The notes under the pieces: generated by a model | What the model was told of the DNA's origin: nothing | What the model saw: only the letters and a program-made list of their open reading frames with translations | The model's database searches: none | Part shown: positions 1-64,000 of the stretch, piece after piece | How the letters are laid out: every line of letters begins with the position of its first letter | How positions within the stretch are numbered: the first letter of the stretch is position 1 | DNA from: an uncultured Gammaproteobacteria bacterium | GTDB taxonomy: Bacteria > Patescibacteriota > Patescibacteriia > Magasanikbacterales > JBBTQS01 | DNA length: 64,000 bases | Direction: 5' to 3' | Assembly: GCA_965230935.1 (NCBI GenBank) | Contig: OZ246400.1 | Span: 438,359-502,358, forward strand | Program-made: the position numbers and the translations under genes

Positions 1-330
1 GTCCAGCCACCACCAGGCGTTGTACCCGATGACGTTGCGACGCCACCAGATGATCACTTCGGTTTCCGACTGGCGAAACCACGGGATGTTACCTTGGAGC
101 AGCTTCAAAACGCACAAAACTGCCAACGCCAGGCTGAGCACCAGGTACAGGCTGAGCGTCACCAGCAGGAAGCCGGAGAACACATCTGCGCCCTCAAGGT
201 GCAAGTAATGGCCTGCCCAAATCGGTGACACGACATGGAAAAACCCCAGCACCAATCCCACCAAACGCACTCCCAGCCACGGAATCGGCCGGTACTGCTG
301 CAGCTTTGCAAGCTGATCTTTGCTCGTCAT
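1..330 (-). CDS. Partial CDS (N-terminal part; gene continues past window start): multi-TM membrane protein, high-GC (about 58-60%) unlike surroundings
   Basis: ATG at 330..328 (rc) preceded by AGGAGG 6 nt upstream; translation MTSKDQLAKLQQYRPIPWLGVRLVGLVLGFF... hydrophobic; open to window edge. The listed + strand ORFs 20..208 and 225..419 are antisense to it. Confidence 0.45.
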   Translation of the reverse strand, partial: MTSKDQLAKLQQYRPIPWLGVRLVGLVLGFFHVVSPIWAGHYLHLEGADVFSGFLLVTLSLYLVLSLALAVLCVLKLLQGNIPWFRQSETEVIIWWRRNVIGYNAWWWLD

Positions 331-444
331 ACCGGCCTCCTTTGGCTCAAGTAACGTCAATGAACATAGGCGCAAGCGCCCACACCAGAGAATCTGGTGT
401 ACAGGCTTTTGTACCATAGCATCAATATCCTGTCAACACAGGCT

Positions 445-472
445 TGACGAGCTGAGCACGACACGATATACT
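445..472 (+). promoter_or_regulatory. Sigma70-like promoter TTGACG-16nt-TATACT; predicted TSS lies only a few nt before the nrnA ATG (near-leaderless)
   Basis: TTGACG at 445..450, TATACT at 467..472, ATG at 481. Confidence 0.4.
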
Positions 473-480
473 ACATCGCT

Positions 481-1503
481 ATGCATAGACTAGCTGAAAA
501 AATTAATGAACACCTAGATACACGTGCCAAACACGTGTTGTTAGTGTCGCATCCTCGTCCTGATGGCGACACCTTGAGCGCGGCCTGCGCGTTTATGCAA
601 TATTTAAAGACGATCAACACGCAACATCTGCCGTTTTGTACTACGCCAATTTCAGCTGAATTTTTGTTTTTGCCAGAAGCGCACAAAGTAACATTTGATA
701 CAAATATTTTTGAAGAGCATGAATTTGACACGATTTGTGTGTTCGACACCGGTGACCTTAAATATGCTGGCATCGAAGAAATTTTAGAGAAACTTCCGTA
801 CAAGCCGGTAATCATCAATTTTGATCATCATCTGACCAACACCAACTATGGTGATTACAACTTTGTCATTCCCACGGCCGCCTCAACCACTGAAGTGCTC
901 TATACCTACTTCAATCACATCGGTGTTCATATTGATGAACCAACAGCAACGTGTTTGCTTACCGGCCTCATCACTGACACGGGCAACTTTTCAAACCAAG
1001 CAACCACCACTGAGAGTGTTGGGATTGCCGCAGATCTTCTACGTCGTGGCGCGCGGTTTGATACAATCTTAAATAAAACATTTCGCAATAAAAGTGTGCG
1101 CGGCTTGCACATTTGGGGAACTATGCTTTCCCGACTCACGCGCAACGAAGAACATGACATTAGCTATACCTACGTCACGCGCGAGGACTTGCGAGAAGCA
1201 CAAGTTGGTGATGAAGAAATTGACGGTCTGTCTAACTTTTTAAACTCCCTAGGAGAAGGGAAAGCAATTTTGGTTATGCGAGAGATGGAAGACGGAAGTG
1301 TCAAAGGAAGTATGCGAACCACACATGATGACGTTGATGTAAGTGCATGGGCAGTTAAACTTGGTGGAGGCGGACACAAGAAAGCCGCCGGTTTTACCAT
1401 TGCCAATGCGCGAATTGCCACTAGCGATGATGCATGGAATCTGTTTGCCCCGGCATTGACTGACACCACAACTAGCGAAAATGGACAAAGTGCGGTAGAG
1501 TAA
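481..1503 (+). CDS. nrnA: DHH/DHHA1 family phosphoesterase, NrnA-like bifunctional oligoribonuclease/pAp phosphatase
   Basis: [16 protein letters not shown] motif, C-terminal GGGGH (DHHA1) motif; 340 aa. Confidence 0.75.
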
Positions 1504-1516
1504 ATTTGTATCTATA

Positions 1517-2116
1517 TTGCATATGACAGAAACCAAATCACAACTCCTTATCCCAACAGTGATCGAAAAAACACACCATGGTGAGCGTGCATACGATATT
1601 TACTCACGACTACTTAAAGATCGAATCATCTTTTTAGGTACGGCAATTAACGACACCGTAGCGAACACCGTGATCGCGCAATTACTCTTCTTGGATTCGC
1701 AAGATAAAACCCAAGATATTAAACTCTATATCAATTCTCCCGGAGGATCGGTAACTTCTGGTATGGCAATCTATGACACCATGCAATATATTAAAGCCGA
1801 TGTCTCAACTATCTGTATTGGAATGGCAGCCAGCATGTCTGCAACGCTTTTGGCCGCTGGACATAAAGGCAAGCGGTTTATCCTGCCCAATGCTGAGGTG
1901 ATGATTCACCAGGTATTAGGGGGCGCAGAAGGACAAGCAAGTGATATTAAAATCCATGCTGAGCGAATTATTCGCATGAAAGAGCATTTGAACCAAATTT
2001 TGGCTGATTTGACCGGTCAGCAGCTTACTAAAGTGCAGCAAGACACTGACCGAGACAACTTTATGAGCGCTCAGGAGGCAGTGGACTACGGGCTGGTTGA
2101 TAGCATTATTTCTTAG
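1517..2116 (+). CDS. clpP: ATP-dependent Clp protease proteolytic subunit ClpP
   Basis: [19 protein letters not shown], catalytic Ser (GMAASM) and His (MIHQ) context; 199 aa (alternative start at 1523). Confidence 0.9.
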
Positions 2117-2146
2117 ATTTTTCCCTGATTTTGCGGTATTCTTGAC

Positions 2147-2169
2147 AAAAAAATACTACCATGGTAGTA
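2147..2169 (-). terminator. Hairpin (16-bp perfect palindrome TACTACCATGGTAGTA) followed on the minus strand by a U-run; possible terminator in the convergent clpP/VanW-like intergenic region
   Basis: a-run 2147..2153 then palindrome 2154..2169; also overlaps a TTGACA-17-TAGTAT promoter-like arrangement on the + strand. Confidence 0.3.
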
Positions 2170-2319
2170 TGTATCTTCGTAATGCCACTTGGTATCTGCG
2201 TCCACGACAAGCATGGAGATAAATTCTTGGGTGTTTATCTGGCTCCGGCTGGATCCCTCCAAAAATATGTCTTCTTGGGCGCAGGTACTTAGTGGTATTT
2301 TTATTCCTGTTGACGGCTG

Positions 2320-4374
2320 TTAGTCATCTGATTCATTGTCAGACTCAGCGGAATCGTCAGATGACTGATAGGCACTCGGCGGGTCAAGCAAGTCAATCAG
2401 CTCTTGATCAAGAAGTTTTTTTGCTTGTTCTTCTGCCTGGTCTTCTTCAGTAATACCCACAAAACAGATCTTTGGGAGCGGACGATACCGCGATTCATAC
2501 ACGGTCTCATCAAGAGTGCCATCAGCTTGCTCCACGGTGTAGGTAAAACTGGTTACTGCTCCTTGATACGCATGCTGACATTCACGAGTGCCTGGTGCTT
2601 GATCAGTAGTTTTGATCTCCTTTTCCGGTCCTGCCCCAATCCACTTATGGACGACCGGTGGCGTGTAATACCCTTTGCGCCCATCACTTGTCCCCCACAA
2701 AAAATATCGTAACTCACGATTCGGTACGTCAACTTCGGTAGTCATGAGCACATGGTTTGGGGTATCGTTTTTAAACTTAAAATCCAACACCGGATCATAA
2801 ATCGTCGCATCAGTTCCGGGATTACCGTTGGTGAGGTCATTATAATAACTCACTACTAATGAGTGATTGTGCCGCTCCACCACCTCCATACCAGAGTTCA
2901 TTGCCATGCGAAATGAGGTGGTTCCAATCTGACACAATCCTCCACCAACGCCCTTTTCAATCTTGTCTCCTTTGATAATGAGCTCCGGCACATATCCGTT
3001 CTCGCGAGTGATTGGACGAATAAGTGAGACCAATGAAAAAACATCTCCCGGAGCAATCAGTACGCCGTTAAGTTTGGTACTTGCATTTTTAATATTACTG
3101 ATTCGATCAGATGAGCTGCCGACAAATCGAGAAATCCCCGTACCAAGCAACTCTTGAATCCCGAGACTGTTAACATCAGCGGTCTTAATGTGTGGTTCGC
3201 TAACCTCATGCGCCAATGGCACAGCAACTTCAGCAACCCCCTCACCAATAGTGGCTATTGCGAGTCGTTGGTTCATAAATTCGATAACACTATCATAATC
3301 AACCGCGACACCATTGCGGCTTGGTTGAAACTGCTGTGCACGCGAACCATCAGCACTCACACTAAATTTTGCTTCTTGCGGGAGCACTTCAACCGTTGAT
3401 GCGATCGGTTCAAGATATGCTGTAAACTTCTCAGACTCTACACCAAAACGCACGGTATTATCCTCAAGTTTTTGAAACCCAATCCACTGTTTAACATCTT
3501 CTTCGGAAATATCCCATGAAAGTTCTTTACGGATAAAGATGCTATCTTTTTGTGGAATATATTGAATAGTGCTCGGGAACTGTAGTTTGGCTTGTGCATA
3601 CTGGTCCAGTACTTCGCGCGCATCTCGCGCGGTAATCTGCGGCCGGACGACAACGCGCGGCACCTCGATTGGCGCCATGACAAGTTGTTCTAATTGGTCT
3701 TTAGCCACCATAATCGCTGCACCATAATCAAACTCCTCACCAACCTGTTCTAAAACCATGGTTGGCATGTCCGGTGTACTGGTACTAAATACTATCCCGG
3801 CATTACGCATTGGTGTTTGGTATTGTCCAAGATTTACATCAAGCACATCTTCAAACTCCTCCTCAAGCACAATAGTGGACGCGCGTATATGCTTTGGCAC
3901 AAATCGAAGTCGAACTGCATCAACAGCATTTCGCATTGCGTTACCATGACGACCATACTCTAACGCGCGATCAATCGTATCTTCCACATCAATTGACGCA
4001 AAACTAAATGACTGGCCAAGCACCTGGGTATAGACAAGCGGCAATGTTACAAACTTACGATGAGTACCTTGATCATCTTCAAACAAGAACGTAAACCCTT
4101 CCTCAGCGAGCTGAGTATCTTTGCTTTCCAAAAAACTTTGCAACTCGTCCTGCGTTAATCCACCAACATGGTGCTCACCGACGTATACTCCAGGCAACAC
4201 GCGAGCAACACCCTCACTATCAGTAAACTGCGCAACATAGACAAACGGCGCACCTAACAATACCCCTAAGACGACAATGAGAACGGCGCCAGCCAAAAAA
4301 TATCGCCAATGGTTTTTGGGGAGCGTAATGACTTCTTCGATCTTTTCTTCTAAAAAATTTTGGGTGTCCGCCAT
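2320..4374 (-). CDS. VanW-domain protein with N-terminal TM anchor and acidic C-terminal tail
   Basis: N-terminal TM (YFLAGAVLIVVLGVLLGAPFVYV); C-terminal GGGLCQIGTTSFRMAMNSGMEVVERHNHS matches VanW-domain core; 684 aa. Confidence 0.5.
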   Translation of the reverse strand: MADTQNFLEEKIEEVITLPKNHWRYFLAGAVLIVVLGVLLGAPFVYVAQFTDSEGVARVLPGVYVGEHHVGGLTQDELQSFLESKDTQLAEEGFTFLFEDDQGTHRKFVTLPLVYTQVLGQSFSFASIDVEDTIDRALEYGRHGNAMRNAVDAVRLRFVPKHIRASTIVLEEEFEDVLDVNLGQYQTPMRNAGIVFSTSTPDMPTMVLEQVGEEFDYGAAIMVAKDQLEQLVMAPIEVPRVVVRPQITARDAREVLDQYAQAKLQFPSTIQYIPQKDSIFIRKELSWDISEEDVKQWIGFQKLEDNTVRFGVESEKFTAYLEPIASTVEVLPQEAKFSVSADGSRAQQFQPSRNGVAVDYDSVIEFMNQRLAIATIGEGVAEVAVPLAHEVSEPHIKTADVNSLGIQELLGTGISRFVGSSSDRISNIKNASTKLNGVLIAPGDVFSLVSLIRPITRENGYVPELIIKGDKIEKGVGGGLCQIGTTSFRMAMNSGMEVVERHNHSLVVSYYNDLTNGNPGTDATIYDPVLDFKFKNDTPNHVLMTTEVDVPNRELRYFLWGTSDGRKGYYTPPVVHKWIGAGPEKEIKTTDQAPGTRECQHAYQGAVTSFTYTVEQADGTLDETVYESRYRPLPKICFVGITEEDQAEEQAKKLLDQELIDLLDPPSAYQSSDDSAESDNESDD

Positions 4375-4376
4375 AG

Positions 4377-4805
4377 CTATTCATCAACTACTTCAATCGA
4401 GATTGCAGTCGTTGTTTTGGTCTTGGGAATGGTAATTGTGAGAATCCCGTCCTTCATCTTTGCCTTTGCTTTTTCTTTGTGCACCTCGACGGGCAAGATG
4501 ATACTTCGTGAAAATGCACCCCAATAACATTCTTGATAGAAATAATCTTCTGCGGAAAACTTTTGATCGCTATTGCGCGCACCACGGACAGTGAGCACAT
4601 CATGATCAATACTAATGTGAATATCTTCTACCCGTACTCCGGCAATAGCAGCAACGATCACCAAATCTTTTTTGGTCTGCGCCACATCAACCGCCAATTC
4701 GCCTTCTGGTCCAAAATAATCCCAACTAAAAGTATCTGGCGCCTGAGTTGACGCTGATTTTTTCGTACGCGCTTTTGCGCTTTTTCTCGTCAGAGCCTTT
4801 GGCAT
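4377..4805 (-). CDS. Hsp20/alpha-crystallin family small heat shock protein
   Basis: ELAVDVAQTKKDLVIVAAIAGVRVEDIHISIDHDVLTVRG ... DGILTITIPK typical ACD; start reassigned to MPKALTRK (ATG 4805..4803). Confidence 0.8.
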   Translation of the reverse strand: MPKALTRKSAKARTKKSASTQAPDTFSWDYFGPEGELAVDVAQTKKDLVIVAAIAGVRVEDIHISIDHDVLTVRGARNSDQKFSAEDYFYQECYWGAFSRSIILPVEVHKEKAKAKMKDGILTITIPKTKTTTAISIEVVDE

Positions 4806-4845
4806 ACGTAGTATTAGTATACGGTGAAATGATACGTACGTAAAG

Positions 4846-4876
4846 CAAAAACACCTCCATCCGGAGGTGTTTTTTA
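4846..4876 (-). terminator. Rho-independent terminator (ACACCTCC-ATCC-GGAGGTGT hairpin flanked by A-run and T-run, bidirectional in form) downstream of the small Cys-rich gene
   Basis: perfect 8-bp stem 4851..4858 / 4863..4870, T-run 4871..4875, A-run 4847..4850. Confidence 0.55.
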
Positions 4877-4889
4877 CAGACAAGACGGT

Positions 4890-5117
4890 TTATTTGCCAC
4901 CGCATGGGCATACGCCAGAACTTTTGCTCACTGCTAAAGTTAAACTAAAGAGAAACAACATTACTGAACTTGAAAACAACTCTTCCCCCATCATACCGAG
5001 AAATGTTGCATCAGACGCCACCCAATAGCCAATCATCGTGATAAATCCCAACAACAATGCGATAGATGAGAGCCAGCATTTAAGTGCGCCACAACTTCCT
5101 GAACAACTATTTTTCAT
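4890..5117 (-). CDS. Small (75 aa) two-TM membrane peptide with Cys clusters at both ends (CSGSCGALKC ... CPCGG)
   Basis: ATG at 5117 preceded by GGAGGTG SD (ORF-track GTG start 5126 rejected); followed by strong terminator. Confidence 0.45.
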   Translation of the reverse strand: MKNSCSGSCGALKCWLSSIALLLGFITMIGYWVASDATFLGMMGEELFSSSVMLFLFSLTLAVSKSSGVCPCGGK

Positions 5118-5140
5118 ATCGGTCACCTCCTTTCAAAAAA

Positions 5141-6106
5141 TTAAAATACATTAAACAACTTTCCAAGGAAAATTCCATAAAACACCACCAACAACATTCC
5201 CTCGGGCTTAGTCACTTCCCCATCGTCAAGTACGATCCAATACAATGCGACAGTCCCCAACAAGAAAGCCATAAACAATGCGAAAATTTCTTGCCCAATG
5301 TACAACGTCCCAAATAGACCTGCGATTCCACCGCCAGCGAAAATGTTAAACACGTTTGAACCCAAAATATTTCCGGCAAGTAACTCGAATTTACCTTTGC
5401 GTGCCGTAACAACCGTAACCATAATTTCCGGCAGTGACGTACCAATCGCAACTGCAGAGGCAGCAAGCACGGCAGTGCCCAACCCTAAAAGATCAGCGAT
5501 ACTAATGACTGAGTTCACCAAGAGCTTTGAAGAAGCAATGATTCCGATAAGGTTTAATAGGATGATGAAAAAAATCTTGGGCAAATCTTTGCGATTTCCA
5601 CATGCCTTAGCAGGAATTTTGCGACCATTTACCGGAGCGCGTTTGTGGGCAATTGCACTGTAGGCAAAATAGGTTACCAAACCAAATACCAAAATAAGTG
5701 ATTCAAAAATGTTTATCTTCCCATCTGACGCCATAGCTCCCATGATAAGAAGTGCGGCAACGAAAATGGGAAAGTCTTTAAAAAATACTTTTTTGTCTGC
5801 GGTCACCAATTGCTTTGCAGCAAAGGAAGCAAAACCAAGCCCAAGTAAAATATTAGTAATAGCGCTTCCGAAAATGTCACTAATGACAATTTCACTTTCA
5901 TTACTGATTACTGCCATGATTGAGGTAAATAACTCTGGCAACGATGTCCCAACGGCCACAATAACTACACCGACCAAAAATGCCGGCATGCACAAAATTT
6001 TACCGGCGCGTTCTGCAAATTCAGTGAACCAATCCGCTGTCTTAATTAAGACATACATTGATACACTAAAAATAACGATGTTGATCACTAAGAGTTCTGT
6101 CGGCAT
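5141..6106 (-). CDS. CaCA family Na+/Ca2+ exchanger (YrbG-like), paralog 1
   Basis: two internal repeats each with GTSLPE(L/I) alpha-repeat motif; about 10 TM; 321 aa. Confidence 0.7.
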   Translation of the reverse strand: MPTELLVINIVIFSVSMYVLIKTADWFTEFAERAGKILCMPAFLVGVVIVAVGTSLPELFTSIMAVISNESEIVISDIFGSAITNILLGLGFASFAAKQLVTADKKVFFKDFPIFVAALLIMGAMASDGKINIFESLILVFGLVTYFAYSAIAHKRAPVNGRKIPAKACGNRKDLPKIFFIILLNLIGIIASSKLLVNSVISIADLLGLGTAVLAASAVAIGTSLPEIMVTVVTARKGKFELLAGNILGSNVFNIFAGGGIAGLFGTLYIGQEIFALFMAFLLGTVALYWIVLDDGEVTKPEGMLLVVFYGIFLGKLFNVF

Positions 6107-6112
6107 AGATAA

Positions 6113-7075
6113 TTAAAACAACTCGAACAATTTACCAATGAACACAACGTATACGAGTACCAAAAATCCTCCTTCAGCACGAGTAATTTTTCCATCTTTG
6201 AGAATCACCCAATAGAGGAAGTTTACGGCAATTAAGAATGGCAACAAAATCCACAATAGTCCGGGTTCAATAGTCACTGTGCCGATCAAACCAGAAATTG
6301 CGGCAACACCTACAATATTGAACACGTTTGAACCAATAATGTTTCCGGCCAATAACTCAAACTTACCTTTACGAGCCGCAGACGCCGCGACCATAATTTC
6401 GGGAAGTGACGTACCAAGCGCAATGATCGATGCAGCAAGTGCTGCAGTACCAAGGTTCAGTAGTTCAGCAATATTAATTACCGAGTCAACAACATACTTT
6501 GATGCAAGAAATACCCCGACCAAACTCAATAAGGTAAAAAAGATGGTACTGGCCCATGGTTTTTTCCCAGCAGCGATGGGTTTTTTCTTTTTGAGTTTGG
6601 TTGGTGCCTCTTCAGCTTCTTTGTGTGTATGAGCGCTGGCGAAAAAGTACAAAATCAACCCGATAATCAAAATAAGAGACTCAATGCGATTGAGACTTCC
6701 GTCAAGCAACATGAACGTGAACATCAAGATTGCCGCAACAAATACCGGGAAGTCCAAAAAGAAAATGTCGACTTTTGTGGTAATGATTTTTTTCGCAACA
6801 ATTGCTGAGATTCCAAGACCAAGCAAGATATTGGTGATATCAGATCCAAATACGTTACCAAGCACAATCGCACCTTCACCGGAAAGCACGGCTAAAATGG
6901 ATGTCGCAAGCTCTGGGAGCGAGGTGCCAATCGCAATAATAACAACACCGACCAAAAAAGCCGGCATTTTAAGCATGAGACCTAAACGCTCTGCGTATTC
7001 AGTAAACCAATCTGCACTTTTAACCAAAAAGTACGTGGCGATAACAAATACAACGATCCAAGTAATAAGGGTCAT
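6113..7075 (-). CDS. CaCA family Na+/Ca2+ exchanger, paralog 2 (tandem duplicate)
   Basis: GTSLPELATS and GTSLPEIMVA motifs; start moved to MTLITWIVVF (7075) to align with paralog 1 N-terminus. Confidence 0.65.
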   Translation of the reverse strand: MTLITWIVVFVIATYFLVKSADWFTEYAERLGLMLKMPAFLVGVVIIAIGTSLPELATSILAVLSGEGAIVLGNVFGSDITNILLGLGISAIVAKKIITTKVDIFFLDFPVFVAAILMFTFMLLDGSLNRIESLILIIGLILYFFASAHTHKEAEEAPTKLKKKKPIAAGKKPWASTIFFTLLSLVGVFLASKYVVDSVINIAELLNLGTAALAASIIALGTSLPEIMVAASAARKGKFELLAGNIIGSNVFNIVGVAAISGLIGTVTIEPGLLWILLPFLIAVNFLYWVILKDGKITRAEGGFLVLVYVVFIGKLFELF

Positions 7076-7129
7076 ATGAACTGTAAAAAGTATATCATAT
7101 TGTTGACAAACAGCCCACATTGGAGTAGG

Positions 7130-7290
7130 CTACACGTTACCGAACACGGCCTCTTGCCGTGGGGTGTGACGCGCCGGCAGGCGTGAAGGAGGAGAAGCCA
7201 TGGGCACCCCCCATGACGAGCATGCGCAGGAGCGCATCGCTCACAACTGCGGTTTGACCGTAGTCACGACGGCGTACCAGCGCGGTCTTT
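7130..7290 (+). other. Short high-GC patch carrying a strong SD (GAAGGAGGAG) plus ATG (7200) and about 29 high-GC codons that then run into host-like AT-rich DNA; likely remnant 5' end of an acquired gene
   Basis: local GC clearly above flanks; ORF 7200..7400 begins MGTPHDEHAQERIAHNCGLTVVTTAYQRG in GC-rich DNA then continues in AT-rich sequence. Confidence 0.3.
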
Positions 7291-7316
7291 GCATTTTAAG
7301 CATGATTCTGTATGAT
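7289..7316 (+). promoter_or_regulatory. Sigma70-like promoter TTGCAT-16-TATGAT upstream of 7348 gene
   Basis: hexamers at 7289..7294 and 7311..7316. Confidence 0.35.
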
Positions 7317-7347
7317 AGTTGCGTAATCTCCTTAGGTTATTTTTGTT

Positions 7348-7791
7348 ATGAAACACGAATGCTCTACCATTTTGATTCATTGTATGGATTTTCGATTTGA
7401 ACCGGCGATTCACGAATTTATCAAAAAAGAAAATTTATTTTGTGACGCAGATATTGTTGCGGTCGCCGGTGCATCTAAAAATCTTGTCGATGGCGAAAAT
7501 GACGCTGAAAAAGGATATATCATGAAACAAATCGGATTATCTGACAAACTGCACCACATCCGACGAGTAATTTTGATGAACCACATGGACTGCGGTGGAT
7601 ATGGTGGTCATGGGGCATTTGAGTCTCTTGATGCCGAACGCGAAAAACACGCAACCGATATGGCTACTGCTGCAAAAGTGGTTCAGCAGACCCACCCTGA
7701 CCTCGCTGTCGAGCAAGTTCTTGCGCATATTGATGATGATGGCAAAGTCACGTTTGAGAAAATCGCAATACGTGAGGTTACGGCAACGTAA
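7348..7791 (+). CDS. Small protein with beta-carbonic-anhydrase-like metal-site motifs (CxDxR ... HxxCG)
   Basis: HCMDFR (Cys/Asp/Arg) and HMDCGGYGG (His/Cys) with beta-CA-like spacing; only 147 aa so assignment tentative. Confidence 0.35.
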   Translation: MKHECSTILIHCMDFRFEPAIHEFIKKENLFCDADIVAVAGASKNLVDGENDAEKGYIMKQIGLSDKLHHIRRVILMNHMDCGGYGGHGAFESLDAEREKHATDMATAAKVVQQTHPDLAVEQVLAHIDDDGKVTFEKIAIREVTAT

Positions 7792-7842
7792 TAGTAAAAA
7801 TTGACAAAGCAGCATAAAATCTCTACAATAGTGCTGCTAATC

Positions 7843-7914
7843 GCCGCCATCGTCTAGTGGTTAGGACATCAGGTTTTCATCCTGGGAACAGGGGTTCGAT
7901 TCCCCTTGGCGGTA
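7843..7914 (+). tRNA. tRNA-Glu (anticodon TTC)
   Basis: cloverleaf folds by hand: acceptor GCCGCCA/TGGCGGT, D-arm GTCT/GGAC, anticodon stem TCAGG/CCTGG with loop TTTTCAT, T-arm AGGGG-TTCGATT-CCCCT. Confidence 0.85.
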
Positions 7915-7916
7915 CA

Positions 7917-8945
7917 ATGAACATTCTTGGCATTGAAACATCCTGTGATGACACATCCGTAGCACTTGTGTCGCGAGCACAAGATCATTTTGTGGTCCAC
8001 AAGATGATGACGGCATCACAGGTTGATATTCACAAACAATACGGGGGTGTGGTCCCGGAAATCGCCGGACGTGAACATGCAAATAATATTGTTCCCGTAC
8101 TACGCGAGGTGCTGGATCATGCGACCCAACATGATCTTGCACTTGATGCAATTGCCGTAACTGCCGGACCAGGTCTTATCACCAGTTTGGTAGTTGGTGT
8201 TGAAACCGCAAAAGGATTGTCACTTGGATGGGATATCCCTATCGTGCGCACAAACCATATTGAAGGACATATCTACTCTGCGCTCCTCGGCGAACACGCA
8301 CCAGCCGATATTCCCTTTCCAGCTATTGCGCTTGTGGTCTCTGGTGGTCATACCGAGATCATCTTAATGAAAGACCATGGTGTCTATGAGCTCATTGGAA
8401 AAACTCGTGATGATGCAGCGGGTGAGTGTTTTGATAAAGTTGGCAAACTTCTTGGCTTTAGTTATCCTGGCGGGCCGCAAATCTCCCAGGCCGCTGTACA
8501 AGGAAATGGCCAAGCAATCTCCCTTCCACGCCCAATGATCAAAGATGATAATTATGAATTTAGTTTTGCCGGCCTTAAAACTGCTGCGCGTTACCATCTT
8601 GAAAAGAATCCAATTGAGAACGAGAGTCAAAAACATGATTTCTGTGCCAGTTTTGAACAAGCGATTGTTGATGTTCTTGTCGCAAAAACCATCCGAGCTG
8701 CAATACAATATAACGCAGCTGCCATCCTGCTTTCTGGTGGCGTCAGTGCGAATGGTCTTTTACGCGACACACTTTCTCAAGCGACACAAGAACTTCCTCA
8801 CACCCAAATCCTCATCCCGGAAATGAAATACACTACTGACAACGCGGCCATGATTGCCGCAGCAGGATATTTTCATGCAAGCAAAAAAGAGTTTTCCTCA
8901 TGGGAAAACCTCTCTGCTGATCCAGCATGGGAGCTGGTGAACTAG
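7917..8945 (+). CDS. tsaD: tRNA N6-adenosine threonylcarbamoyltransferase TsaD (Kae1/Gcp)
   Basis: MNILGIETSCDDTSVALV N-terminus; start reassigned to ATG 7917 (listed ORF 7857 overlaps tRNA-Glu). Confidence 0.85.
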   Translation: MNILGIETSCDDTSVALVSRAQDHFVVHKMMTASQVDIHKQYGGVVPEIAGREHANNIVPVLREVLDHATQHDLALDAIAVTAGPGLITSLVVGVETAKGLSLGWDIPIVRTNHIEGHIYSALLGEHAPADIPFPAIALVVSGGHTEIILMKDHGVYELIGKTRDDAAGECFDKVGKLLGFSYPGGPQISQAAVQGNGQAISLPRPMIKDDNYEFSFAGLKTAARYHLEKNPIENESQKHDFCASFEQAIVDVLVAKTIRAAIQYNAAAILLSGGVSANGLLRDTLSQATQELPHTQILIPEMKYTTDNAAMIAAAGYFHASKKEFSSWENLSADPAWELVN

Positions 8946-8947
8946 TG

Positions 8948-11900
8948 TTACGCCGGCGCTACTTGAGCATCTTGCAAAATCTGTTGCACTTGTTGTTGCA
9001 CATTGTCATTCCAATCAATGTGCATATTTGATACCACTTTTTTACCCCCCATTTCAAAAATCACCTGGTGCTCTCCCGGATTATTTTCAAACAGTTGTTT
9101 TAATGCGTCGCGCGTGCTCATTGGCAACCCACGCGGAATTGCAATGATCGCCTGTTGCTGATCTGCTGTTTGCGCCCACGCCGGACGCACCCCTCTTCCT
9201 AACCCAAGCACCCCCTGGATCTCTCCTATTGTTTCATCAGAAAGCACATATCCCTTATCAACAAAAACCTTGTTATCTCCTGCCTCTTTCCCTTTGCGCC
9301 CAACCACAACCACCATTTGATCTTCTTGCCAAATATGTTCTTTGCCTTCATACGCACCTGGAAATACCAACAATTCTGTTGTGCCGGTCAAATCCTGCAC
9401 ATTGACAAAGGCCATGACTTTCCCTTTTTTGGTAATCTTCTTTTTAAGAAAACTCACAATACCACCAATCGTTACCCATCCTCCTGGTTCGACCTGCTCA
9501 ACAGTTTCACTAGGACTGGCAATCCCCTCAAGAACATCTGCATACTTTTTATACGGATGACCTGACAAATACAAACCAATTAACTCCTTTTCCCATGCAA
9601 GCCGTTCATCTTCAGTAGCAGCTGGTGAATCTTGCATCGGTACTTTGGTACCAATATCCATTCCTGCCGAAGCAAACAGACTGTCCTGATTACTCGCACT
9701 ACTCTGCTGGAGCTCTTTTGAAAATGAGATAATATTTTCAATGTTGTGAAGCAACTTTCCTCGATCGCCAAATTGCTCCATTGCACCTACGCGAATCAAT
9801 CCATCAAGTGATCGCTTGTTTAAATCTTTGTGTTGTACCCGTTCCAAAAAATCCTCAAGCGAGGCAAACTTGCCGCCTTCCTTCCGCTTGGCAATGATAA
9901 CATCACAAATATTTTCTCCAACATTTTTGATTGCTGCTAATCCAAATCGAATACGCATCGGTTCGCCATCCTTACCTGTTGATACCACGGTAAACTTTTT
10001 AAACGACTCGTTAATATCTGGTGGCAACACTTCAATACCAATTCGATTACACCCGGCAACAATGGCGGCGACTTTATCACTATCTCCACTTTCAGCAGTC
10101 AACACCGAACTCATGTAACACACCGGATAGTGTGCTTTCATGTACGCGGTTTGATATGCCACAATGGCATAACTTGCCGCATGAGCTTTGTTAAATCCAT
10201 ACAAGGCGAAGGGTTCCATGAGCTTCCAAATCTCTGCGATTTTGTCTCGGTCTAACTTACCAAACTCTTTGCACCCATCAAAGAATTTTATCTTTTGTTT
10301 TGCCATTTCTTCTGGAATTTTCTTTCCCATTGCTTTGCGAAGCTTATCTGCTTCAAGCCAGGAATACCCGGCCAGCTTCATAGCCGTAGACATGACATCA
10401 TCTTGATATACCATCACACCAAACGATTTATCCATAACATCTTCAAGGCGTGGTTCTGGATAGGTGACTGGCTTACGGTCATGTTTACGTTCAATATATT
10501 CTGGAATTGAATCCATAGGTCCCGGACGAAACAGTGCCACCATGGCCATGATGTCAAAAATGGTTGACGGCTGAAGCTCTTTAAGATATCGCGTCATTCC
10601 AGATCCAGAAAGTTGAAACACCCCCATGGTCTCCCCGCGCGCAAGCATTTCAAACGTCTTCTGATCATCAAGGGGTAAGGTAAAAATATCAATCTTCTCT
10701 CCATGGACTTGCTCAACCAATGCAACCGAGTTTCCTAAAATCGACAAGTTACGAATTCCCAAAAAATCCATTTTGACCAGTCCAGCATCTTCAACTGATT
10801 TCATCTCGTACTGCGTAGTGATCTTCTCTCCACCGGATTCTTTTTGCACGGGGGTATAGTCAGTGAGTGGGGTTGGTGAAATCACTACCCCGGCAGCATG
10901 CACTGAACAATGCCGCGCATTCCCTTCAATCTTTTGCGCGATGTCTAAAAGTTTTTGCACTTCTTCGTTGCTTTTGTAGAGCTTCTTCAAATCTGGGGCC
11001 TCATTAAGGGCTTTTTCAATAGTCATGGGCATCCCTTGAGCACCTTGCGGAATCACTTTTGCTACTTGATCACAAAACGTGTACGACATGCCAAGTGCAC
11101 GACCAGCATCACGCACTGATGCACGGGCAGCCATAGTTCCAAATGTTACAATCTGTGCCACATGATCTTTACCATATTTGTTGGTCACATATTCAATCAC
11201 TTCATCACGACGATCATCAGCAAAGTCAGTATCAATATCTGGCGCACTTGGCCGCTGGGGATTTAAAAATCGCTCAAAGGGAAGTTTGAAAAATAGCGGA
11301 TCCACTGTGGTGATGTTAAGTGCATACGAAACCAAAGAACCGGCTGCAGAGCCACGAGTAGTTTCAACGATGCCACGTTCTCGCGCCCATTGTACATAAT
11401 CAGCAACTGACAAAAAGTAGGTTGAATATCCTTTATCCTTGATGATTTTTAATTCGTAATCAATGCGCTCTTCAACTTCATCAGTCACTTCCATGAGATT
11501 AGGAATGCGTGCATAGGTTTGCTCGCGTAACATTTCATCTGCAGTTTTCCCTGGCTCAATATCGACCGGGGGGAAATGCCATACCCCAAGTGGGATCTCG
11601 ACATTGCACGCATCAACGATCTTTTGGGTGTTCTCTAATGCTTGAGGTAAATGTTCAAAGCGACTCTCGATTTCTTGCTCAGTGCATAATGAGCGATCAA
11701 CATGCACCATACTAAATCGATTGGAGTCGTTAATCTTACGCCCTGTCTTGATGCAGCTCACAATATCCTGTGCTTGTGCATCATCAGGATCAAGATAATG
11801 CACATCACGGGTGGCAACAATTGGCACATCAAGCTCAGCACCAAGTTCGGCCAACAGATTATTCATGCGCACCTGCCCATCAATTTCTGGATGATCTTGT

Positions 11901-12424
11901 AATTCAAGATACAAATTTCCTTTGCCAAAAATTGATTCGTATTCCTGGATCTCACGCTTCCACACCTCCCGATCATCAGTACTATTGATGACCTGGGGGA
12001 TGATTCCGGCCATACATCCAGATAAGGCAATCAGATTATGTGCATGTTCGCGCAAAATTGTTTTGTCCACACGCGGACGATAATAAAATCCATCAACCTG
12101 GGCGATGGAGATGAGTTTCATGAGACTTTTGTATCCTTCAAAATCTTTTGCGAGCAGCACTACATGATGAACCTTTTGATCAATTTTAGGATCGCGCGAC
12201 TCAATTCCATTTGGGGCAACAAACAATTCAGCGCCCACAATCGGCTTGATTCCTTCTGCTTGGCATGTTTTGACAAACTTAATCATGCCATACAGCGCTG
12301 AATAATCAGTGAGTGCTAGTGCTGAGAATCCTCGCTGTTTTGCGGTCTTCACTAGCGGCTTAATCTGGGGCAAGCCATCTAAGAGTGAGAAATGCGAGTG
12401 AACATGTAAGTGAGTAAACGCCAT
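8948..12424 (-). CDS. dnaE: DNA polymerase III alpha subunit DnaE
   Basis: PHP N-terminus HLHVHSHFSLLDG, polymerase core, OB-fold tail; 1158 aa. Confidence 0.9.
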   Translation of the reverse strand: MAFTHLHVHSHFSLLDGLPQIKPLVKTAKQRGFSALALTDYSALYGMIKFVKTCQAEGIKPIVGAELFVAPNGIESRDPKIDQKVHHVVLLAKDFEGYKSLMKLISIAQVDGFYYRPRVDKTILREHAHNLIALSGCMAGIIPQVINSTDDREVWKREIQEYESIFGKGNLYLELQDHPEIDGQVRMNNLLAELGAELDVPIVATRDVHYLDPDDAQAQDIVSCIKTGRKINDSNRFSMVHVDRSLCTEQEIESRFEHLPQALENTQKIVDACNVEIPLGVWHFPPVDIEPGKTADEMLREQTYARIPNLMEVTDEVEERIDYELKIIKDKGYSTYFLSVADYVQWARERGIVETTRGSAAGSLVSYALNITTVDPLFFKLPFERFLNPQRPSAPDIDTDFADDRRDEVIEYVTNKYGKDHVAQIVTFGTMAARASVRDAGRALGMSYTFCDQVAKVIPQGAQGMPMTIEKALNEAPDLKKLYKSNEEVQKLLDIAQKIEGNARHCSVHAAGVVISPTPLTDYTPVQKESGGEKITTQYEMKSVEDAGLVKMDFLGIRNLSILGNSVALVEQVHGEKIDIFTLPLDDQKTFEMLARGETMGVFQLSGSGMTRYLKELQPSTIFDIMAMVALFRPGPMDSIPEYIERKHDRKPVTYPEPRLEDVMDKSFGVMVYQDDVMSTAMKLAGYSWLEADKLRKAMGKKIPEEMAKQKIKFFDGCKEFGKLDRDKIAEIWKLMEPFALYGFNKAHAASYAIVAYQTAYMKAHYPVCYMSSVLTAESGDSDKVAAIVAGCNRIGIEVLPPDINESFKKFTVVSTGKDGEPMRIRFGLAAIKNVGENICDVIIAKRKEGGKFASLEDFLERVQHKDLNKRSLDGLIRVGAMEQFGDRGKLLHNIENIISFSKELQQSSASNQDSLFASAGMDIGTKVPMQDSPAATEDERLAWEKELIGLYLSGHPYKKYADVLEGIASPSETVEQVEPGGWVTIGGIVSFLKKKITKKGKVMAFVNVQDLTGTTELLVFPGAYEGKEHIWQEDQMVVVVGRKGKEAGDNKVFVDKGYVLSDETIGEIQGVLGLGRGVRPAWAQTADQQQAIIAIPRGLPMSTRDALKQLFENNPGEHQVIFEMGGKKVVSNMHIDWNDNVQQQVQQILQDAQVAPA

Positions 12425-12522
12425 AGTACCCCCAGCTTACCACTGGTTGACATGCAGTGCAAAATGGTGTATTTTGGGGCCACCATGCGGCAAACCAAAG
12501 ACCAAAGAGGAGGGCTACACGC

Positions 12523-13506
12523 ATGAATGATCAACAAGGGTGGTATGCACGGGCGCTACCTCCCTCGTACGTGGAAGGCGGAGGCAGGCTCATTAGAGTA
12601 TGCAGCGACGGATCCCATATGCGTCTTTGCGTGATCTACGTTGCGCACCATCCCAGCGGCATGCCGGGCAAGATCACGCCGGCGGTCTTCACCGCTGAGC
12701 TGGGGGAGGCGCCGAGCGATTTGGCAAGGCAAGTGCGTGCGCTCTACAAGAGCCTTGGGGGAAACCCGAAGGTGTTGGGCGAACATTTCCTGAGCCGGCT
12801 CGCGTCGGAGCTGGAATTCGAACGCTTGTGCGAAGACGTACGAACCCGGCAAATCCCCATGGGCGCGACGCCTGAGGGAGCTGTGGTACACAAGTTCGAT
12901 GAGGATGACGTCGTCATCGACATCACGTTCGCACAAGAGGACGGCGAGGATCCACTCGACGACCGCCACCAAGAGACCGCTACGATTCCTGACGACATTC
13001 CCACCGCAACGCCAATGCGCGCGACGGTGACCCATGCTCGGATTGTCTCGGACTCGCACTATGTGGGACAGGTGGGCTGCCACGACTTTGGCGACATGGA
13101 CTTCCCGGTCGGGCTCGCTATGCTCGTCGAGGGACATCTGCGATCCGCCAGTCCGGGTGGGAAGGCAGTGCTCATGCTGATGAGCAACCAAGTCGGGTCA
13201 GCAGCCACGTACGCCGAGAAGTACCTGGGAGCGATCCCCAACGGGCCGGCTCTGGACGAGGTCACACTCTTCGTGAGTCACATCGACCCCGATGCCTGGG
13301 ACGAGCTCGAGAGGTTGTTGGCCAGCATGCGAGAATGCGGCTTCCCGCTGCAGATAAGCGCGCTGGGTCCAATGCCGGTGAGCAAGCCTGAGGAACGCAC
13401 AACGCCGACGCGCGAGCCGACGCCCAAACCTCAGGATGAGCCGAAGGATACGAGACCGACGTCCTCCGTTGGCTTCATGTGGCAGGGCAACCACAACATT
13501 CAATAA
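12523..13506 (+). CDS. High-GC (about 62%) hypothetical protein, likely horizontally acquired
   Basis: ATG 12523 with GAGGAGG SD 8 nt upstream (listed GTG start 12457 less likely); GC-rich codon usage contrasts with flanking dnaE/pheT; no recognisable domain. Confidence 0.5.
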   Translation: MNDQQGWYARALPPSYVEGGGRLIRVCSDGSHMRLCVIYVAHHPSGMPGKITPAVFTAELGEAPSDLARQVRALYKSLGGNPKVLGEHFLSRLASELEFERLCEDVRTRQIPMGATPEGAVVHKFDEDDVVIDITFAQEDGEDPLDDRHQETATIPDDIPTATPMRATVTHARIVSDSHYVGQVGCHDFGDMDFPVGLAMLVEGHLRSASPGGKAVLMLMSNQVGSAATYAEKYLGAIPNGPALDEVTLFVSHIDPDAWDELERLLASMRECGFPLQISALGPMPVSKPEERTTPTREPTPKPQDEPKDTRPTSSVGFMWQGNHNIQ

Positions 13507-13567
13507 CACAACACCACAACGCAACCCCTCCTTACCAGGAGCGGGTTTTGCAATTACCGCTGTTTCT

Positions 13568-13620
13568 AAAAAAATATAAATAAAGCGGCCGGGCTGTGCC
13601 CGGCCGCAGATAATCTTTTC
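13568..13620. terminator. Bidirectional terminator: GCGGCCGGG-CTGTG-CCCGGCCGC hairpin flanked by A-rich and T-rich runs between convergent genes
   Basis: perfect 9-bp GC stem 13585..13593 / 13599..13607. Confidence 0.55.
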
Positions 13621-13641
13621 TTAAATCACCACCAACACCCA

Positions 13642-13995
13642 CTACTTTTTCTTCTTTACTGTCTTGCGCTTAGTCGCTGTCCGGCGCCGTGCCGTACGCT
13701 TCTTTGGTTTTTCTTCTTCCTCATCCTCATCATCTAATCCAAACTTTGCGCCAACAAATTTGCCAACGTGCTTTGAAAGAAAGCTCATACCACCGGAAAC
13801 AAAATCAATTTTCTCTCGGATAAAATCTAACGCCGAAGCAATGGCATGAATCTTATCGCGAATCTCCTGAATAATCTCGTTCGCGTTTTTAAACATCATG
13901 GCCAAATAATAAATCATCCAGCACAAAAAGATCGTGAGCCACAATACAGAAAAGGCAATCACGATGTACAAAATATCTTTACTTGATTCAAGCAT
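13642..13995 (-). CDS. Small membrane protein (N-terminal TM, coiled-coil, acidic then basic C-terminal tail)
   Basis: YIVIAFSVLWLTIFLCWMIYYL TM; DDEDEEEEKPKKRTARRRTATKRKTVKKKK tail; 117 aa. Confidence 0.5.
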   Translation of the reverse strand: MLESSKDILYIVIAFSVLWLTIFLCWMIYYLAMMFKNANEIIQEIRDKIHAIASALDFIREKIDFVSGGMSFLSKHVGKFVGAKFGLDDEDEEEEKPKKRTARRRTATKRKTVKKKK

Positions 13996-14031
13996 ACCTC
14001 CTTAAATAAATACGAGAACAGTATAACACAC

Positions 14032-16470
14032 TTATGTGCGCAGTGTAATCTTGTGTTTTTGTGTAAGCGTTTTGATTAGCGCCCCATACACCACATCAAC
14101 CTCAGATGCGGTGAGTGTGCGCTCTGGATGTGAAAATTCCAAATGAAAAGCCAAGCTCTTCATGTGTTTGCCTACTGATTTCCCCCGATACACATCAAAG
14201 AGCTCAACATGAGTCAAAAGTGGATCAACACCGACAATGTCGTTCTTAATCCAATCAAATCGAATGTGATCAGGAACAATAAATGCGAGATCACGTTTCA
14301 CTGATGGGAATTTTTGCAGTGGTGTATAGGAAGTCTTTGGTGTGCGCAACTGTGCCAAACGCGTCAAATCCATACTAAAGAATCCGACACGCGATTCAAG
14401 ATCAAACGCAGCCATGTATGCCGGATGCAACTCTGAAATATCTGCAATGCGCTCTTTGCCATGATACACGGTCAATGTACGGCTTGGATGCATCCAATTG
14501 GTTTGGTGTTCATGTGGTTCAACTCGGTATTTAACCCCAAGTGCATCGAGCATACCAAGCGCTGCAGCTTTTGCCGCAAACACCGGTGTCGAATCTGTCT
14601 TACTACTAACAAGTCCAACAACATGATATGGCTGATATGGCAACAACGTCTTAGCATCTGGCCGCGCCTGGTCACCTTTTTCCTCTTTCAAGAATACTTT
14701 TGCAAACTCGCACAACCGCACTTCGGAAAATCCATTAAGATTCTTACTCATCTGATACAACACGTTTGGTACTAGATGACGACGAACATGGGTCTGCTCG
14801 CTGGAAAGCGGGTTTGCAATTTTGATATATTCTTTTTCGTCCAAATCTAATTTATGAAGTGTGTCCTCACTCATGAATGAGTACGACTGCGTCTCAGCAA
14901 ATCCAAATCGATCAACTAACACATTACGCGCACGAGTAATTACTTCACGCTCCGAATTGGCCTCTGGAGGGGTAATCACCATAACCGGCAAATCCTCTGC
15001 AATCTTGTCATAACCATAAACCCGCCCAACCTCTTCGACCAAATCTTCTGGAAACTCGATGTCTCCGGTTGCACGCCAACTTGGGACATCAACCACGAGG
15101 TGATCTTTTTTATTTTGCACACCAAAACCAAGTCGCTGCAAAATACTCATCACCTCTTTTACTGGAATTTCAATACCTAATTTCGCAGTTAGAAATGATA
15201 TATCAAGAGTGATTGGCTGAGTTATTGCAATCTTTTTCCAATCACCATCATCAGCCGTGTTGCTGATCACCGTAGCCTTTGGCATCAATTGTTGAATCAG
15301 CTCAATACACCGTGCCATGGCCACCTCGACCATGTTTGGATCAAGGGCTTTTTCAAATCGAGATGATGCGTCAGTACGTAAGTCCAGTGCCTGAGCAGTT
15401 CGACGAACAGCAAGCGGCTCAAAGTTTGCTGCTTCAAGTACAATTGTCTTAGTTTGACCATTAATTCCAGACTCCTCTCCTCCTTTAACCCCTGCAATCG
15501 CGATTGCTCGTTTCGTATCTGCGATCACACACATGGCATCACTCAACGCAATCTCCTCACGCCCGAGCGGCACAAACTTTTCATTTTTTTTCGCTCGACG
15601 CACAATAATCTCTGGCGTAGTTAATAGGTTGAGGTCAAACGCATGCATAGGTTGACCGAGTTCGAGCATGACGTAGTTGGTAATGTCAACAATATTGTTG
15701 ATTGCACGAACGCCTGCGGCTCGCAAACGTGCTTGCATCCACATTGGCGAAGGCGCAACATTCACCCCATCAACCACCACCCCCATATACCGACGACATA
15801 GCTCCTTTGCCTCAACACGTACTGTGAGATTCATCTTCTTTCCAGGAGTAATTTTGATGTGGGGATATGGTGTAAGTGGCGTGTTGTAAATCGCTGCAAT
15901 CTCTCGCGCTACACCATAATGACTCCATGCATCTGGTCGATTGGTAATCCCCTTATTATCAACATCAAGCGTGATATCGTCTAACAACAAGGCTTTGGCA
16001 AGTGACGTGCCAGGTTTTGCATCAATATCTGACAAATCCATGATCTCACGCTCTGCCTCATGACCAGTTGCCAGACCAATTTCTTCTGCGGCACAAATCA
16101 TGCCTTGTGAAATCACCCCGCGAATTTTGGTGTCTTTGAGTTCTATCAAATCCCCTTCTCCGTGCCAGCACACTTTTGCCCCTGCTTTGCCGAGTGCCAC
16201 TTTCATTCCCTCTCGCAGATTACTCCCTCCACACACAATGGTGTACTCTTTTTTCCCATCCGCTACTTTGGCAACTTGCAACTTGTCAGCATCAGGATGT
16301 TTTTCAAGTTTGGTCAACTCACCGACAACAATATGATCGTACCCCGTTGACCAATCATGATGCCCTTCCAGCTCAAAACTATGCATAGTTAACGCATCCT
16401 GCAACTTTGCCGGAGTTACTCCTTTAGGGAGTTTCACAAAATCTTGTACCCAATTTACTGAGATGTCCAT
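14032..16470 (-). CDS. pheT: Phenylalanine--tRNA ligase beta subunit
   Basis: 812 aa, tRNA-binding N-domain, B3/4 and B5 regions, immediately downstream of pheS. Confidence 0.9.
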   Translation of the reverse strand: MDISVNWVQDFVKLPKGVTPAKLQDALTMHSFELEGHHDWSTGYDHIVVGELTKLEKHPDADKLQVAKVADGKKEYTIVCGGSNLREGMKVALGKAGAKVCWHGEGDLIELKDTKIRGVISQGMICAAEEIGLATGHEAEREIMDLSDIDAKPGTSLAKALLLDDITLDVDNKGITNRPDAWSHYGVAREIAAIYNTPLTPYPHIKITPGKKMNLTVRVEAKELCRRYMGVVVDGVNVAPSPMWMQARLRAAGVRAINNIVDITNYVMLELGQPMHAFDLNLLTTPEIIVRRAKKNEKFVPLGREEIALSDAMCVIADTKRAIAIAGVKGGEESGINGQTKTIVLEAANFEPLAVRRTAQALDLRTDASSRFEKALDPNMVEVAMARCIELIQQLMPKATVISNTADDGDWKKIAITQPITLDISFLTAKLGIEIPVKEVMSILQRLGFGVQNKKDHLVVDVPSWRATGDIEFPEDLVEEVGRVYGYDKIAEDLPVMVITPPEANSEREVITRARNVLVDRFGFAETQSYSFMSEDTLHKLDLDEKEYIKIANPLSSEQTHVRRHLVPNVLYQMSKNLNGFSEVRLCEFAKVFLKEEKGDQARPDAKTLLPYQPYHVVGLVSSKTDSTPVFAAKAAALGMLDALGVKYRVEPHEHQTNWMHPSRTLTVYHGKERIADISELHPAYMAAFDLESRVGFFSMDLTRLAQLRTPKTSYTPLQKFPSVKRDLAFIVPDHIRFDWIKNDIVGVDPLLTHVELFDVYRGKSVGKHMKSLAFHLEFSHPERTLTASEVDVVYGALIKTLTQKHKITLRT

Positions 16471-16471
16471 A

Positions 16472-17500
16472 TTAAAACTGCTTCAAAAACCGCAAATCTC
16501 CGCTCATCAAATGACGAATATCCTCAATACCATACCGCATCATTACCAAACGGGTGAGTCCAAATGCATAGGCAACTCCTTGCCACTTTGCCGGATCAAG
16601 ATCAGCAGCACGCATCACATTCGGATGAATAAGTCCGGCACCCATCATCTCAATCCACCCGCTATATTTACATACCGCACACCCCTTGGCAGCACAAACC
16701 AAACACGCCATATCAAGCTCGACGGATGGTTCGGTAAATGGGAAATAACTTGGTCGCAATCGTACGGTCACCTCTTTATTAAAAAGACGTTGCAACGTGT
16801 GTTTAATAATCCCCTTCAAGTGCCCCATTGAGATGTGCTTATCAACAATCAATGCTTCGTACTGGAAAAACGTATGTTCATGCGATGCATCTGTTGCCTC
16901 GTTTCGAAAGTTCTTTCCTGCATAGGCAACGCGCACTGGTGCACCATATTGCCGCATCAACCGCACCTGCATATTTGACGGGTGTGATCGCATCACCCAA
17001 TCGTGCTTCCCGTCAATATAAAACGTATCCTGCATGTCACGCGCCGGGTGCGACGGCGGGATGTTGAGCGCTTCAAAGTTGTAATAATCAGATTCCAGCT
17101 CTGGCCCATCAATCACGACAAATCCCATGAGCTGGGCAATTTCTTCCATGGTCTCTTGCACTAACGTGTTGGGGTGCTTATGTCCTTGTTGTGCGCCGGA
17201 CAGCACCGGCTCAGTCACATCAACCCACTCACTATCTTTAATATGATCCCACTTCTTACGCTCAAACTCACGCGTTTTGTAGTCAATTGCTTTTTCAATC
17301 GCATCCTTTACCGAATTAAAAGATTTACCATATGACTTTTTTTGTCCCTCGCTCATCTCCTTAAGCCCGGCACGCATTTGCGCAAGCTCACCTTTGCGAC
17401 CTAAAAATTGCACGCGTAGTTTTTCAAGCGCTTCAAGATTTGCCACATGCTCGATTGCCTTGTGGGATTCTTTTTTAATTTTTTCAAGTTCGCTTTTCAT
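16472..17500 (-). CDS. pheS: Phenylalanine--tRNA ligase alpha subunit
   Basis: class II core motifs (FRNE, FTEPSVE, GAGL); 342 aa. Confidence 0.9.
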   Translation of the reverse strand: MKSELEKIKKESHKAIEHVANLEALEKLRVQFLGRKGELAQMRAGLKEMSEGQKKSYGKSFNSVKDAIEKAIDYKTREFERKKWDHIKDSEWVDVTEPVLSGAQQGHKHPNTLVQETMEEIAQLMGFVVIDGPELESDYYNFEALNIPPSHPARDMQDTFYIDGKHDWVMRSHPSNMQVRLMRQYGAPVRVAYAGKNFRNEATDASHEHTFFQYEALIVDKHISMGHLKGIIKHTLQRLFNKEVTVRLRPSYFPFTEPSVELDMACLVCAAKGCAVCKYSGWIEMMGAGLIHPNVMRAADLDPAKWQGVAYAFGLTRLVMMRYGIEDIRHLMSGDLRFLKQF

Positions 17501-17504
17501 GTAA

Positions 17505-18590
17505 TTAGTTTACCAGACGAACAATGTCACGATAGGTCACTAGAATAATCAATCCGATCAATAGAACAAACCCTATCATGTGCACGATGCCCTCGATCTG
17601 CGCACGCACCGGTTTACCGCCACGAATCTTTTCAATCAGCACAAACAAGATGCGACCGCCGTCGAGTGCTGGGATTGGCAAAATATTGATAATCGCCAAA
17701 TTAACTGACAGAAATGCCATAAATTGCAGCAATGCTACAAACCCGAGTTGGGCAACTTCTCCGGTGATTACAGCAATGCCAACTGGTCCGGCAACTGCCT
17801 CGCCCACTGACTCACCAGCGATCATCCGTCGAATCAATCCACCAAGGCCTTCGAAAATCCCAGTGGTCATGTTCCACACTTCGGTCACTCCTTTGTATAG
17901 TGCCACATGAACTGGATACGACACAACCCCGGTTTCATCAACTATTATCCCAAAACCAACTTGATCAGTATCTGGGATTGGCATGGCATTAATCGTGTAG
18001 TTAACAAACATCCCGTCACGTTCAACTACAAGTTTGCGAGCCTTATCAGGGTCTTGAGCCGCCACTTCATGAAGCTGAGCAACCCCAACGTTCCCCTCCA
18101 CTCCTTCGAGCTCGATGAGCAGATCACCCGCTTCAATCCCAACAGCACTCGCGGCACCTCCCTCAACCACCATCACCACTTCAGATTGATGATTGGTAAC
18201 CGTAGCACTCGGGTCAACCGGGCCAGTAATACGACGCTGCACACCAGCACCCATCACAATCTGCATTAACACAACGGCGACCAGAATATTCATAATCACC
18301 CCGGCAGCCAAGATTAATACGCGCTTGCTCGCTGATTTGTGTCCAAAACTATCCTCATCTACTGCCTGCTCGCCATTCTCTCCTTTGATTTTGACAAATC
18401 CGCCAAAGGGCAACCAGTTGAGCGAATATAATGTCTTGCCTTTTTGTACACCAAAAATTCGCGGTGGAAATCCAAACCCAAACTCATCCACTTGGCAGCC
18501 AAAGTACCGCGCGACAATAAAATGCCCAAATTCATGGGCAAGCACCAACAGTGCCAAAATCACGATAAAAATGATAATGGTCGTTACCAT
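17505..18590 (-). CDS. rseP: RIP metalloprotease RseP (site-2 protease, M50) with PDZ domain
   Basis: HEFGHF (HExxH) in first TM, PDZ region, LDGG motif; 361 aa. Confidence 0.8.
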   Translation of the reverse strand: MVTTIIIFIVILALLVLAHEFGHFIVARYFGCQVDEFGFGFPPRIFGVQKGKTLYSLNWLPFGGFVKIKGENGEQAVDEDSFGHKSASKRVLILAAGVIMNILVAVVLMQIVMGAGVQRRITGPVDPSATVTNHQSEVVMVVEGGAASAVGIEAGDLLIELEGVEGNVGVAQLHEVAAQDPDKARKLVVERDGMFVNYTINAMPIPDTDQVGFGIIVDETGVVSYPVHVALYKGVTEVWNMTTGIFEGLGGLIRRMIAGESVGEAVAGPVGIAVITGEVAQLGFVALLQFMAFLSVNLAIINILPIPALDGGRILFVLIEKIRGGKPVRAQIEGIVHMIGFVLLIGLIILVTYRDIVRLVN

Positions 18591-18728
18591 AGTGAGGATA
18601 TTGTACCGCTAATCGTTGGCTGGGGCAATGGTTGTGTGCGCATACGTATTAAATCCTGTTTCTTGACAAAACCACTAATTTAAATTAAAAAGGAGCTTAC
18701 CGGCAATCACGCCGAGGAGGAGGATTCC

Positions 18729-19385
18729 ATGTCACACCGACTGTTATTTGGGGGCACAGCTTTGCTGGCTTTGGTGCTCTTTGGCCCCATCATGTTCTTC
18801 TACGTGGTAGAGGAAAACCCGGAAGCTAAGGTCACCACCTTCAGTGAGGGCCGTGAGCGCACCGATCCGATGCTCTGGAGCGCAGCGATCTGCGCCAACA
18901 CCGGCGGGACCGAGCTGTTGGTGAAGTTCCATCGCAACACCGACTACCCCGAGGCCACACTGCTTCCGGACCCGAAGATCCCTGAGGGGTGGGTGTGCGG
19001 CATGTACCAGAGCCCTTGGCCGGTTGCTGGGGTGGACAAGGAGCTGCTGATCGTTGAGGATCCGCCCAAGGACTTTGCCGGGCTTCTGGTGTGTCCGGAC
19101 ATGGTTCCCAGCCGGGACGATGGTGTTGGGGTGCACCAGACAATGTGCACCGCGCTGACGCGGCAAAGCAACCGACAGGGCGACCTGCACTACGAGCTGT
19201 ACTTCCTGGCCGAAGATCCGGAGCGTGAGGGTCCTCAGCCGCCTATCGTGCGTATCAAGTGCCACGATGTACGCGAGCGTGAGCGTGCTGCAGCACAAGC
19301 AGCGCAAGCGATGACCGGCGACACGCCATCGGAGAGAGACTTGAAGGATCAAGACAACGAACCGGACGAGAGTTCGGTACCGTGA
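18729..19385 (+). CDS. High-GC hypothetical TM-anchored secreted protein (island gene 1 of 2)
   Basis: GAGGAGGAGGA SD upstream; N-terminal TM LLFGGTALLALVLFGPIMFFYVV; GC-rich codons; 218 aa. Confidence 0.5.
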   Translation: MSHRLLFGGTALLALVLFGPIMFFYVVEENPEAKVTTFSEGRERTDPMLWSAAICANTGGTELLVKFHRNTDYPEATLLPDPKIPEGWVCGMYQSPWPVAGVDKELLIVEDPPKDFAGLLVCPDMVPSRDDGVGVHQTMCTALTRQSNRQGDLHYELYFLAEDPEREGPQPPIVRIKCHDVRERERAAAQAAQAMTGDTPSERDLKDQDNEPDESSVP

Positions 19386-19531
19386 TGATCCCACCCGGCA
19401 TGCCGCCGATGAATGATGAGGAGCTCCGCGAGTACCGTGAGACCATGGCAAAATGGGCGCCGCGAGTAGTACTCTTCAACACAGCACTACTACTCATCGG
19501 ATTATGTCTCTGGTACCTCTTCGAGGGGTAA
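19385..19531 (+). CDS. High-GC 48-aa single-TM peptide overlapping upstream stop by 1 nt (TGATG), translationally coupled (not in ORF track because under 60 aa)
   Basis: MIPPGMPPMNDEELREYRETMAKWAPRVVLFNTALLLIGLCLWYLFEG; followed by CA-rich tract and terminator. Confidence 0.35.
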   Translation: MIPPGMPPMNDEELREYRETMAKWAPRVVLFNTALLLIGLCLWYLFEG

Positions 19532-19563
19532 CCTCTCCCACCAACAAACACACAACCAGAAAA

Positions 19564-19606
19564 GCCGCCTGACGATCACTGTGATCGCACACCGACGGCT
19601 TTTTTG
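19564..19606 (+). terminator. Rho-independent terminator ending the high-GC two-gene cassette
   Basis: GCCGCC...GATCACTGTGATC...GACGGC hairpin followed by TTTTTT (19600..19606). Confidence 0.5.
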
Positions 19607-19615
19607 AATCTACCC

Positions 19616-20926
19616 TTATAATTTCGCTACCAACTTTTTAAATAGATCTCCTCGCGCAAATTCATTAATTCGCGGTAACCACGTCAGACCAGGTGAGAGC
19701 AATACCACATCACCTTTGCGCGCCAATCGTGAAGCCAGCAATACCGCCTCTTGTAGATCAACCACTTCAATGCCTTTTGCAAGTTGTCCATTTGCATTTC
19801 CAGGCAACACAATAATCTCTTTTGCTTGACGTTTCATTACCCGTCGCAGCTCAAATAAATCAGAACCTTTAGAATTACCGCCACTAATATGAATGATACG
19901 TCCCTTTGGGAAACTCATCAGCCCGGCGATCGCTCCTTCGGGTGATGTTGCGGTCGAATCATTGTACCACTGCACACCCCGCAACGTTCGAATAAGCTCT
20001 AAGCGATACGGCACCCCAGAGAATCCTTTAACTCCTTTGATAATCGCGGTGTTATTCACTCCATATGCTTGTGCTGCAAGCACCGCCCCCATAATATTTG
20101 CCTCGTTGTGCTGTCCTAATAGTTGGGACGCACGTAGAAATTTGGCAAACCGCTTCGTGTCTCGCTTTGGCGAAAATGGTTGCAACGTGCCCTTGCCGAC
20201 TTTAGCGTGCTTGCGCACCACAGGATCATCTTTATTGATAATTGCCACATCGCCCTCTTGCTGATACGCGAACACTTTTTGCTTATCAGCGATATACTCT
20301 TTCATCCCTTTGTATTTGTTGAGGTGATCAGGATACAAATTAGTCCATACACCGATGTGCGGCGACTTGCGCAAACCGGAAAAGTTATGCAACAAAAAAC
20401 TGGACAACTCGAGCACTACCGGAGTTCCAGACTTAAGTGCGTTTAAAAACGTGAGTGGTGAAACACCGACATTCCCCCCAATCTTGGCGTTTGGATTATG
20501 TTGTAATAGCATTTGATGAATCAGATGCGTTGTGGTCGTCTTTCCGCGCGTACCGGTCACACCAATGACATGCTCCACACCATACAAGCGCAAAAACAAC
20601 GTTACGTCATTATCAACTCGAATCTTGTGCTTGCGAGCCAACGCCAGATATGGACTACTTGCCGGAACATCCGGATTACGTACCACTAAATCGGTTTTGA
20701 TAAAATCCGCTTCTCGATGTCCACCAAGACGATATACAATGTTTGAAAACTTGGCCAAAGATTTGAGTGGTTTTTTAAGCTCATCGCGCGTCTTCATATC
20801 GGTCACAATCAACTTTTTGCACCGAGGTGCTAAAAACTTTGCCGCACTCATCCCACTGCCTTTAGCAAAACTACCAAGCCCCATGAGGGTTATTGTTTTT
20901 CCTACAAATGACTCGGTGTATTTCAT
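19616..20926 (-). CDS. murD: Mur ligase, most like UDP-N-acetylmuramoylalanine--D-glutamate ligase MurD
   Basis: N-terminal LMGLGSFAKGSGMSAAKFL Rossmann-like, GVTGTRGKTTTT P-loop; start reassigned to MKYTESFVGK (20926). Confidence 0.55.
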   Translation of the reverse strand: MKYTESFVGKTITLMGLGSFAKGSGMSAAKFLAPRCKKLIVTDMKTRDELKKPLKSLAKFSNIVYRLGGHREADFIKTDLVVRNPDVPASSPYLALARKHKIRVDNDVTLFLRLYGVEHVIGVTGTRGKTTTTHLIHQMLLQHNPNAKIGGNVGVSPLTFLNALKSGTPVVLELSSFLLHNFSGLRKSPHIGVWTNLYPDHLNKYKGMKEYIADKQKVFAYQQEGDVAIINKDDPVVRKHAKVGKGTLQPFSPKRDTKRFAKFLRASQLLGQHNEANIMGAVLAAQAYGVNNTAIIKGVKGFSGVPYRLELIRTLRGVQWYNDSTATSPEGAIAGLMSFPKGRIIHISGGNSKGSDLFELRRVMKRQAKEIIVLPGNANGQLAKGIEVVDLQEAVLLASRLARKGDVVLLSPGLTWLPRINEFARGDLFKKLVAKL

Positions 20927-20927
20927 A

Positions 20928-22307
20928 TTATTTAGTAATGACCTGCACAAGCTCATCAAATAATTGTTGGACCACTTCTTGACTCTCCCCCTCCACATTC
21001 ACGCGTAACTTTGGCTCGGTATTTGAACCGCGGATATTACACCACACATCACCAAAATCAAAACTTACCCCATCAAGGGTGTCTGGTTCACCGCGATCTT
21101 TGAAGTGATCCACTATTGTCGCAAGTGACTCTGCAACATCTTTGACCACAAAATTATGTTCTCCAGAATGCGCATACTTGGCAAAGGGTGCGACAAGTTC
21201 TGCAAGTGATTTGCCAGTTCGTGCCATCTCTTCCATCACCAAGAGCACAACAGTGGTGATTGAATCAAACACCCCGTAGTCAAAGGCAAAAAAGAAATGA
21301 CCACTGTTTTCTCCACCAAACACACCATCACTTTCAATAATCTTTTCCTTAAAAAAGGAATGGCCAACACGAGTTAATACTGCTGCCCCACCAGCCTGCT
21401 CAATAACATCTTTCGTGATCTTTCCAGGACGCACATCATAGATAACCGCCGTGCCAGGATATTTGCGCAACATGATTTGTGCCAACAAGGTTCGCAACAA
21501 CACACCGGAAACCAATTCTCCTTCATGCGTCACCATAGTGATACGATCACCATCACCATCAAGTGCAAACCCAAAATCAGCGCCAATCGCTTTTACCTTC
21601 TGCTGTGTTGGCACGCAATTCTCTGGTTTAAATGGGTCGGCTTCATGCGCTGGAAAAGTCCCGTCAAGTTCCCAGTTCAATCGCACCAGCTCACAATTGA
21701 GCTGAGAGAAAATCGCATCCATGTCAGGCCCACCAGTGCTGTTTGCGGCATCGACCACAACTGTGAGTTCTGGATATGCAGACGCGCTCACATATGCAAA
21801 CACTGCTTCAGCTGCAGCTTGTGTCATCCCTTCTTTTGACTCAAGCGCACCCTCTGACCCAAATGCATCAGGCAACTTTCCACTCTTAACTAGATCCCGC
21901 AAATTCTGAATGCCACTATCACCACTCACCGGGATACCACGCTCACGCACAATCTTCATGCCACTATACTCCTTGGGATTGTGTGATGCACTTACAATAA
22001 TTCCACCATCATATCCGCCGTCTGCCACCGCATAATAAAACGTCGGCGTTGAGGTCAGCCCAATATCAACCACATTGACACCTTGCTCGCGAAACCCGCG
22101 AATTACGGCATCGGCGATCATGGGTGAGCTCAATCGCATATCACGTGCCACTACTAAGGTAATGCCAGTGGTTTTTTCCAACTCTTTCCCGCGCATATGC
22201 GCAAACCAACGCGCCGTAGCATAGGCGCGTTCTTCATTTAAGTCAGTCGGATAAATACCCCGAATATCGTAGGCTTTAAAAATGTGATCTGGAAAACTCA
22301 TAACCAT
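20928..22307 (-). CDS. Phosphomannomutase/phosphoglucomutase (alpha-D-phosphohexomutase family)
   Basis: FKAYDIRGIYP N-motif, active-site SASHNP, GDGDR; start reassigned to MVMSFPD (22307). Confidence 0.75.
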   Translation of the reverse strand: MVMSFPDHIFKAYDIRGIYPTDLNEERAYATARWFAHMRGKELEKTTGITLVVARDMRLSSPMIADAVIRGFREQGVNVVDIGLTSTPTFYYAVADGGYDGGIIVSASHNPKEYSGMKIVRERGIPVSGDSGIQNLRDLVKSGKLPDAFGSEGALESKEGMTQAAAEAVFAYVSASAYPELTVVVDAANSTGGPDMDAIFSQLNCELVRLNWELDGTFPAHEADPFKPENCVPTQQKVKAIGADFGFALDGDGDRITMVTHEGELVSGVLLRTLLAQIMLRKYPGTAVIYDVRPGKITKDVIEQAGGAAVLTRVGHSFFKEKIIESDGVFGGENSGHFFFAFDYGVFDSITTVVLLVMEEMARTGKSLAELVAPFAKYAHSGEHNFVVKDVAESLATIVDHFKDRGEPDTLDGVSFDFGDVWCNIRGSNTEPKLRVNVEGESQEVVQQLFDELVQVITK

Positions 22308-22380
22308 TGACAAAGGCCTTGATTCAGGCCATACTTTAGCTACACCATACGCTATTTTGGCGTAGTAATCAAACATTTCT

Positions 22381-22953
22381 ATGGGAACTCTTGCCTGGAT
22401 TATTCTGGCAGTTGTCGTGCTCATTATCCTTTGGATCATTGGCGCATACAACAGCTTGATTCGACTTAAAAATCGCACAGACGAAGCATGGTCTGACATC
22501 GACGTGCAACTCAAACGTCGCTATGATCTGATTCCTAACCTGATTGAGGCAGTAAAGGGCGCAACCAAGCACGAAGCGCAAACACTTCAAAAAGTTACCG
22601 AAGCTCGTACTGCGGCTATGAGCGCACATGATGCTAAAGACGCATCGCTTGAAGACAAGCTCAAAGCAGAAAACATGTTGTCTTCAGCGCTCAAATCAAT
22701 TTTTGCACTTGCAGAAAACTACCCAGATCTCAAAGCAAACCAAAACTTTTTGCAACTGCAAGACGAACTTTCTGACACCGAGAATAAAATCCAAGCATCA
22801 CGCCGATTTTATAATGGAAACGTCCGTGACTTTAATACCAAAATCGAAACCTTCCCGAGCAATATGATTGCTGGCATGTTCGGCTTCAAAATTCGTGAAT
22901 TCTTTGAAGTTGCTGATGCTAAAGAACGTGAAAACGTAAAAGTCTCATTCTAA
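22381..22953 (+). CDS. LemA family protein
   Basis: N-terminal TM then IGAYNSLIRLKNRTDEAWSDIDVQLKRRYDLIPNL typical LemA; 190 aa. Confidence 0.75.
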   Translation: MGTLAWIILAVVVLIILWIIGAYNSLIRLKNRTDEAWSDIDVQLKRRYDLIPNLIEAVKGATKHEAQTLQKVTEARTAAMSAHDAKDASLEDKLKAENMLSSALKSIFALAENYPDLKANQNFLQLQDELSDTENKIQASRRFYNGNVRDFNTKIETFPSNMIAGMFGFKIREFFEVADAKERENVKVSF

Positions 22954-22965
22954 CCACTCCACGCC

Positions 22966-23862
22966 ATGTACGATCACATTGCGGTAAATAAACGCAAAAC
23001 CCGTATTTTAATTGCCATGTTTGTGGTGGTGGTACTTATGATTGGTGCTGCTGCCGGTATGGTGCAAGGTATGGATCCAGTTGCCACAATTGGTATTGCA
23101 GCAGCGTTTTCGATCGTCATGGCACTCGTTGGCTACTTTAAAGGCGACAAAGTGGCGCTTGCCAGCTCTCGCGCACGCAAAATCACCAAAGCGGACAATC
23201 CATATGTATATCGCATGGTTGAAAACCTTTGCATTACCGCCGGAATCAAAACCATTCCTGCGCTCTACATTATTAACGATCCGGCCATTAACGCGTTTGC
23301 CACTGGTCGCGACCCGGAGCACTCCTCAATTGCCGTGACAACCGGTGCGATTGAAAAACTAGAAAACGAAGAGTTAGAAGGGGTACTTGCTCATGAGTTG
23401 TCCCATGTACAAAACTACGACATCAGAATCATGACCATTGTCATTGTGTTGGTGGGCATGATCTCACTTATTGCCGACCTCTTTTTGCGCGGCATGATTT
23501 TTGGTGGTCGCGGACGAAGCAGTGACAGTCGCGGTGGCGGCATTCTGGCAGTCGTCGGCATTGTACTTATTGTACTCTCCCCAATCATCGCCAAACTGAT
23601 TCAAATGGCAGTCTCACGTAAACGGGAGTACTTAGCTGACGCAAGTGGATCACTGCTCACGCGGTATCCAGAAGGTTTGGCGCGGGCGCTTGAGAAAATC
23701 AAAGCACATAATCAACCGATGCGAGCAGCAAATCATGCTACGGCACACCTCTTTTTAGAATCCCCTTTTCGTCGCTCGCGAGGTGGTAAAGTCAAAACAT
23801 CCTGGTTTGATACGCACCCACCAATTGACGATCGTATTGCCAAACTCCGTAGCATGGCGTAA
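22966..23862 (+). CDS. htpX: Zinc metalloprotease HtpX (M48)
   Basis: HELSHV (HExxH), 4 TM topology; 298 aa. Confidence 0.8.
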   Translation: MYDHIAVNKRKTRILIAMFVVVVLMIGAAAGMVQGMDPVATIGIAAAFSIVMALVGYFKGDKVALASSRARKITKADNPYVYRMVENLCITAGIKTIPALYIINDPAINAFATGRDPEHSSIAVTTGAIEKLENEELEGVLAHELSHVQNYDIRIMTIVIVLVGMISLIADLFLRGMIFGGRGRSSDSRGGGILAVVGIVLIVLSPIIAKLIQMAVSRKREYLADASGSLLTRYPEGLARALEKIKAHNQPMRAANHATAHLFLESPFRRSRGGKVKTSWFDTHPPIDDRIAKLRSMA

Positions 23863-23874
23863 TATCCACTCTCT

Positions 23875-26352
23875 ATGGATTTAATTGATCGCATGAGTTC
23901 ACATCTTAAGGCATCGCTGAAACACGCGATTGTCTTAGCGACTCGCCAAGGATATTCAATTGTCTACCCTGAACATCTTTTACTTGGCCTACTCTCCCAA
24001 CGTGGATCAGTAGCCACAGAACTTTTGCGTAAGTATCAGTGCAACAAACGGGCACTCACCCAATACGCACTACGCCATCGCAAACACAAAAACCTGAAGC
24101 CCATTCCAGAACTTTCAAAAGAGTCGATTCAAAGTGTGGAGCGAAGCGTGATGATTGGTGCGCAATACGGCCACAATGCAATTGGTACTGAGCATGTGCT
24201 CCTCGCCATGATTGAAAGCAACACCAAAAGCATCCAACGAGCCATTGCTGCAACTAAGATAGAGCAACCACAAGAGCTTGCGGCCTATTTGCGCGTCATT
24301 CTTAAAAGCACAAGTAAGTTTCAGGAAATGCGCGGAGCGCTTGAACAACAACAAGATGGTAGTTCATCTTCGGAAAGTTCCCATACTCCAGCAGAACTTT
24401 CTGCACTTACCCACACCCAACCACACAGTAAAGTCCAGTTGCACAATTTTGTGCGAAACCTTACTGATCCTGAAGTCCAAAAAGCCATTGATCCGGTAAT
24501 TGGTCGAGAGGCAGAGATTGCGCGCTTGATTCATATTCTGTGCCGCAAAACCAAAAATAATCCTTTGCTCCTTGGCGACCCTGGTGTTGGAAAAACTGCA
24601 ATTGTTGAAGGGCTTGCCAAACGAATTGTGCATGGTGATGTGCCCCACCCACTTCGCAACAAGAAAATTCTTGCGTTAGATATGGGGCTGTTGATTGCCG
24701 GAACCATGTACCGCGGTGAGTTTGAATCACGACTCAAAGCTATTATTGATCAAATCAAACGCGATCCCAATACTATTGTTTTTATTGATGAAGTACACAT
24801 GATTGTTGGGGCCGGCGCAACTTCAGGATCACTTGACGCTGCAAACCTGCTCAAACCTGCTTTGGCTCGTGGCGAGCTCCGTTGTATTGGAGCAACCACC
24901 TATCCTGAATACAAAAAACACATTGAGCATGACAGTGCGCTTGACCGCCGGTTTGCGAAAATCATGGTTGAAGAGCCGACCATGGAGAAAACGCGCGCTA
25001 TTCTTGACGGCCTTAAACCAACATATGAACAGTACCATAACGTAACCATCAGTGATGACGCGCTTCGCGCAGCAATTGAAAGTGCAAAACGGTATCTCCC
25101 AGAATATCATTTTCCAGATAAAGCAATTGATCTATTGGATGAAGCTGCAGCAGCATTTCGTGCCTCAGCACCGCAACACCCCCTTGATGCTAAAATCATA
25201 CAAACTGAAGAGGCGCTACGTGCAATTGTCAGTGAAAAACACCAAGCAGTTCTTGCCGAGGACTTTGAGCGTGCCCTACGCGCAAAAGAGCATCAGCAAG
25301 CACTTGAGAGAACCCGTGAGCAACTGATCAATCGCCGAGAAAAACGTGGCCAAAGTAAGCACCAAATCACTGCTACTAACATTGCCCACGTGATCGCTCG
25401 GCGTATTGGCGCACCGGTGTCCTCAATTACCTTTACCGGTGAACATCGACTTACTGCTGTCACGGATCACATCAATTCGCGCATCGTTGGCCAATCACGT
25501 GCCAAAACTCACATCCATAATACCCTCACCAAAGGGCTTCTTGATCTACACACGCGCAAACGTCCGATGGCATCACTCCTCTTTGCCGGACCAAGTGGAA
25601 CTGGTAAAACCCATAGCGCTCATGTGATTGCCCAAGCATTGTATGGTGAACAAAACAATTGTGTGGTGATCAATATGGCAGACTTTAAAGAACCGCATGC
25701 TGTAGCTAAATTAATCGGCTCCCCTGCTGGATATGTGGGATATAAAGATGCCACCACCATTGCAGATACGATCAAACGCCAACCATTTAGTGTCTTACTT
25801 TTTGACGAGGTCGACAAAGCACATACTGACATGCGCAATATCTTACTGCAGATGCTCGACACTGGCGTGCTTACTGATGCGAGCGGCCGCGCAATTGATG
25901 TAACCAACAACACCGTCATTATGACCACCACTGCTGGGAGTACGCATCTTGCTGGTGGGAACATTGGATTTGGTTCTCCTGATACAAAAAATACAAACGC
26001 GCGGCTTCGGCGCACCCTTGAAGAACGCTTTGGAAAAGAATTTTGCAATCGTGTTGATACGCTGGTGCTGTTTGACTCACTTTCCCAGACCGACCTCGAA
26101 CACATTGCGAAACGAGAGCTCACCCAATATCTGAAAAAAATTACAAAACGAGGAGTTGATTTGCGTATTGACGACTCAATCGCAAAATGGATCGCTCGCA
26201 CTGCCAAAGACTCGCCACAAATGGGTAGAACAGTGTATACTATTATCGAGACAAAGATCCTTCCAGTGATCACATCGCATGTGATTGCAGGGAATGCAAG
26301 CGCGCCACATATTCTTCGTCGCGTTGGTAACCAGATCAAGCTCTCAGCATAA
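23875..26352 (+). CDS. clpC: Clp/Hsp100 AAA+ ATPase, ClpC-type (Clp_N repeats, two AAA modules, UVR-like linker)
   Basis: GDPGVGKTAIVEGLA (D1 Walker A), GPSGTGKTHSAHVIAQAL (D2 Walker A), EDFERALRAKEHQ UVR-like; 825 aa. Confidence 0.7.
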   Translation: MDLIDRMSSHLKASLKHAIVLATRQGYSIVYPEHLLLGLLSQRGSVATELLRKYQCNKRALTQYALRHRKHKNLKPIPELSKESIQSVERSVMIGAQYGHNAIGTEHVLLAMIESNTKSIQRAIAATKIEQPQELAAYLRVILKSTSKFQEMRGALEQQQDGSSSSESSHTPAELSALTHTQPHSKVQLHNFVRNLTDPEVQKAIDPVIGREAEIARLIHILCRKTKNNPLLLGDPGVGKTAIVEGLAKRIVHGDVPHPLRNKKILALDMGLLIAGTMYRGEFESRLKAIIDQIKRDPNTIVFIDEVHMIVGAGATSGSLDAANLLKPALARGELRCIGATTYPEYKKHIEHDSALDRRFAKIMVEEPTMEKTRAILDGLKPTYEQYHNVTISDDALRAAIESAKRYLPEYHFPDKAIDLLDEAAAAFRASAPQHPLDAKIIQTEEALRAIVSEKHQAVLAEDFERALRAKEHQQALERTREQLINRREKRGQSKHQITATNIAHVIARRIGAPVSSITFTGEHRLTAVTDHINSRIVGQSRAKTHIHNTLTKGLLDLHTRKRPMASLLFAGPSGTGKTHSAHVIAQALYGEQNNCVVINMADFKEPHAVAKLIGSPAGYVGYKDATTIADTIKRQPFSVLLFDEVDKAHTDMRNILLQMLDTGVLTDASGRAIDVTNNTVIMTTTAGSTHLAGGNIGFGSPDTKNTNARLRRTLEERFGKEFCNRVDTLVLFDSLSQTDLEHIAKRELTQYLKKITKRGVDLRIDDSIAKWIARTAKDSPQMGRTVYTIIETKILPVITSHVIAGNASAPHILRRVGNQIKLSA

Positions 26353-26372
26353 TTTGTCTTGACATAGACACT

Positions 26373-27611
26373 ATGGACAAACGAAAATTGTTTGGCCTTA
26401 TTGGACTTATCGTTGGTTCAATAGGTATTGCTATTGCGATTTATTTCGTATTTTTTAAATCAGACACGCCCGAACCTACTCCAATCACTGATGAAACCGG
26501 AACCATCACTGGGTTTATCACTGCTGATGGTGAGCGCGTCCCGGTTGGCCCTGATGGCGAACCAATTATCACTCCGGACGCATTTCCTGAATCAGAAGCA
26601 CGGCCGCCATCGGCAGTTGCGGACGGTGGCCCAACAGCAACCCAAATCCTTGTTCCATCAGATGCACGCGATCTTAAATTCAACCCAAACGCAAAATCCC
26701 TACAATACTACGATCCCATCACCGGACTATTCCACCGCATTGGTGCTGATGGCGAAATTACCACACTCAACGACACGCCACTGGTAAATGCACGGGATGT
26801 TGCCTGGGCCAATGGAACTGACAAAGCAATCGTTGAATTTCCTGATGGGGCAAATGTGTTTTATGATTTTAAAACCCAGGAACAACGCACCTTACCAAGT
26901 CACTGGACTGAGTTTGAATTTTCTCCACAAGACGAAAGTATTGCCGCGAAAAAACTTGGCTTCTCCCCGGAGAACCGTCATTTGATTATTGCGAACCCGG
27001 ACGGGACGGCAGAACGCGCGGTTACCTTTCTTGGAAAGAACGCTCACAAACTTGATGTATCATGGTCACCGAATGATCAAGTGATCGGGTTTGCCCACAC
27101 CGGACGCAAACTTGGTCTTGGTCGCGAAGAAGTACTGCTGGTTGGTAAACATAACGAAAACTTTCCATCCTTAATTGTTGAAGGGCTTAAATTTCAACCA
27201 AAATGGTCTACCAAAGGTGATGCATTACTCTACAGCTCAATTAGTAGCAATAACGATCTGCAACCAGAATTATGGTTGGTCAATGCAGATACTGACAGTG
27301 TTGGCGAACAACGCATTCCACTTGGACTCACCACTTGGGCAGATAAATGTACCTTTAGTAATAATGAGAACATCTACTGTGCCGTACCAAATCCAGATCG
27401 ACTCCCATTTGGCATTGGATTTCGTCCAGACATGGCCAACAATACCGACGATACGATTTACCAAATCAACTTGAATACCGGAACAACCTCCATCGTCGGC
27501 AAACCGGATAAAAGTGTAACTGTTGATAGTTTGGTTGTTTCTGATGACAACTCGTTGCTGTACTTTACCGAGAAAAATACCGGCACCTTACACCAAATGA
27601 TCCTCAAGTAA
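26373..27611 (+). CDS. TM-anchored PD40/TolB-like beta-propeller repeat protein (paralog 1)
   Basis: N-terminal TM; repeated xxSWSPNDQ / FSPQDESIA / PDG motifs typical of PD40 blades; 412 aa. Confidence 0.5.
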   Translation: MDKRKLFGLIGLIVGSIGIAIAIYFVFFKSDTPEPTPITDETGTITGFITADGERVPVGPDGEPIITPDAFPESEARPPSAVADGGPTATQILVPSDARDLKFNPNAKSLQYYDPITGLFHRIGADGEITTLNDTPLVNARDVAWANGTDKAIVEFPDGANVFYDFKTQEQRTLPSHWTEFEFSPQDESIAAKKLGFSPENRHLIIANPDGTAERAVTFLGKNAHKLDVSWSPNDQVIGFAHTGRKLGLGREEVLLVGKHNENFPSLIVEGLKFQPKWSTKGDALLYSSISSNNDLQPELWLVNADTDSVGEQRIPLGLTTWADKCTFSNNENIYCAVPNPDRLPFGIGFRPDMANNTDDTIYQINLNTGTTSIVGKPDKSVTVDSLVVSDDNSLLYFTEKNTGTLHQMILK

Positions 27612-27612
27612 T

Positions 27613-28257
27613 ATGCAACGGCAAGAGACAGTTATTCTGTTGGTGGGAGGACTTGCAATCATTGCTATTTTCGCTTGGGGACTCTTGGCGCTCTATCAAC
27701 CAACGCCAGAAAAAACTCCGGTCACCTATCGCAGTGGCGCACCCGAAGTCTTTGCGGACGATCCATTCTTAGGGCCGGCTGATGCCAAAACAACAGTCGT
27801 TATGTACAGTGATGTTGGCTGCCTTGCTTGTGCGCGACAACTCGATATTATCGAAGATCTTCACAAGAGACTACCAGAGGTAAAGTTCGTCTGGAAAGAT
27901 CTCCCTGATCGGGGCATCATTATCCCAGAATATATGCAAGCCCATGTTGCAGCGCGATGTGCCCATGGGTATGGTAAGTTTTGGGAATACGCCCGTGAAT
28001 TGTTGATCAATCGCAATACCTTGATTGAATTTGATCATATTGGATTTGCCGGCACACTTGGGATTCCTTCAGTGCCATTTAGCCAATGTATGGGATCAGA
28101 CGCTGCAGCGCAAAGTGTAACCGCGAGTCTGCAACAAGGACGAGAGTTTGGCGTCTTCTCTACTCCGTATCTATTTGTAAACGAACGTCGCATTGATGGG
28201 GTTATTCCAATCAATCGACTCTTCCAAATTATTTTTGAAGCGAATGCGCGCTCATAA
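27613..28257 (+). CDS. DsbA/BdbD-like thiol:disulfide oxidoreductase, membrane-anchored
   Basis: TTVVMYSDVGCLACARQ (CxxC in thioredoxin context), N-terminal TM; 214 aa. Confidence 0.65.
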   Translation: MQRQETVILLVGGLAIIAIFAWGLLALYQPTPEKTPVTYRSGAPEVFADDPFLGPADAKTTVVMYSDVGCLACARQLDIIEDLHKRLPEVKFVWKDLPDRGIIIPEYMQAHVAARCAHGYGKFWEYARELLINRNTLIEFDHIGFAGTLGIPSVPFSQCMGSDAAAQSVTASLQQGREFGVFSTPYLFVNERRIDGVIPINRLFQIIFEANARS

Positions 28258-28261
28258 GAAT

Positions 28262-29863
28262 ATGAAAAGTAACAGTCTTTCAGCTCGAACATACTCAATC
28301 ACCCCACTTGGCATAGTGCTCCTGGCAAGCACGGTACTGAGCCTAGCGATTGTACCTTCACACGCCCAAGCACAATCAGATGGTGAACTCACCAAAACCG
28401 GAAAACAAACCGAGGCGATTACCAAACAAAAACAAGAGCTCAAACCAATACAGCCAAACCTAAACATCGACATTCCGGATCTACGCTTTACTGATCCTAG
28501 CACCTTGAGCGCCAAGATCAAAAACGGCGCCAAAGGATTTAGTATCCCGTTTCTTGGTGAATATATTTCTGGAATCTACACTTATGGCGTGGGGATCATT
28601 TCGATTTTAGGAATGATCGCACTAGTCGTTGGTGGAATTATGTACGCTGCCGCTGCTGGAAATAGCGAGCGCGTTGAGTTGGCAAAAAGTATCATTACTA
28701 ATTCATTTATTGGTATTGGTATTGCTGCCGGGAGCTACTTGTTACTGTATATTATTGATCCCAATCTCGTGGAGCTTAAAAACGTGGGAATTACTGTCGT
28801 TGAAAAAGAAGAGTTTGATTATGATACCGAAGAAATGGAACAACTTTCAGCTGATAGTCCGGTAACTGCTGCGGATAAAGTTGAAAACCCTACCGGGACA
28901 GACCATGGTTCTGCTGCATCTGCAGGTACCACTACCGGCACCACTGAATTTGTAACAAAAATAGTTCCATATTATGGAAAAACAGTTGAAGCGTGGACAA
29001 GTAGGTCAAAAAGCAAGACCATGACTGTCAATATCCCTAGCGCAATACCAGAATTTCTCCCAGCTGATCCTAGTGATTCTGCTTTACCAGCAGGATTTAC
29101 CAGTGTGAATCAGTTTAACAATAAAATGGCCATGATTGGGTACACCTTTGGTGATACGTCACTGAGTGCCAAAACATTTTGTAATCTCAAGGCAGCGAAT
29201 AAATCAACAAATTTTTCTGCAAGCGCATTTGCTGATTCCAAATATTTTGGCGCACTTGATTGCGCTGGAAACTACGGACCACGAAGTTCGATCAACTATC
29301 TTGTGCTTCACAATGCCGGTGCCAGTGCTTTCACCACAACCAAAAACTGGCGCCAAGGTAGTATTGGAAGATACAAAAAGAAAAAAGATGGAACCTGGTA
29401 TTATTGGAGAAAGCCGATCGCATCACACTTTTTTATCGAGGCAAGTGGCAAAACCTACCAACTTGCAGATACCAAACTCCACCTTCGGCACTGTTGTGGG
29501 AAAAATAAAACCTCTGTAGGTGTTGACTTACAACCCAACATTTACAAAGTAAAAGGTGGACCCAAAGGAATCAAAGGCAAAAAATTCAACTGGTACAAGC
29601 AAAGTGCCTACAACAAAATCAAAAAAATCGCTGACCTGGTTGGGGTTCCAATGACTAATGACACCATTATTTCTCATTGTGGTGAGTCTCCTGGACGACG
29701 CGTTGATCCAAATTATTTCTCCTGGGAAGCCATTGGCCTAAACACGAATCACGCAAAACATAAATGTACTTGGAGCGCACAAAAAGTGAACATCGCCAAA
29801 CAAGTCAAAGCAGAAGTTGGTGATGCCAAGTTTGAAGAAATGTGTCCTAAGTGTCCAATCTAA
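28262..29863 (+). CDS. Secreted peptidoglycan hydrolase: signal peptide, central 2-helix membrane-hairpin module, Ser/Thr-rich linker, C-terminal N-acetylmuramoyl-L-alanine amidase (Amidase_2/PGRP-like) domain
   Basis: signal MKSNSLSARTYSITPLGIVLLASTVLSLAIVPSHAQA; hairpin LNIDIPDLRFT...AAAGN...IIDP; amidase motifs LVLHNAG, SHFFIEASGKTYQLAD, SHCGESPGRRVDP. Confidence 0.6.
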   Translation: MKSNSLSARTYSITPLGIVLLASTVLSLAIVPSHAQAQSDGELTKTGKQTEAITKQKQELKPIQPNLNIDIPDLRFTDPSTLSAKIKNGAKGFSIPFLGEYISGIYTYGVGIISILGMIALVVGGIMYAAAAGNSERVELAKSIITNSFIGIGIAAGSYLLLYIIDPNLVELKNVGITVVEKEEFDYDTEEMEQLSADSPVTAADKVENPTGTDHGSAASAGTTTGTTEFVTKIVPYYGKTVEAWTSRSKSKTMTVNIPSAIPEFLPADPSDSALPAGFTSVNQFNNKMAMIGYTFGDTSLSAKTFCNLKAANKSTNFSASAFADSKYFGALDCAGNYGPRSSINYLVLHNAGASAFTTTKNWRQGSIGRYKKKKDGTWYYWRKPIASHFFIEASGKTYQLADTKLHLRHCCGKNKTSVGVDLQPNIYKVKGGPKGIKGKKFNWYKQSAYNKIKKIADLVGVPMTNDTIISHCGESPGRRVDPNYFSWEAIGLNTNHAKHKCTWSAQKVNIAKQVKAEVGDAKFEEMCPKCPI

Positions 29864-32538
29864 CTATGTTTCTTCGTTCCTTTTTGATAATCAGTAGCAT
29901 CTTTATCTCGGGCATGGGATTATTTGTGTTTCCTACCACCACTTCTGCTGATCCAGCAACTCCTAAAATAACCAGTCAAGCACAGCATGACGGCTCAACT
30001 GTCTATAACTATACGTCGACCTGCGACAATGCCGATGCACTTATGACCAGTGCAAAAAACTCCGGTGGGGCGAAAAATTGGCTCAAGGCAAATTCAAAAT
30101 TCAAAGACGAGTACATCACCTCCAAACGTGGGATTATTGTTTCAGACGGTGTTTCCAACATTGATCGAATTTACATCTGGTGGCATGGCATTGATGGCTG
30201 GAACAACAGCCCGGAAAAAATGTGTAATGGTACAGTCTCATTGTGTAAGCATGCCAAAACCATTAAAGACGCCGGAGTTAATGCGGCAATCTTGACTCCC
30301 ATTACCGTCAATGCTGGATCAGGTTCTCAAGTACTCAAGCAACCGGAGATCGATTGTTTTATCAATGAGGCGCGAGAAATTTTGAAAAATGAAATCAACG
30401 TGACCGGTGGTGATAGCGCACCAATTCTCGTAAGCGGACATAGTGGTGGTGGTGAGTTTGTTATGGGGTACTCAAAACTGTACCCTACTTCGCAGGCGCT
30501 CTTTTTTGATGCCTGCTATGGCAATACCTGCAAAAAGACAGCGGCACTATCCAATGTATCTCACGCTTCCTTCTATGCCCGACCGGGAGGAAAAGAAGCA
30601 AAAGGTTCAAAAAAAGGATATGACGAAGCACCGGACAAAACCAAATTTGCTACGCTGAAAAGTGGAGTGAGTCACTATGGTGTGGTGAAATATTGTTTTG
30701 CCGAACATGTGGTAGGTGGGCTTTGTGAAAACAGGGTGAAAGAGGAAAAAATGTTAGGGGTCGATCCATCTGGCAATCCTGTTGGATCAGGGCCTGCATC
30801 TGATCCAGGGACACCACCGCCGCCCACCGAAGGGTGTGTCTGTACCGGTGAAGCATCGATTGCACCGGCACACGTTGCATTGCTCGCAGTCGCAGGGAAA
30901 GAAGTGGAGATAGAAAAAGGATGTACTGACGAGTTGCACGGCAACTACTCCAACGGGGCTTGTTCAAGTATCAACTTTCAAATATCAGCACTGAGCAACA
31001 CCCAATGTGCGCAAAAAAGTGCTGCCATTGCTCCAACAGTGATCTCGAAATACATTGGTGCCGATGCTTCTCAAGCACTTCAAGATGCCACAACAATCTC
31101 AACATCATGCACCTGGTCACCAGTACCAGGTGGAGCAGGGAGTGCAGGTGCAGGCACTTCAGGAGCAAGCGGCACCGGCTCAGGTGGGGCAACACTTGTC
31201 GAAGCTTCTGAACCAGCAAAACCACTCGCAATCGCACCTCAGCTAAACATTGATATTCCCGGTCTTGAGTTCACTGAAGTGAAAGGTCTGGCCGGGGGAA
31301 GCACAGTGAATGTTCCGTTTATTGGTCAATATGTTGTTGGAATATATGAATATGCAATTGGGGTAATCACGATCATTGCATTGGTTGTTGTTATTATTGC
31401 CGGTGCCCGATATACCCTGGCCGCAGGAAATGCCGCAGCTGTCAAGCAAGCCAAAGAAATGGTTGGTGGTGCAGTAGTTGGTGTGCTTATTGCATTTGGT
31501 TCATACAGTATTTTAGCGATTATTGATCCGGGAACACTTCGGTATGATCCGCTCGGTGTTCAAGTGGTCGAGCGTATTGAGATCGAATTTCCTGACGATG
31601 ATTTGCCAGAGGAGTATGCAGCTCTTGCAGAGAAAGATGTACAAGAAAAAATACAAGCAGTGGCACTCGGTGAGATACCTCCACAAAAAGGAACCTTTGC
31701 ACAAAAAAAATTCTATGACAAATGTGGCGATCCGGCCACGATGATTGCAATTGCCGATAAATTTTTGGCGCAACCACTCTGCCAAGGGCCATGTCACTGC
31801 GCACCAACCATTCAACGGTGGCTTATTCAAAGTGGATGTGATCCTGCTGCACTTAAGGGTGCCGGACTGGTACGAAAAATGAAAGGACTATTGTATGCCA
31901 TGACTCATCCTGACGGAAGTCCAATGTATGTTGAGCGTTCAGGAGATGATACCGCGAATCTCAGCCCAGGAGATATCTTGTTTATTAAAAATGGCCATGT
32001 CGGCATGTACTATGGAGATGGATATACTGTTGACTCCGGTACAGGTCGGCAAAATCAAAAAACCTGTTTTTCAGATGGGTGCCCACGAAAAATTTGGGAT
32101 TCATACGGCACATCCAAATGCACCTCTTGCGGATTGATCAAAAAACATACTCCAGCAGATTGGTATTGGGCACGGGGTCAACTACAAAAAGATCTTACCA
32201 GTGGAAATGTCACCAATAACATCTGTTACAAAATCTGGCACGGTACTGCTACCACAGCCGAACGAAAAGTTATCGGGGAAAAAGTACAACAGAAAGCCGA
32301 CAAAACCTCATACGCGAAAACAAAGGCAAAATATCAAGCACTTGCCACAACACTCCTAACCGGTGGCACACTTACCCAAGCAGATAAAAAAACCGCACTC
32401 AAGTTTGCACCGAGCTATTGTACCAGTTGTGTCGGCAACCAATGTATCGCAAAAAACAAATGGAAAGGCCGACCAAAGGGAAGCAAAAAATATGGCTATG
32501 ACACCTATGCAGACTACCAACCACCATCAGGAACGTAA
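29851..32538 (+). CDS. Secreted multi-domain hydrolase: N-terminal alpha/beta-hydrolase (esterase/lipase-like GHSGGG) domain, Gly/Ala/Ser linker, same 2-helix membrane-hairpin module, C-terminal CHAP/NlpC-P60-like cysteine peptidase
   Basis: signal peptide; WWHGIDGW + VSGHSGGG; hairpin LNIDIPGLEFT...LAAGN...IIDP (about 50% identical to neighbour); CHCAPTIQ ... GDILFIKNGHVGMYYGDG (Cys/His CHAP-like). Confidence 0.55.
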   Translation: MSNLTMFLRSFLIISSIFISGMGLFVFPTTTSADPATPKITSQAQHDGSTVYNYTSTCDNADALMTSAKNSGGAKNWLKANSKFKDEYITSKRGIIVSDGVSNIDRIYIWWHGIDGWNNSPEKMCNGTVSLCKHAKTIKDAGVNAAILTPITVNAGSGSQVLKQPEIDCFINEAREILKNEINVTGGDSAPILVSGHSGGGEFVMGYSKLYPTSQALFFDACYGNTCKKTAALSNVSHASFYARPGGKEAKGSKKGYDEAPDKTKFATLKSGVSHYGVVKYCFAEHVVGGLCENRVKEEKMLGVDPSGNPVGSGPASDPGTPPPPTEGCVCTGEASIAPAHVALLAVAGKEVEIEKGCTDELHGNYSNGACSSINFQISALSNTQCAQKSAAIAPTVISKYIGADASQALQDATTISTSCTWSPVPGGAGSAGAGTSGASGTGSGGATLVEASEPAKPLAIAPQLNIDIPGLEFTEVKGLAGGSTVNVPFIGQYVVGIYEYAIGVITIIALVVVIIAGARYTLAAGNAAAVKQAKEMVGGAVVGVLIAFGSYSILAIIDPGTLRYDPLGVQVVERIEIEFPDDDLPEEYAALAEKDVQEKIQAVALGEIPPQKGTFAQKKFYDKCGDPATMIAIADKFLAQPLCQGPCHCAPTIQRWLIQSGCDPAALKGAGLVRKMKGLLYAMTHPDGSPMYVERSGDDTANLSPGDILFIKNGHVGMYYGDGYTVDSGTGRQNQKTCFSDGCPRKIWDSYGTSKCTSCGLIKKHTPADWYWARGQLQKDLTSGNVTNNICYKIWHGTATTAERKVIGEKVQQKADKTSYAKTKAKYQALATTLLTGGTLTQADKKTALKFAPSYCTSCVGNQCIAKNKWKGRPKGSKKYGYDTYADYQPPSGT

Positions 32539-33586
32539 TTGGTTTAGCTCCATCGTAGCGTTTGTGGTGGTAATACTCTTTGGACTTTTTATTTTGTATT
32601 TTTACCTAAACATTACCCCACCAGGACCAACGACCCATCAACCTATCGCATTGGTTTCAAGCACAATCAACAGCGTAAAGTTTAATCCGGTTCATCGCAC
32701 CATCACCTATCGTGATACTGATGGTTTTCACCTGCTTGATATTCAACAAAAGAAGATGGGAGAATTGCCAATGCCTTTTTCGATCGACCCTGATGCAGAA
32801 TACATTTTTTCTCCAAACTACCACTTTGCTGCAGTAGTTGATAGTTCTCGTGATCTGTATCTGCGCGATCTGACCAATGGAGAACAGATGTGGTTGGGTA
32901 GCCAACCGACCAGTATTGACTGGGCAGTTGATGAATCCACATTACTTTATGCGCTTTTGGAAGAATCAGAAGATGATGAGGACACCACCGCCATAGAGTA
33001 TGTCCATGTGTTTGATACTGAAACACAAGAGGATACATTACTGCGAGAACTGCTTGTACGTGATGATGAATCAGTATCACTTGGCTACTCAGAGCGACCT
33101 AATCATATTATCTATTCTTCTGATGATGGAGATTTTGGGTATAGCTATTTCGAAGTCAATCTGAACGAACCCGATGATGAAGACGTCTATCTTGATGATC
33201 TCAACATCTATTCACTCAGTTACTCACCATCAAATCGTTATCTTATTTACCTTCCATTTACATTCGAACTCGATGAATCATACCGCATCAAAGATTTTAA
33301 AACCGGAGAGGAAAAAGAAGTCCCATTTGAATTTGAAGGGTATGATTGTACGTGGGACACTCGTGAAGAAAACATGTACTGTGTGGATTATTCTGATCCA
33401 AATAACCCTTTACTCCCGATTCAGCACTATAACTTACCGGCCGGCACATCTACGACAATCGCTCACCTGAATGCTGAAGATTACACTACCAATGGAGTAA
33501 TGATCAACGATGATCAGGAGCTCTTTTTCATGAATCTCAACGACAACAGACTCTACGGTATGCAACTCTCAGGTGTGGTAAGATAG
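32492..33586 (+). CDS. TM-anchored PD40-like beta-propeller repeat protein (paralog 2)
   Basis: same architecture as 26373 gene (TM then SIDPDAEYIFSPNYHF / SLSYSPSNRYLIY blades); start chosen at ATG 32492 with AAGGGAAG SD (listed 32363 start overlaps upstream gene by 175 nt). Confidence 0.45.
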   Translation: MAMTPMQTTNHHQERNWFSSIVAFVVVILFGLFILYFYLNITPPGPTTHQPIALVSSTINSVKFNPVHRTITYRDTDGFHLLDIQQKKMGELPMPFSIDPDAEYIFSPNYHFAAVVDSSRDLYLRDLTNGEQMWLGSQPTSIDWAVDESTLLYALLEESEDDEDTTAIEYVHVFDTETQEDTLLRELLVRDDESVSLGYSERPNHIIYSSDDGDFGYSYFEVNLNEPDDEDVYLDDLNIYSLSYSPSNRYLIYLPFTFELDESYRIKDFKTGEEKEVPFEFEGYDCTWDTREENMYCVDYSDPNNPLLPIQHYNLPAGTSTTIAHLNAEDYTTNGVMINDDQELFFMNLNDNRLYGMQLSGVVR

Positions 33587-33610
33587 GACAACCATCCTAA
33601 ATACAATCAC

Positions 33611-34933
33611 ATGCCAAAACCAAAACTCATATTTTCGTGCTCATATTGCGACGCACAATTTCCTAAATGGATTGGGCGCTGCGAACAATGCGGTAAGTGG
33701 GGCACCATCAATAGTACACCCACTCCCCCGCCAGCATCGAGCCCGTTACCAACCACAGCTACTGTAGCTGCTAAAAAACCAACCAGCCTTACTACGGTGA
33801 CAGACACACATGTCGAACGTATCAGCAGCGGACATACGCAAATTGATGAAGTGCTTGGTGGTGGTTTTGTCGCTGGATCATTAACGCTGCTGGGTGGCGA
33901 TCCGGGAGTTGGTAAATCAACCTTAGCTCTAGCAATCAGTGCGCATATACCCAACTCACTCTATATTTCCGCAGAAGAATCACTTGCACAAATCAGTCTG
34001 CGGGCAAAACGACTCGGAGTCACTACATTATCACTCCTCCACGAGACACAGTGTGAGACACTTGTCGCAACCATTGCCAAAGAACAACCACCATTGGCGA
34101 TTATTGATTCTATTCAAACAATTTCGTCACGTGCTGCCAGTGGCGAGGTTGGGAGTGTTTCGCAAATTAAAGCATGCACTGCGCAAATTCTTGAGATAGC
34201 AAAGCGTACCGGTGTTGCCGTACTCCTGATTGGTCATGTGACCAAAGATGGTGCCGTAGCAGGACCAAAAACATTAGAACATTTGGTTGATACCGTACTG
34301 TACCTCGAAGGTGATGAGCAGCGTGATGTTCGTATTTTGCGCAGTACCAAACACCGATTCGGAGCAACTGACACCATTGGTATTTTTGCCATGCAAGAAA
34401 ACGGTTTACAGCCGATACTCAATCCTACCGCTGCATTTTTACCAGATCAACGAGCACACACTCCAGGTGTTGTGTTAAGTGTCACCATGGATGGTAAACA
34501 ACCACTGGTAATTGAGGTACAAGCACTTACTACCAAAACCACATTTGGGTACCCCCAACGACGAGTCAGTGGCTGCGATCTCAATCGATTGCAAGTACTC
34601 TTGGCTGTACTCATTGAACGAGCCAAGCTTCCGCTTGCTCAATATGACGTGCACGTCAATATTGTTGGTGGAATCACGGTAAAAGAACCAGCGGTTGATC
34701 TAGCGATTGCACTTGCGATTATCAGCAGCCTCAAAAATATCGCGCTACCACGTGACACCGTAGCATTTGGAGAAGTTGGATTGGGTGGCGAAATTCGACC
34801 AATACGATATCTGGAAAAACGAATTGCAGAATCAACAAAAATGGGATTTGGAACTATCTTTTCTCCTCAACACTCCCTCCCTGCAAAAACTACTCAGCTG
34901 CTCACCATTACGGACGCATTGAATCATCTCTAA
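33611..34933 (+). CDS. radA: DNA repair protein RadA (Sms)
   Basis: N-terminal zinc finger CSYCDAQFPKWIGRCEQCGKW, GDPGVGKST Walker A, KNRFG, Lon-like C-domain; 440 aa. Confidence 0.9.
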   Translation: MPKPKLIFSCSYCDAQFPKWIGRCEQCGKWGTINSTPTPPPASSPLPTTATVAAKKPTSLTTVTDTHVERISSGHTQIDEVLGGGFVAGSLTLLGGDPGVGKSTLALAISAHIPNSLYISAEESLAQISLRAKRLGVTTLSLLHETQCETLVATIAKEQPPLAIIDSIQTISSRAASGEVGSVSQIKACTAQILEIAKRTGVAVLLIGHVTKDGAVAGPKTLEHLVDTVLYLEGDEQRDVRILRSTKHRFGATDTIGIFAMQENGLQPILNPTAAFLPDQRAHTPGVVLSVTMDGKQPLVIEVQALTTKTTFGYPQRRVSGCDLNRLQVLLAVLIERAKLPLAQYDVHVNIVGGITVKEPAVDLAIALAIISSLKNIALPRDTVAFGEVGLGGEIRPIRYLEKRIAESTKMGFGTIFSPQHSLPAKTTQLLTITDALNHL

Positions 34934-34994
34934 AATCAAAACGACCCGACTGTTTGTCGAGCCATCCTGGTTGTGTTGTGTAATGTAGTGCGGC

Positions 34995-35294
34995 TTACCG
35001 CGTGCGGGCGCGGGTGCCGGACTTGATTCCCTGACCAGCGTGAAGCGTGTCGGTCAGGTTGTACCCGGCGAGCTGTGGGAACCGATCGGTGTACTGCTTG
35101 GCCACCAGAGTACGGCGCTCCAGTGGAGCCCGACGCACCTGCGAGCGTGCCAGCAGAGCCGCGGCCTTGACTCGGCCGTTGTCGATCTCGCGCCTGATGG
35201 CGCCACCCATGGCAATCACGGTCTGTGTATTGCCACCGACACGCTGCTCACGGGTGAGCCGCTCGTCTACCGGTAGTGGGATACGTGCTCCCAT
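34995..35294 (-). CDS. High-GC small basic protein B (100 aa) of a two-gene overlapping cassette
   Basis: MGARIPLPVDERLTREQRVGG...; ATG overlaps upstream stop (TGATG); downstream CA-rich tract ACACAACACAACCAGG + hairpin + T-run. Confidence 0.4.
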   Translation of the reverse strand: MGARIPLPVDERLTREQRVGGNTQTVIAMGGAIRREIDNGRVKAAALLARSQVRRAPLERRTLVAKQYTDRFPQLAGYNLTDTLHAGQGIKSGTRARTR

Positions 35295-35551
35295 CAGATC
35301 TTCCCCCTCATGCGTCGACGCCCAGCGCGACCGGCCTGTACTGGTGCCGGCGGCGCCATGCGCTGCAGGTGCCGCTCCAGCCGATCGGCCTCGCGATCGT
35401 TGCCGCACGCCCGAAGCCGCTCGATCACCGCGTTCCCCGAGACACGCTCGGTACGCAGCGACATCGCCGAAGGGAGCGATCGTGGCGCCTCCCCATGTGC
35501 CGCGCCTCCAGCAACTGGACCGCGGCTATGCCCAATGGATTCTTCACCCAT
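35294..35551 (-). CDS. High-GC small protein A (85 aa) of two-gene cassette; possible TA/regulatory pair (unassigned)
   Basis: ATG 35551 with GAGGAG SD 9 nt upstream; MGEESIGHSRGPVAGG...RLERHLQRM; GC-rich. Confidence 0.4.
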   Translation of the reverse strand: MGEESIGHSRGPVAGGAAHGEAPRSLPSAMSLRTERVSGNAVIERLRACGNDREADRLERHLQRMAPPAPVQAGRAGRRRMRGKI

Positions 35552-35671
35552 GGTTGTTTCTCTCCTCTTACTCTTTTTGATGTAAAGACTTCATGTCTAA
35601 ACGAAAACAGCGAGCGTTCCTCATGTAACCCGCTGGAAAAAGTATACTAATATTATAAAAAAAGTCAAGTA

Positions 35672-37744
35672 TCACTCCAAATGAATATTAACGTGGATAT
35701 TGCCAAAGTGTGTTGTACCCATGCGCCCTAAATCCCAGCCAGAAGCATGCATTTTTTGAGCAATCTCTTGAGTAAGTTCAAGTAATACCATATCTGAAAG
35801 CCGCGCAATGGTAAATTGCAAAAAACCACTTTGCGCCTTGCCATATACCTCCCCAGGACCACGCGTTGCTAAATCATGTTGAGCAAGCGCAAATCCATCC
35901 AAGGTTTGTTCAAAAAAACTCAATCGCTCAAGTGCGGCAGCCTGCGCAGCATCTGCATCTACAAAACAATACGATTGATGTTCTCCTCTGCCAACACGTC
36001 CGCGAAACTGATGGAGTTGCGCTAAACCAAACCGATGCGCGTCCTCAATAACCATTACGGTTGCATTTGGAATATCAACTCCCACTTCAATAACTGAGGT
36101 TGAAACTAACATGTCTGTTTCCCCAGAAGCAAACGTGTCCATGATTTGTTGCTTCTGATCACTTTTCATTTTCCCATGCAACATTACCACACGATACTGG
36201 GCAAATTCTTGCTGGAGCTTTTCAAATTCAGCAGTTACTGATTTTACCTCTAGTGAATCTGATTCATCAATCAGCGGACAAATCACAAATGCTTGTCGTC
36301 CGGTATTAAGTTGTTTGCGAATAAACTGATATGCTTTGGTACGATTCTTTTGGGTAAGTATGCGAGTAATAATTGGTTTGCGTCCAGCTGGCAATGTGCC
36401 AATAACTGACACTTCAAGATCACCGTACAGCAAAAGAGCAAAAGATCGTGGGATTGGCGTAGCAGTTAATGACAAAAAGTGAGGTGTTACGCCTAAACTT
36501 TTCTGCAGGAGTGCTTGCCGTTGATTCACCCCAAATCGATGCTGCTCATCAACAATGGTTAACGCCACCTCTGGCATCACGACGTCTGGTTGGAGCACGG
36601 CGTGGGTTCCGATCACAATATCGACTTTACCTTGTGCAATAGCTTTTTTTAGTGATGCCTTGGTACGTTTATGATCTGTTGTGCCGTCGTAGCAATATGC
36701 ATGCGCACTACTTAAGAAAGCGACGGAGACCGGAAATGAGGCAAACAATTTTTGAAACGAGACATAGTGTTGTCGTGCAAGCACTTCGGTTGGCGCCATT
36801 ACCATGACCCGCTTTTCATTGGTAATGGCATGCCAACTTGCCAGCGCTGCAACAACGGTTTTCCCAGAACCAACATCACCTTGGACCAGTCGCCGCATGG
36901 GAGCGGACTCCTGCATTTGCTGGATGATTTTCCAGGCTGTTTTTTTCTGATCCGCGGTAAGAGTAAAAGGAAGTGCATCAACAAATGCCTTAATCCTTGA
37001 CTCATCAAATGCAAGTGGAATGGCTTTTGCCGATTGATAGGTCTGTGCATTGATAATTGACGAAAAGAGAATGGGAAACAACTCTTCAAAACCAAGACGT
37101 CGCCGCGCCGCTTCAAGTTCTGATTGATCCTTTGGAAAATGAATCGTACGCAGCGCGTCTTGTAATGAGATAAGTTTGTGCTGAGTACGAATGTGCCCAG
37201 GCAACCAATCATCAATTTGGTCGATTGCTGATAATGATTGTGTTACTAAATATCGGAGGTGTTTAACAGTCACCCCAGCAGTGGTTGAATAAACCGGAAC
37301 CAGACGGCCAGTATGAGCACCTGTTTTTCCAGGCTGCATCTTTTCGTATTGGGGAGCGCTAAAGAGTAGACCGATAGAATCTTCTCTCACCTTTCCGGCA
37401 ACGGCAATCGCATCTCCTTGAGTAATACTGCGGCTTAAGTACGGCTGGTTAAACCAAAAGATTCGTATACTTCCGGTATCATCCTCAAGTAATGCCTCGG
37501 TGACACTCTTACGAGATCGCCAGCCGCGTCGATTTTGGATCATCATCACCTTACCAGTGACGGTCACCACTTGGTCCTGTTTCAGAGTATCGATCGAAAC
37601 CGTGTTTTGAAAATCATCGTAGCGATACGGTAAATAATAGATAAGGTCTTCAACCGTATGCAAACCCAAATATCCCAAGCGTTTGACCAAGGTTTTACCT
37701 ACAGTTTTAAGTTCTCCAACCGGAGTATCAAGACGAATACTCAT
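35672..37744 (-). CDS. recG: ATP-dependent DNA helicase RecG
   Basis: wedge/OB N-domain, GDVGSGKT Walker A, DEQH box, TATPIPR, QLHQFRGRVGRG; 690 aa. Confidence 0.9.
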   Translation of the reverse strand: MSIRLDTPVGELKTVGKTLVKRLGYLGLHTVEDLIYYLPYRYDDFQNTVSIDTLKQDQVVTVTGKVMMIQNRRGWRSRKSVTEALLEDDTGSIRIFWFNQPYLSRSITQGDAIAVAGKVREDSIGLLFSAPQYEKMQPGKTGAHTGRLVPVYSTTAGVTVKHLRYLVTQSLSAIDQIDDWLPGHIRTQHKLISLQDALRTIHFPKDQSELEAARRRLGFEELFPILFSSIINAQTYQSAKAIPLAFDESRIKAFVDALPFTLTADQKKTAWKIIQQMQESAPMRRLVQGDVGSGKTVVAALASWHAITNEKRVMVMAPTEVLARQHYVSFQKLFASFPVSVAFLSSAHAYCYDGTTDHKRTKASLKKAIAQGKVDIVIGTHAVLQPDVVMPEVALTIVDEQHRFGVNQRQALLQKSLGVTPHFLSLTATPIPRSFALLLYGDLEVSVIGTLPAGRKPIITRILTQKNRTKAYQFIRKQLNTGRQAFVICPLIDESDSLEVKSVTAEFEKLQQEFAQYRVVMLHGKMKSDQKQQIMDTFASGETDMLVSTSVIEVGVDIPNATVMVIEDAHRFGLAQLHQFRGRVGRGEHQSYCFVDADAAQAAALERLSFFEQTLDGFALAQHDLATRGPGEVYGKAQSGFLQFTIARLSDMVLLELTQEIAQKMHASGWDLGRMGTTHFGNIHVNIHLE

Positions 37745-37776
37745 AGTGAGGGTATTGTAGCATAGCCAGTATATTC

Positions 37777-37805
37777 ATTGACAAGAACGTGTCTGTCTCC
37801 TATAC
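37777..37805 (+). promoter_or_regulatory. Sigma70-like promoter TTGACA-17-TATACT driving tRNA-Arg
   Basis: TTGACA 37777..37782, TATACT 37800..37805, tRNA starts 37818. Confidence 0.45.
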
Positions 37806-37817
37806 TATTGCTGCATT

Positions 37818-37889
37818 GCTCTCGTCGTTCAACGGATAGGACGCCAGTTTGCGGAACTGGTAATGTAGGTTCGATTCCTGCCGAGAGCA
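37818..37889 (+). tRNA. tRNA-Arg (anticodon GCG by manual fold)
   Basis: acceptor GCTCTCG/CGAGAGC, anticodon stem CCAGT/ACTGG loop TTGCGGA, T-arm GTAGG-TTCGATT-CCTGC, discriminator A. Confidence 0.7.
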
Positions 37890-37896
37890 CATCATA

Positions 37897-38028
37897 AAAA
37901 TACTCATTAAGATACGTTCGTCCCGCCAGCGCGAGACTTCACTATGCATTCGGCAAATCGCTGCACTTCGTGCAGACCATGCCGATTTGTCTCATGAATA
38001 TCTTAATGAGTATTTTTTATTCCGTAAT
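37897..38028 (+). ncRNA. Structured RNA-like element: 19-bp perfect terminal inverted repeat (AAAAATACTCATTAAGATA / TATCTTAATGAGTATTTTT) enclosing nested stems including CTGCAC-UUCG-GUGCAG tetraloop hairpin, followed by U-run; function unknown (tRNA 3' trailer/terminator, sRNA, or MITE-like)
   Basis: inverted repeats 37897..37915 and 38008..38028; inner GGCAAATCG/CGATTTGTC and GAGAC/GTCTC pairings; UUCG loop only on + strand. Confidence 0.35.
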
Positions 38029-38043
38029 AAGCTCTTCGAGACG

Positions 38044-38553
38044 CTAAATACGTAGCCACTGGCCAAAACGATCTGAAAATGGCATTTTTTGCTCTTCTGG
38101 GTCGTGCTCAATATAAAACGCAAGTAACGCACGAACATCATCTATTCCCTCACGAGCCATTGGCACGGCAATACGAGGACGTACGACATTGGTAAAATCA
38201 ACATACACAATCGCATCCTCCGGATGCGTCACGATCCAAAATCGCTCAATGTTTTGAAATGGAAAAAAGGTATCCTCAAGAACCAACCCTTTATTACTAA
38301 CGCCAAAAAACACCTGACGTGGTTCTTTAACTTCATGAAACGCAACAATAATAGCAACAAAAATAGTTACCACCGCAAAAAAGTAATTTTGATCAGCAAG
38401 CGCATAAATCAACAACGCCAATACCAGCAATCCTGCACCAATATACCACCACCGATTACGATCATGTTTATGAAATTCAGGAATCTGCCATCCGGCCAAC
38501 ATGTCATCCTCTGCAACCCCTTTGGGGAGGATAATCTCTATTTGGTCTGCCAT
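38044..38553 (-). CDS. Hypothetical membrane protein (2 TM then soluble domain)
   Basis: start reassigned to MADQIEIILPKG (38553) because listed N-extension overlaps upstream gene; WWYIGAGLLVLALLIYALADQNYFFAVVTIFVAIIVAF TMs. Confidence 0.45.
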   Translation of the reverse strand: MADQIEIILPKGVAEDDMLAGWQIPEFHKHDRNRWWYIGAGLLVLALLIYALADQNYFFAVVTIFVAIIVAFHEVKEPRQVFFGVSNKGLVLEDTFFPFQNIERFWIVTHPEDAIVYVDFTNVVRPRIAVPMAREGIDDVRALLAFYIEHDPEEQKMPFSDRFGQWLRI

Positions 38554-38647
38554 ATGCTTATAGTATACCATTGCTGATACGGCACAACAATATACAACGA
38601 ACAAACCCAGCCTACCGGCCGGGTTTGTGATTGTATGAAACTTTTTT

Positions 38648-39208
38648 CTATGAACTCGCTGCCCTGGACTCAAAAAATAATTTTGCCTGAACAAATGCCG
38701 CCACCACTTGGATAGAAAACATCAAAAGAAATAACGTGGTAAACCCCCATTGATTAACAATAAATGTTCCGATGAACACTGCGAATCCTACCACAATCAT
38801 TGTCCCACCATTATCCAGACCCCATTGTAAGCCTGCGTTATCCTTCTGGATGTACTGAGCATACAACGCATTTAATGGTGCTGAAAGACATGCAACTGCT
38901 AATGCAAAAAGGATTTGAAGTAAAAATAACTGCCAAGGATTCTGTATCACCAAATACCCTAAACTCCCAAGTGCATAAAGAAGATACCCAATCACAGTAA
39001 TCAATTCCTTATTAAGACTGTCAGAGATTTTTCCAATGACTATCATTAAGACACCTGCCGCCAAACTAAACACGGCTGTGGTGTATCCAATGTCTAAAAT
39101 ACTCCCCCCTATTTGTTCTACAAAAACTGCGTAAAAAGGCCCGATGAGATTCCCACCAAGATTTGCAATCAAACCTGCCAAAAGCAGTATCTTATATTCT
39201 CTTCTCAT
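38648..39208 (-). CDS. 6-TM protein resembling one half of an MFS transporter (possible truncated/half transporter)
   Basis: 186 aa, six hydrophobic helices with MFS-like short loops; no partner half nearby. Confidence 0.4.
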   Translation of the reverse strand: MRREYKILLLAGLIANLGGNLIGPFYAVFVEQIGGSILDIGYTTAVFSLAAGVLMIVIGKISDSLNKELITVIGYLLYALGSLGYLVIQNPWQLFLLQILFALAVACLSAPLNALYAQYIQKDNAGLQWGLDNGGTMIVVGFAVFIGTFIVNQWGFTTLFLLMFSIQVVAAFVQAKLFFESRAASS

Positions 39209-39259
39209 ACTCTATACTTATACGAAGAGATGTGATTTAAACCTAATTTACATTACAAC

Positions 39260-39790
39260 TCAAGACTCCGAACCAAATATCATTTTGTACCCTTGAATAT
39301 ACATAAAACTTAACTGACCCAATAATTCCTGTTGCTTCATTGGCACATGAGAATATTGGCGCTCGTACTCCTCTTGCTTCGACAGAATATAACTATTTAA
39401 TTTCTCAAATGCTTCCGCTTGTTCAGGACTAACTCGATCCATGGACGCCACCTCTCGTTTTTTACTGGAAAGCAGCATTCTAATTCTCTGTGTCATTGCT
39501 ATTTGCAACATGTCTCCAGTCGTAAACTCTAAACCCCGATGAGGAGATTCATCACCAAACTGTTCAACAGGGGTATCCTCTATACGAGTTAACCCATCCT
39601 CCAACAATGCAATCAACACCGCTTCCTTGGGGACACCTCTCCTCTCATGTGCTTCTGCATCGTCTCGCACTAAAGAATTGGAACTCTCTACTAATATTTC
39701 ATTACAACATTCCCTCCTATTACCCACAAGATTCCCATGCTGACAATATCCCTCTCCCATCCCGGGCTTTCTTTCTAGTTTGTCATTCAT
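39260..39790 (-). CDS. Hypothetical cytoplasmic protein
   Basis: 176 aa, no recognisable motif; Cys pair near N-terminus (CQHGNLVGNRRECC). Confidence 0.45.
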   Translation of the reverse strand: MNDKLERKPGMGEGYCQHGNLVGNRRECCNEILVESSNSLVRDDAEAHERRGVPKEAVLIALLEDGLTRIEDTPVEQFGDESPHRGLEFTTGDMLQIAMTQRIRMLLSSKKREVASMDRVSPEQAEAFEKLNSYILSKQEEYERQYSHVPMKQQELLGQLSFMYIQGYKMIFGSES

Positions 39791-39845
39791 AAGTCATAAA
39801 GTGAACTTTGCTCTCCAATATTATAGATAGTACACCCTTTCTTCA

Positions 39846-39872
39846 GAAAAAACCACCTCTCGGTGGTTTTCT
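39846..39872. terminator. Bidirectional terminator AACCACC-TCTC-GGTGGTT flanked by A6 and T-run, ends the tRNA-Ser transcript
   Basis: perfect 7-bp stem, A-run 39846..39851, T-run 39869..39872. Confidence 0.55.
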
Positions 39873-39897
39873 TATTTATATAATCATACAAGTTTTG

Positions 39898-39983
39898 CGG
39901 AGAGGGAGGGATTCGAACCCTCGAGGGCTATTAACCCTGCCGGTTTTCAAGACCGGTGCATTCAACCGCTCTGCCACCTCTCC
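39898..39983 (-). tRNA. tRNA-Ser (anticodon TGA), long variable arm
   Basis: rc reads GGAGAGGTGGCAGAGCGGTTGAATGCACCGGTCTTGAAAACCGGC...GGTTCGAATCCCTCCCTCTCCG. Confidence 0.8.
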
Positions 39984-40006
39984 GTGTTTTTTGTTATTCA
40001 ATTGTG

Positions 40007-40097
40007 CGGAGAGGGGGGGATTCGAACCCCCGATACGGCAAAATAACCGTATAACGGATTAGCAATCCGCCGCTTTCAACCGCTCAGCCACCTCTCC
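40007..40097 (-). tRNA. tRNA-Ser (anticodon GCT), long variable arm
   Basis: rc reads GGAGAGGTGGCTGAGCGGTTGAAAGCGGCGGATTGCTAATCCGTT...GGGGGTTCGAATCCCCCCCTCTCCG. Confidence 0.8.
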
Positions 40098-40180
40098 ATT
40101 GATTCTGCAGGAAGGTGGTGCGCTCGCCTCGCGCTTTCAGCGCTTGCTCACGGTCAGCCACCTCTCCATTGATTTCAAAA
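40098..40180 (-). repeat. Direct duplication of the tRNA-Ser(GCT) 5' end plus 9 nt of upstream flank (AATCAATGGAGAGGTGGCTGA), forming a tRNA-like long hairpin in the transcript leader
   Basis: 40085..40106 vs 40155..40176 near-identical; intervening sequence pairs GGAGAGGTGG with CCACCTTCC and has inner GCGC hairpins. Confidence 0.5.
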
Positions 40181-40189
40181 TGCGTGTGT

Positions 40190-40218
40190 AGTGTATGTGA
40201 TTTTATCCTTATTGTCAA
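40190..40218 (-). promoter_or_regulatory. Sigma70-like promoter TTGACA-17-TACACT for the tRNA-Ser cluster
   Basis: rc hexamers at 40218..40213 and 40195..40190. Confidence 0.4.
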
Positions 40219-40221
40219 CAA

Positions 40222-40845
40222 TTATCCACGCGCCAGCGCCACATACCAAATCTGCTTTGTCCCAGCCCCAACAAGGGCTTGGGCGCATGCCTGGATTGTA
40301 GCTCCGGTAGTGATGACATCATCCACAAGCACAACTTTTTCTGGAGCGATCCCTCGACACACAAACGCCTCATGCACATTACCCAACCGCGCGGATCGAG
40401 AAAGTTGCGCTTGAGCTTTTGTGTGTCGAGTCCGAAACAACACATCGGTCCTTACCTCCAATTGAGTTACCTCTCCCACTGCATGTGCTACAATTTCTGC
40501 TTGATTAAAATCACGCACCACATATCGTTTTGCATGCAATGGAACCGGCACTACCGCAGGACGCAAGGCATTAATCTCTTGCGTCACCACTTCTCCCAAT
40601 GCATGACCAAGTCGACGTGCAATAGATTCAATAAACCCGAACTTAATCTCATGAATCGCCCGGCGCACTATCGGGTGTGCATGTGTAGCATACGTCAACA
40701 TACGCGCATCAACTTGCACATCTCGCACCTGTACCACACACGCATTACAAATACCACTTCCCTCTTGGTTACACCCAACACAAAAAAGTGGAAAAAGTGA
40801 ATCCAAAACTATATTCTTGAATTGTGCGATGATTCCTAAGCGCAC
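40222..40845 (-). CDS. comF: ComF family protein (ComFC-type phosphoribosyltransferase, competence)
   Basis: N-terminal CxxC...CxxC zinc finger (CVGCNQEGSGICNAC), PRTase motif VLVDDVITTGAT; start overlaps upstream gene stop by 1 nt. Confidence 0.7.
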   Translation of the reverse strand: MRLGIIAQFKNIVLDSLFPLFCVGCNQEGSGICNACVVQVRDVQVDARMLTYATHAHPIVRRAIHEIKFGFIESIARRLGHALGEVVTQEINALRPAVVPVPLHAKRYVVRDFNQAEIVAHAVGEVTQLEVRTDVLFRTRHTKAQAQLSRSARLGNVHEAFVCRGIAPEKVVLVDDVITTGATIQACAQALVGAGTKQIWYVALARG

Positions 40846-41528
40846 TACAGTACCCCTTCTTCACCCCAATCAACACGATTCACCAACCAATCATCTCCTG
40901 ATTTAAGTACACTTACCTCGGCTCGTTGATATACCGTATCACTTTGTCCGAGCGCTGTTTTTTCTTTTTGGGTAGTAACCACAATCAGTGCTGATTCAGC
41001 ATCCAAGTCCAATACCTCTGATGAAAGTGGATTTACTTTAATCGAGAGCGTCTGATCACTTGGAGTCCCACCACTCGCCACAACACCTTTTGCCCAATTG
41101 CGCATATCAACCGTCATCAGTGGATACAAGGCTTTCAAATTTGTATAATTACTATCTGCAGAATAACTTCCCATACGCTCCACAAATGATTCAGCAAACT
41201 TTCCTAAGCTAATCTGCAACTCTTCATCAGTGCTCAAATCCACAGGATCACTGGACAACGTCGGTGTAGTATTATTTTCAGCAATCTCCTCAACTAGCTC
41301 TTCAGTAGTGACGTCAGATTCCAACGTTCGTACTCCAACCTCTGCTGCTTCTATATCAGTGCTGGTATCAAACGCTGATCGATCCGGTTGCTCTGGTGTA
41401 ACCGTGACATCAGTTTCCGGTGGCGCACTCTCAGGACTTGAACTACTCAGCACACGCCATAATTGCATCCCAACCAAAATCACGACGATAAGCACTATTA
41501 CCCCAATTGCTATTTTTTTTGTTTGCAT
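40845..41528 (-). CDS. TM-anchored extracytoplasmic protein in T4SS-like operon (VirB8/TcpC-like position; unassigned)
   Basis: N-terminal TM IAIGVIVLIVVILVGM, Ser/Thr/acidic linker, globular C-domain; 227 aa. Confidence 0.35.
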   Translation of the reverse strand: MQTKKIAIGVIVLIVVILVGMQLWRVLSSSSPESAPPETDVTVTPEQPDRSAFDTSTDIEAAEVGVRTLESDVTTEELVEEIAENNTTPTLSSDPVDLSTDEELQISLGKFAESFVERMGSYSADSNYTNLKALYPLMTVDMRNWAKGVVASGGTPSDQTLSIKVNPLSSEVLDLDAESALIVVTTQKEKTALGQSDTVYQRAEVSVLKSGDDWLVNRVDWGEEGVL

Positions 41529-41540
41529 ATGTTTTTGTGA

Positions 41541-43430
41541 TTAAACTTCTCCACCTTCACCTTCTTGCGCTGCTTGGAGCTCTTTACGCGCCTCTTCAAT
41601 CTCAATCAGCTGACGTGGGTCAGTAGTAATAATTTGATCTTCAGTATACGAAGCGACGATTTTAATAGCCGCATGACGCGAACCGGCAAAAAAGATTCCT
41701 TCACCAACACCGCCCTCGAGCAACAAATACTTCTCCCCTTCAGTGAGCAAAAACGTCTTTTGCACCAAATCAATTGATGCCGGAGATTGTCGCAATAGCA
41801 ACTGGAGCTGCGAGTTCGTCACAATGGCTTGACCGTAGACCGAAGTCAAAAAGTCGTTTACATCCTGGGTAATGGTAGTCACGCCCAAGAAATACTTTCG
41901 AGCGCGCTTGGCCAGCGCGAAGATGAACTTGGCTGAATCTTCGTGTTGCATCAACCACCACGCCTCATCAATCACGAGAATACGTCGCTTTACCTCTGAT
42001 CGTACCACATTCCAAATAAAGTTAATAATGTTGTACACCGCGATTGGACGCAGTTCATCTTCCAGATCACGAACACTAAAAATCATCAATCCGTTATTAA
42101 TATCAACGGTTGTCGGTGAGTTGAGCAACCCGGAAAACGTACCGGTGGTATATTTTTCAAGTTTCGTAATCAAACTATCACTCCCTTCCATACCACTTAA
42201 GATATCGGCCAAATCTTGCATAATAGGAGGTTCAACTGTAGCAATATCTGCATCAGGAGTAATATCCTTTTTGGCATAGGTCTCAAGCAAGGCACGATCC
42301 AGCATAGAATCTTCCTCAGGAGTCAGATTCCCTAACATAATCCGCATCATGCCCTTAACCGTAATCACGGCACTACGAATAATATCTTCCATGTCAATTT
42401 GCTGCCCAACCGGACGTGGCAAATCAAACGGGTTAACTTTAGACTCCGAAGCAAGTGAGATATTAATGTACGTTCCACCAACTGCTTCTGCCAAATGCTT
42501 ATACTCCATCTCCGGATCAATAATGATCACATCAGTCCCAAGCATCAAACTCCGCAAAACCTCAAGCTTAATCGCATAACTTTTTCCAGCACCTGAAGTC
42601 GCAAATACGACTGAGTTTGCATTTTGCAATGAGAACCGATCAAACAAAATCAGACTGTTATTATGGCGGTTAATCCCGTACAAAATTCCATTCTCTGAGG
42701 TTAGCTCAGCTGAGATAAACGGAAATGATGCAGCAATTGGTGAGCTGTTCATATTAAAGGTCACCATCAACTCATCATTACCAAGTGGCAACGTTGAGTT
42801 AAATCCTTGCTCTGCTTGATAAAATACGCGCTTGGAATAAATCAACTTAGCACCAAACACATTTTCAACATCTCCGGAAATACGATCTAACTCATCCTTG
42901 CTCTTTGCATAAATCGTAATGTACAGCGCGAATTGGAAAAATTTTTCAATCCCTTGGGTGAGGGCATCACGCAATTGCTCGATATCGCGCAAAGCAGTCT
43001 CACGAATCGGATCGCGGGGCGCGCCCTTCTCAGCATCGGAGAGAATCTGCGCTTCCATAACACCGGATTGATTTTTGAGCTGTTTTAATACCACGGCAGT
43101 TTTCACCGGATAAAAGAACATGGCAATATCCAGTGTGTTGGAAAAATTAATAATCGGCGCAAACCACCCAACGGTAATATAGCGTGGATATGCCACCACA
43201 AACATGGTACGCACAAACGTATCCCCCAAGAGCACGTGCGAGGGGTTGATTTTCATGGCTGCCGGCGCAATCAAATCACGGATGTTCACCACCCCGGTAC
43301 GAAAGACCTTTTCCTCGGCCAACGTCCCCAAAGCCTCACGAGTATCTTTTGCGCGTTTTGATTCTTGTTTTTGTGCCTTGGCTTTCAGCCCTTCGGTCGC
43401 TTGTTTTTGTGAAATTGGTTTAAAGGCCAT
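41541..43430 (-). CDS. virB4: VirB4/TrbE/PrgJ-family type IV secretion ATPase
   Basis: Walker A FATSGAGKSY, DPEMEY, Walker B ILVIDEAWWL, GVTTITQ; 629 aa. Confidence 0.8.
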   Translation of the reverse strand: MAFKPISQKQATEGLKAKAQKQESKRAKDTREALGTLAEEKVFRTGVVNIRDLIAPAAMKINPSHVLLGDTFVRTMFVVAYPRYITVGWFAPIINFSNTLDIAMFFYPVKTAVVLKQLKNQSGVMEAQILSDAEKGAPRDPIRETALRDIEQLRDALTQGIEKFFQFALYITIYAKSKDELDRISGDVENVFGAKLIYSKRVFYQAEQGFNSTLPLGNDELMVTFNMNSSPIAASFPFISAELTSENGILYGINRHNNSLILFDRFSLQNANSVVFATSGAGKSYAIKLEVLRSLMLGTDVIIIDPEMEYKHLAEAVGGTYINISLASESKVNPFDLPRPVGQQIDMEDIIRSAVITVKGMMRIMLGNLTPEEDSMLDRALLETYAKKDITPDADIATVEPPIMQDLADILSGMEGSDSLITKLEKYTTGTFSGLLNSPTTVDINNGLMIFSVRDLEDELRPIAVYNIINFIWNVVRSEVKRRILVIDEAWWLMQHEDSAKFIFALAKRARKYFLGVTTITQDVNDFLTSVYGQAIVTNSQLQLLLRQSPASIDLVQKTFLLTEGEKYLLLEGGVGEGIFFAGSRHAAIKIVASYTEDQIITTDPRQLIEIEEARKELQAAQEGEGGEV

Positions 43431-43432
43431 AC

Positions 43433-44131
43433 CTATTGTTGGTCAAGTCGAATCTTACTTACCTCACCCATCTTTTCACTCATAAATACATCAGGATTGT
43501 ACACATTGTAATACAGCTCGATCAGGCTTTGGGTATCGAGGCGCGCAGTCTCCAAACTCATCCCACCCAGACCAGAGATTACTTTGCGCAATCGCATGTC
43601 GAGCTCTTCTTTTCGCTTGCGAAACTTTTCACTGCGCAACTTAAGGGTGAACGCTGGTTTTGCCGCTTCTTTGAGTCGGGTAAAGTATCCTTTACGCTTG
43701 TTGGACAACGGATCATACGGCACCACCACAAAAAATCGTTTACTCATAATCTCACCAAGATCAACCAGCTCTTTTACAAACGATCGGTAATCAGCGATTT
43801 GCATCTTGAGTAATTCATTGGGCTGCTCTTTTTCGGCTTCTGATAAACGATTCATGTACCCTTCAATGTTGAGTTTTCGTGATTGAATCACAATCTGCAA
43901 CGGAAAATCCAAACTATTTAAAAATCCAACATACGAGCTGATCAGTGCATTTTGCTCATCTTCTGATTTGAGCGAAAAGTTAACACTGGAAACCAACAAC
44001 ACCGCGCGCAGTGTTCCGTCTTTGAGTACCACAACATCATCTTTGATCTCAGCAATATCCAAAAACTTCTGCGTAGTAGTTTTAATTGTCTTCTTGGCCA
44101 ATTTTTTTGACTGCATACTATTGCTGATCAT
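43433..44131 (-). CDS. Hypothetical protein in T4SS-like operon (232 aa, soluble, Lys-rich)
   Basis: no motif recognised; tightly packed between VirB3-like and VirB4. Confidence 0.45.
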   Translation of the reverse strand: MISNSMQSKKLAKKTIKTTTQKFLDIAEIKDDVVVLKDGTLRAVLLVSSVNFSLKSEDEQNALISSYVGFLNSLDFPLQIVIQSRKLNIEGYMNRLSEAEKEQPNELLKMQIADYRSFVKELVDLGEIMSKRFFVVVPYDPLSNKRKGYFTRLKEAAKPAFTLKLRSEKFRKRKEELDMRLRKVISGLGGMSLETARLDTQSLIELYYNVYNPDVFMSEKMGEVSKIRLDQQ

Positions 44132-44573
44132 CAGGGCGATACACCCCGCCAGTGTTTACCACAAGTGATAAATCGGAAAGTCGACTCTTGCTTGCAGGCT
44201 TTTTTTCTACGATCTGCGCTCGCTGCGCCTGCAACTCTGCTTCGCGCTTTTCTTTTTTTGTTGGCTTTGGTGGTTGTATTGTATCATCTTTACCCTTCAT
44301 CCACACGCGGATTCCCGGCTTACGCATGGTTTGAAAAAAATTCAGGATAAAATAGTGAAACCGCTGACCGCGCACTTTGACAAACGCCAGGACAATGGCA
44401 AAAAAAATCAACGGAATTCCAGTGGTTAAAAACAGTGCAAAGTCAAAGAGTTTAAAAAAAATAAACTCAAACATACCAGCTACCAATAAAATCATAAACT
44501 GGCGGCCGGTGATAGGCCCGATAATCTTTGCTTCCTCATCAATAAATTGTGGAATCACAAATCGATCAGCCAT
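44118..44573 (-). CDS. Small 2-TM hairpin membrane protein, VirB3/PrgI-like by size, topology and position immediately upstream of VirB4
   Basis: FMILLVAGMFEFIFFKLFDFALFLTTGIPLIFFAIVLAFV hydrophobic hairpin; 151 aa. Confidence 0.4.
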   Translation of the reverse strand: MADRFVIPQFIDEEAKIIGPITGRQFMILLVAGMFEFIFFKLFDFALFLTTGIPLIFFAIVLAFVKVRGQRFHYFILNFFQTMRKPGIRVWMKGKDDTIQPPKPTKKEKREAELQAQRAQIVEKKPASKSRLSDLSLVVNTGGVYRPDDQQ

Positions 44574-44574
44574 A

Positions 44575-46284
44575 CTACCAACTCTCTAATACTTGGTTAC
44601 CGGCAATAATTTGAAACAACTCGTCATCATCAAGTACTTGTTTGCGCGCTTTTACCTGCTCTTTAACAAACTCGCCAATGGATTTGCGCTCTTGCAATGC
44701 CTCTACAATCATTTTCTCGTACAACTGATACGGCTCACTGCGACGCCACGCATAAATCGCTTGAATTTTATCAGGATAGGATTCTTCACCAATACGTGCG
44801 ATGGCAGACAGAATTTTTTCCATGCGAATCTCAGGCTGCGGCGAGCTGCGACGAAAATCGACCAACCGCAATTGCTCGATCTCTTGCACCGGTCCGGTGA
44901 GTGCCTGGCCGGCTGGACGCACATCAGTCATAGTCGGCTCTGGAGCTTGCGGTGCTTTTACCGGCACATCAGCTACTGCAGATGGTGGTGCCGTTTTTCC
45001 AGACACTGCGGCAACTTTTGGCGCTTGTAACCCACCGGAGATTGCGGCATTACCCCCCGGAATCTCAAAGTGTGGTGCCGTGCGCAATGTATCCTCATGT
45101 GTAGCACCGATTTCATGTTCGGGATTGAGATCTGGTTTGCGCTGTTCTGATTTCTTTTGCGTTTTCTTAGCTCTTCCTACGACTTTGGTAAATGTTGTAT
45201 CAGCAGTAGCCTGAGCTGCTTCTTTCTTTTTGGGCGCTGCCTCTTTCTTCTTTTGTACTAGAGCATCTGCTGTTTTATACTTGGCCATTGCCTCTTCAAC
45301 AATCTCTACAATTGCCATGGCAAGCTCAGCGCTCAACGCGGCTCCTCCTTGATCAGCGGCGCGCATAAGTGTCTCACTCAGGGCACGCGTATCACGTGCA
45401 CCGCCAACACGAGAGCTGATCACTGATCGAAGTGATTCAGGATCTACATCACGAATCGTATGATTAATCTCTGTGAGTATTTCATCAAGTAATTGAGTGC
45501 GTTGTGGTTGATGTGCTCCGGCGCCTGCTCCAAGCGTTTTGCGCATCGCGCGCTTTGCTTTTTTTACATCATGCGCAATTGCTTTTTCATCCTCTGACTT
45601 GCCCTTACGTCGTCGGCGTACGGTGACATTCGAGACATCAACAAGACCATCGCGCTTTGCCACACGCATACTATTGGTACCAGCAAACGCTTGTTTAATA
45701 GCAAGAGCTGCACTGTGCGCATCATCTTCTGAAAGTTGCAGCTTCTCTTGCAGTGTTTGCATAACCTGCTGTTCATTAAACGACGAGCGGCCTGCTTTGA
45801 CCACTTGTTGCGCTAATTCAATAAACGCGGCCTTGGTTCGTGGATTTTTCACTGATGGCGGGCAAAGCGATGCAATCTGTGCGGTCATCTGTGTATCGGA
45901 AAACGCTGGGATACTAAAATGCTTTCCGGTTGAGTCATACGTTTTGGTTGCTGCCTTTGCATCCCACTTGGCAACCTCTTTGTGTACCGGCCCTAAGTAA
46001 TCCCGTGCCGGGAAAAATAACCGCATACCAATTTCAGCTGCCAGTGGTGTTGTTTGCGCCACTGACTTTCCAAGCGCTTTAGCTAAGGTGCTTGGAAATT
46101 GCTTCAGTGATGTCTTACCCAAAAACACTTCAAGAACCGTGAGCAGCATTGCCCGTTGTTGCTCTGTTTTATCTAGTCCATAATGCGCGAAGAGTGACTC
46201 ATTAACTTGAGTCACTTCTACGCTACGCAAATATGCTTGAACATTTTGCGGGAGCTGCTTAAGTGTAGCAAACACAATCGGCAT
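44575..46284 (-). CDS. Hypothetical 569-aa soluble protein in T4SS-like operon (Ala/Lys-rich, no P-loop)
   Basis: no TM, no Walker motif; sits between VirB6-like and VirB3-like genes. Confidence 0.45.
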   Translation of the reverse strand: MPIVFATLKQLPQNVQAYLRSVEVTQVNESLFAHYGLDKTEQQRAMLLTVLEVFLGKTSLKQFPSTLAKALGKSVAQTTPLAAEIGMRLFFPARDYLGPVHKEVAKWDAKAATKTYDSTGKHFSIPAFSDTQMTAQIASLCPPSVKNPRTKAAFIELAQQVVKAGRSSFNEQQVMQTLQEKLQLSEDDAHSAALAIKQAFAGTNSMRVAKRDGLVDVSNVTVRRRRKGKSEDEKAIAHDVKKAKRAMRKTLGAGAGAHQPQRTQLLDEILTEINHTIRDVDPESLRSVISSRVGGARDTRALSETLMRAADQGGAALSAELAMAIVEIVEEAMAKYKTADALVQKKKEAAPKKKEAAQATADTTFTKVVGRAKKTQKKSEQRKPDLNPEHEIGATHEDTLRTAPHFEIPGGNAAISGGLQAPKVAAVSGKTAPPSAVADVPVKAPQAPEPTMTDVRPAGQALTGPVQEIEQLRLVDFRRSSPQPEIRMEKILSAIARIGEESYPDKIQAIYAWRRSEPYQLYEKMIVEALQERKSIGEFVKEQVKARKQVLDDDELFQIIAGNQVLESW

Positions 46285-46301
46285 ATAGATAGGATGTACG
46301 A

Positions 46302-49154
46302 TTACTCATCAAACTGAGCAAAACTTCCAGCACTTGGCGGCTCTGATGCTTTGAACTCTGCAACCACTTCCGGCTTACTCTTTTCAATTGCGCTGAGCAC
46401 TTGTTGCATGCTTACTCCTGCTTGTCCGGCATTGCCTTTACCAATGGCCTTGACCATTGCCTTTTGCAACACCTTCAATGCTTTGACCGTTCCAACACTA
46501 TCGCTAAATCCTTGTTGTGCTGTAGGTGAGCTATTGATTGCAGACATGGCAGCATCTCCTTGTCCAGCAGCGATCAACTTACCAAGATTTTCGCCCACAC
46601 TTGCGGCATCTGGTTTTGCTCCACCGACCGCCTTTTCAAATACGTCTTGGAAATCTTTTGGATTGGTGACATGGACACTGAGTACGCCACTTTTCTCCTT
46701 GTCATCTTTCTCTTCACCCTCTTCTTTGCCACCTGATGCTGGTTTTTCAGTCTTCGGTGCCGCCTTTGGTTCGGCCTTTGGCGCACCTTTCACACCTGCT
46801 GCTTCAGTTGGTTCAGCTGCTTCTTCTGGTTTTTTCCCTGGTTTGCGACGTGATCCTACCCCACTTGTTGGACGTTTTGCTTTGCCAGTAGGTGGCGCCT
46901 CTTCAGCTGCACCCTCCTCTGGTGCAGCAGCAGCCGCATCAGCTGGTGGTGGAGTTGGTTTTGGTCGACGACGAGCTCCTGATCCTACACCACTGGTTGG
47001 TCGTTTTGCTTTGCCAGCTGGCGGCTCAGTAGGCTCAGGTGGTTCTGGACGATCATGTGAGCCGGCATCAACATCTTGGTCTTGGCCAGGACGTTGGGTT
47101 GGAGCACCACCGCCACCGGCAGCTCCTCCACCGCCTGCGGCGCCTCCTCCTGCACCACCTGCGCCAGCTGCACCACCACCGGCAGCTCCGCCTCCTCCTG
47201 CACCACCTGCACCGCCGCCAGGACCTGGTGCCGGACGACCAGCAGCACTGCCATGGAATCGGGTGTTCCATGCGTCTCTTTCTGCTCTTGAGTCATCACC
47301 TTTGTTTCGTTTCATGTACTCTTTCTCCATAGCAGCAAAGTCAACAACCTTATCGTATGTATCATCATTTACACCAGGAGCAAGTTGATTCTGATGTGCA
47401 GGAGTTGATCCAGCAGGGAACTTGCGACCTGCCTCTGTCAAAAGTTCGGTATCATCAAAGTCAGTGTAGTCTTTTTGCTTATCAGCAACCGCCCCACGAA
47501 TCTCTTTACGCGCACCATCAGTCGGATTAGTGGTTCCGCGCTCTTGTACTTGTCGCTTGTTGTATGCCTCTTTAACATCTGACTGTTTCTCATCACCACT
47601 CTTAAAGAAGAAACCTCCAACTGTACCGAAATCTTTTGCACCTTTGCGCGCAGAATAAATCTGAGACCCGTCTTTTAAGAATGGAATTTGTGCTTTTCCT
47701 GATGCCACATCTTTTGATGCAGACTTCAAAAAGTTAACCCCTTTATTAACCGTATTCCCAACAGTCTGCTGAGTAAGCTGTTTAGTATAGCCATATCCTT
47801 TATCCACTCCAGCACGCGCATATCCGGCAATCTTCGCGGCAACAGTAGCCGCAGCCCCGCTCATCCCACCGGCATATTTAATTCCTCCAATGAGCACAAC
47901 ACTACTCACAATAAAGGCAGCCATGTTATTCCAGGTCGAAATCTCAGTATTCGTAATACTTGGTGTGTCTTTAAATGCTTTCCCTTCTCCACCAAGTGCA
48001 TCAACGACCACTTTTACGGAATCAGAATTCATCAAATCAAAAGCAGCCTCATTTTGCTGAACCGAAGTTAAGGCAAGCCAGACAAAAAATACCAAGATTG
48101 GACCAACCGTAATTTGTTTCACCAAATGATCTACCCACTTACTAAAGTATTGTCTAGTTGCAGGAAGCACGGCAAACAAAAATGCCAAAGGAGATAGAAT
48201 AATCAAAATCCAAATGCCAACAATTCGAAAAACAATCACCAGCAACAAGGTAAGCGCGATCGTCAACGCAAAAGTAGAAATAATTAACGTCAAGCTCAAC
48301 CCAATCCAGTTTTGAATAAAGTCATAACTTACAAACGACGCTGCGATTTGGGTGCCAATTTCTGCAAGTGCGCTCCCTGTTGCTTCACCTTCGGCCTTTC
48401 CAACAGTGTCCTGAACGGCAATAGCCGCTTGATCGATCAATGGTTTAAGCTTGAGCCAAGAATCAATACGCAATAAGTTAACAAAGTTTCTTCCTGCACT
48501 GTCATATAAGGCACTGGAGAATGTCAACATGACCACTTGTGCAGCATCAAGAAGTAGTCCAATAATGGTTCTACTGAAGTTCACCAAAAAGATTGCCAGG
48601 ATCAATCGTGGAATCAATTGTTGATATTGATATGAAGCAATCCGAAAGACCGTTGCAAAAGCGATCACCAACAATACCACCACAAAAAACATGTTTGCTA
48701 CATCCCGGATTGTTGCCCAACCGCTATTAACAAACTCATTATCCAAAAAGTTATTGTACTGGATCATCAAGATAAACGTATTCCATGACCAAATCAGCAC
48801 CCCATTTACCAATTGACTAAACGATTGAATAATAATGTCAAAAAGCAAAAAGAACACATAGAGCATGAAACCTTCGCCAGCCAAACCAACAGCACCTGAC
48901 GCCAAACCACCGAGCAATGCTGCTCCGGTCGCCCCTAAAAACTTTCCAATCTTGGCAACTTTTACCCCTTCAGAATAGTCAGCAACATCACTGTTGAGCA
49001 CCACTGATGTATCTGTTGCGGTGTATGGCACATTGACTGCGGCTTGTGCCTGCGCCATGCCAAGCGAACCAAACAATGAAGACAAGGTAAATACAAAAAG
49101 ACACGCGCCCACAATCGCTTTTCTTAATGAAAGATGTCTATATATGCTTTGCAT
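46302..49154 (-). CDS. Polytopic membrane protein, VirB6/PrgH/TcpH-like by topology and operon position, with long Gly/Ala- and Pro-rich low-complexity region and charged C-terminal domain
   Basis: signal peptide + at least 6 TM in first 450 aa; PAPGPGGGAGGAGGGGAAGGG... stretch; 950 aa. Confidence 0.45.
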   Translation of the reverse strand: MQSIYRHLSLRKAIVGACLFVFTLSSLFGSLGMAQAQAAVNVPYTATDTSVVLNSDVADYSEGVKVAKIGKFLGATGAALLGGLASGAVGLAGEGFMLYVFFLLFDIIIQSFSQLVNGVLIWSWNTFILMIQYNNFLDNEFVNSGWATIRDVANMFFVVVLLVIAFATVFRIASYQYQQLIPRLILAIFLVNFSRTIIGLLLDAAQVVMLTFSSALYDSAGRNFVNLLRIDSWLKLKPLIDQAAIAVQDTVGKAEGEATGSALAEIGTQIAASFVSYDFIQNWIGLSLTLIISTFALTIALTLLLVIVFRIVGIWILIILSPLAFLFAVLPATRQYFSKWVDHLVKQITVGPILVFFVWLALTSVQQNEAAFDLMNSDSVKVVVDALGGEGKAFKDTPSITNTEISTWNNMAAFIVSSVVLIGGIKYAGGMSGAAATVAAKIAGYARAGVDKGYGYTKQLTQQTVGNTVNKGVNFLKSASKDVASGKAQIPFLKDGSQIYSARKGAKDFGTVGGFFFKSGDEKQSDVKEAYNKRQVQERGTTNPTDGARKEIRGAVADKQKDYTDFDDTELLTEAGRKFPAGSTPAHQNQLAPGVNDDTYDKVVDFAAMEKEYMKRNKGDDSRAERDAWNTRFHGSAAGRPAPGPGGGAGGAGGGGAAGGGAAGAGGAGGGAAGGGGAAGGGGAPTQRPGQDQDVDAGSHDRPEPPEPTEPPAGKAKRPTSGVGSGARRRPKPTPPPADAAAAAPEEGAAEEAPPTGKAKRPTSGVGSRRKPGKKPEEAAEPTEAAGVKGAPKAEPKAAPKTEKPASGGKEEGEEKDDKEKSGVLSVHVTNPKDFQDVFEKAVGGAKPDAASVGENLGKLIAAGQGDAAMSAINSSPTAQQGFSDSVGTVKALKVLQKAMVKAIGKGNAGQAGVSMQQVLSAIEKSKPEVVAEFKASEPPSAGSFAQFDE
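47040..47260. repeat. GC-rich low-complexity tandem-like repeats (GGn/GCn codons) encoding Gly/Ala/Pro tract inside VirB6-like gene
   Basis: ccaccgcc / gcaccacc / ggagc iterations; generates long spurious antisense ORF 46351..47388. Confidence 0.5.
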
Positions 49155-49206
49155 ATACTCTGCAAAGAGTATACCATTTTTTATTAACGATGCCCACGTA
49201 TTTTTG

Positions 49207-49248
49207 TGTAAAAAAAGAAGAACCCCACAATCGTGATGATCGTGGGGG
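49207..49248 (-). terminator. Terminator for SPFH-like gene: CA-rich tract then CCCCAC...GTGGGG hairpin then U-run (minus strand)
   Basis: rc reads ...CACAACAACGGGGACCCCCACGATCATCACGATTGTGGGGTTCTTCTTTTTTT. Confidence 0.45.
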
Positions 49249-49290
49249 TCCCCGTTGTTGTGACTCGGCGAAGAAGCGTTCGAAGAGTGG

Positions 49291-50226
49291 CTAGCTCCTC
49301 TTTTTCTTCTTGCGTGAGCCGCCGCCCTTGCCCCGGAACGCCGCCATGAGCTTCATGCGGTTCTCCAGCGAGATGTCGGCCCACTTCTCGTCGGTCATCA
49401 TCTCGGCGAAGGCTTTGAAGTCGGCCATCTTCTCCGGCGTCATGTCCCCCACGTGAGCCGGAGTGGTGGAGCGAGGCTTCGCGGTCTGCTTGTGCTCGGT
49501 CTGCACCGCCACCACGCGAAACCCGCAGGTCTTGGGCAGTGGATCACGGCCGTCCACCACACCCGGATCCGGGTCGCTGGTGTTGCAGCCACTGACCACG
49601 GCGGCCTTGAGCGTGTCGTCCATGGCCTGGAGCTCGTCCAGCGTCGGCTTCTTGTCCAGACCGTCGATGAACCGCTTGAGCTCGAACGCCGCCTTACGCC
49701 AGGCCGCGTCCACGATGGCCGCCTTGCCGTTGTCGCCCTTCTTGACGTCGGCGTGGTTCATCAGGTACTTGGCGCACTGCGCCATGGCCGGACCATCACC
49801 TGTGTTGAGCCGCACGCTGAACTTGATCGCCGCCGTAACGTTGGACCCGTCGTGCGCCACGTACTTGATGTGCGCCAGGCAGGCGAACATCCAGTTGTTG
49901 GGACACACGAAGGTCTGGTGACGCAACATCGCGCCGCCAGGCACGAAGTGCTTGCCCCGACCACCGGTGTTGCTCTGGAACGGCCGCACCAGGTCGCCAT
50001 CGCTGTCCACCGCGATCCCCATCTTGCCCGACGGGATGATGAACTCGGACTTGAAGTAGTAGCTGATCGCCAGGATGATCCCGAAGATCGCAATGCCGTA
50101 CCCGGGGACGTCCGGGCTGATCCAGCCCTTCCAGGCGCCAAGCACTGCTGCGATCGCCGTCACGACGAACGCGGTGAAGTAGCTGCGCCAGTCCCATCCC
50201 TCTTTCTTGCTCAAGATGCTCTGCAT
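49291..50226 (-). CDS. High-GC membrane protein with SPFH/band-7-like core (tentative), 2 N-terminal TM, basic tail
   Basis: IIPSGKMGIAVDSDGDLVRPFQSNTGGRGKHFVPGGAMLRHQ...AAIKFSVRLNTGDGPAMAQ resembles SPFH beta-rich core; GKGGGSRKKKKRS tail; 311 aa. Confidence 0.35.
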   Translation of the reverse strand: MQSILSKKEGWDWRSYFTAFVVTAIAAVLGAWKGWISPDVPGYGIAIFGIILAISYYFKSEFIIPSGKMGIAVDSDGDLVRPFQSNTGGRGKHFVPGGAMLRHQTFVCPNNWMFACLAHIKYVAHDGSNVTAAIKFSVRLNTGDGPAMAQCAKYLMNHADVKKGDNGKAAIVDAAWRKAAFELKRFIDGLDKKPTLDELQAMDDTLKAAVVSGCNTSDPDPGVVDGRDPLPKTCGFRVVAVQTEHKQTAKPRSTTPAHVGDMTPEKMADFKAFAEMMTDEKWADISLENRMKLMAAFRGKGGGSRKKKKRS

Positions 50227-50682
50227 CTTATCCTCCCTCTGTGTGTGGTGTGTAGTGAATCTTCTTCGCCGATCTGCATTGTTTAAAGAGCTGCTTCTGC
50301 AGCAAACAATGAAGTTTGTCGCTTCTGCAACCGTATATCATATCATAATTTGGTGTTTTTGTCAATATTAATTTAGCTAAAATAAGATAAAATCCTAAAA
50401 TAAGTCACAAACTATGCACAGAAAAGCCTTTGTTTGCTGGGTTTTCTATTGACAGAGGGGTACTGTTTTGCTACTGTAAAAGTGACTAAATGTGTCAAAT
50501 AGTTCTTTGTAAAAAGTTGCAAAATCGCACCGGAATGAGGAGTGCAAGCTCATCACTCTAGCGCGATTTTGCAACCAAGAGGGAAAGCCAACCACTTGTA
50601 GTCGTTCTGCTGGAGGTCCCGGGTGGGGCCTGCGACAGGAGTTGCGCCAGGCCACACTCAGACCTATCGGGGGAAAGAAACG

Positions 50683-51531
50683 ATGAAGACCAGGACCCTT
50701 TCGACCATGGCCGTGCTGGCGGCTCTGGTGCTCGCGGGCTGCGCCGCTGAGGCGCCGACCGACGGCAACATGACGCCGGACCAGCAGATCGACCAAAAGA
50801 CGTTCACCGTGGAGGTGGTCGTCGAGCACGCCCAGAATCGTGTGGGCAACGCCGAGGTCACGGCGATGACGCACGGCGCGGTGGCGTACACCGACCACAA
50901 CGGGGTGGCGACGTTCGACAGTCTGCCGGCCGGGCCGGAGACGTTCAAGGTGGACGCGCCGACCATCGAGAAGCCGCTGTACGTGGACGTGAACGTGGGC
51001 GAGGACGACGCGCCGATCACGACCGAGACCGTCACGATCGACCCGGCCGACGCCACCGACACGCCGACGCCGAGTGACGACACCTCGCCCATCGCCGGGC
51101 TGGATCCGGAGCTGGACGAGTACGTCAAGATCGGGTGGGCCACGTGGCTGAGCTTCGACGCCGAAGGCGCGCAAATGGCCGGCGGTGGGCCGAACGACTG
51201 GTACGAGATCGGGTACAACGCCAAGCAGGGCGCGTACAAGATCTACGACCAGGGTCATCCGTTCAGCACCAACTACATCGACACGATCGCCTGCTTCGTG
51301 GAGGTCAAGTCGGACTGCGGTGCTGAGGCGTGCCTGTCGTGCGAGGACCTGATGGTCGGCAACAAGGGGTTCTACTACTCCACCATCGGCACGGTGAGCG
51401 AGAACGGCCACAAGTTCGAGTTTAGCTCAACCAAGACCACGGGAAGTGGGACCGATCCGGTCGGAACAGACGTGTTCACCCTGGAGACCGACCCGGACGG
51501 GAACTACTTCGAGGGCTACGGCGACGAGTAG
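50683..51531 (+). CDS. High-GC secreted lipoprotein A (lipobox LAGC) with N-terminal Thr/Asp/Pro-rich region and 141-aa C-terminal 4-Cys domain shared with lipoprotein B
   Basis: MKTRTLSTMAVLAALVLAGCAAEA; start reassigned to ATG 50683. Confidence 0.5.
   Translation: MKTRTLSTMAVLAALVLAGCAAEAPTDGNMTPDQQIDQKTFTVEVVVEHAQNRVGNAEVTAMTHGAVAYTDHNGVATFDSLPAGPETFKVDAPTIEKPLYVDVNVGEDDAPITTETVTIDPADATDTPTPSDDTSPIAGLDPELDEYVKIGWATWLSFDAEGAQMAGGGPNDWYEIGYNAKQGAYKIYDQGHPFSTNYIDTIACFVEVKSDCGAEACLSCEDLMVGNKGFYYSTIGTVSENGHKFEFSSTKTTGSGTDPVGTDVFTLETDPDGNYFEGYGDE
51101..51525 (+). repeat. Direct repeat copy 1 (425 bp, identical to 51866..52290), encodes shared C-terminal domain
   Basis: read base-by-base against copy 2; identical protein-level ORFs also appear in all overlapping frames of the ORF track. 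Confidence 0.85.
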
Positions 51532-51585
51532 TCCCTGAAGACCTGGCCTGGTCAACTCCCTCACACAACTAACACACAACAAGAA

Positions 51586-51619
51586 AACCCCCAGCAGACT
51601 GCTGCGGGTGTTCTTTTTT
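51586..51619 (+). terminator. Rho-independent terminator CAGCAG-A-CTGCTG + T9 after lipoprotein A (preceded by CA-rich ACACAAC tract)
   Basis: perfect palindrome 51591..51603, T-run 51611..51619. Confidence 0.55.
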
Positions 51620-51628
51620 TAGTAAACT

Positions 51629-51657
51629 ATTGCATTTACAATCGCTTTTATCTACAA
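51629..51657 (+). promoter_or_regulatory. Sigma70-like promoter TTGCAT-17-TACAAT for lipoprotein B (AT-rich segment inside high-GC island)
   Basis: hexamers 51629..51634 and 51652..51657; AAGGAGG SD before ATG 51691. Confidence 0.4.
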
Positions 51658-51690
51658 TCACCTAAGGCACAGGCAAAGGAGGAAACAGCC

Positions 51691-52299
51691 ATGCCATACC
51701 GATATGCGATGGGCTTCGTGCTCATGATGCTCTTGAGCACCTGCGCAGACACGACGTCCAATGAGGATGGGCGTCCTCATGGACTGACCTCTGATCCCGG
51801 CCTGTTTACGAACGAAGACGCCCGACCATGGTCACCCAGCCTCACCGGCAATCCGATTGATGGCATGGATCCGGAGCTGGACGAGTACGTCAAGATCGGG
51901 TGGGCCACGTGGCTGAGCTTCGACGCCGAAGGCGCGCAAATGGCCGGCGGTGGGCCGAACGACTGGTACGAGATCGGGTACAACGCCAAGCAGGGCGCGT
52001 ACAAGATCTACGACCAGGGTCATCCGTTCAGCACCAACTACATCGACACGATCGCCTGCTTCGTGGAGGTCAAGTCGGACTGCGGTGCTGAGGCGTGCCT
52101 GTCGTGCGAGGACCTGATGGTCGGCAACAAGGGGTTCTACTACTCCACCATCGGCACGGTGAGCGAGAACGGCCACAAGTTCGAGTTTAGCTCAACCAAG
52201 ACCACGGGAAGTGGGACCGATCCGGTCGGAACAGACGTGTTCACCCTGGAGACCGACCCGGACGGGAACTACTTCGAGGGCTACGGCGACAACCAGTAG
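51691..52299 (+). CDS. High-GC secreted lipoprotein B (LLSTC lipobox-like) with the same 141-aa C-terminal 4-Cys domain
   Basis: MPYRYAMGFVLMMLLSTCADTT; perfect AAGGAGG SD; 202 aa. Confidence 0.5.
   Translation: MPYRYAMGFVLMMLLSTCADTTSNEDGRPHGLTSDPGLFTNEDARPWSPSLTGNPIDGMDPELDEYVKIGWATWLSFDAEGAQMAGGGPNDWYEIGYNAKQGAYKIYDQGHPFSTNYIDTIACFVEVKSDCGAEACLSCEDLMVGNKGFYYSTIGTVSENGHKFEFSSTKTTGSGTDPVGTDVFTLETDPDGNYFEGYGDNQ
51866..52290 (+). repeat. Direct repeat copy 2 (425 bp identical to 51101..51525); downstream about 80 bp also about 90% similar including terminator
   Basis: see copy 1. Confidence 0.85.
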
Positions 52300-52403
52300 T
52301 CCTTGAAGGCCTGGCCTGGTCAACTCCCTCACACAACCCAACACACAACAAGAAAACCCCAGCGAACTGCTGAGGGATTTCTTTTTTGTAAAGAGTTTTA
52401 TGA

Positions 52404-55400
52404 TTACTTTTCTTCTTTGACAATAATCAACCCTTCAAAATGCGCTGATGCATAATTAAAGTTTTTTGGATCTTTACAATCACCCTTATCTGGGTTGGCT
52501 GCAACTTCTTGCCATGCACCTGTTGATCCATTATGGGAAATACCAGACTGATTCCATTCCATATCAGATCCAGCACCCTTGGCATTACACCAATTCCAAT
52601 TATCCATAATCTGCACTCTTGGCCGAAAAGCGCAATACCTGTCTCCCGTCAAAAAGCCATACTTCTCCGGTTCAAATGCAATCGGTGTTTGAGAACCATC
52701 AGGATTCTCAATATAAGGCACATCCCCAGATCCAACCACGTACAATCCATCATTCTGATCATCTACCAAGCCGGTATTAGACGTACCAGCACCTTCTCCA
52801 GCACAATCACCAAATGAGTAATAATGGATAAACTGATAAAATCCATCAGAACATGCATCAGGATGTGCACCAAATTTATCACCCTCATCAGAACAACTTG
52901 GCACACGGTTTTTATATTTACCGGCAAATCGATCTACATCCGCGTATATGATATTACCATTTTCTTCATAGTCACTATTCCACTTCACTGCCATCTCAGT
53001 AATTGGCATTTGGTTATCAGCAACATCAGCATAAAACTCTACACTTGCCACCATGGACGAACCATTGGAAACAATAAAGCCTTTTTCCTGCCCATTCACT
53101 CCCACTGCCTTGTCATCGCCCTTTTGACATCCTGACGCAGTACAAATCACAGCATTCACACGTGGCGGATGAATAGGCGTCTTTGGACCACCTTGTCCTA
53201 TCGCCTCATTGCTAATGCCGTGGTTTAAGAATCCATTTTCATTTGAAACAATCTTTCGTGCCAAAAATGGATCAACAACACTTGATGGATTGGTCTGTAC
53301 ATACTTATTATCCTGCCATGTCCAGACGTTGTATACCCGCGCAAAAATGTTTTGTAGCATTTGTCGTGCATCTGCCTTTTCGATCGTACCTGATTCTGGT
53401 GCATCATCATTTGTAGGACCAAGTTTATCAAGATCAACGCGACCAATATGCACATCTGTATTGGCATCACCTAGTGGGATCCCCATACACACACCGGAGT
53501 CAACAATAAGCATACCGTCCATGGTCTCAAGAGTCTTTGGTGGACACTGCTCTTGTGAGTTACAAAATGCACCATGATGCTCTCCACCAATACACATACT
53601 TGCACGACAACTATCCCGATCTTGCACAAAGGCCATTGTTCTTTTATCCCCATCTACAAACATGGAGTTATCTATATTATGCGTATAGTTATTCTGACAA
53701 GATAATGGAGACCCGGCATTCAAATACTCAAGTCCTGCACCTTGAATCACCTCGGTCGAATCAGTTGCCACATACCATGGTACGGCATACTCGAGTGATG
53801 ATAATGCCGGATGTGGTGTTGTCTGCACGAGTTGCGGCGGACCACTTTCACTTAAATCTTTAATTGGTGGCGAGGTTGCATGTGCTGAACCAAATGGCAA
53901 AAAGTCCTGATCAAAGGAATACGATGGTCCAAATGCACCAACATCCAAAACCGCAGGTGGGCCAAGCCAAAACGTAGAATATGAATTTACTCGATCAGTC
54001 CATGCAAGATTAGTCTTGTTGTCACTATCTGTACTCAGTGGCGCCTCAGGGTCATACACCTGTGCCACCTCAGTACAATACTCACGCAGATAGAAAATTA
54101 CCGCAAAGTTTACATTAGCATCTCCATTACCAGCATCACACATACGGTGCTCAATTGCAGTAAGTTTTCCGGTGTTGGCATCAAACACTACATCCACTAA
54201 CATGCGATGCCAATCAGGATCACCGGTTGGACAGAATCCTTTTCCTACATTGGCATGTGCATTTGGATGCATCTTAGTCTTGAGTATTGTCTCATCCATG
54301 GTAAATACATAATCGTTTTCCCAGAACCAACGCAATCGGATTGTTTTGTCTTCTTCCCAATCCCACTCATCACCGTCTGGGATTAAGTCGGCATCATCCA
54401 CTACCACCATCTGACTCATCCAACGTCCTGGTGCTACAGGACCACTTCCTTCTTCATGTACCCCATTAAATCGCCCATCAGTGAATATTGCCATTGGGGT
54501 GTCAGTTGGTAGATAGTCATGAGAGCTTCCTCCTCTGGCAACACGAGATTCCGGATCGATATAAATCTCTACTCGCTCAACATCTTCAAATCGCAAATTC
54601 GCATCATCCAGAATCCCACTATAATATGTAGGATGATCTTCATCATCAGCATGGACGCGTGAGTAACAATCAGTTCCACAAGCACCAAGATTAAATTTAC
54701 GCGGCAATCCACCTGGCGATCCCCAGCCTAGGTGATTCACCACCATCTTATACGATGCCGAGTTCAAATAAGGTCGATTCCCTGCATTTTTGTATTCCGG
54801 ATTTGAGGTTTTTACATGTGTTTCATAAACAAGCTCTCCCCCGTAGTCATCCTTGGCATCAAAAACAGATCCCGCAACATACGTAAAGTCATTCCAATCC
54901 CGATGCGCCCCTGCACGCCAGGCATTACCACTGGACTCTACACAATAATATTGCCCACCCTGACCTACCGGCAACTGATACCCTGCCTCATCATATTGGT
55001 TAAAGATATCACTACTCCCCGAAAGTAAGGTTGCCGGATACCACGTCTGACACGCATGAGTAAATTGATTGGCATTAACTGATGTCGACAAATCCTCTTC
55101 TAAACAATACCCTTGTGCACCAAATACCTTTTGTGTGCTCTTCAGATACCGACAGGTGCCGTGTTCGCGATCTGAATCATGTTCAAATCCACCCCGATCA
55201 TCAGTACAATCAGACTTGTGATCACATGCTTGGCCATCACGGGATTGCTCATCCGGACTAAATCCACCGCTACAGACCCCAACAGGTAACACGCCGGTCA
55301 AATCGTAATATCGCGGCGCACTATTTTTAGCACCAAATGACGCCTTTTGATAGGCACAGGCATTACACGCTTGCAGATTACCGTTAGCATCGAACTTCTG

Positions 55401-58400
55401 GCAAGTGTTTACATTTTGATGAGAAGTAAACTTTTCAATCGCGTCCCCGGCCTGGGAGTATGACACCACCACCGATGGTGGGAATGGACTATCTTCTTCT
55501 GGATACATGCGACAACTTTGCGCCACCAAATCCTCTGCCTCTGCATTGATTCCAATGACACATCGTCCAGAATAACAATACCCATTTACCGGAAGATTTG
55601 GCTGCCCATCAAGGGGTAAGTTATACGAACAGGCAGTACCATCACTTTGTCCGGCACAACTTCCACTCGCACCAAGATTTGCAGCATTTTTATGACGGAA
55701 TCCCATGGAGACCTCATTCTTCAGTGCATCAACAACCACCGGCTCGAGATCTGCAGCTTGAAACTTATTAAAGATGGAGTACCCACTATAATCAGCTGCT
55801 GCCCATGACGTGTCGCGACCGGTGTAGAGTGCTTTGGTCAAAATTTGATTATAGGTATCATTTTTCTTCTCCACCCATCGAGTACACTCGCCTGATGTTT
55901 GATCACCTTTCCATTCTGCACACACACCAACATTGGTACACACATCTCGTTCTTCTCCTGCACGATTGTCCCACGCTTTAAATGATGACTTACATGAGAG
56001 CCACTCACTACACACACGATCACGGTTAACCTTCAAGATAATGTTACTGTTGTTCACTCCACATTTTGTTCGTGACTTAAACAAGATACGCTCCAACACT
56101 CCCTCAAGCTCATAAAAGTTGTCCGGTAAAGTGTCTTGAGTTGCAGCATCAAGATAATCTCGACAAAGTTGTGCAGTCGCATTGTACGCTTGTAACCCTG
56201 TTACCTGCTCTGCCCCATCAAAGACAGCTTTATACCCTGCTTGTGCTTCACAAAAATCAACAACCCCGGACTTTACACTCTCAGTACACCGAACACCAAA
56301 GGTCACCTCATCTCCAGCTCCTCCAATCAAATCTCCGACTGCGGTTGGAGTAAAGGTTTCTACTGTGGTCACTTTCACCTCAGTTAATTTTTCCCAACAC
56401 GCTTGAAATTTAGGCTCACAGTTACTATCTGCTACCCATACAAAATCATTAATATCGATCGCTCCTGGAGCATATTGTTTCACCTGCGGACACCCACCAG
56501 ACAAATCAAGATATTCTGCACATTCAATCGGTGTTCCATTAAACGTTGCACCCAAATCTGATGATGCAAGTGGTTCGTGCGGTTGTGGGGCTACCGGATT
56601 ACCGTTATTCTGCGCTGATGCGGCATAGGTCATTTGCGTACTCCACTTTTTCGTGAGATTCGCGGTATCATCAAACAGCACACATCCGTCTTCAAGACTC
56701 ACTTGTCCGGCACAACTGGTGGCATCTAATGCTTCATCATTTAAGAAGTAGTATGGCTTACCAAGAGGCATGCTGTCACTGACATCATTACGGTCAACAA
56801 AGGCGGTACAGCCACCATAAATAGACTTACATTCACCTACCGTACCATCATAGAGCGCATCACCATTTTTCCAAATACCAAACACATTGCCCGCTTCAAC
56901 ATACCCGTCATAACACGGCTCCGGCTGACCAGAATCAGTCACTGATTTAAACCATCCATCGCGAGTCGTACCATCTGGCATGACCACTTTTTCTTGATAG
57001 GTACATCGGTTTGGCCCAGGATCTTTAAAGTAGAAAGTTTGTGTTTGGTTTGAATATGAATCACATCCATTTTCAAACACCTTACACATCTGCGTTACAT
57101 ATTGATCTGGCAAATTATTCAAATATATTGTGTCAACACTACCATTTGCCTTAGTTTCACCAAACGCCTGACACCCTTTTTGCTCGGCCACACACGCAAA
57201 CTCAGGATTATTGACTACATAAATTGCTTGATCTTCAGGAACCACAACGTCATCCTCCGGATTACTGGTGTTGGTTTGCGGATCAATACCGTCATTGAAG
57301 ACCTGGGAACTTACCGATGCGGAGTTTTGCGTATTAATAAACGCCTGACATCCCACCACTTCTTCACGACATACCCGATTAAACCCGGTCAAGAACTGTT
57401 GCTCACCAAGTTCAGTGCTATATTGCTGACAACCAAGCGCCACACCAGGTAAGTTATCATTTGGGTTACTATCACATGCTACCGGCGTATTCCAAGAATC
57501 TTTAATCAAATAATGTACGCCATTTGCCTCTTTCACAAACAACTTATCAATAAAGTACGTTGGCTCGCCCCCACCAACAGCATTCAAGAGCATCCGCCCG
57601 GTCACCACCTGAGTATTATCAACGGTGATTGGGCCAACGGTGTACTGTCGCCATACGGCATCAAGACTTGCTGAATGTGCACCACTGCTGCCTGAGATTA
57701 CTTGACCGGCCTTGTCTTCGAGCTCTAGATCGAATGACACACCGCTGGCACCTTTACCCCAGAAGGTAATGGTATAGGCATTTGCATGTTGCAATACAAA
57801 CCGAGGGGACACAATACCGGTTGCTCCGCCTTCTAACGCATGATCTCCCACAGTCACCGCCTCAGTTGAAAGTGATGCATTTTCCCAATCAATAACGCCG
57901 GCACCACCTTCAAAATCAACTTCATAGATAATGTTTCCTGATGCTGATGCTGCACCGGTATATTCTCGACAAAGATTCTCTCCAGCATCACACTTGTGAC
58001 TCATAGATGGAAGTGCTTTGTACAAACATGCACCGTCAAGCGAGACAGTTCCTCCGGTCTCAGTACATACATCCGCTGCAATTGCTTCGTTTCGACGAAG
58101 TGGTGCACATGAATCAGAAACAATAATCAACTGGGAAATAAATCGATAATACGCATCACCTTCACTGCCAAACAATTCACGACAATCCGGATTGTAGTTT
58201 GGATCAGTATCGCGATTTGCATAAATCGTCGCATTACAGGTTGAAGCAAACTCTGCTAACACCGCAGCGTCATCAGTAAGATATTTTGGCGCATCGGCGT
58301 CCAGTACAAAATCAAAGGACTTGAGCTGGAATCCAACGGTATCAGATCCCTCCCAGGTGTAGAACAGATCATGACCATCCGGACCAACATCAGCCGGTTT

Positions 58401-60782
58401 TACACAGTGTTGTAAATCAGTATAGTACTCAACCTTCTCTCCTCCACTCTCTGCTGAGTCTAAATTCGTAAAACTAGTACACCCAACTGACTCTGCAGCG
58501 CAGGCTACAGCAGTCTCAGGAATAAAGTAATCAATCTCCTCAAGCGGATGGAGAGATGATGCGCTTTGGGCAAATTGCGCATACCCAACACACTCCGCAT
58601 CACAGACATTATTTTGTGATGCAATTGCCGGGACGTCAGGATCGCCATTTGCCGGGGTATACATAGAACATCCCACATCAGCTAAGGTACACAATTGTGC
58701 ATAATCCCCACACTCAAATGGATCAGTGAGTGGATCGCCGGTACATCCAAGATAGTCCGGCGGAATACGCAAATAATTAATGTTGTCCCCTAGCCCCTGT
58801 TGTAAGGCAGTACACCCGGCAGCAGCCTCACTACACGTCCCCACATCTTTATTAAAGAAAATTTGCTTGCCGGCAGTATCCCAACTACCAGACTCAACTT
58901 GATCAGTAAAGTACCCGCGACAACCAACATTTGCCTCAGTACAATACTCATTATTGATGGTACTTGCCAAGTACGATACATTGGCACCGGAGCGAGCCGT
59001 TAAATTGGTACATGATTCATAGTATGCCGGACAACTATTTCCTTTGAAATCCCACGCATTTTTCTCTCGCAAACAATATCCCCATGCACCAACGCACTCG
59101 CCATTTTCATTGGTAACCACACAGGTCGGATCATCAACACAGGCTTCTTGTCTAACAGCCCCGCGATCTGATTGCAATACCGGCCCATATACTTTGGCGC
59201 GACATTGCATCAGAGGAGCAATCAACAACCAATCCGGATCAATCAAGTGACAATATGGATGATTATCATCAGCTACTCCGTCCGGGAAACTTGAGTCGTC
59301 ATAATTACAATCATCAAAACCATCGACGACTGTCTGGAGTGAGACTCCAGCGATTGGCGCCTCAAGTGCTGCGATTTCCCACCCAATTGGCAAAATACGT
59401 GCGCGACGAAGTTTTACTAAATTACTATAACAATACGCCTCGGACCAACAAGAGTTCTGGGAATTTTGCGCAGAATTTGGCGGGAGGAGCAGCCAATCGC
59501 CGTGAATCAAATCTTGTTCTATTGCTTGGGCAACCGTCATTGCTGACTGACTCAAATCAGCTCGAATGGCCTGGGCAAATTTTTCATCAATTGTACAGTT
59601 ATTCTGTTGTGGAAATTCGTCAGGACACGCCAAAAACTCAGTTACAATATCAACACTATTTACACTTTTAACTTCAGCCGTATAAATGTCTGCATACGTT
59701 GCTTCAAATGCTTGCTTTCCTGCTGACGGTTGTGAAAACTGATTAAATGCCAAAGATGATGCTGCAGGAGCTGCTGGAACTGGAGTCTGTCCTTTGGTAA
59801 ACCACTGCTCAATCAACTTATCAGCCAATGTACTTAAAAATGTCCCGGCAATTGAGGCAACAATCCCTTCACCACTGGCGACAAATGCATTAAAGGTGTC
59901 ATTCTGACGCTCATTAGCCGCTTTTGGACCGGAGATCGATGCGGTTTCTTCAACTGATGCCGCTGGTGTCACCACTCGTTCGGAAACTTGATCAGTCACT
60001 GGCTTAAATGAATTGCTTGCCCGTCGTGTAAGTTCTGCTTCTTTTTGCGCATTGAGCACATCAAGCTGTGCTTGGAATTGTGTAAAGTTAGAAAGACTCA
60101 AGTCATTGGAAAGCGGATCAAATGCTTTTTTGTACTCTGCCAAAAAGACACTTGGCTCGTTTTCTTCTGCAAAGGTCTCCCAATTATCGATAATGTCACG
60201 AAAATCACATCGTTGTTGTAACTTGGTTTCACTTGGAGTACCAAAACCACTACCACCTCCCCCACCTAAAATATTCCCCACTTCAAAACCACTAAACAGT
60301 GCCGCTGGAATACCATAAAGCAGATACGGCGCATCCGGAGAACATAGACTTAATCGCCGTGTTGAACCATCTGAAAACTCACCCAAAAAACTATCTCCGA
60401 TTGACTCGACCGCTTCACCTGCTGCACCATAGGCAGCATTTTCCAAATACTCACCCCAATCTACTTCAAACGCCAATGGTGTTTGTCCCCACTCACCAGT
60501 AGCAATATAGGTTGCGGTATCAGCAGCCAACTTATTTCCATATTGTGATGCTAAGTTGACCAGTGCAACCGTTCCGGCTTGCAATAAGAATTCAGCAATG
60601 TTTGTGACTACTCGTTCCCAAATATTGTTTCCTACGGTGATTCCCTCAAGCACCGGCGCGGTAACTGCAAATTGCGCATGTGCTGGTTGTGCCGGAACCA
60701 TGCCCATCACGGTGAGTGCAACCGCAAAAACACCAAGCAGTGTTTTCTTTATCCATGACGATTGTGAACGTGGTGTATGCAT
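52404..60782 (-). CDS. Giant (2792 aa) secreted cysteine-rich cell-surface protein (adhesin/pilus-like candidate) of the T4SS-like operon
   Basis: signal peptide MHTPRSQSSWIKKTLLGVFAVALTVMGMVPAQPAHAQ; very high Cys content throughout; single uninterrupted ORF. Confidence 0.55.
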   Translation of the reverse strand: MHTPRSQSSWIKKTLLGVFAVALTVMGMVPAQPAHAQFAVTAPVLEGITVGNNIWERVVTNIAEFLLQAGTVALVNLASQYGNKLAADTATYIATGEWGQTPLAFEVDWGEYLENAAYGAAGEAVESIGDSFLGEFSDGSTRRLSLCSPDAPYLLYGIPAALFSGFEVGNILGGGGGSGFGTPSETKLQQRCDFRDIIDNWETFAEENEPSVFLAEYKKAFDPLSNDLSLSNFTQFQAQLDVLNAQKEAELTRRASNSFKPVTDQVSERVVTPAASVEETASISGPKAANERQNDTFNAFVASGEGIVASIAGTFLSTLADKLIEQWFTKGQTPVPAAPAASSLAFNQFSQPSAGKQAFEATYADIYTAEVKSVNSVDIVTEFLACPDEFPQQNNCTIDEKFAQAIRADLSQSAMTVAQAIEQDLIHGDWLLLPPNSAQNSQNSCWSEAYCYSNLVKLRRARILPIGWEIAALEAPIAGVSLQTVVDGFDDCNYDDSSFPDGVADDNHPYCHLIDPDWLLIAPLMQCRAKVYGPVLQSDRGAVRQEACVDDPTCVVTNENGECVGAWGYCLREKNAWDFKGNSCPAYYESCTNLTARSGANVSYLASTINNEYCTEANVGCRGYFTDQVESGSWDTAGKQIFFNKDVGTCSEAAAGCTALQQGLGDNINYLRIPPDYLGCTGDPLTDPFECGDYAQLCTLADVGCSMYTPANGDPDVPAIASQNNVCDAECVGYAQFAQSASSLHPLEEIDYFIPETAVACAAESVGCTSFTNLDSAESGGEKVEYYTDLQHCVKPADVGPDGHDLFYTWEGSDTVGFQLKSFDFVLDADAPKYLTDDAAVLAEFASTCNATIYANRDTDPNYNPDCRELFGSEGDAYYRFISQLIIVSDSCAPLRRNEAIAADVCTETGGTVSLDGACLYKALPSMSHKCDAGENLCREYTGAASASGNIIYEVDFEGGAGVIDWENASLSTEAVTVGDHALEGGATGIVSPRFVLQHANAYTITFWGKGASGVSFDLELEDKAGQVISGSSGAHSASLDAVWRQYTVGPITVDNTQVVTGRMLLNAVGGGEPTYFIDKLFVKEANGVHYLIKDSWNTPVACDSNPNDNLPGVALGCQQYSTELGEQQFLTGFNRVCREEVVGCQAFINTQNSASVSSQVFNDGIDPQTNTSNPEDDVVVPEDQAIYVVNNPEFACVAEQKGCQAFGETKANGSVDTIYLNNLPDQYVTQMCKVFENGCDSYSNQTQTFYFKDPGPNRCTYQEKVVMPDGTTRDGWFKSVTDSGQPEPCYDGYVEAGNVFGIWKNGDALYDGTVGECKSIYGGCTAFVDRNDVSDSMPLGKPYYFLNDEALDATSCAGQVSLEDGCVLFDDTANLTKKWSTQMTYAASAQNNGNPVAPQPHEPLASSDLGATFNGTPIECAEYLDLSGGCPQVKQYAPGAIDINDFVWVADSNCEPKFQACWEKLTEVKVTTVETFTPTAVGDLIGGAGDEVTFGVRCTESVKSGVVDFCEAQAGYKAVFDGAEQVTGLQAYNATAQLCRDYLDAATQDTLPDNFYELEGVLERILFKSRTKCGVNNSNIILKVNRDRVCSEWLSCKSSFKAWDNRAGEERDVCTNVGVCAEWKGDQTSGECTRWVEKKNDTYNQILTKALYTGRDTSWAAADYSGYSIFNKFQAADLEPVVVDALKNEVSMGFRHKNAANLGASGSCAGQSDGTACSYNLPLDGQPNLPVNGYCYSGRCVIGINAEAEDLVAQSCRMYPEEDSPFPPSVVVSYSQAGDAIEKFTSHQNVNTCQKFDANGNLQACNACAYQKASFGAKNSAPRYYDLTGVLPVGVCSGGFSPDEQSRDGQACDHKSDCTDDRGGFEHDSDREHGTCRYLKSTQKVFGAQGYCLEEDLSTSVNANQFTHACQTWYPATLLSGSSDIFNQYDEAGYQLPVGQGGQYYCVESSGNAWRAGAHRDWNDFTYVAGSVFDAKDDYGGELVYETHVKTSNPEYKNAGNRPYLNSASYKMVVNHLGWGSPGGLPRKFNLGACGTDCYSRVHADDEDHPTYYSGILDDANLRFEDVERVEIYIDPESRVARGGSSHDYLPTDTPMAIFTDGRFNGVHEEGSGPVAPGRWMSQMVVVDDADLIPDGDEWDWEEDKTIRLRWFWENDYVFTMDETILKTKMHPNAHANVGKGFCPTGDPDWHRMLVDVVFDANTGKLTAIEHRMCDAGNGDANVNFAVIFYLREYCTEVAQVYDPEAPLSTDSDNKTNLAWTDRVNSYSTFWLGPPAVLDVGAFGPSYSFDQDFLPFGSAHATSPPIKDLSESGPPQLVQTTPHPALSSLEYAVPWYVATDSTEVIQGAGLEYLNAGSPLSCQNNYTHNIDNSMFVDGDKRTMAFVQDRDSCRASMCIGGEHHGAFCNSQEQCPPKTLETMDGMLIVDSGVCMGIPLGDANTDVHIGRVDLDKLGPTNDDAPESGTIEKADARQMLQNIFARVYNVWTWQDNKYVQTNPSSVVDPFLARKIVSNENGFLNHGISNEAIGQGGPKTPIHPPRVNAVICTASGCQKGDDKAVGVNGQEKGFIVSNGSSMVASVEFYADVADNQMPITEMAVKWNSDYEENGNIIYADVDRFAGKYKNRVPSCSDEGDKFGAHPDACSDGFYQFIHYYSFGDCAGEGAGTSNTGLVDDQNDGLYVVGSGDVPYIENPDGSQTPIAFEPEKYGFLTGDRYCAFRPRVQIMDNWNWCNAKGAGSDMEWNQSGISHNGSTGAWQEVAANPDKGDCKDPKNFNYASAHFEGLIIVKEEK

Positions 60783-60785
60783 AGC

Positions 60786-61523
60786 TTACTGTGACTGGAG
60801 TACTGCTTGTTGAAGCAATTGAAATACCTCTTCATCTGAAAGAGCGGCGACCTCTGCTGGATCCATACCTGATTCAACTAAAATCTTACGAACATCAGCA
60901 ATGGTCTGCGTGCTATCTTGCCCGGCGATCGAACCACTCACCAAACCGCCAGGGCTCGCTGTTGGACTCTCGGCAATCGTCTCGTTGTACAACTCAAGCA
61001 GTTGCGCATCATCAACACTATCTAGAATCTCATCACTGACGCCAGCATCGCGAAGCGCGGCGCGAAGCCCAAGTACATCCACACCAGCAGCACTCTCACT
61101 CACTGATGACTCAGGAGCATACGCATCTGCTTCGGCACTGGGCAAAAACCCGAAACAGGTTTCGCCCTTTGGACAGTTTGGATTTTCTCCGTCAGCAATC
61201 TCTTTGGCATCGCTCTCTCCATCTGAATCTGAGTCCGTAAGATAGGGACTGGTCTTATACAAATTGATCTCATCAAAATCTGATAGCCCATCCTTATCGG
61301 TGTCCTCGGCTTTGAGAATTGCTTCGATCTCATCGGCTTCAAGTCGGGACAAATCAAACTCTGCTGATGATGGCGTAGCTGGTTCTTGCGGGCCATAAAA
61401 AATTCGAGACTTGATTTGAGAAAATCCTAAAAAGAGCGCAGAGATACCAAACAACGCGAGCACCATCGCGCTTATTCTCTCATATCGCGATAACCGCCCA
61501 ATTGCTGAGCGAAATTCTTGCAT
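60786..61523 (-). CDS. TM-anchored acidic protein with thrombospondin-type-3-like Ca-binding repeats (DTDKDGLSDFDE, DSDSDGESD), first gene of operon
   Basis: N-terminal TM ISAMVLALFGISALFLGF; DxDxDG motifs; stop 4 nt before giant gene start. Confidence 0.45.
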   Translation of the reverse strand: MQEFRSAIGRLSRYERISAMVLALFGISALFLGFSQIKSRIFYGPQEPATPSSAEFDLSRLEADEIEAILKAEDTDKDGLSDFDEINLYKTSPYLTDSDSDGESDAKEIADGENPNCPKGETCFGFLPSAEADAYAPESSVSESAAGVDVLGLRAALRDAGVSDEILDSVDDAQLLELYNETIAESPTASPGGLVSGSIAGQDSTQTIADVRKILVESGMDPAEVAALSDEEVFQLLQQAVLQSQ

Positions 61524-61534
61524 GAGCGTTGTGG

Positions 61535-62347
61535 TTAGTGCGCTAAGTATACCACAATTTTACACCAATCTGCGAGGGAAAGTTCTTGTGGACGAATTGA
61601 GAAGATGAGACCGGCGTTTTCAAATGCCGCTTCAAGTGTTTTTCTGGGGGCAACACCGGCTTTTGCGAGTGTGCTAAGGAGCTGCTTTCGCTTATGTAAA
61701 AATCCAATTTTTGCCAGTTGATGAACCGCAGCAAATTCCTTTTGATCAATAGGATTACATTCAAGCGCAAGTACTTTGGAATCAATTTCCGGCTGTGGCC
61801 AAAACGACTGTGGGGTGCTGGTCAGTACGGCAGTGAGTTTCCCAAGCATTTGCATGGTGATTGCTAACAGATTCATCTGAGGCGGATGGGCAAGCATGCG
61901 GTCGGCCACTTCTTTTTGTACCATGAGTACTGCGCGAGTAGGTCGTGGGCCGCGTTGCAAAAAATGTTCAATCAATGGAGAGGTAATGTTGTATGGGAGA
62001 TTGCCCACCAAGATATATTGATCGGGAATGTGTTTGGCAATATCAAAACGAAGTGCATCTTGATTGTGCAAAACAAAATTCTGGTGCCCTTCTACTGTAT
62101 CGCTAAGGTACTGCGCTAACTTTCGATCTTTCTCAATCGCAATCACCGTGGCGCCACTGGCGATAAGTACACCGGTCAAGGCGCCAAATCCCGGACCAAT
62201 CTCAACCACGGTATCCTTAGCAGAAATCTGTGCAGCATCTACAATCGCCTGCACTACACGATCATCAACTAAAAAATTCTGGCCCATCTTTTTGGTCGGC
62301 CGCACACCATATTGCTCACTTAATGCTTTGACCTCGCTGGACTTCAT
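61535..62347 (-). CDS. rsmA: 16S rRNA (adenine1518/1519-N6)-dimethyltransferase RsmA/KsgA
   Basis: GQNFL, EIGPGFGALT, NLPYNI motifs; 270 aa. Confidence 0.85.
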   Translation of the reverse strand: MKSSEVKALSEQYGVRPTKKMGQNFLVDDRVVQAIVDAAQISAKDTVVEIGPGFGALTGVLIASGATVIAIEKDRKLAQYLSDTVEGHQNFVLHNQDALRFDIAKHIPDQYILVGNLPYNITSPLIEHFLQRGPRPTRAVLMVQKEVADRMLAHPPQMNLLAITMQMLGKLTAVLTSTPQSFWPQPEIDSKVLALECNPIDQKEFAAVHQLAKIGFLHKRKQLLSTLAKAGVAPRKTLEAAFENAGLIFSIRPQELSLADWCKIVVYLAH

Positions 62348-62934
62348 ACCACAACGCTCCCTTGCCGCAGAACATCAATCTTCTTATCTCGCACCCGCAC
62401 AATGGTGGTTGATGGGATCATCTCAAGTTCACCAGCATCAAGGTAGGCAGCAATCGCCACATCAGCAAACTGTCGCTGAACACCATCAATGGTGTAACAA
62501 CTTGGCTTGTTTGAAATGTTAGCGCTGGTGGAGATAATCGGCTTACCAAGTGCAGCGCATAGTGCTTGGGCAATTGGTGATCCAGATACCCGTAGCGCGA
62601 TAGAACCATCATCGGCAATCACATGCGGCGAGATGCCGGTACCTTTTTTGGCCGGCAATACCAATGTCAATGGACCTGGCCAATGTGCATCAATGATCTT
62701 TTGCGCTGACGCGCTGATATTAACAATTTGTTTTGCCATGGCAAGATTAGCGACAATAACCGGCAACGTAACTCCTTCTGATCGTTGTTTTGCGGCAAAA
62801 ACTTTTTGTACTGCTTCGTGATTAAACGCATTTGCTCCAAGACCATACGAGGTCTCGGTTGGATACACCACCAATTCCCCGGCACTCAAGTGCGCCGCAG
62901 CATTGACAATGTCTTGCTGTTGGATATCAGTCAT
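62344..62934 (-). CDS. tsaC: L-threonylcarbamoyladenylate synthase, YrdC/TsaC family
   Basis: VVYPTETSYGLGANAF YrdC signature; 196 aa; 4-nt overlap with rsmA. Confidence 0.75.
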   Translation of the reverse strand: MTDIQQQDIVNAAAHLSAGELVVYPTETSYGLGANAFNHEAVQKVFAAKQRSEGVTLPVIVANLAMAKQIVNISASAQKIIDAHWPGPLTLVLPAKKGTGISPHVIADDGSIALRVSGSPIAQALCAALGKPIISTSANISNKPSCYTIDGVQRQFADVAIAAYLDAGELEMIPSTTIVRVRDKKIDVLRQGSVVV

Positions 62935-62938
62935 AGGA

Positions 62939-64000
62939 TTATAAATTTGTATTTTTGTTTTCTTGTGCGGCTGTCCACTTCAGATAGTGTTCGACAAATT
63001 GATCAAGCTTTCCATCAAGTACCGCTTGTGTATCTGCAGTTTCATACTCTGTGCGGTGATCTTTAACGAGCTGATACGGATGCAGCACATACGAGCGCGC
63101 CTGATTCCCCCATTGGGCACTTTGATATTCGCCACGCAACATTTCTTTTTCTTCTTGAAGTTGTTGTTGTTGCAACTGGTGTAATCGCGAGCGCAAAATC
63201 TTCATTGCGGTTTCTTTATTCTGGGTTTGTGAACGTTCGTTTTGGCAGGTGACGGTAATCCCAGTGGGTTCATGAACAATGCGCACCGCTGAATAGGTAG
63301 TATTTACTGACTGACCACCATGCCCACCACTCATATACGTATCGATGCGTAAATCTTTTGGATCAATCTCTACCGTGGTGTGTTCTGTCAGCTCCGGAAG
63401 AACCTCGACCAATGCAAATGAGGTGTGGCGCATTTTTTCAGCGTCGAATGGAGAGATGCGTACCAGCCGATGCACTCCATGCTCACTTTTTAAATATCCA
63501 TACGCATAGTCCCCATGGACATGCACCACCACACTTTTAATTCCGGCTTCATTGCCCCGAGACTCAGAGATGATTTTCATTTTCCAGTCATGAGCCTCAA
63601 CATACCGACTATACATGCGCAGCAACATCTGCGCCCAATCTTGTGCCTCAGTTCCACCAGCTCCTGCATGAATCGCTACAATAGCATTGCTGCGATCATG
63701 TTCAGCGGAGAGGAGTACTTGAAATTCAAATTTTTCAAAACGCGTGACGATATCATGATACTGCTTTGCAACATCATCTTTGAGGGTATGCACATCGTCT
63801 TCTGAACTTTCGTTGATAAAGGCGATCAACGAGCCGACTTCTTCTTGAAGTGCGCTCCATTGACTTACCTCTTGGCTTAAACCGGCATGTTGTTGAGAGA
63901 CCTCTTGTGCTTCTTGGGCATTATCCCAAAACGTTGGTTCTTGCATTTGCACCTCAAGCGCATGCATATGTGCAGTCTTTTTTTCCACATCAATAATCTG
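62939..64000 (-). CDS. prfB: Peptide chain release factor 2 (partial; N-terminus and presumed programmed +1 frameshift site lie beyond window end)
   Basis: SPF tripeptide motif and GGQ (SGGHGGQSVNTT); reading frame stays open upstream of listed GTG start to position 64000. Confidence 0.8.
   Translation of the reverse strand, partial: QIIDVEKKTAHMHALEVQMQEPTFWDNAQEAQEVSQQHAGLSQEVSQWSALQEEVGSLIAFINESSEDDVHTLKDDVAKQYHDIVTRFEKFEFQVLLSAEHDRSNAIVAIHAGAGGTEAQDWAQMLLRMYSRYVEAHDWKMKIISESRGNEAGIKSVVVHVHGDYAYGYLKSEHGVHRLVRISPFDAEKMRHTSFALVEVLPELTEHTTVEIDPKDLRIDTYMSGGHGGQSVNTTYSAVRIVHEPTGITVTCQNERSQTQNKETAMKILRSRLHQLQQQQLQEEKEMLRGEYQSAQWGNQARSYVLHPYQLVKDHRTEYETADTQAVLDGKLDQFVEHYLKWTAAQENKNTNL

Follow-up and report, generated by a model that had tools for sequence, protein, structure and literature searches.

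A GC-rich island of predicted surface-protein genes in a variable slot of a T4SS-like cluster of Patescibacteria

Results

The window, by which we mean the whole 64-kb stretch of DNA that was analysed, contains a T4SS-like gene cluster in which three compositionally deviant genes lie between a giant gene and a VirB6-like gene (Table 1). An earlier note on this DNA had proposed a 3.2-kb high-GC island at this place, and the segmenter recovered it with a GC content of 0.590 against 0.466 for the whole window. Taken in 400-nt windows, GC is 0.53-0.69 across 49200-52400, with a dip to 0.39 at 50200-50599, and 0.40-0.47 in the flanks. The values at the first, second and third codon positions are 0.56/0.45/0.90 in the 311-aa gene, 0.58/0.45/0.92 in the 282-aa gene and 0.53/0.45/0.83 in the 202-aa gene, whereas GC3 is 0.31-0.46 in the native genes adjoining the island. 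The island genes thus show the classical periodicity, GC3 far above GC1 and GC1 above GC2, in the proposed frames, with which the lipoboxes, hydrophobic helices, ribosome-binding sites, promoters and terminators also agree. Across the island the public annotation has shadow ORFs on the antisense strand, and because the genes were called on the wrong strand the true-frame proteins are missing from the protein databases. Base composition and codon usage are both atypical, as in genomic islands. No integrase or transposase ORF was found in the island (ORF list, Pfam and NCBIfam) and no direct repeats or tRNA at its borders, the nearest tRNA lying 9 kb off.

Table 1. Features of the island and its borders (positions in the window)
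Feature	Position	Strand	Remarks
VirB6-like gene	46302-49154	-	flanks the island
Promoter-like site of the virB6-like gene	49168-49196	-	TGGGCA-17-TG-TATACT; scan and conservation
High-GC island as a whole	49221-52380		GC 0.59 (window, 0.466)
Predicted intrinsic terminator of the 311-aa gene	49223-49247	-	10-bp stem, T-run
Gene of the 311-aa orphan membrane protein	49291-50226	-	GC3 0.90
Strong predicted promoter of the 311-aa gene	50337-50365	-	TTGACA-17-TG-TATGAT; 11/12 matches
Near-palindromic operator-like element TTTTATCTTATTTTAGCTAAA	50372-50392	-	6 nt upstream of the -35 hexamer; single occurrence in the 64-kb window
Weak promoter candidate of the 282-aa gene	50449-50477	+	TTGACA (50449-50454)-17-TACTGT (50472-50477); proposed in the earlier note
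Structured 5' leader of the 282-aa lipoprotein gene	50485-50682	+	folding z = -3.96
Gene of the 282-aa lipoprotein (302 aa from GTG 50623)	50683-51531	+	GC3 0.92; signal MKTRTLSTMAVLAALVLAGC
425-nt exact repeat, copy 1	51101-51525	+	encodes the 141-aa 4-Cys module
CA-rich tract (CACACAACTAACACACAACAAG), then terminator hairpin, copy 1	51557-51619	+	hairpin 51585-51619
Promoter candidate of the 202-aa gene	51630-51658	+	TTGCAT (51630-51635)-17-TACAAT (51653-51658); then Shine-Dalgarno AAGGAGG
Gene of the 202-aa lipoprotein	51691-52299	+	GC3 0.83; signal MPYRYAMGFVLMMLLSTC
425-nt exact repeat, copy 2	51866-52290	+	
CA-rich tract, then terminator hairpin, copy 2	52326-52387		hairpin 52353-52387, both strands
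Giant gene, 2792 aa	52404-60782	-	flanks the island

The island fits exactly between the giant gene and virB6. Its borders are intergenic and both flanking genes are intact, the C-terminus of the giant protein and the N-terminus of VirB6 being complete by comparison with their homologues. Four further small high-GC islets occur in the same 64 kb; every one is cleanly intergenic, and they encode unrelated proteins that are not lipoproteins. Could the island be a chimera, created by an assembly error or by contaminating high-GC DNA joined into the contig? The abrupt shift in composition and the lack of the true-frame proteins in public collections would fit such an origin, which we nevertheless regard as scarcely credible. 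The antisense gene calls account for the missing proteins, and the exact intergenic borders and the equally neat placing of the four islets speak against a false join. The left junction, though not the right one (52300-52404), is moreover present in two other assemblies of run ERR2281801 made with different k: a Logan unitig which corresponds to window 49078-51067, and a 32-kb MEGAHIT contig which carries 27 kb of native sequence and the island to about window 51227 (by coordinate arithmetic). Both break off k-1 past the left edge of the 425-nt repeat, which is what a true repeat would produce. The island is not an assembly artefact.

The two plus-strand genes encode proteins with the n-region, h-region and lipobox of a lipoprotein signal. 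The lipobox of the 282-aa protein, MKTRTLSTMAVLAALVLAG before the cysteine, is a canonical LAGC; that of the 202-aa protein, MPYRYAMGFVLMMLLST before the cysteine, reads LSTC, with an unusual Thr at -1. A gene for LspA (Peptidase_A8) was seen in the related locus L014 and none within the 64-kb window. In the 282-aa protein a putative CarboxypepD_reg-like beta-sandwich (about residues 35-129) is followed by a Thr/Asp/Pro linker and a C-terminal module of 141 aa; in the 202-aa protein the signal and a short linker lead directly into the same module. The earlier note had described two lipoproteins sharing a novel 4-Cys C-terminal domain of this length, and this description holds. The domain search that it proposed for the module returned no homologue among 1.84 billion representative proteins (exhaustive phmmer). 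The same search with the whole 282-aa lipoprotein matched only the N-domain (E 1.2e-6, residues 35-103), in a protein built of CarboxypepD_reg repeats, and Pfam placed CarboxypepD_reg (PF13620) on residues 66-129 with 21.3 bits against a cut-off of 32.3 (E 3.5e-4). A word-index search with the lipoprotein gave no match, and phage, plasmid, viral and JGI contigs held nothing similar to the island genes. The weak NCBIfam and PHROG matches of the lipoproteins cover their signal regions only; one of them, the TrbK profile TIGR04359 (E 0.041, 13.9 bits against a cut-off of 23), reaches over residues 7-26, and no NCBIfam match to TrbK or VirB7 extends beyond the signal peptide. The lipoprotein structure model is of low confidence (pLDDT 46). 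The two copies of the module show 100% identity over 425 nt, against a divergence of about 10% in their 3' flanks, and we suggest that gene conversion probably keeps the copies identical. A diversity-generating retroelement target, which would have repeats differing at adenines and a reverse transcriptase nearby, was not supported, given this identity and an island with no RT-like ORF.

The protein encoded on the minus strand carries two hydrophobic helices near its N-terminus (about residues 13-36 and 42-57), followed by a soluble part that contains five Cys and by a lysine-rich tail; the pI of the protein is 9.4. Its N-terminal membrane anchor and following soluble domain recall the SPFH/band-7 proteins, and the earlier note took it for a member of that family, a membrane scaffold with two accessory lipoproteins. 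We consider this reading very improbable. The likeness is loose and comes from a low-confidence model, in which an N-terminal hydrophobic hairpin, a mixed alpha/beta region and helices can be made out; the single-sequence AlphaFold model (pLDDT 41, pTM 0.25) was too poor for a fold search. The sequence itself gives the family no support: no Pfam family, Band_7 (PF01145) included, was matched at E<=0.1 or even at E<=10, NCBIfam gave no match, and no SPFH chain was among the PDB matches (phmmer, E<=10). The sole database match of the protein is itself. An NfeD-like partner gene, frequent with SPFH proteins, was not found either, the neighbours being the two lipoproteins, which have no NfeD match.

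Each island gene comes with its own signals. The best promoter site in the scan, by consensus match, is that of the 311-aa gene, which also has the Shine-Dalgarno sequence GAGGGAGG and, at about 49262, a CACAACAA tract preceding its terminator. The divergent promoters named in the earlier note, those of the 282-aa and 202-aa genes, are present in the sequence but both fall below the scan threshold, and the strongest site is another one, at 50365-50337. The AT-rich structured intergenic segment that the note described is real: the 216-nt leader of the 282-aa gene has a folding z of -3.96, a main hairpin at 50516-50575 and a second stem which extends to the ribosome-binding site. No Rfam family matched this leader. 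Terminator-like hairpins on both strands were likewise found (Table 1). The second copy of the tract and terminator is about 88-90% identical to the first, with indels, and read on the minus strand its hairpin resembles a terminator for the giant gene, which runs convergently and has its stop codon at 52404. These signals support the view that the island consists of independent transcription units with divergent predicted promoters and terminators. Every gene would then be transcribed on its own, from a sigma-70-type promoter to an intrinsic terminator, and have a strong ribosome-binding site. The 311-aa gene would be read towards virB6 and its transcription ended before it, while the lipoprotein genes would be read in the opposite direction, their last terminator probably also ending the giant gene.

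The surrounding genes form a cluster of the monoderm type (MPF-FATA-like), with VirB4, VirB6/TrbL, PrgI/VirB3-like and TraC-like genes together. The VirB4-like gene matches P-loop_TraG (2.1e-27) and PrgI is matched at 1.8e-7; the VirB6-like protein reaches 23.1 bits against TrbL, just under the Pfam cut-off of 25.9, and its homologues carry TrbL_3. Homologues share the gene order KsgA, small gene, giant gene, slot, VirB6, and, further on, PrgI, TraC-like and VirB4. Among about 90 related Patescibacteria loci, including 45 relatives in which both flanking genes were seen, the giant gene and virB6 are separated by as little as 8 bp or as much as 5.8 kb, and the contents of the gap differ from locus to locus, with no protein similarity to one another. 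The closest relative has a VirB6 of 41% identity, so the comparison with sister genomes proposed in the earlier note became one with distant relatives: these have other content in the slot, and the absence of the island from relatives holds only at this long evolutionary distance. The virB6 gene has a promoter-like site of its own, with an extended -10 (TGGTATACT) whose end lies some 14 nt upstream of the ATG at 49154; the virB6 mRNA would thus be nearly leaderless. The form TGGTATA(A/C)T is conserved in the lineage grade that contains this genome, and a TGGTATAAT-type element lies upstream of virB6 in L002, L013, L054, L038, L015 and L016. This conservation implies that re-initiation is the ancestral state and not a consequence of insertion. 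The note was right about the position between the giant gene and virB6, but its view of an insertion inside the operon that forces read-through or re-initiation needs recasting: to judge from these loci the gap is naturally variable and the island does not split an intact operon. Transcription of virB6 and the downstream channel genes would restart from the conserved extended -10 promoter.

GC-rich lipoprotein genes recur in this slot. At least three other lineages have GC3-outlier lipoprotein genes there, with GC3 of 0.82 against 0.35 in L013, 0.86 against 0.31 in L054 and 0.73 against 0.34 in L038, and lipoprotein genes also occupy the slot in L074, L012, L035, L076 and L086. Throughout the lineage grade without the small membrane-protein gene, lipoprotein genes are a typical feature upstream of virB6. 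The slot makes up 12.8% of 1.29 Mb and holds 12 of the 18 GC3-outlier ORFs. No sequence similarity was found between the slot lipoproteins of different lineages.

Discussion

We interpret the island as a cargo of surface-protein genes that came in by horizontal transfer and occupy a variable slot of a T4SS-like cluster, a reading to which we give a probability of about 0.55. The region would be the variable cargo slot of a chromosomal cluster of the monoderm conjugation type (VirB4/VirB6/PrgI), located between a giant surface-protein gene and virB6. Its three genes of foreign composition would most likely have come by horizontal transfer, the donor being unsampled, with a GC content of about 65%, and plausibly another Patescibacterium with the same locus layout. 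Database searches found no donor or homologue of the island genes. In Patescibacteria genomic islands are common and genes often move horizontally, mostly from one Patescibacterium to another (PMC12455944). Against our reading stand this missing donor, the absence of mobility genes, border repeats and a border tRNA, and the intergenic control region, which is AT-rich and has its operator-like element in common with another Patescibacterium, for which reason the regulatory DNA, at least, looks native to the phylum and not derived from a high-GC stranger.

Is it possible that the genes never moved? High-GC lipoprotein genes could recur at one slot because of something that happens in situ and not because they were transferred repeatedly. 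The genes would then be native, vertically inherited and fast-evolving, with a GC3 that rose where they stand through, for instance, GC-biased gene conversion at a recombination hot spot or selection on codon or mRNA properties. A GC3 excess at the same place in several lineages, the regular presence of lipoprotein genes upstream of virB6 in the lineage grade, the native look of the regulatory DNA and the gene-conversion signature of the 425-nt copies would all agree with this. We think it rather improbable, however, since in bacteria biased conversion is, to our knowledge, credited with nothing near a GC3 shift from about 0.4 to 0.9 limited to single genes. The unrelated non-lipoproteins encoded by the other islets of the window and the dissimilarity of the slot lipoproteins between lineages also argue against it.

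If the island is acquired cargo, what might it do? Both lipoproteins are predicted to be lipid-anchored on the cell surface, where they would display the same acidic, mostly beta 4-Cys module; in one of them a CarboxypepD_reg-like stalk would carry it. Context suggests that the products could be surface partners of a secretion or adhesion apparatus in an epibiotic interaction, and their position and predicted localization would suit roles in contact specificity, adhesion or exclusion. Lipoproteins associated with T4SS include VirB7 and entry- or surface-exclusion proteins such as TrbK and TraT. Monoderm T4SS are without VirB7, and in the enterococcal pCF10 prgQ operon surface-protein genes precede the channel genes. 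The T4SS of Patescibacteria is of the monoderm conjugation type, and VirB7 is a small lipoprotein that evolves fast and has no HMM (PMC12102498). The island likewise has small, fast-evolving lipoproteins next to virB6/virB4-type genes, and its locus resembles the pCF10 layout, with a giant adhesin-like protein upstream and channel genes downstream. The resemblance to TrbK is, however, limited to the signal peptide, and the island lipoprotein genes are on the opposite strand and compositionally foreign.

Other known systems share single traits with the island. Phage morons are autonomous promoter-gene-terminator units of deviant composition. The island genes are similar in having their own promoter-like sites and intrinsic terminators, a deviant composition and membrane or surface products, but the island lies outside any prophage, with no PHROG homologue beyond the signal-region matches and nothing matching it in phage or viral collections. 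Mycoplasma vsp/vlp-type systems are variable surface-lipoprotein loci with conserved 5' regions. Conserved promoter or leader modules before highly divergent lipoprotein bodies, and duplicated modules probably homogenized by recombination, are seen here as well, whereas the island lacks invertible elements, recombinase genes and repeat-tract switches, and the slot variation seen here is between genomes. The islets described in Patescibacteria (PMC12455944) share with the island an atypical composition, accessory orphan genes and a streamlined CPR genome. The island differs in being only 3.2 kb long, without mobility genes or a detected donor, in its defined and recurrently variable T4SS-like slot, and in a cargo made up solely of envelope proteins.

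More questions arise from the regulatory modules. The window contains a single copy of the palindromic element TTTTATCTnATTTTAGnTAAA, where 0.05 would be expected, and the L013 slot two; every copy lies upstream of TTGACAAA-17-TGnTATAnT. The composite of palindrome and promoter recurs with a fixed spacing of 15-17 nt in the metagenome contigs L096, L167, L200 and L205, and at other spacings in L104, L126 and L214, upstream of small ORFs whose GC content exceeds that of their own genomes (0.54 against 0.35, 0.60 against 0.41 and 0.63 against 0.43); the motif was, however, picked by eye, and most of its at least 120 metagenome matches are due to chance in AT-rich DNA. A CA-rich tract with a GC hairpin and a T-run follows all six high-GC genes of the window against 2 of its 37 native genes (Fisher 4.6e-6), and also follows the L096 and L013 genes. 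Unrelated GC-rich orphan genes are bracketed by the palindrome and promoter on one side and the CA-rich tract and terminator on the other, here and in other low-GC contigs. Could these be portable cassettes, that is, mobile self-contained units of palindromic element and strong promoter, long leader, GC-rich orphan ORF, CA-rich tract and terminator, which circulate among Patescibacteria and preferentially land in, or are retained at, the slot? We regard this as unlikely, though worth stating. The other islets of the window are without the palindrome, L054 and L038 are without both modules, and there are no end repeats, recombinase or target-site duplications; the shared modules could just be the usual strong promoter and terminator style of the phylum or the binding site of a common regulator.

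The recurrence of GC-rich lipoprotein genes in the slot of distant relatives hints at a swappable cell-contact module. As a speculation beyond our main reading, cassettes of envelope-protein genes might dock preferentially at the gap between the giant gene and virB6, making the surface lipoproteins swappable, while antisense gene calls hide them. If this were true, the specificity for a host or partner, or exclusion, would depend on the swappable lipoproteins, and standard gene callers would systematically conceal such genes.

The insert and its reading frames

The 3.2-kb island within the T4SS-like cluster is a real, compositionally foreign insert of three orphan genes, lying in a variable slot between the giant-protein gene and the virB6-like gene. 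Its high GC content, to which the earlier note had drawn attention, is borne out, and the reading of the island given there holds in part. Over 400-nt windows GC climbs from 0.40-0.44 (48000-49199) to 0.60-0.69 (49200-52199), with one dip inside the island to 0.39 at 50200-50599, and is 0.42-0.47 from 52400; a threshold segmenter places the island at 49221-52380 with a GC of 0.590, against a mean of 0.466 for the 64-kb window. The excess lies almost wholly at third codon positions: GC3 is 0.83-0.92 in the island genes (Table) and 0.31-0.46 in the surrounding native genes (recG, virB4-like, virB6-like, the giant gene and ksgA), while the first and second positions have a GC of about 0.55 and about 0.45 in each of the three. 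Long ORFs on the antisense strands (277, 321 and 114 aa) show the inverted pattern, with a GC1 of 0.83-0.86 and a Val/Leu/Arg-rich nonsense composition, and are shadows of the real genes. In the frames that we propose, ribosome-binding sites (GAGGGAGG and AAGGAGG) precede the genes, the lipoproteins carry a canonical lipobox, LAGC, and a second, LSTC, the 311-aa protein has two hydrophobic helices, and the terminator hairpins 3' of the genes are correctly oriented. The strict 3-nt GC periodicity indicates that the island is protein-coding, and a structured RNA as the cause of the high GC was rejected, Rfam also giving nothing above threshold.

Features of the island and its surroundings, the first rows following the direction of the secretion genes
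Feature	Position	Strand	Remark
Giant-gene stop codon	52404	-	Giant gene is first in this direction
Hairpin	52387-52353	both	Terminator-like; between giant and lipoprotein genes
202-aa lipoprotein gene	51691-52299	+	GC3 0.83; oriented back at giant gene
282-aa lipoprotein gene	50683-51531	+	GC3 0.92; oriented back at giant gene
Identical 425-nt repeat	51101-51525, 51866-52290		In both lipoprotein genes
AT-rich control region	50227-50682		456 nt; between lipoprotein and 311-aa genes
Main leader hairpin	50516-50575		Leader of 282-aa gene
Upstream element	50372-50392		Near-palindromic TTTTATCTTATTTTAGCTAAA
Best promoter match	50365-50337	-	TTGACA-17-TG-TATGAT, 11/12
311-aa gene	49291-50226	-	GC3 0.90; oriented at virB6
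Terminator of 311-aa gene	49247-49223	-	
Promoter-like site	49196-49168	-	Extended -10 TGGTATACT; upstream of virB6
virB6 start codon	49154	-	
CA-rich tracts	13492-13528, 19535-19563, 51557-51597, 52326-52361	+	
CA-rich tracts	49262, 34981	-	
Called antisense ORF, 277 aa	49453-50286	+	In public records
Called antisense ORF, 321 aa	50446-51411	-	In public records
Called antisense ORF, 114 aa	51832-52176	-	In public records

A second local rise in GC is not foreign: it is a Gly/Ala/Pro low-complexity region (GC about 0.58; 46741-47360, minus strand) in the C-terminal half of the VirB6-like protein, with the internal repeat PTGKAKRPTSGVGS. The window also holds four further small high-GC islets, at 12481-13560, 18701-19500, 34901-35620 and 1-380 (GC about 0.57-0.62, GC3 about 0.66-0.73). 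Each is flanked by native genes and is equipped with a strong promoter, a ribosome-binding site and a terminator of its own. Their products are orphans that match nothing in Pfam, NCBIfam, PHROGs or PADLOC: a protein of 328/349 aa; one of 218 aa with an N-terminal anchor, next to a membrane peptide of 49 aa; the products of two small ORFs (85 and about 100 aa) whose stop and start codons overlap; and a membrane protein whose gene is cut off by the start of the window. Elsewhere an MFS transporter is seemingly split (38044-39208, minus strand) into overlapping ORFs of 216 and 186 aa, of which only the second matches MFS_1, with half of the profile covered; a frameshift or a pseudogene may be the cause.

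Could the island be a product of assembly? Window positions 49078-51067 are matched at 100% identity by a Logan unitig of run ERR2281801, so the 5' end of virB6 is joined to the island in an independent assembly as well. From the same run, a MEGAHIT contig of 32,055 bp (ENA ERZ930061) carries the VirB6-like gene (950 aa) together with about 27 kb of native DNA, runs into the island and ends, by coordinate arithmetic, at about window position 51227. Unitig and contig both end where the internal repeat begins on the left (51101), within k-1. De Bruijn assemblers stop in this way at true repeats with two different left flanks. An artefact is unlikely and a chimera very unlikely, the support from these two further assemblies applying to the left junction only.

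The public records, both the 931,061-bp NCBI contig and ERZ930061, call the three antisense ORFs as genes, and the 302-, 282- and 202-aa lipoproteins are absent from a collection of 15 billion proteins. A gene caller trained on a low-GC genome would favour the frame with high GC1, which is the antisense of a GC3-rich gene, and the miscalls probably arose in this way. High-GC islets in low-GC genomes are misannotated on the antisense strand, a warning for gene calling, since real proteins (here three) are then lost to protein databases and to all surveys that rely on homology.

Proteins of the island

The 311-aa protein had been tentatively read as a band-7/SPFH protein, and this assignment found no support and is very unlikely: Pfam yields no family at E 0.1 or even at E<=10, NCBIfam, PHROGs and PADLOC yield nothing, and the phmmer matches in PDB at E<=10 include no SPFH protein. 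Searched against 5.8 billion clustered proteins, it matched only itself, on the Logan contig. Nor is its gene a divergent copy of the small membrane protein that is conserved in relatives, as the HMM of that family was blank in window 40001-64000 at E<=10 and the topologies differ. The two lipoproteins, as the earlier note had proposed, do have a novel C-terminal module in common, an acidic domain of 141 aa (pI 4.1) with four cysteines, C-x7-C-x4-C-x2-C. It is encoded by a stretch of 425 nt that is 100% identical in the two genes, whereas the approximately 95 nt after their stop codons, a CA-rich tract and a terminator, are only about 88-90% identical, with indels. Identical coding sequence beside diverged flanks suggests gene conversion between the two copies. 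A template/variable pair of a DGR was ruled out because the copies are identical. In an exhaustive phmmer search of 1.84 billion representatives the module had no match, and it is a true orphan at present database depth. The N-terminal domain of the 282-aa lipoprotein is probably a beta-sandwich stalk, to judge from a CarboxypepD_reg match below the Pfam threshold (residues 66-129) and from its one match in the same phmmer search (residues 35-103, E 1.2e-6), a protein made of CarboxypepD_reg repeats. Single-sequence structure models were too poor to use (pLDDT 41 for the 311-aa protein, 46 for the C-module). A prophage or defence island is very unlikely: PADLOC and PHROGs gave no matches, and tblastn against phages and plasmids, blastn against plasmids, and scans of viral and JGI metagenome sequences gave nothing except a 50-nt match to haloarchaeal nirK, which is due to chance.

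Transcription and the secretion cluster

The island genes have promoter-like and terminator-like sites of their own. Two plus-strand promoters had been proposed; both are present in the sequence but are weak, and the best match is on the minus strand, serving the 311-aa gene. The terminators claimed within the island are there as hairpins, one of them terminator-like on both strands (Table). The leader of the 282-aa gene folds far better than shuffled controls (z = -3.96) and matched no Rfam family; a 'mir-2076' call on its hairpin (50516-50574; 34 bits against a gathering score of 90) is a false positive due to the long hairpin. Integron attC-like sites were not evident by inspection, the hairpins being plain terminators with T-runs.

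The surrounding cluster, with VirB4-like, PrgI-like and VirB6-like genes, matches the monoderm conjugation-type T4SS described for Patescibacteria (PMC12102498). Homologues of the VirB6-like protein are named Patescibacteria or Parcubacteria, the best being only 41% identical. A first genome scan with one VirB6 sequence gave no match; with a VirB6 alignment 80 further loci were gathered (L-numbers denote such related loci or metagenome contigs). The relatives keep the order KsgA - small gene - giant gene - slot - VirB6 - ... - PrgI - TraC-like - VirB4, and the giant, 245-aa, 569-aa and 227-aa proteins of the window have homologous counterparts there. The gap between giant gene and virB6 ranges from 8 bp to 5.8 kb in the loci that show both flanking genes. 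In about 60 loci (L003-L094), which form one large clade in a rough neighbour-joining tree, the gene immediately upstream of virB6 encodes a conserved small membrane protein (about 190-230 aa, no Pfam annotation) that is charged in its N-terminal part and has its membrane helices at the C-terminal end. It is missing from a grade of lineages that includes this genome and bears slot lipoproteins instead. In this grade virB6 is preceded by a conserved extended -10 of its own, TGGTATA(A/C)T, in many cases just 8-14 nt ahead of the ATG, which makes the giant gene and the channel genes separate transcription units. The island does lie between these two genes, as the earlier note held, but the split in transcription was not created by this insertion. 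Since the virB6 start lies about 8-14 nt past the extended -10 (TGGTATACT or TGGTATAAT; window 49154-49196, L002, L012, L015, L016), the mRNA of the channel-gene operon may be leaderless or nearly so.

Recurrence and origin

GC3-rich lipoprotein genes recur in the same slot in other lineages. Lipoprotein genes in front of virB6 are common in the grade: besides the window, eight loci have them (L012, L013, L035, L038, L054, L074, L076 and L086), and they often lie on the other strand and encode cysteine-rich proteins. Several stand out by their GC3 in low-GC genomes: it is 0.86 against 0.31 for that of L054 (121 aa), 0.82 against 0.35 in L013 (92 aa) and 0.73 against 0.34 in L038 (149 aa). Across 1.29 Mb of related loci 12/18 GC3-outlier ORFs lie in the slot; counted by loci the figure is 6/12, for a slot that covers 12.8% of the sequence (binomial p about 0.002). 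Between slot proteins of different loci there is no similarity. How did such genes come to be there? We infer that the island was acquired horizontally from an unsampled high-GC donor. High-GC Patescibacteria (L012, L035 and L074, GC about 0.6) have slot lipoproteins too, and most transfer is reported to take place within the phylum (PMC12455944). Alternatively, native slot lipoproteins may have evolved in situ under a GC-biased process, with which the recurrence in one slot also accords.

The flanking modules bear on another alternative, a family of portable promoter-ORF-terminator cassettes; they were found post hoc and by eye, and that they are shared is suggestive, not established. The near-palindromic upstream element of the control region precedes the -35 hexamer of the 311-aa gene by 6 nt, and its pattern is unique in the window (expected 0.05). 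In L013 it occurs twice, both times in the slot and 16 nt upstream of the TTGACAAAA-17-TGCTATACT promoters of the two lipoprotein genes; the other related loci have no mismatch-free copy. JGI metagenome contigs, when scanned, had at least 120 single matches, most of them surely due to chance in AT-rich DNA. In a subset the element is part of the same composite, being followed after 15-17 nt by TTGACAAA and TGnTATAnT; this holds for L096 (1131-1151), L167, L200 and L205 (4371-4391), and at other spacings for L104, L126 and L214. The evaluable composites are followed by a small secreted or membrane ORF, GC-richer than its own low-GC genome (0.54 vs 0.35, 0.60 vs 0.41, 0.63 vs 0.43, 0.52 vs 0.41), and the neighbours of those in metagenomes are ordinary housekeeping genes (CysS, Dus, Tmk), not T4SS genes. 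Downstream, a CA-rich tract with CACAAC between stop codon and terminator hairpin marks 6/6 high-GC genes of the window against 2/37 native ones (Fisher p 4.6e-6, or 2.5e-5 with the duplicated pair counted once), and a similar tract and hairpin follow GC-rich genes in L096 and L013.

What is of interest beyond the island itself is the recurrent, slot-specific cargo of GC-rich lipoproteins and their common flanking modules; conserved promoter and terminator modules could be a search key for more such genes. The epibiotic and mostly uncultured Patescibacteria have few candidate machines for host interaction, of which the T4SS-like cluster is one, and the island lipoproteins may have a surface role beside the secretion and adhesion machinery. 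A hypervariable slot in this cluster that repeatedly contains compositionally foreign surface lipoproteins would be a natural place to seek determinants of cell attachment or exclusion.

Follow-up and report, generated by a model that had tools for sequence, protein, structure and literature searches.

Surface proteins and lipoproteins whose paralogues undergo segmental conversion are known from the pilE/pilS genes of Neisseria, the vlsE cassettes of Borrelia, and the variable lipoproteins of Mycoplasma. Diversity-generating retroelements (DGRs) are common in Patescibacteria. Polymorphic toxins combine a conserved N-terminal trafficking part with a variable C-terminal toxin and an adjacent immunity gene, and bulge removal in de Bruijn assemblers merges alternative paths of equal length. 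In a cultivated Saccharibacterium, type IV secretion system (T4SS) genes of the monoderm-conjugation type are reported to be essential for epibiotic growth (PMC12102498).

Here we compare these systems with two adjacent genes, Lpp1 and Lpp2, in a 64,000-nt stretch of DNA from an ultra-small bacterium (hereafter "the window"; GCA_965230935.1, contig OZ246400.1, forward-strand positions 438,359 to 502,358; lineage Patescibacteriota). On balance, we read the pair as a real, older, gene-converted duplication whose identity in the window probably arose through smoothing during assembly, and whose products would be surface proteins in a slot for foreign cargo. Like the pilE/pilS, vlsE, and Mycoplasma systems, Lpp1 and Lpp2 are adjacent paralogues with leaders, a mosaic of identical and divergent segments, and homogenized synonymous sites; the segmental mosaicism characteristic of cassette-based antigenic variation is present between the copies. 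Unlike those systems, the locus comprises two copies, each with its own ribosome-binding site and terminator, and no silent cassettes; the domain is unrelated, and its divergent patch has a dN/dS of ~0.35. Cassette-based antigenic variation, in which one expression site receives segments from silent copies that are truncated or lack a promoter, does not fit the locus, since silent donor copies are lacking and both genes are full open reading frames (ORFs) with a Shine-Dalgarno sequence, leader, and terminator.

Lpp1 (50683..51531, + strand; GC3 0.89) appears in the ORF list as a 282-aa product consisting of a signal peptide, a weak Ig-like N-terminal domain of the CarboxypepD_reg type, an Asp/Thr/Pro linker, and a C-terminal module shared with Lpp2. 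The CarboxypepD_reg-like Ig fold is offered as a lead only; PF13620 aligns to residues ~46-109 at E 7e-5 and 23.5 bits, under the Pfam cut-off of 32.3. Lpp2 (51691..52299, + strand), also from the ORF list, encodes 202 aa arranged as a hydrophobic leader, a 40-aa linker, and the shared module, and its GC3 is 0.83 overall and 0.66 in the N-terminal 58 codons. The original prediction called both products lipoproteins, a term that we applied where a positive n-region, a hydrophobic h-region, and the lipobox [LVI][ASTVI][GAS]C occur together. For Lpp1 the description stands: its translated leader, MKTRTLSTMAVLAALVLAGC, contains K/R, is hydrophobic, and carries a canonical L-A-G-C lipobox (VLAGC) with the cysteine at residue 20. 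In Lpp2, the leader, MPYRYAMGFVLMMLLSTC, is charged and hydrophobic, but the lipobox (LLSTC) is non-canonical, with Thr rather than G/A/S at -1. Both products are probably secreted, membrane-anchored proteins.

The two genes are predicted to be separately expressed and to have the C-terminal module, 3' UTR, and terminator in common, as originally proposed. The Lpp1 3' UTR (51532..51621, + strand) consists of a CA-rich tract, CTCACACAACTAACACACAACAAGAAAA, followed by a terminator hairpin (51581-51615; -16.6 kcal/mol, z -3.0) and a T-run. Similarly, the Lpp2 3' UTR (52300..52392, + strand) has its own CA-rich tract, then a terminator hairpin (52345-52389; -17.3 kcal/mol, z -4.5) and a T-run. Between the genes, a spacer (51622..51690, + strand) harbors -10-like boxes of the TACAAT type and, 7-8 nt from the ATG of Lpp2, a strong Shine-Dalgarno sequence, AAAGGAGG; the Shine-Dalgarno-like sequence of Lpp1, GGGGGAAAG, is weaker. 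We infer an Lpp2 promoter within this spacer, in which no site passed a consensus promoter scan.

Direct string comparison of 51101-51525 with 51866-52290 gives 0 mismatches over 425 bp, confirming the identical pair first noticed by base-by-base reading, and the exact run is not extendable by one base at either end. The copies (51101..51525 and 51866..52290, both on the + strand) are direct repeats 765 bp apart and code for the 141-aa shared module (DPELDEYVKIGW...NYFEGYGD). A 61-nt probe from the repeat has two sites only, with 0 expected from 100 shuffles; tblastn of the shared domain against the window recovers the two copies and no others; and an exact 45-mer from the repeat has no match in a scan of GTDB genomes. 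The N-terminal parts are unrelated, again as proposed: blastp of Lpp1 against Lpp2 aligns only residues 129-281 with 48-200, and the upstream portions of the two genes give only noise when their DNA is aligned locally. Past the repeat the resemblance continues, at a level nearer 85% than the 90% estimated at first for the next ~80 bp. Here, 51526-51620 and 52291-52388 agree in 84 of 99 aligned columns, over ~95 bp, with three small indels. The stop contexts are unlike (GAC GAG TAG versus GAC AAC CAG TAG), and the Lpp2-specific end reads AACCAGTAG....

The full 425-bp identity is a property of the window's assembly; two further assemblies, from the same population, do not reproduce it. We compared the window with MEGAHIT contigs (k=127) from runs ERR2281801 and ERR2281800; because the contigs of both runs are otherwise 100% or 99.98% identical to the window, patch aside, we place the window in the same population. 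ENA contig k127_99884 (ERR2281801) follows the window without a single difference over the 11,769 bp between 64000 and 52232, then departs from it at 32 positions in 52126-52231, and is identical again to 51999, where the contig ends. At this patch site in copy 2 (52126..52231, + strand), the window carries version A, which is the version in copy 1 (51361..51466, + strand), whereas k127_99884 carries version B. The two versions are of equal length, and the 32 substitutions amount to 13 non-synonymous and 7 synonymous codon changes.

The start of a partner contig was forecast at 51234, and a 759-bp ENA contig from two samples, found via the implied partial product, is exactly equal to 51234-51992 and has version A in copy 1. 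This single contig holds the end of copy 1, the stop, UTR, and spacer, the start of Lpp2, and the opening 127 bp of copy 2; k127_99884 carries the remainder of copy 2, including a distinct patch, the stop, and the same Lpp2 3' UTR, joined to a giant gene. Copy 1 is accordingly backed from 51234 on by the 759-bp contig, and copy 2 is backed by the same contig for 51866-51992 and by k127_99884 for 51999-52125 and 52232-52290. Both contigs start on the same 127-mer, and the shorter one stops at the opening 127-mer of copy 2. At k=127, an A-B arrangement of the two copies predicts exactly these junction nodes as contig ends, and an A-A branch is absent from both contigs.

Within the independent contigs, the copies form a mosaic: 260 bp without a difference, then 106 bp at 70% identity, then another 59 bp without a difference. 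The patch has a dS of 0.81 and a dN of 0.29, against 0 in the flanks, and the ratio gives no sign of positive selection. By chance, all 32 differences would be confined to one given stretch of 106 bp out of the 425 with a probability of ~5e-20. The partial product expected of an A-A MEGAHIT contig is not on record, which is an uninformative negative. A low-frequency A-A strain would be pruned from a k-mer graph, a point that counts against an account by bubble collapse.

The duplication is real, as the two contigs cover both copies and the spacer. The paralogues are old and only partly homogenized, because the 3' UTRs are ~15% diverged with indels and the patch dS is ~0.8. RecA-type intrachromosomal gene conversion between the direct repeats would be the simplest cause of the mosaic; it would have homogenized most of the module, synonymous sites included, and left out the patch. 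Gene conversion, already suggested in the original prediction, best explains the perfectly identical stretches, with flanks at dS 0 around the patch. The assembler would then most likely have taken the equal-length paths of patches A and B for a strain "bubble" and merged them into one, and the merged module, written out twice, would give the 425-bp identity of the window. Patches A and B have the shape that bulge removal merges. As in collapsed-bubble artefacts of diverged repeats, the alternative paths are equal in length and bounded by common flanks, the window has a single path in both copies, and other assemblies of this population retain both. Path B is kept in such assemblies from two samples. 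The earlier warning of an assembly hazard was apt, but the hazard is not a false duplication, since the contigs back both copies; the risk lies in false homogenization of the patch.

Alternatively, the window may be correct, and a further conversion event may have copied patch A from Lpp1 into Lpp2 to produce a true 425-bp repeat. In that case, segmental conversion would make the locus variable, and the ENA contigs and the window would represent two of its alleles. We hold this to be possible, if rather doubtful. Conversion has apparently acted here already, with patch flanks at dS = 0 beside dS ~0.8, and the window equals k127_99884 everywhere outside 52126-52231, as a short conversion tract predicts. 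In addition, one SNP separates the window from another ERR2281801 contig, so the window is not necessarily derived from the reads of that run and may be a genuine A-A variant of another sample. Against this, the same 759-bp contig occurs in two samples and its ends demand an A-B branch point; both contigs cross the 59-bp shared segment without the branch of an A-A allele; no complete window-type Lpp2 is on record, the exact protein being absent from every database looked up; and the swapped segment is exactly an equal-length bubble. As the origin of the identity in the window, we favor a collapsed equal-length bubble over one further conversion event.

The remaining explanations fare worse. 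The original prediction read the repeat as a very recent duplication, and the 0 differences over 425 bp in the window would agree with a recent event in which the 3' half of Lpp1 and its terminator were duplicated in tandem and joined to a new 5' end. Such an event should leave coding and non-coding parts equally similar, yet the 3' UTRs next to the repeat are ~85% identical with indels and differing stop contexts, and the patch reaches a dS of ~0.8 in independent contigs; we consider the proposal highly improbable and do not retain it. Still less credible is the view that one copy does not exist and that a single module was duplicated by the assembler. Assemblies are known to go wrong at long exact repeats, and the public short-read contigs all break in or near the repeat, but the 759-bp contig links the end of copy 1 to the start of copy 2, k127_99884 links the remainder to the giant gene, and the copies have different flanks on both sides. 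The least plausible explanation is that the patch is a DGR variable region with the other copy as template repeat: the short variable stretch of ~100 bp with identical flanks, near the C-terminus of a putative secreted surface protein, does resemble a DGR target, but the substitutions are of ten types (A>C 5, G>A 5, A>G 4, G>T 4, T>G 3, T>C 3, C>G 3, and others) rather than falling only at the adenines of one copy, no reverse transcriptase (Pfam RVT) was found in the scanned ORFs, which were most but not all window ORFs of 150 aa or more, and both copies are predicted to be translated genes, so a VR/TR pair was rejected.

The shared module (141 aa, four cysteines, beta-rich) appears to be a completely orphan secreted module. 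No homologue was recovered from a word-indexed search of 5.8 billion clusters, from Pfam and PHROGs at permissive E-values, from PDB sequences, or from IMG/VR and JGI metagenome contigs. An exhaustive phmmer search of 1.84 billion representative proteins likewise gave no match to the module, the sole match being to Lpp1 residues 35-103. The protein collection does not include partial proteins, and the repeat breaks assemblies, so fragmentary homologues could escape. AlphaFold2 models from the single sequence reached a pLDDT of 37.7 for Lpp1 and 46.8 for the module and were discarded; a Foldseek search of the PDB with these low-confidence models gave nothing below E 0.27 and was discarded as well. 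Like polymorphic toxins, the Lpp proteins are modular, with one module shared and the other differing. However, their layout is reversed relative to those toxins, and Pfam and NCBIfam searches found no toxin, immunity, or trafficking domain; the suggestion of a polymorphic-effector-like pattern is thus a weak analogy and was dropped. The functional part of each protein would be the shared module, for which the unrelated N-terminal regions would serve as stalks that differ in length.

Together with a neighboring gene for a 311-aa protein with N-terminal membrane segments (49291..50226, - strand; GC3 0.90), Lpp1 and Lpp2 form a GC3-rich orphan island. The island appears foreign because its GC3 is extreme, at 0.83-0.90 versus ~0.40 in the rest of the window. 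The only database match of the 311-aa protein is itself, in a Logan contig of ERR2281801, and no match was found among viral contigs. The island occupies a slot of variable cargo, located between a VirB6-like type IV secretion gene, which the Lpp genes directly adjoin, and a gene for a 2792-aa cysteine-rich surface protein. T4SS genes of the window encode VirB4 (NF045971, E 1e-102), PrgI, a TrbL/VirB6-like protein, and a T4SS-pilin/amidase protein, and they match those of the monoderm-conjugation type in Patescibacteria (VirB4, PrgI/VirB3, VirB6; PMC12102498); the Lpp genes are absent from the list of T4SS components in that study. The VirB6-like protein had no match in the GTDB genome scan. 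In a relative, the gene order is giant gene, other cargo, VirB6-like, 581 aa, PrgI, TraC-like, and a 3'-truncated gene that occupies the VirB4 position and has no Pfam on record. Because this relative has unrelated cargo at the same position, the Lpp genes are accessory cargo and not core T4SS parts. Leader peptides and gene neighborhood point to cell-surface, host-contact proteins as the most likely role of Lpp1 and Lpp2.

A broader reading, which we regard as unlikely, is that at least five GC3-rich orphan cassettes at four loci (12.5-13.5 kb, 18.7-19.6 kb, 35.0-35.6 kb, and 49.3-52.4 kb), in a genome of ~45% GC, share a 3' module and reflect a common foreign source or an undescribed acquisition route. 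The 3' module would consist of a CA-rich tract with (A)CACAAC, then a hairpin and T-run. One possibility for the origin of the cassettes is uptake from a high-GC host by way of the neighboring machinery for type IV secretion or competence. If this reading were true, segmental conversion between the two copies would make the Lpp pair a variable host-contact module, a switch with one state seen in the window (A-A) and the other in the public contigs (A-B). Integron gene cassettes, defined here by an attC with R''/R' cores after each ORF and an intI integrase, were rejected, as the post-ORF hairpins with T-runs are intrinsic-terminator-like and the cassettes are scattered with no array. No integrase was found in the window.

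The locus illustrates that metagenome-assembled genomes can show a "perfect" repeat where the paralogues have in reality diverged, such that dN/dS, duplication dating, or inference of recent conversion from this assembly would mislead. The end-points of contigs in other assemblies of the same runs revealed the divergence without recourse to reads. In addition, the locus adds a putative orphan, cysteine-containing secreted module to the accessory genes beside the Patescibacteria type IV secretion cluster. This region is tied to the epibiotic lifestyle. These findings should hold little surprise for a specialist, and the function is one that we infer. In the literature, PRJEB17505 and the run and assembly accessions are mentioned in no paper.

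Finally, a search of the whole window against Rfam identified four tRNAs and nothing else. A long hairpin (50516..50575, + strand; -31.1 kcal/mol, z -5.1), formed by an inverted repeat within the divergent, AT-rich stretch that precedes Lpp1, matches no Rfam family and may be a leader or regulatory element. The ends of one Logan contig, at 49078 and 51067, match neither the repeat boundaries nor an internal repeated k-mer; our guess is that they mark a drop of coverage in sequence of 70% GC.

The sequence at 51101-51525 recurs at 51866-52290 as a perfect 425-bp repeat, identical by direct string comparison, with the exact match stopping at these positions on either side. It encodes the 141-aa C-terminal module common to two adjacent genes, Lpp1 (50683-51531, 282 aa) and Lpp2 (51691-52299, 202 aa). 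The leader of Lpp1 is that of a canonical lipoprotein (MKTRTLSTMAVLAALVLAGC); behind it come a part that matches the Ig-like CarboxypepD_reg domain weakly and below threshold, an Asp/Thr/Pro linker and, C-terminally, the module. Lpp2 is preceded by a strong Shine-Dalgarno (AAAGGAGG) and comprises a hydrophobic leader ending in LLSTC (a non-canonical lipobox), a 40-residue linker and the module. As originally predicted, the N-terminal parts are unrelated, and ahead of the repeat neither DNA nor protein shows significant similarity. The repeat itself is real and lies well outside what chance would give: a repeat finder returned the same pair along with three shorter similar blocks downstream, and a 61-nt probe from the repeat matched at these two places only, where no chance match is expected. 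Further copies of the domain were sought by tblastn across the 64 kb, and a third was not found.

Beyond the repeat, the stop contexts are unlike (GAC GAG TAG versus GAC AAC CAG TAG), and 51526-51620 aligns with 52291-52388 at 84 of 99 identical columns with three small indels; the predicted downstream similarity is therefore present but closer to 85% than to 90%. Both copies lead into a CA-rich tract (51560-51593 and 52326-52361), then a hairpin and T-run that fold clearly better than shuffled sequence. Because each gene has its own terminator, Lpp1 and Lpp2 are separate transcription units. Upstream, the AT-rich divergent region between Lpp1 and the gene for a 311-aa orphan (49291-50226(-)) contains a hairpin with 27-nt arms at 50516-50575 (-31.1 kcal/mol, z -5.1) that matches no Rfam family, and a GC-rich leader of ~100 nt separates it from the Lpp1 start.

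Exact-protein look-ups recovered the same genome from two runs of project PRJEB17505, ERR2281800 and ERR2281801, in their ENA MEGAHIT (k127) and Logan assemblies. Over 7 kb the window shows 100% identity with an ERR2281800 contig, and over 5.7 kb a single base separates it from an ERR2281801 contig, so it represents the same population. One MEGAHIT contig, L005 (k127_99884), carries the gene for a 2792-aa giant protein and, read down from 64000, matches the window at each of 11,769 bp as far as 52232. The next 106 bp (52126-52231) form a patch with 32 differences, after which identity returns until the contig ends at 51999. That end lies 127 bases, the k-mer size, ahead of the first difference, as expected in a de Bruijn graph if the sequence leftward is common to another locus. 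From it, a partner contig was predicted to start at 51234; its expected partial product was looked up and exists. This contig, L006 (k127_100077, 759 bp), is on record for two samples and matches window 51234-51992 without a difference. It runs from copy 1, with its patch version A (51361-51466), through the stop and terminator of Lpp1 and the spacer into Lpp2, where it takes in the gene start and the first 127 bases of copy 2. The graph therefore branches at 51361/52126 in two samples or more, with patch A in copy 1 and patch B in copy 2 (A-B). The extra branch expected across a 59-bp common segment if both copies carried patch A (A-A, as in the window) is absent from both contigs. Together, L005 and L006 place both copies between different flanks, which rules out the assembly duplication of one copy that would have undermined the original prediction.

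The assembly has probably overstated the identity of the two copies, and we lean towards the perfect repeat in the window being an artefact. Patches A and B are of equal length between common flanks, and bulge removal in de Bruijn assemblers takes such paths as strain variation and merges them. The two patch paths would have been merged and the remaining simple loop traversed once, yielding the window sequence. It is less likely that one more conversion took place in a different sample or strain and produced a genuine A-A variant, although evidence of earlier conversion at the locus makes this more plausible.

That evidence comes from the A-B modules, which are identical over 260 bp, 70% identical over 106 bp and identical again over 59 bp. 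Of the codon changes in the patch, 13 are non-synonymous and 7 synonymous (dS 0.81, dN 0.29, Nei-Gojobori), beside flanks with a dS of 0; the probability that all 32 differences would fall by chance in one given 106-bp part of the 425 bp is ~5e-20. The non-coding tails are ~15% diverged. A recent duplication cannot yield this pattern, whereas an old duplication with converted coding flanks can. Of the two histories originally put forward, very recent duplication is thus unsupported, while gene conversion gains support from the homogenised coding flanks around a diverged patch. The sole alternative to conversion of an old duplication is that an unseen third homologue supplied the patch, likewise by recombination. 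At a dN/dS of ~0.35, there is no indication of positive selection on the patch. Adenine-directed DGR mutagenesis is ruled out by substitutions of all types, and Pfam detected no reverse transcriptase, integrase or transposase in the scanned majority of window ORFs of at least 150 aa.

The common module is an orphan. It has no match in a word-indexed search of 5.8 billion clusters, in Pfam, NCBIfam, PHROGs or PDB, or in viral and JGI metagenome contigs; exhaustive phmmer against 1.84 billion representatives gave a single match, confined to the Ig-like N-terminal part of Lpp1. AlphaFold2 without an alignment returned low confidence, making a fold search meaningless, and the models suggest a beta-rich domain and nothing more. 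The module has four cysteines (C..C...C..C), with two extra in patch B. We propose that Lpp1 and Lpp2 are secreted, probably lipid-anchored surface proteins that would display the same cysteine-stabilised module on stalks differing in length (an Ig-like domain plus linker versus a short linker) and swap sequence by homologous recombination. That they act in contact with the host cell or environment is inferred only from the leader peptides and neighbourhood. Paralogous surface-protein genes homogenised by conversion are a known kind; the Lpp pair would be a new orphan example in a foreign island.

The window is a Patescibacteria chromosome segment with housekeeping genes (including ClpP, TsaD, PheST, MurD and a ClpB-type ATPase) and a monoderm-type T4SS cluster: VirB4 (NF045971, E 1e-102), PrgI, a TrbL/VirB6-like 950-aa protein and a T4SS-pilin/amidase protein. 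The VirB6-like protein has homologues labelled Kerfeldbacteria, Magasanikbacteria or "Patescibacteria group", the best at only 45% identity. A contig of a relative, L007, has the same order as the window (2777-aa giant gene, cargo, VirB6-like, 581 aa, PrgI, TraC-like), followed by a 3'-truncated gene at the VirB4 position for which no Pfam is recorded. The L007 cargo is wholly different from that of the window: besides hypothetical genes it holds a toxin-antitoxin pair and a phosphotransferase, and part of it has raised GC3. Lpp1 and Lpp2 thus count as accessory cargo, occupying a slot next to the T4SS whose content varies. According to a published survey, T4SS genes of this kind occur widely across Patescibacteria, and one cultivated strain cannot grow epibiotically without them (PMC12102498); the survey does not mention genes like Lpp1 and Lpp2. 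The giant protein (52404-60782(-)) is cysteine-rich, bears a signal peptide and lacks any Pfam domain; its gene keeps its position beside the T4SS cluster in L007, at 27-37% identity. The VirB6/TrbL-like gene (46302-49154(-)) has a low-complexity Gly/Ala/Pro tail, especially at ~46900-47300, with GC up to 68% and two copies of an internal repeat (GKAKRPTSGVGS). The exact 950-aa protein is on record in no public assembly, although its neighbours can be found there. In other assemblies this tail is probably broken or different, so it may be a further assembly-sensitive spot.

The Lpp genes are compositionally foreign: GC3 in Lpp1, Lpp2 and the 311-aa orphan is 0.83-0.90 versus ~0.40 in the rest of the window, with spacers at 43-46% GC. 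More unusual is that they belong to what looks like a family of at least five GC-rich cassettes at four loci (12523-13506(+), 18729-19385(+), 34995-35551(-), 49291-50226(-) and 50683-52299(+)) scattered between housekeeping genes. Their GC is 0.60-0.65 and GC3 0.66-0.90, versus ~0.45 and ~0.40 for the genome. None matches Pfam, NCBIfam or PHROG, and the two tested against large protein collections are both orphans. All lead into a CA-rich tract with (A)CACAAC, then a hairpin and T-run; besides those of the Lpp genes, the tracts lie at 13506-13528, 19535-19563, 34960-34990(-) and 49255-49270(-), at most ~60 nt past the last stop or right behind a small ORF 3' of g218. ACACAAC occurs 14 times in the window (both strands), 8 of them in ~655 nt of sense-oriented 3' regions where ~0.07 are expected, and the g218 3' UTR is alignable with the Lpp 3' UTRs (AACACACAAC[A/C]AGAAAA). 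These tracts suggest that the cassettes share a source or a 3' module.

Several ends of public contigs from this population fall in or at the edge of GC-rich cassettes (the start of ERR2281801 contig L003 at 19155; Logan contig L001 at 49078 and 51067). No repeated k-mer explains them; a coverage drop in 65-70% GC, or cassette presence/absence variation between strains, is possible. The 34995-35551(-) island, without a Pfam match, most plausibly holds a pair of small genes on the minus strand (85 aa and about 99 aa) that overlap, with a strong Shine-Dalgarno and a toxin-antitoxin-like layout; a 177-aa plus-strand ORF there is Arg-rich and probably in the wrong frame. Finally, overlapping ORFs at 38044-39208(-), of 186 aa (the first half of an MFS_1 domain) and then 216 aa, resemble an MFS transporter gene that has been split or frameshifted.

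Follow-up and report, generated by a model that had tools for sequence, protein, structure and literature searches.

The giant gene, its export signal and its transcription unit

We analysed a window of 64,000 nucleotides from a Patescibacterium. A preliminary description had pointed to small-genome bacteria, and a small genome is borne out by the 931-kb contig and by the homologues of its largest gene, which were found only in Patescibacteria MAGs. This gene, on the minus strand, starts with ATG and continues for 2792 codons plus a stop, the single uninterrupted frame of 8.4 kb that had been described; its predicted product (hereafter the giant) is ~300 kDa in size. The following features make up the gene and its surroundings.

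52404..60782, minus strand: whole giant ORF, 2792 aa plus stop, intact, aligned end to end with homologues
60675..60782, minus strand: Sec-type signal peptide, residues 1-36 (…KKTLLGVFAVALTVMGMVPAQPAHA, followed by QF after the putative cleavage site)
60786..61523, minus strand: p245, with an N-terminal TM anchor, two TSP3-type Ca-binding repeats (DTDKDGLSDFDE…DSDSDGESDAKE) and a Cys pair
61535..63988, minus strand: rsmA/ksgA, tsaC (Sua5) and prfA, housekeeping genes heading the co-directional string of the giant
52357..52375, minus strand: terminator-like hairpin and T-run, 29 nt past the giant stop, from a consensus scan only
50623..51531 and 51691..52299, plus strand (opposite to the giant): two lipoprotein paralogues that part the giant from the T4SS genes

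The N terminus of the giant consists of a basic n-region, a hydrophobic core and AHA followed by QF, and this signal peptide is the sole hydrophobic segment of the protein. The signal peptide noted earlier is a family trait: a similar N terminus is present in 31/31 homologues, with the alignment consensus AxAQ at the cleavage position, where the giant is probably cleaved. The probability that the gene is a pseudogene, an assembly chimera or a chance ORF is virtually nil. No points favouring this reading were found, and it is in practice already refuted by 8.4 kb of reading frame without a stop, by recovery of the same protein from two independent contigs, and by full-length collinearity with homologues in a set of 1378 related clusters.

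A tight string of genes, prfA-tsaC-rsmA-p245-giant, ends with the giant; its gaps are 4, -4, 11 and 3 nt, the last separating the end of p245 from the giant start codon. A promoter-like site also sits between the giant and the VirB6..VirB4 genes described below. Because of this separate site, the terminator-like hairpin and the opposite-strand genes, we judge that the giant is probably transcribed apart from the T4SS genes in the window. The earlier picture of a gene embedded in a T4SS-like operon gives way to one that closes a housekeeping string; the placement between a Ca-binding anchor gene and a VirB6-like gene stands, with p245 directly upstream and the VirB6-like gene downstream. A 321-aa ORF (50446..51411, minus strand) was ruled out, being an Arg-rich shadow of the lipoprotein gene on the plus strand.

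Cysteine skeleton and domain architecture

Comparison with homologues and structure prediction divide the giant downstream of the signal peptide into eight regions, all on the minus strand.

59655..60674, minus strand: N-terminal Cys-poor domain, residues 37-376, 2 invariant Cys, predicted helical
57951..59654, minus strand: conserved Cys-rich core 1, residues 377-944
57498..57950, minus strand: CBM4/9/16/22-like beta-sandwich, about residues 945-1095, Cys-free
56583..57497, minus strand: conserved Cys-rich core 2, residues 1096-1400, 4 CX6C motifs of the type C-x5-G-C-x2-[FY]
56133..56582, minus strand: variable insertion, residues 1401-1550, 48-69% gaps in homologues, 10-14% column identity
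54933..56132, minus strand: conserved Cys-rich core 3, residues 1551-1950, long beta-hairpins
53163..54932, minus strand: variable indel-rich region, residues 1951-2540
52407..53162, minus strand: conserved C-terminal beta-sandwich region, residues 2541-2792, ending in ...F-x-G-x-I-I-V

The giant contains 96 Cys (3.44%, against 0.88% in the 40 other ORFs of the window) and can therefore form at most 48 disulfides; the hundreds predicted earlier were a several-fold exaggeration. It is Cys-rich, as had been stated, but not along its whole length: the Cys are concentrated at residues ~380-1950, while there are 2 in residues 1-380, none in the CBM region (1001-1100), and 1-3 per 100 aa in residues 1950-2792. 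The Cys periodicity analysis that had been suggested revealed 13 instances of CX6C spacing, compared with 3.3 +/- 1.7 in shuffled sequences, and 0/5000 shuffles reached 13. Moreover, 81/96 Cys are kept in at least 80% of homologues, which share just ~30% identity. The Cys pattern is thus above chance, judged by the CX6C excess and by Cys conservation. We infer that about 40 conserved disulfides, 13 of them local CX6C hairpin staples, hold together the conserved N-terminal two-thirds of the giant. Their likely oxidant, presumed to act on the giant, is the membrane DsbA-like enzyme, whose presence in the window had been reported correctly:

27613..28257, plus strand: membrane-anchored DsbA-like thioredoxin with a CLAC motif

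Domain and repeat detection and structure prediction in segments, as proposed earlier, revealed one CBM-like domain and no repeats. No Pfam or NCBIfam model covers the giant, Pfam searches of 15 homologues returned only CBM_4_9, and a PDB profile search with the family returned only CBMs. In the latter search, the family profile matched the laminarinase CBM4 1gui (E=1e-5), and also 4xup and 2zex. Consistently, Foldseek matched the modelled domain to CBM22, CBM4 and CBM16 structures with TM scores of 0.5-0.64 (4xuo, 0.63). Pfam CBM_4_9 (PF02018) was detected in 7/15 homologues, and in the giant itself it lies below Pfam reporting thresholds. By profile and structure comparison, the beta-sandwich at residues ~945-1095 has the CBM_4_9/CBM22 fold; it is the sole recognisable domain. 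The giant has one such module, and most homologues have a second CBM-like insert. For 90% of the giant there was no fold or family match, and the AF2 models (residues 37-1236 and 1593-2792; mean pLDDT 60 and 56) are only moderate.

Within these models, residues 37-376, which are moderately conserved, form long helices (pLDDT <50). Core 1 carries the most conserved motifs, YCYSNLVKLRRARILPIGWEIAA and HPYCHLIDPDW, together with 8 CX6C hairpin staples; its pLDDT is 72-89 for residues 376-526 and 70-90 for residues 676-940, and a search for a fold or family match to it returned none. Residues 1951-2540 show 10-26% identity and 36-52% gaps over most of their length, with pLDDT mostly <50, and residues 2542-2732 are modelled at about 85. 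The C-terminal region has no TM segment, no LPXTG or LP.TG motif and no C-terminal hydrophobic segment. Since the giant itself thus lacks a membrane or sortase anchor and is translated right after the TM-anchored p245, p245 may tether it to the cell surface. A PKD-like reading of the C-terminal VDWGDG...HxY motif was discarded (no Pfam match at E<=0.1).

The CBM-like module may bind glycan. Known modules of this type (CBM4, CBM9, CBM16 and CBM22) belong to glycoside hydrolases, and CBM4/9/22 modules of known enzymes, as in the PDB matches, are usually appended to the catalytic part. In addition, the most conserved block of the giant (residues 445-530) contains R, E, H, D and W residues, invariant or nearly so, as possible constituents of an active site. 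Even so, it is highly improbable that the giant is a secreted enzyme or toxin attacking the envelope of the host, such as a glycan hydrolase targeted by CBM modules. Pfam, NCBIfam, the PDB profile search and Foldseek detected no catalytic domain in the giant, HExxH is absent, and the single G-x-S-x-G match is at chance level. The size of the protein and its Cys scaffold argue for a structural role, with the module set inside what appears to be a giant non-enzymatic scaffold.

The pilus-like fibre envisaged in the preliminary description finds no counterpart in this architecture: pilin domains, repeats and sortase motifs are all absent, and the CBM is the only part with a fold match. Neither T4SS pilin (VirB2 / PF18895 T4SS_pilin) nor VirB5 tip profiles matched the giant or 15 homologues in Pfam searches, and a 2792-aa protein whose lone hydrophobic segment is its signal peptide does not resemble a pilin. 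Self-BLAST gave no internal repeats, and the short CX6C motif alone recurs; the giant is thus not a repetitive adhesin.

Family and conserved T4SS neighbourhood

Homologues of 2.5-3.9 kaa align with the giant from end to end at 27-42% identity, one of them (P0002) at 42% identity and 100% coverage. The family comprises 1378 clusters at 50% identity and is present in at least 542 species genomes, mostly of Magasanikbacteria and relatives, and the gene occurs once per locus examined. Judging by full-length collinearity, the Cys skeleton and the motifs CHL[IV]DP[ND]W and R[IV][IL]P[ILV]GWE[IL]A, the giant belongs to this large Patescibacteria family of giant Cys-rich proteins, for which Pfam and NCBIfam hold no model. 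A profile of 15 sequences found no further members, and a short conserved block used as query returned fragments only. An 895-aa Cys-rich protein at 29851..32538 is not homologous and was ruled out as a relative. The family is undescribed in a survey of Patescibacteria T4SS (PMC12102498), a T4SS nomenclature review, a PNAS perspective, the Southlakia Tn-seq paper (PMC10633639), a giant-gene preprint and the Patescibacterium danicum paper (PMC11809585).

Downstream of the giant lie monoderm-type T4SS genes.

41541..49154, minus strand: monoderm-type T4SS gene block, which also holds the gene for a 569-aa protein
46302..49154, minus strand: extended VirB6/TrbL-like protein
44118..44573, minus strand: PrgI/VirB3
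43433..44131, minus strand: TrsD-like protein
41541..43430, minus strand: VirB4

The T4SS gene set of the window ends in comF and tRNA-Ser, and a T4SS_pilin-domain protein is encoded elsewhere in the window. No VirD4 was found in the locus; together with the conserved Sec-type signal peptide, this sets the giant apart from T4SS effectors, which are cytoplasmic and Sec-less and reach the system by way of a coupling protein.

The comparison with giants beside T4SS genes in related genomes that had been called for revealed that a homologue of p245 (a TM-anchored TSP3 Ca-binding protein) is directly upstream of the giant in 79/79 loci, and rsmA is upstream in 64/71. VirB6 is located at most 10 kb downstream in 33 of 44 loci, and VirB6-PrgI-TrsD-VirB4 follow in about 75%; there were no T4SS genes within 10 kb in the other 11, nor on the P0030 contig. 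In locus L087, rpsL-rpsG-fusA replaces rsmA in the upstream flank, and p245-giant-VirB6-PrgI-TrsD-VirB4 remain together and co-directional. In the most divergent member (L086), the giant is likewise co-directional and contiguous with T4SS genes. The giant and monoderm-type T4SS genes are a real, evolutionarily conserved neighbourhood. The synteny extends to unrelated housekeeping genes, including groES/groEL and prfA, and neighbourhood alone is therefore weak evidence.

This synteny would be accounted for if the giant were a general cell-envelope protein, S-layer-like or wall-organising, that has no specific link to T4SS or host and sits in the frozen gene order of a streamlined genome. Such a protein could well be co-transcribed with prfA-tsaC-rsmA, widespread, present once per locus and, in 11/44 loci, away from T4SS genes; it has a Ca-binding partner, and its CBM modules could attach to the wall polymer of the cell itself. 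We consider this unlikely. In L087, giant and T4SS genes stay linked despite a different housekeeping flank; Pfam found no SLH or CWB2-type anchoring domain in the giant or 15 homologues; S-layer proteins are usually Cys-poor; and a distal region this variable suggests that it diversifies in contact with something outside the cell.

The same co-directional block (p245-giant-...-VirB6-...-PrgI-TrsD-VirB4), kept in divergent genomes also when the flank changes, would fit a closer association, in which the giant and p245 are not a separate adhesin but an integral extracellular T4SS component: a wall-spanning conduit, cap or sheath replacing the outer-membrane core complex or pilus absent from monoderm systems. 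The near-invariant Cys skeleton and single-copy, machine-like conservation agree with this, as does a survey that in most T4SS loci of Patescibacteria recognised neither VirB8 nor an adhesin (PMC12102498). The T4SS locus of the Saccharibacterium Southlakia epibionticum, which is essential (Wang et al. 2023, PMC10633639), offers a comparison. Like the window, it has VirB6, PrgI, TrsD-like and VirB4 genes followed by comF and tRNA-Ser, but it has no giant (its largest gene encodes 1113 aa) and instead contains six VirB2-like pilins in an array, with a lysozyme-like protein and a PEGA protein (PMC10633639). However, because of the T4SS_pilin-domain protein encoded in the window, it is not strictly a matter of pilin or giant. 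In addition, comparisons with Pfam, NCBIfam and PDB show no similarity of the giant to any T4SS component, the protein is Sec-exported, its gene is probably transcribed separately in the window, and about 25% of loci have no T4SS genes nearby. On balance, an integral component is rather improbable.

Comparison with known systems and proposed role

PrgB (aggregation substance) of pCF10 and its relatives are surface adhesins of Gram-positive conjugative T4SS. Like them, the giant is large, Sec-exported, predicted to be on the surface, encoded beside VirB3/VirB4/VirB6-type genes of a monoderm T4SS and a candidate for a contact role. Unlike them, it is chromosomal and conserved class-wide rather than plasmid-borne, twice the size, disulfide-rich, and paired with a separate TM/Ca-binding partner in place of an LPXTG motif; there is no sequence or fold similarity. 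PrgB-type genes lie in the T4SS operon; the giant is adjacent yet a separate unit in the window, and contiguous and co-directional with T4SS genes in L086 and L087. No Ig-like polymer-adhesin or other adhesin domain was detected by Pfam or NCBIfam, and Foldseek gave no significant adhesin match to the models.

Among CPR bacteria, large extracellular proteins have been described in Peribacteria (Anantharaman et al. 2016, PMC4736985): they are variable, are encoded by a cluster of 14 genes, contain about 7% Cys, carry integrin/FG-GAP annotations and differ between strains. These share with the giant a signal peptide, a length of >1000 aa, raised Cys content, a proposed attachment role and the presence of a disulfide-forming enzyme, but in the features just listed they differ from the giant, which is single-copy, conserved over its full length and has 3.4% Cys. 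In the same class as the giant (ABY1), P. danicum exports giant (>5000 aa) FhaB/FN3-domain proteins with a proposed role in host adhesion, which have no full-length homologues and are apparently rapidly reshuffled (PMC11809585). The giant family, in contrast, lacks an FhaB domain and keeps its collinearity across about 2800 aa in >1000 clusters.

We tentatively propose, at a shade below an even chance, that the giant is a glycan-binding structure for host contact, tethered to the surface and acting together with the T4SS. Because its gene always follows the Ca-binding anchor gene and is usually beside T4SS genes, the giant is a good candidate for the so far missing component through which the machinery would contact a host. 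It would be a Sec-exported, non-repetitive multidomain extracellular protein, held by p245, whose CBM-like module would grip cell-wall glycans of the host, or the cell's own wall, where the neighbouring monoderm-type T4SS acts. In ABY1-type Patescibacteria it may thus be a functional, non-homologous counterpart of the Sec-exported adhesins of Gram-positive conjugation systems. The conserved base and the variable distal region, set between conserved ends, are as expected for a host-facing surface structure. The probable separate transcription from the T4SS genes in the window counts against this proposal, as do the 11/44 loci and the P0030 contig with no T4SS gene within 10 kb, the moderate quality of the AF2 models and the large unmatched part of the protein. 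The surface adhesin suggested earlier is still plausible. However, adhesins typically evolve fast, and the giant departs from them in its conservation over the full length, its single architecture without repeats and its near-invariant Cys skeleton; the predicted co-transcription with translation genes is atypical as well.

A bolder version, to which we give a small probability, is that p245 and the giant form the missing extracellular arm of the chromosomal, relaxase-less ABY1-type T4SS. Such an arm would be Ca-dependent, disulfide-rigid and wall-spanning, would dock to host wall glycans through its CBMs, and would position or gate the VirB6/VirB4 channel for uptake or delivery of macromolecules. 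If true, the accessory structures of T4SS would gain a new class, without homologues in any system described.

Patescibacteria, which live on other cells, account for a large part of the diversity of bacteria. In Saccharibacteria, the only lineage examined in this respect, T4SS loci of this type proved essential to epibiotic growth (PMC10633639), and the survey of Patescibacteria T4SS detected no adhesin (PMC12102498). The giant family is large, deeply conserved, unannotated and genomically tied to T4SS across hundreds of species, and it comes with a glycan-binding-type (CBM-like) module and a dedicated Ca-binding anchor. The giant may be useful as an antibody target, a cryo-ET landmark, a source of recombinant CBM for glycan arrays and a marker gene of ABY1-type loci. 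The grey "no homology" gene beside ksgA in published T4SS maps is thus a conserved element in its own right.

A conserved family of giant secreted proteins

As first described, one uninterrupted ORF encodes the giant protein (52404..60782). It lies on the minus strand, begins with ATG and comprises 2792 codons. The N terminus has the classical layout of a Sec signal, in which basic residues precede the hydrophobic stretch LLGVFAVALTVMGMV, the sole hydrophobic segment in the entire protein, and AHA|QF follows. A word-indexed search returned 31 homologues (2573-3681 aa, 27-42% identity), every one of them from a metagenome assembly of Patescibacteria/CPR. Coverage of the query reaches 95-100% in the closest, and all 31 have a signal-peptide-like N terminus, consistent with the signal peptide originally proposed for the giant. 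When giant residues 380-1400 were scanned exhaustively with HMMER against 1.84 billion cluster representatives, 1378 clusters matched at E<=1e-3, and 1145 of them reached E<=1e-30; among the matches listed, most are 2500-3900 aa. Scanning one genome per GTDB species for a sequence pattern revealed relatives in at least 542 species; among the named records listed, most are Candidatus Magasanikbacteria, with Veblenbacteria, "Parcubacteria group" and "Patescibacteria group" also present. Protein searches additionally return Uhrbacteria, Falkowbacteria and Colwellbacteria. The contig from which the window comes is 931 kb long. Records with titles such as "uncultured Gammaproteobacteria bacterium" or "Candidatus Udaeobacter sp." carry the Patescibacteria-specific locus (L054 and many others); such titles are probably placeholder names or reflect mis-binned MAGs.

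The giant contains 96 Cys (3.44%; across 40 other ORFs of the window the share is 0.88%, a fourfold difference), which allows a maximum of 48 disulfides and not the hundreds envisaged in the preliminary description. Nor are the cysteines spread over the entire length: they are dense at roughly residues 380-1950, with two in residues 1-380, none in block 1001-1100 and 1-3 per 100 in the last 850 residues. A spacing of exactly seven (CX6C) is in excess, occurring 13 times compared with 3.3 +/- 1.7 in shuffled sequences (0 of 5000 shuffles reach 13), mostly within a short recurring motif, [YF]-x(n)-C-x2-[EA]-x2-G-C-x2-[FY]. Despite overall identity of ~30%, 81 of the 96 cysteines are kept in at least 80% of aligned homologues. 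Conservation is high at residues ~380-1400 and 1550-1950, drops at 1400-1550 and 1950-2540, where indels are many, and recovers over the final 250 residues.

Pfam and NCBIfam gave no matches to the query; CBM_4_9 was matched by 7 of 15 homologues. The family profile run against all PDB sequences retrieved only CBM4/CBM16/CBM22 modules (best E=1e-5). AlphaFold2 models had mean pLDDT of 60 (residues 37-1236) and 56 (1593-2792), with confident islands at 376-526, 676-1086 and 2542-2732. Foldseek against PDB returned only CBM22/CBM4/CBM16 for the first half (target TM 0.5-0.64) and nothing below E=0.08 for the second; matches of the models to viral structures were meaningless. Most homologues have a second CBM-like insert, which the query and its closest relatives do not. 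Thus the domain and repeat analysis yielded a CBM-like domain, and across the whole protein no internal repeats beyond the short CX6C motif. The CBM fold could belong to a CBM-targeted enzyme, but a catalytic domain was looked for in the giant and none was found, making this reading very improbable. Motif scans found no LPXTG or HExxH, and a single G-x-S-x-G at chance level.

Gene order in the window

Features of the region, in the order of the minus strand:
60786..61523, minus: p245, a 245-aa protein with an N-terminal TM helix, two thrombospondin-type-3 Ca-binding repeats, a Cys pair and a helical tail
52404..60782, minus: giant, last in the same-strand string prfA, tsaC, rsmA, p245, giant (gaps 4, -4, 11 and 3 nt)
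29 nt past the giant stop codon: terminator-like hairpin
51691..52299 and 50623..51531, plus: two lipoprotein genes opposite to the giant, between it and the T4SS genes
50365..50337: best promoter-like site of the region (11/12 plus extended TG), ahead of the T4SS string
Beyond this site, in order: 311-aa TM protein, extended VirB6/TrbL-like protein, 569-aa protein, PrgI/VirB3, TrsD-like, VirB4
After VirB4: 227-aa TM protein, comF, two tRNA-Ser genes

Since the hairpin, the two lipoprotein genes and the promoter-like site lie between them, we conclude that in this genome the giant adjoins the T4SS operon and is not inside it. Here it belongs to a gene string of its own and is not, as had been thought, embedded in a T4SS-like operon. 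Its placement between a Ca-binding anchor and the VirB6-like gene holds for p245, directly upstream; VirB6 is not immediately adjacent, the lipoprotein pair and the 311-aa gene intervening.

The 3' 429 bp of the lipoprotein genes are 99.8% identical (repeat 51098..51525 vs 51862..52290), which points to an assembly repeat or a duplication of recent date; GC content here is unusually high (57.5% vs about 46%). A 321-aa Arg-rich ORF (50446..51411, minus) is almost certainly no gene but a shadow ORF of the lipoprotein gene on the plus strand. The 311-aa protein (49291..50226, minus) has a poly-Lys tail, lies between the promoter-like site and a strong terminator-like hairpin (49247..49223), and had no homologue in the other compared loci. 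The VirB6/TrbL-like protein (46302..49154, minus) is extended: its TM core occupies the first ~430 residues, and the ~500 residues after it form a hydrophilic tail containing long low-complexity stretches rich in Gly/Ala and Pro/Lys/Glu.

The T4SS genes are flanked by radA, recG, a comF-like gene and the two tRNA-Ser genes (33611..40845). This neighbourhood (comF, recG, radA, ksgA) matches the class ABY1 context published in a survey of Patescibacteria T4SSs, which also records KsgA near virB4 (PMC12102498). Given the homologue family, the conserved cysteines, the species spread and this ABY1-matching neighbourhood, we conclude that the giant gene is real, intact and under long-term constraint. 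The intact ORF, end-to-end homologues and this constraint exclude a pseudogene.

Linkage to the T4SS across loci

We compared 85 giant neighbourhoods. A p245 homologue lies directly upstream in all 79 loci extending far enough, and in 64 of 71 rsmA is upstream too. For 33 of 44 loci, iterated profiles detected a VirB6 homologue at most 10 kb downstream; PrgI, TrsD-like and VirB4 genes follow VirB6 wherever the DNA reaches. The 11 other loci and the P0030 contig show no nearby T4SS genes.

Because prfA, tsaC and groEL are likewise syntenic, the neighbourhood alone could reflect frozen gene order, and the 11 loci and P0030 count against any linkage beyond it. The giant could then be a general envelope or S-layer-like protein with an incidental neighbourhood. 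We consider this unlikely: in L087 rpsL-rpsG-fusA replace rsmA upstream, yet p245-giant-...-TrbL/VirB6-...-PrgI-TrsD-VirB4 stay together and co-directional, and in L086, the most divergent member, the entire block is co-directional, with no opposite-strand genes between giant and T4SS genes. These two observations argue for a linkage beyond frozen order. The giant represents a new, well-populated family, although its general kind, a giant surface protein secreted by an epibiont, is familiar; what sets it apart is how rigidly it is conserved and its specific genomic tie to the T4SS.

In 43 loci (including L021, L022, L024, L034, L042, L043, L054 and L060) the gene directly downstream of the giant is an ORF on the opposite strand. 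The inspected ones look like lipoproteins (signal peptide and Cys lipobox) and are very divergent, the largest BLAST cluster having 9 members; the position is conserved and the sequence fast-evolving.

Proposed role and related genes

In a monoderm, export through Sec does not require a T4SS; the giant would therefore not be a T4SS substrate. Having a Sec signal and no anchor of its own, it would be exported by Sec, and its conserved Cys skeleton would be oxidised outside the membrane; the genome encodes a DsbA-like oxidoreductase. The product of its obligate upstream partner gene, the TM-anchored p245, may hold it at the surface, possibly in a Ca-dependent manner. Its CBM module(s) would bind wall glycans and its variable distal region would be presented to the partner cell. 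The giant could thus be a contact structure serving the adjacent T4SS, to which its linkage is frequent and flank-independent. The frequent linkage would also suit a true structural T4SS component, which we regard as improbable. The orthologous saccharibacterial locus, essential in Southlakia (PMC10633639), shares the comF/tRNA-Ser end and has six VirB2-like pilins and no giant. The preliminary description holds up in most of its substance but errs in several details; its interpretation is plausible, though unproven.

In proposed role the giant most resembles Gram-positive conjugation surface adhesins, but it lacks LPXTG, adhesin domains and homology to them. By description it resembles the "large cysteine-rich extracellular proteins" of Peribacteria, which, unlike the giant, are variable, multi-copy and richer in Cys (PMC4736985). 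Patescibacterium danicum also has giant proteins, of FhaB type, but these lack full-length homologues, unlike the family described here (PMC11809585). The T4SS survey detected no adhesins such as PrgB and does not mention the giant gene (PMC12102498), nor do the T4SS nomenclature review and PNAS perspective.

The membrane DsbA-like oxidoreductase reported for the window was confirmed:
27613..28257, plus: DsbA-like gene with an N-terminal TM anchor, CLAC motif and Thioredoxin_4/DSBA matches

It overlaps the start of a gene for a 556-aa protein with T4SS_pilin and Amidase_2 domains. Next comes an 895-aa protein that has a signal peptide and TM segments in its centre, contains 27 Cys (3.0%) and gives a weak NlpC/P60 match; it shows no homology to the giant. 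This stretch (27613..32538, plus) may be a second T4SS-related, wall-remodelling cluster. Two overlapping ORFs at 38044..39208 (minus; 216 and 186 aa, the latter matching the first half of the MFS_1 model only) may represent one MFS transporter gene that has been split or has suffered a frameshift; L005 and L088 have intact MFS genes (383-393 aa) near rsmA. Two tandem Na+/Ca2+ exchanger paralogues (5141..7120, minus) may be relevant to a cell surface relying on Ca-binding TSP3 proteins.
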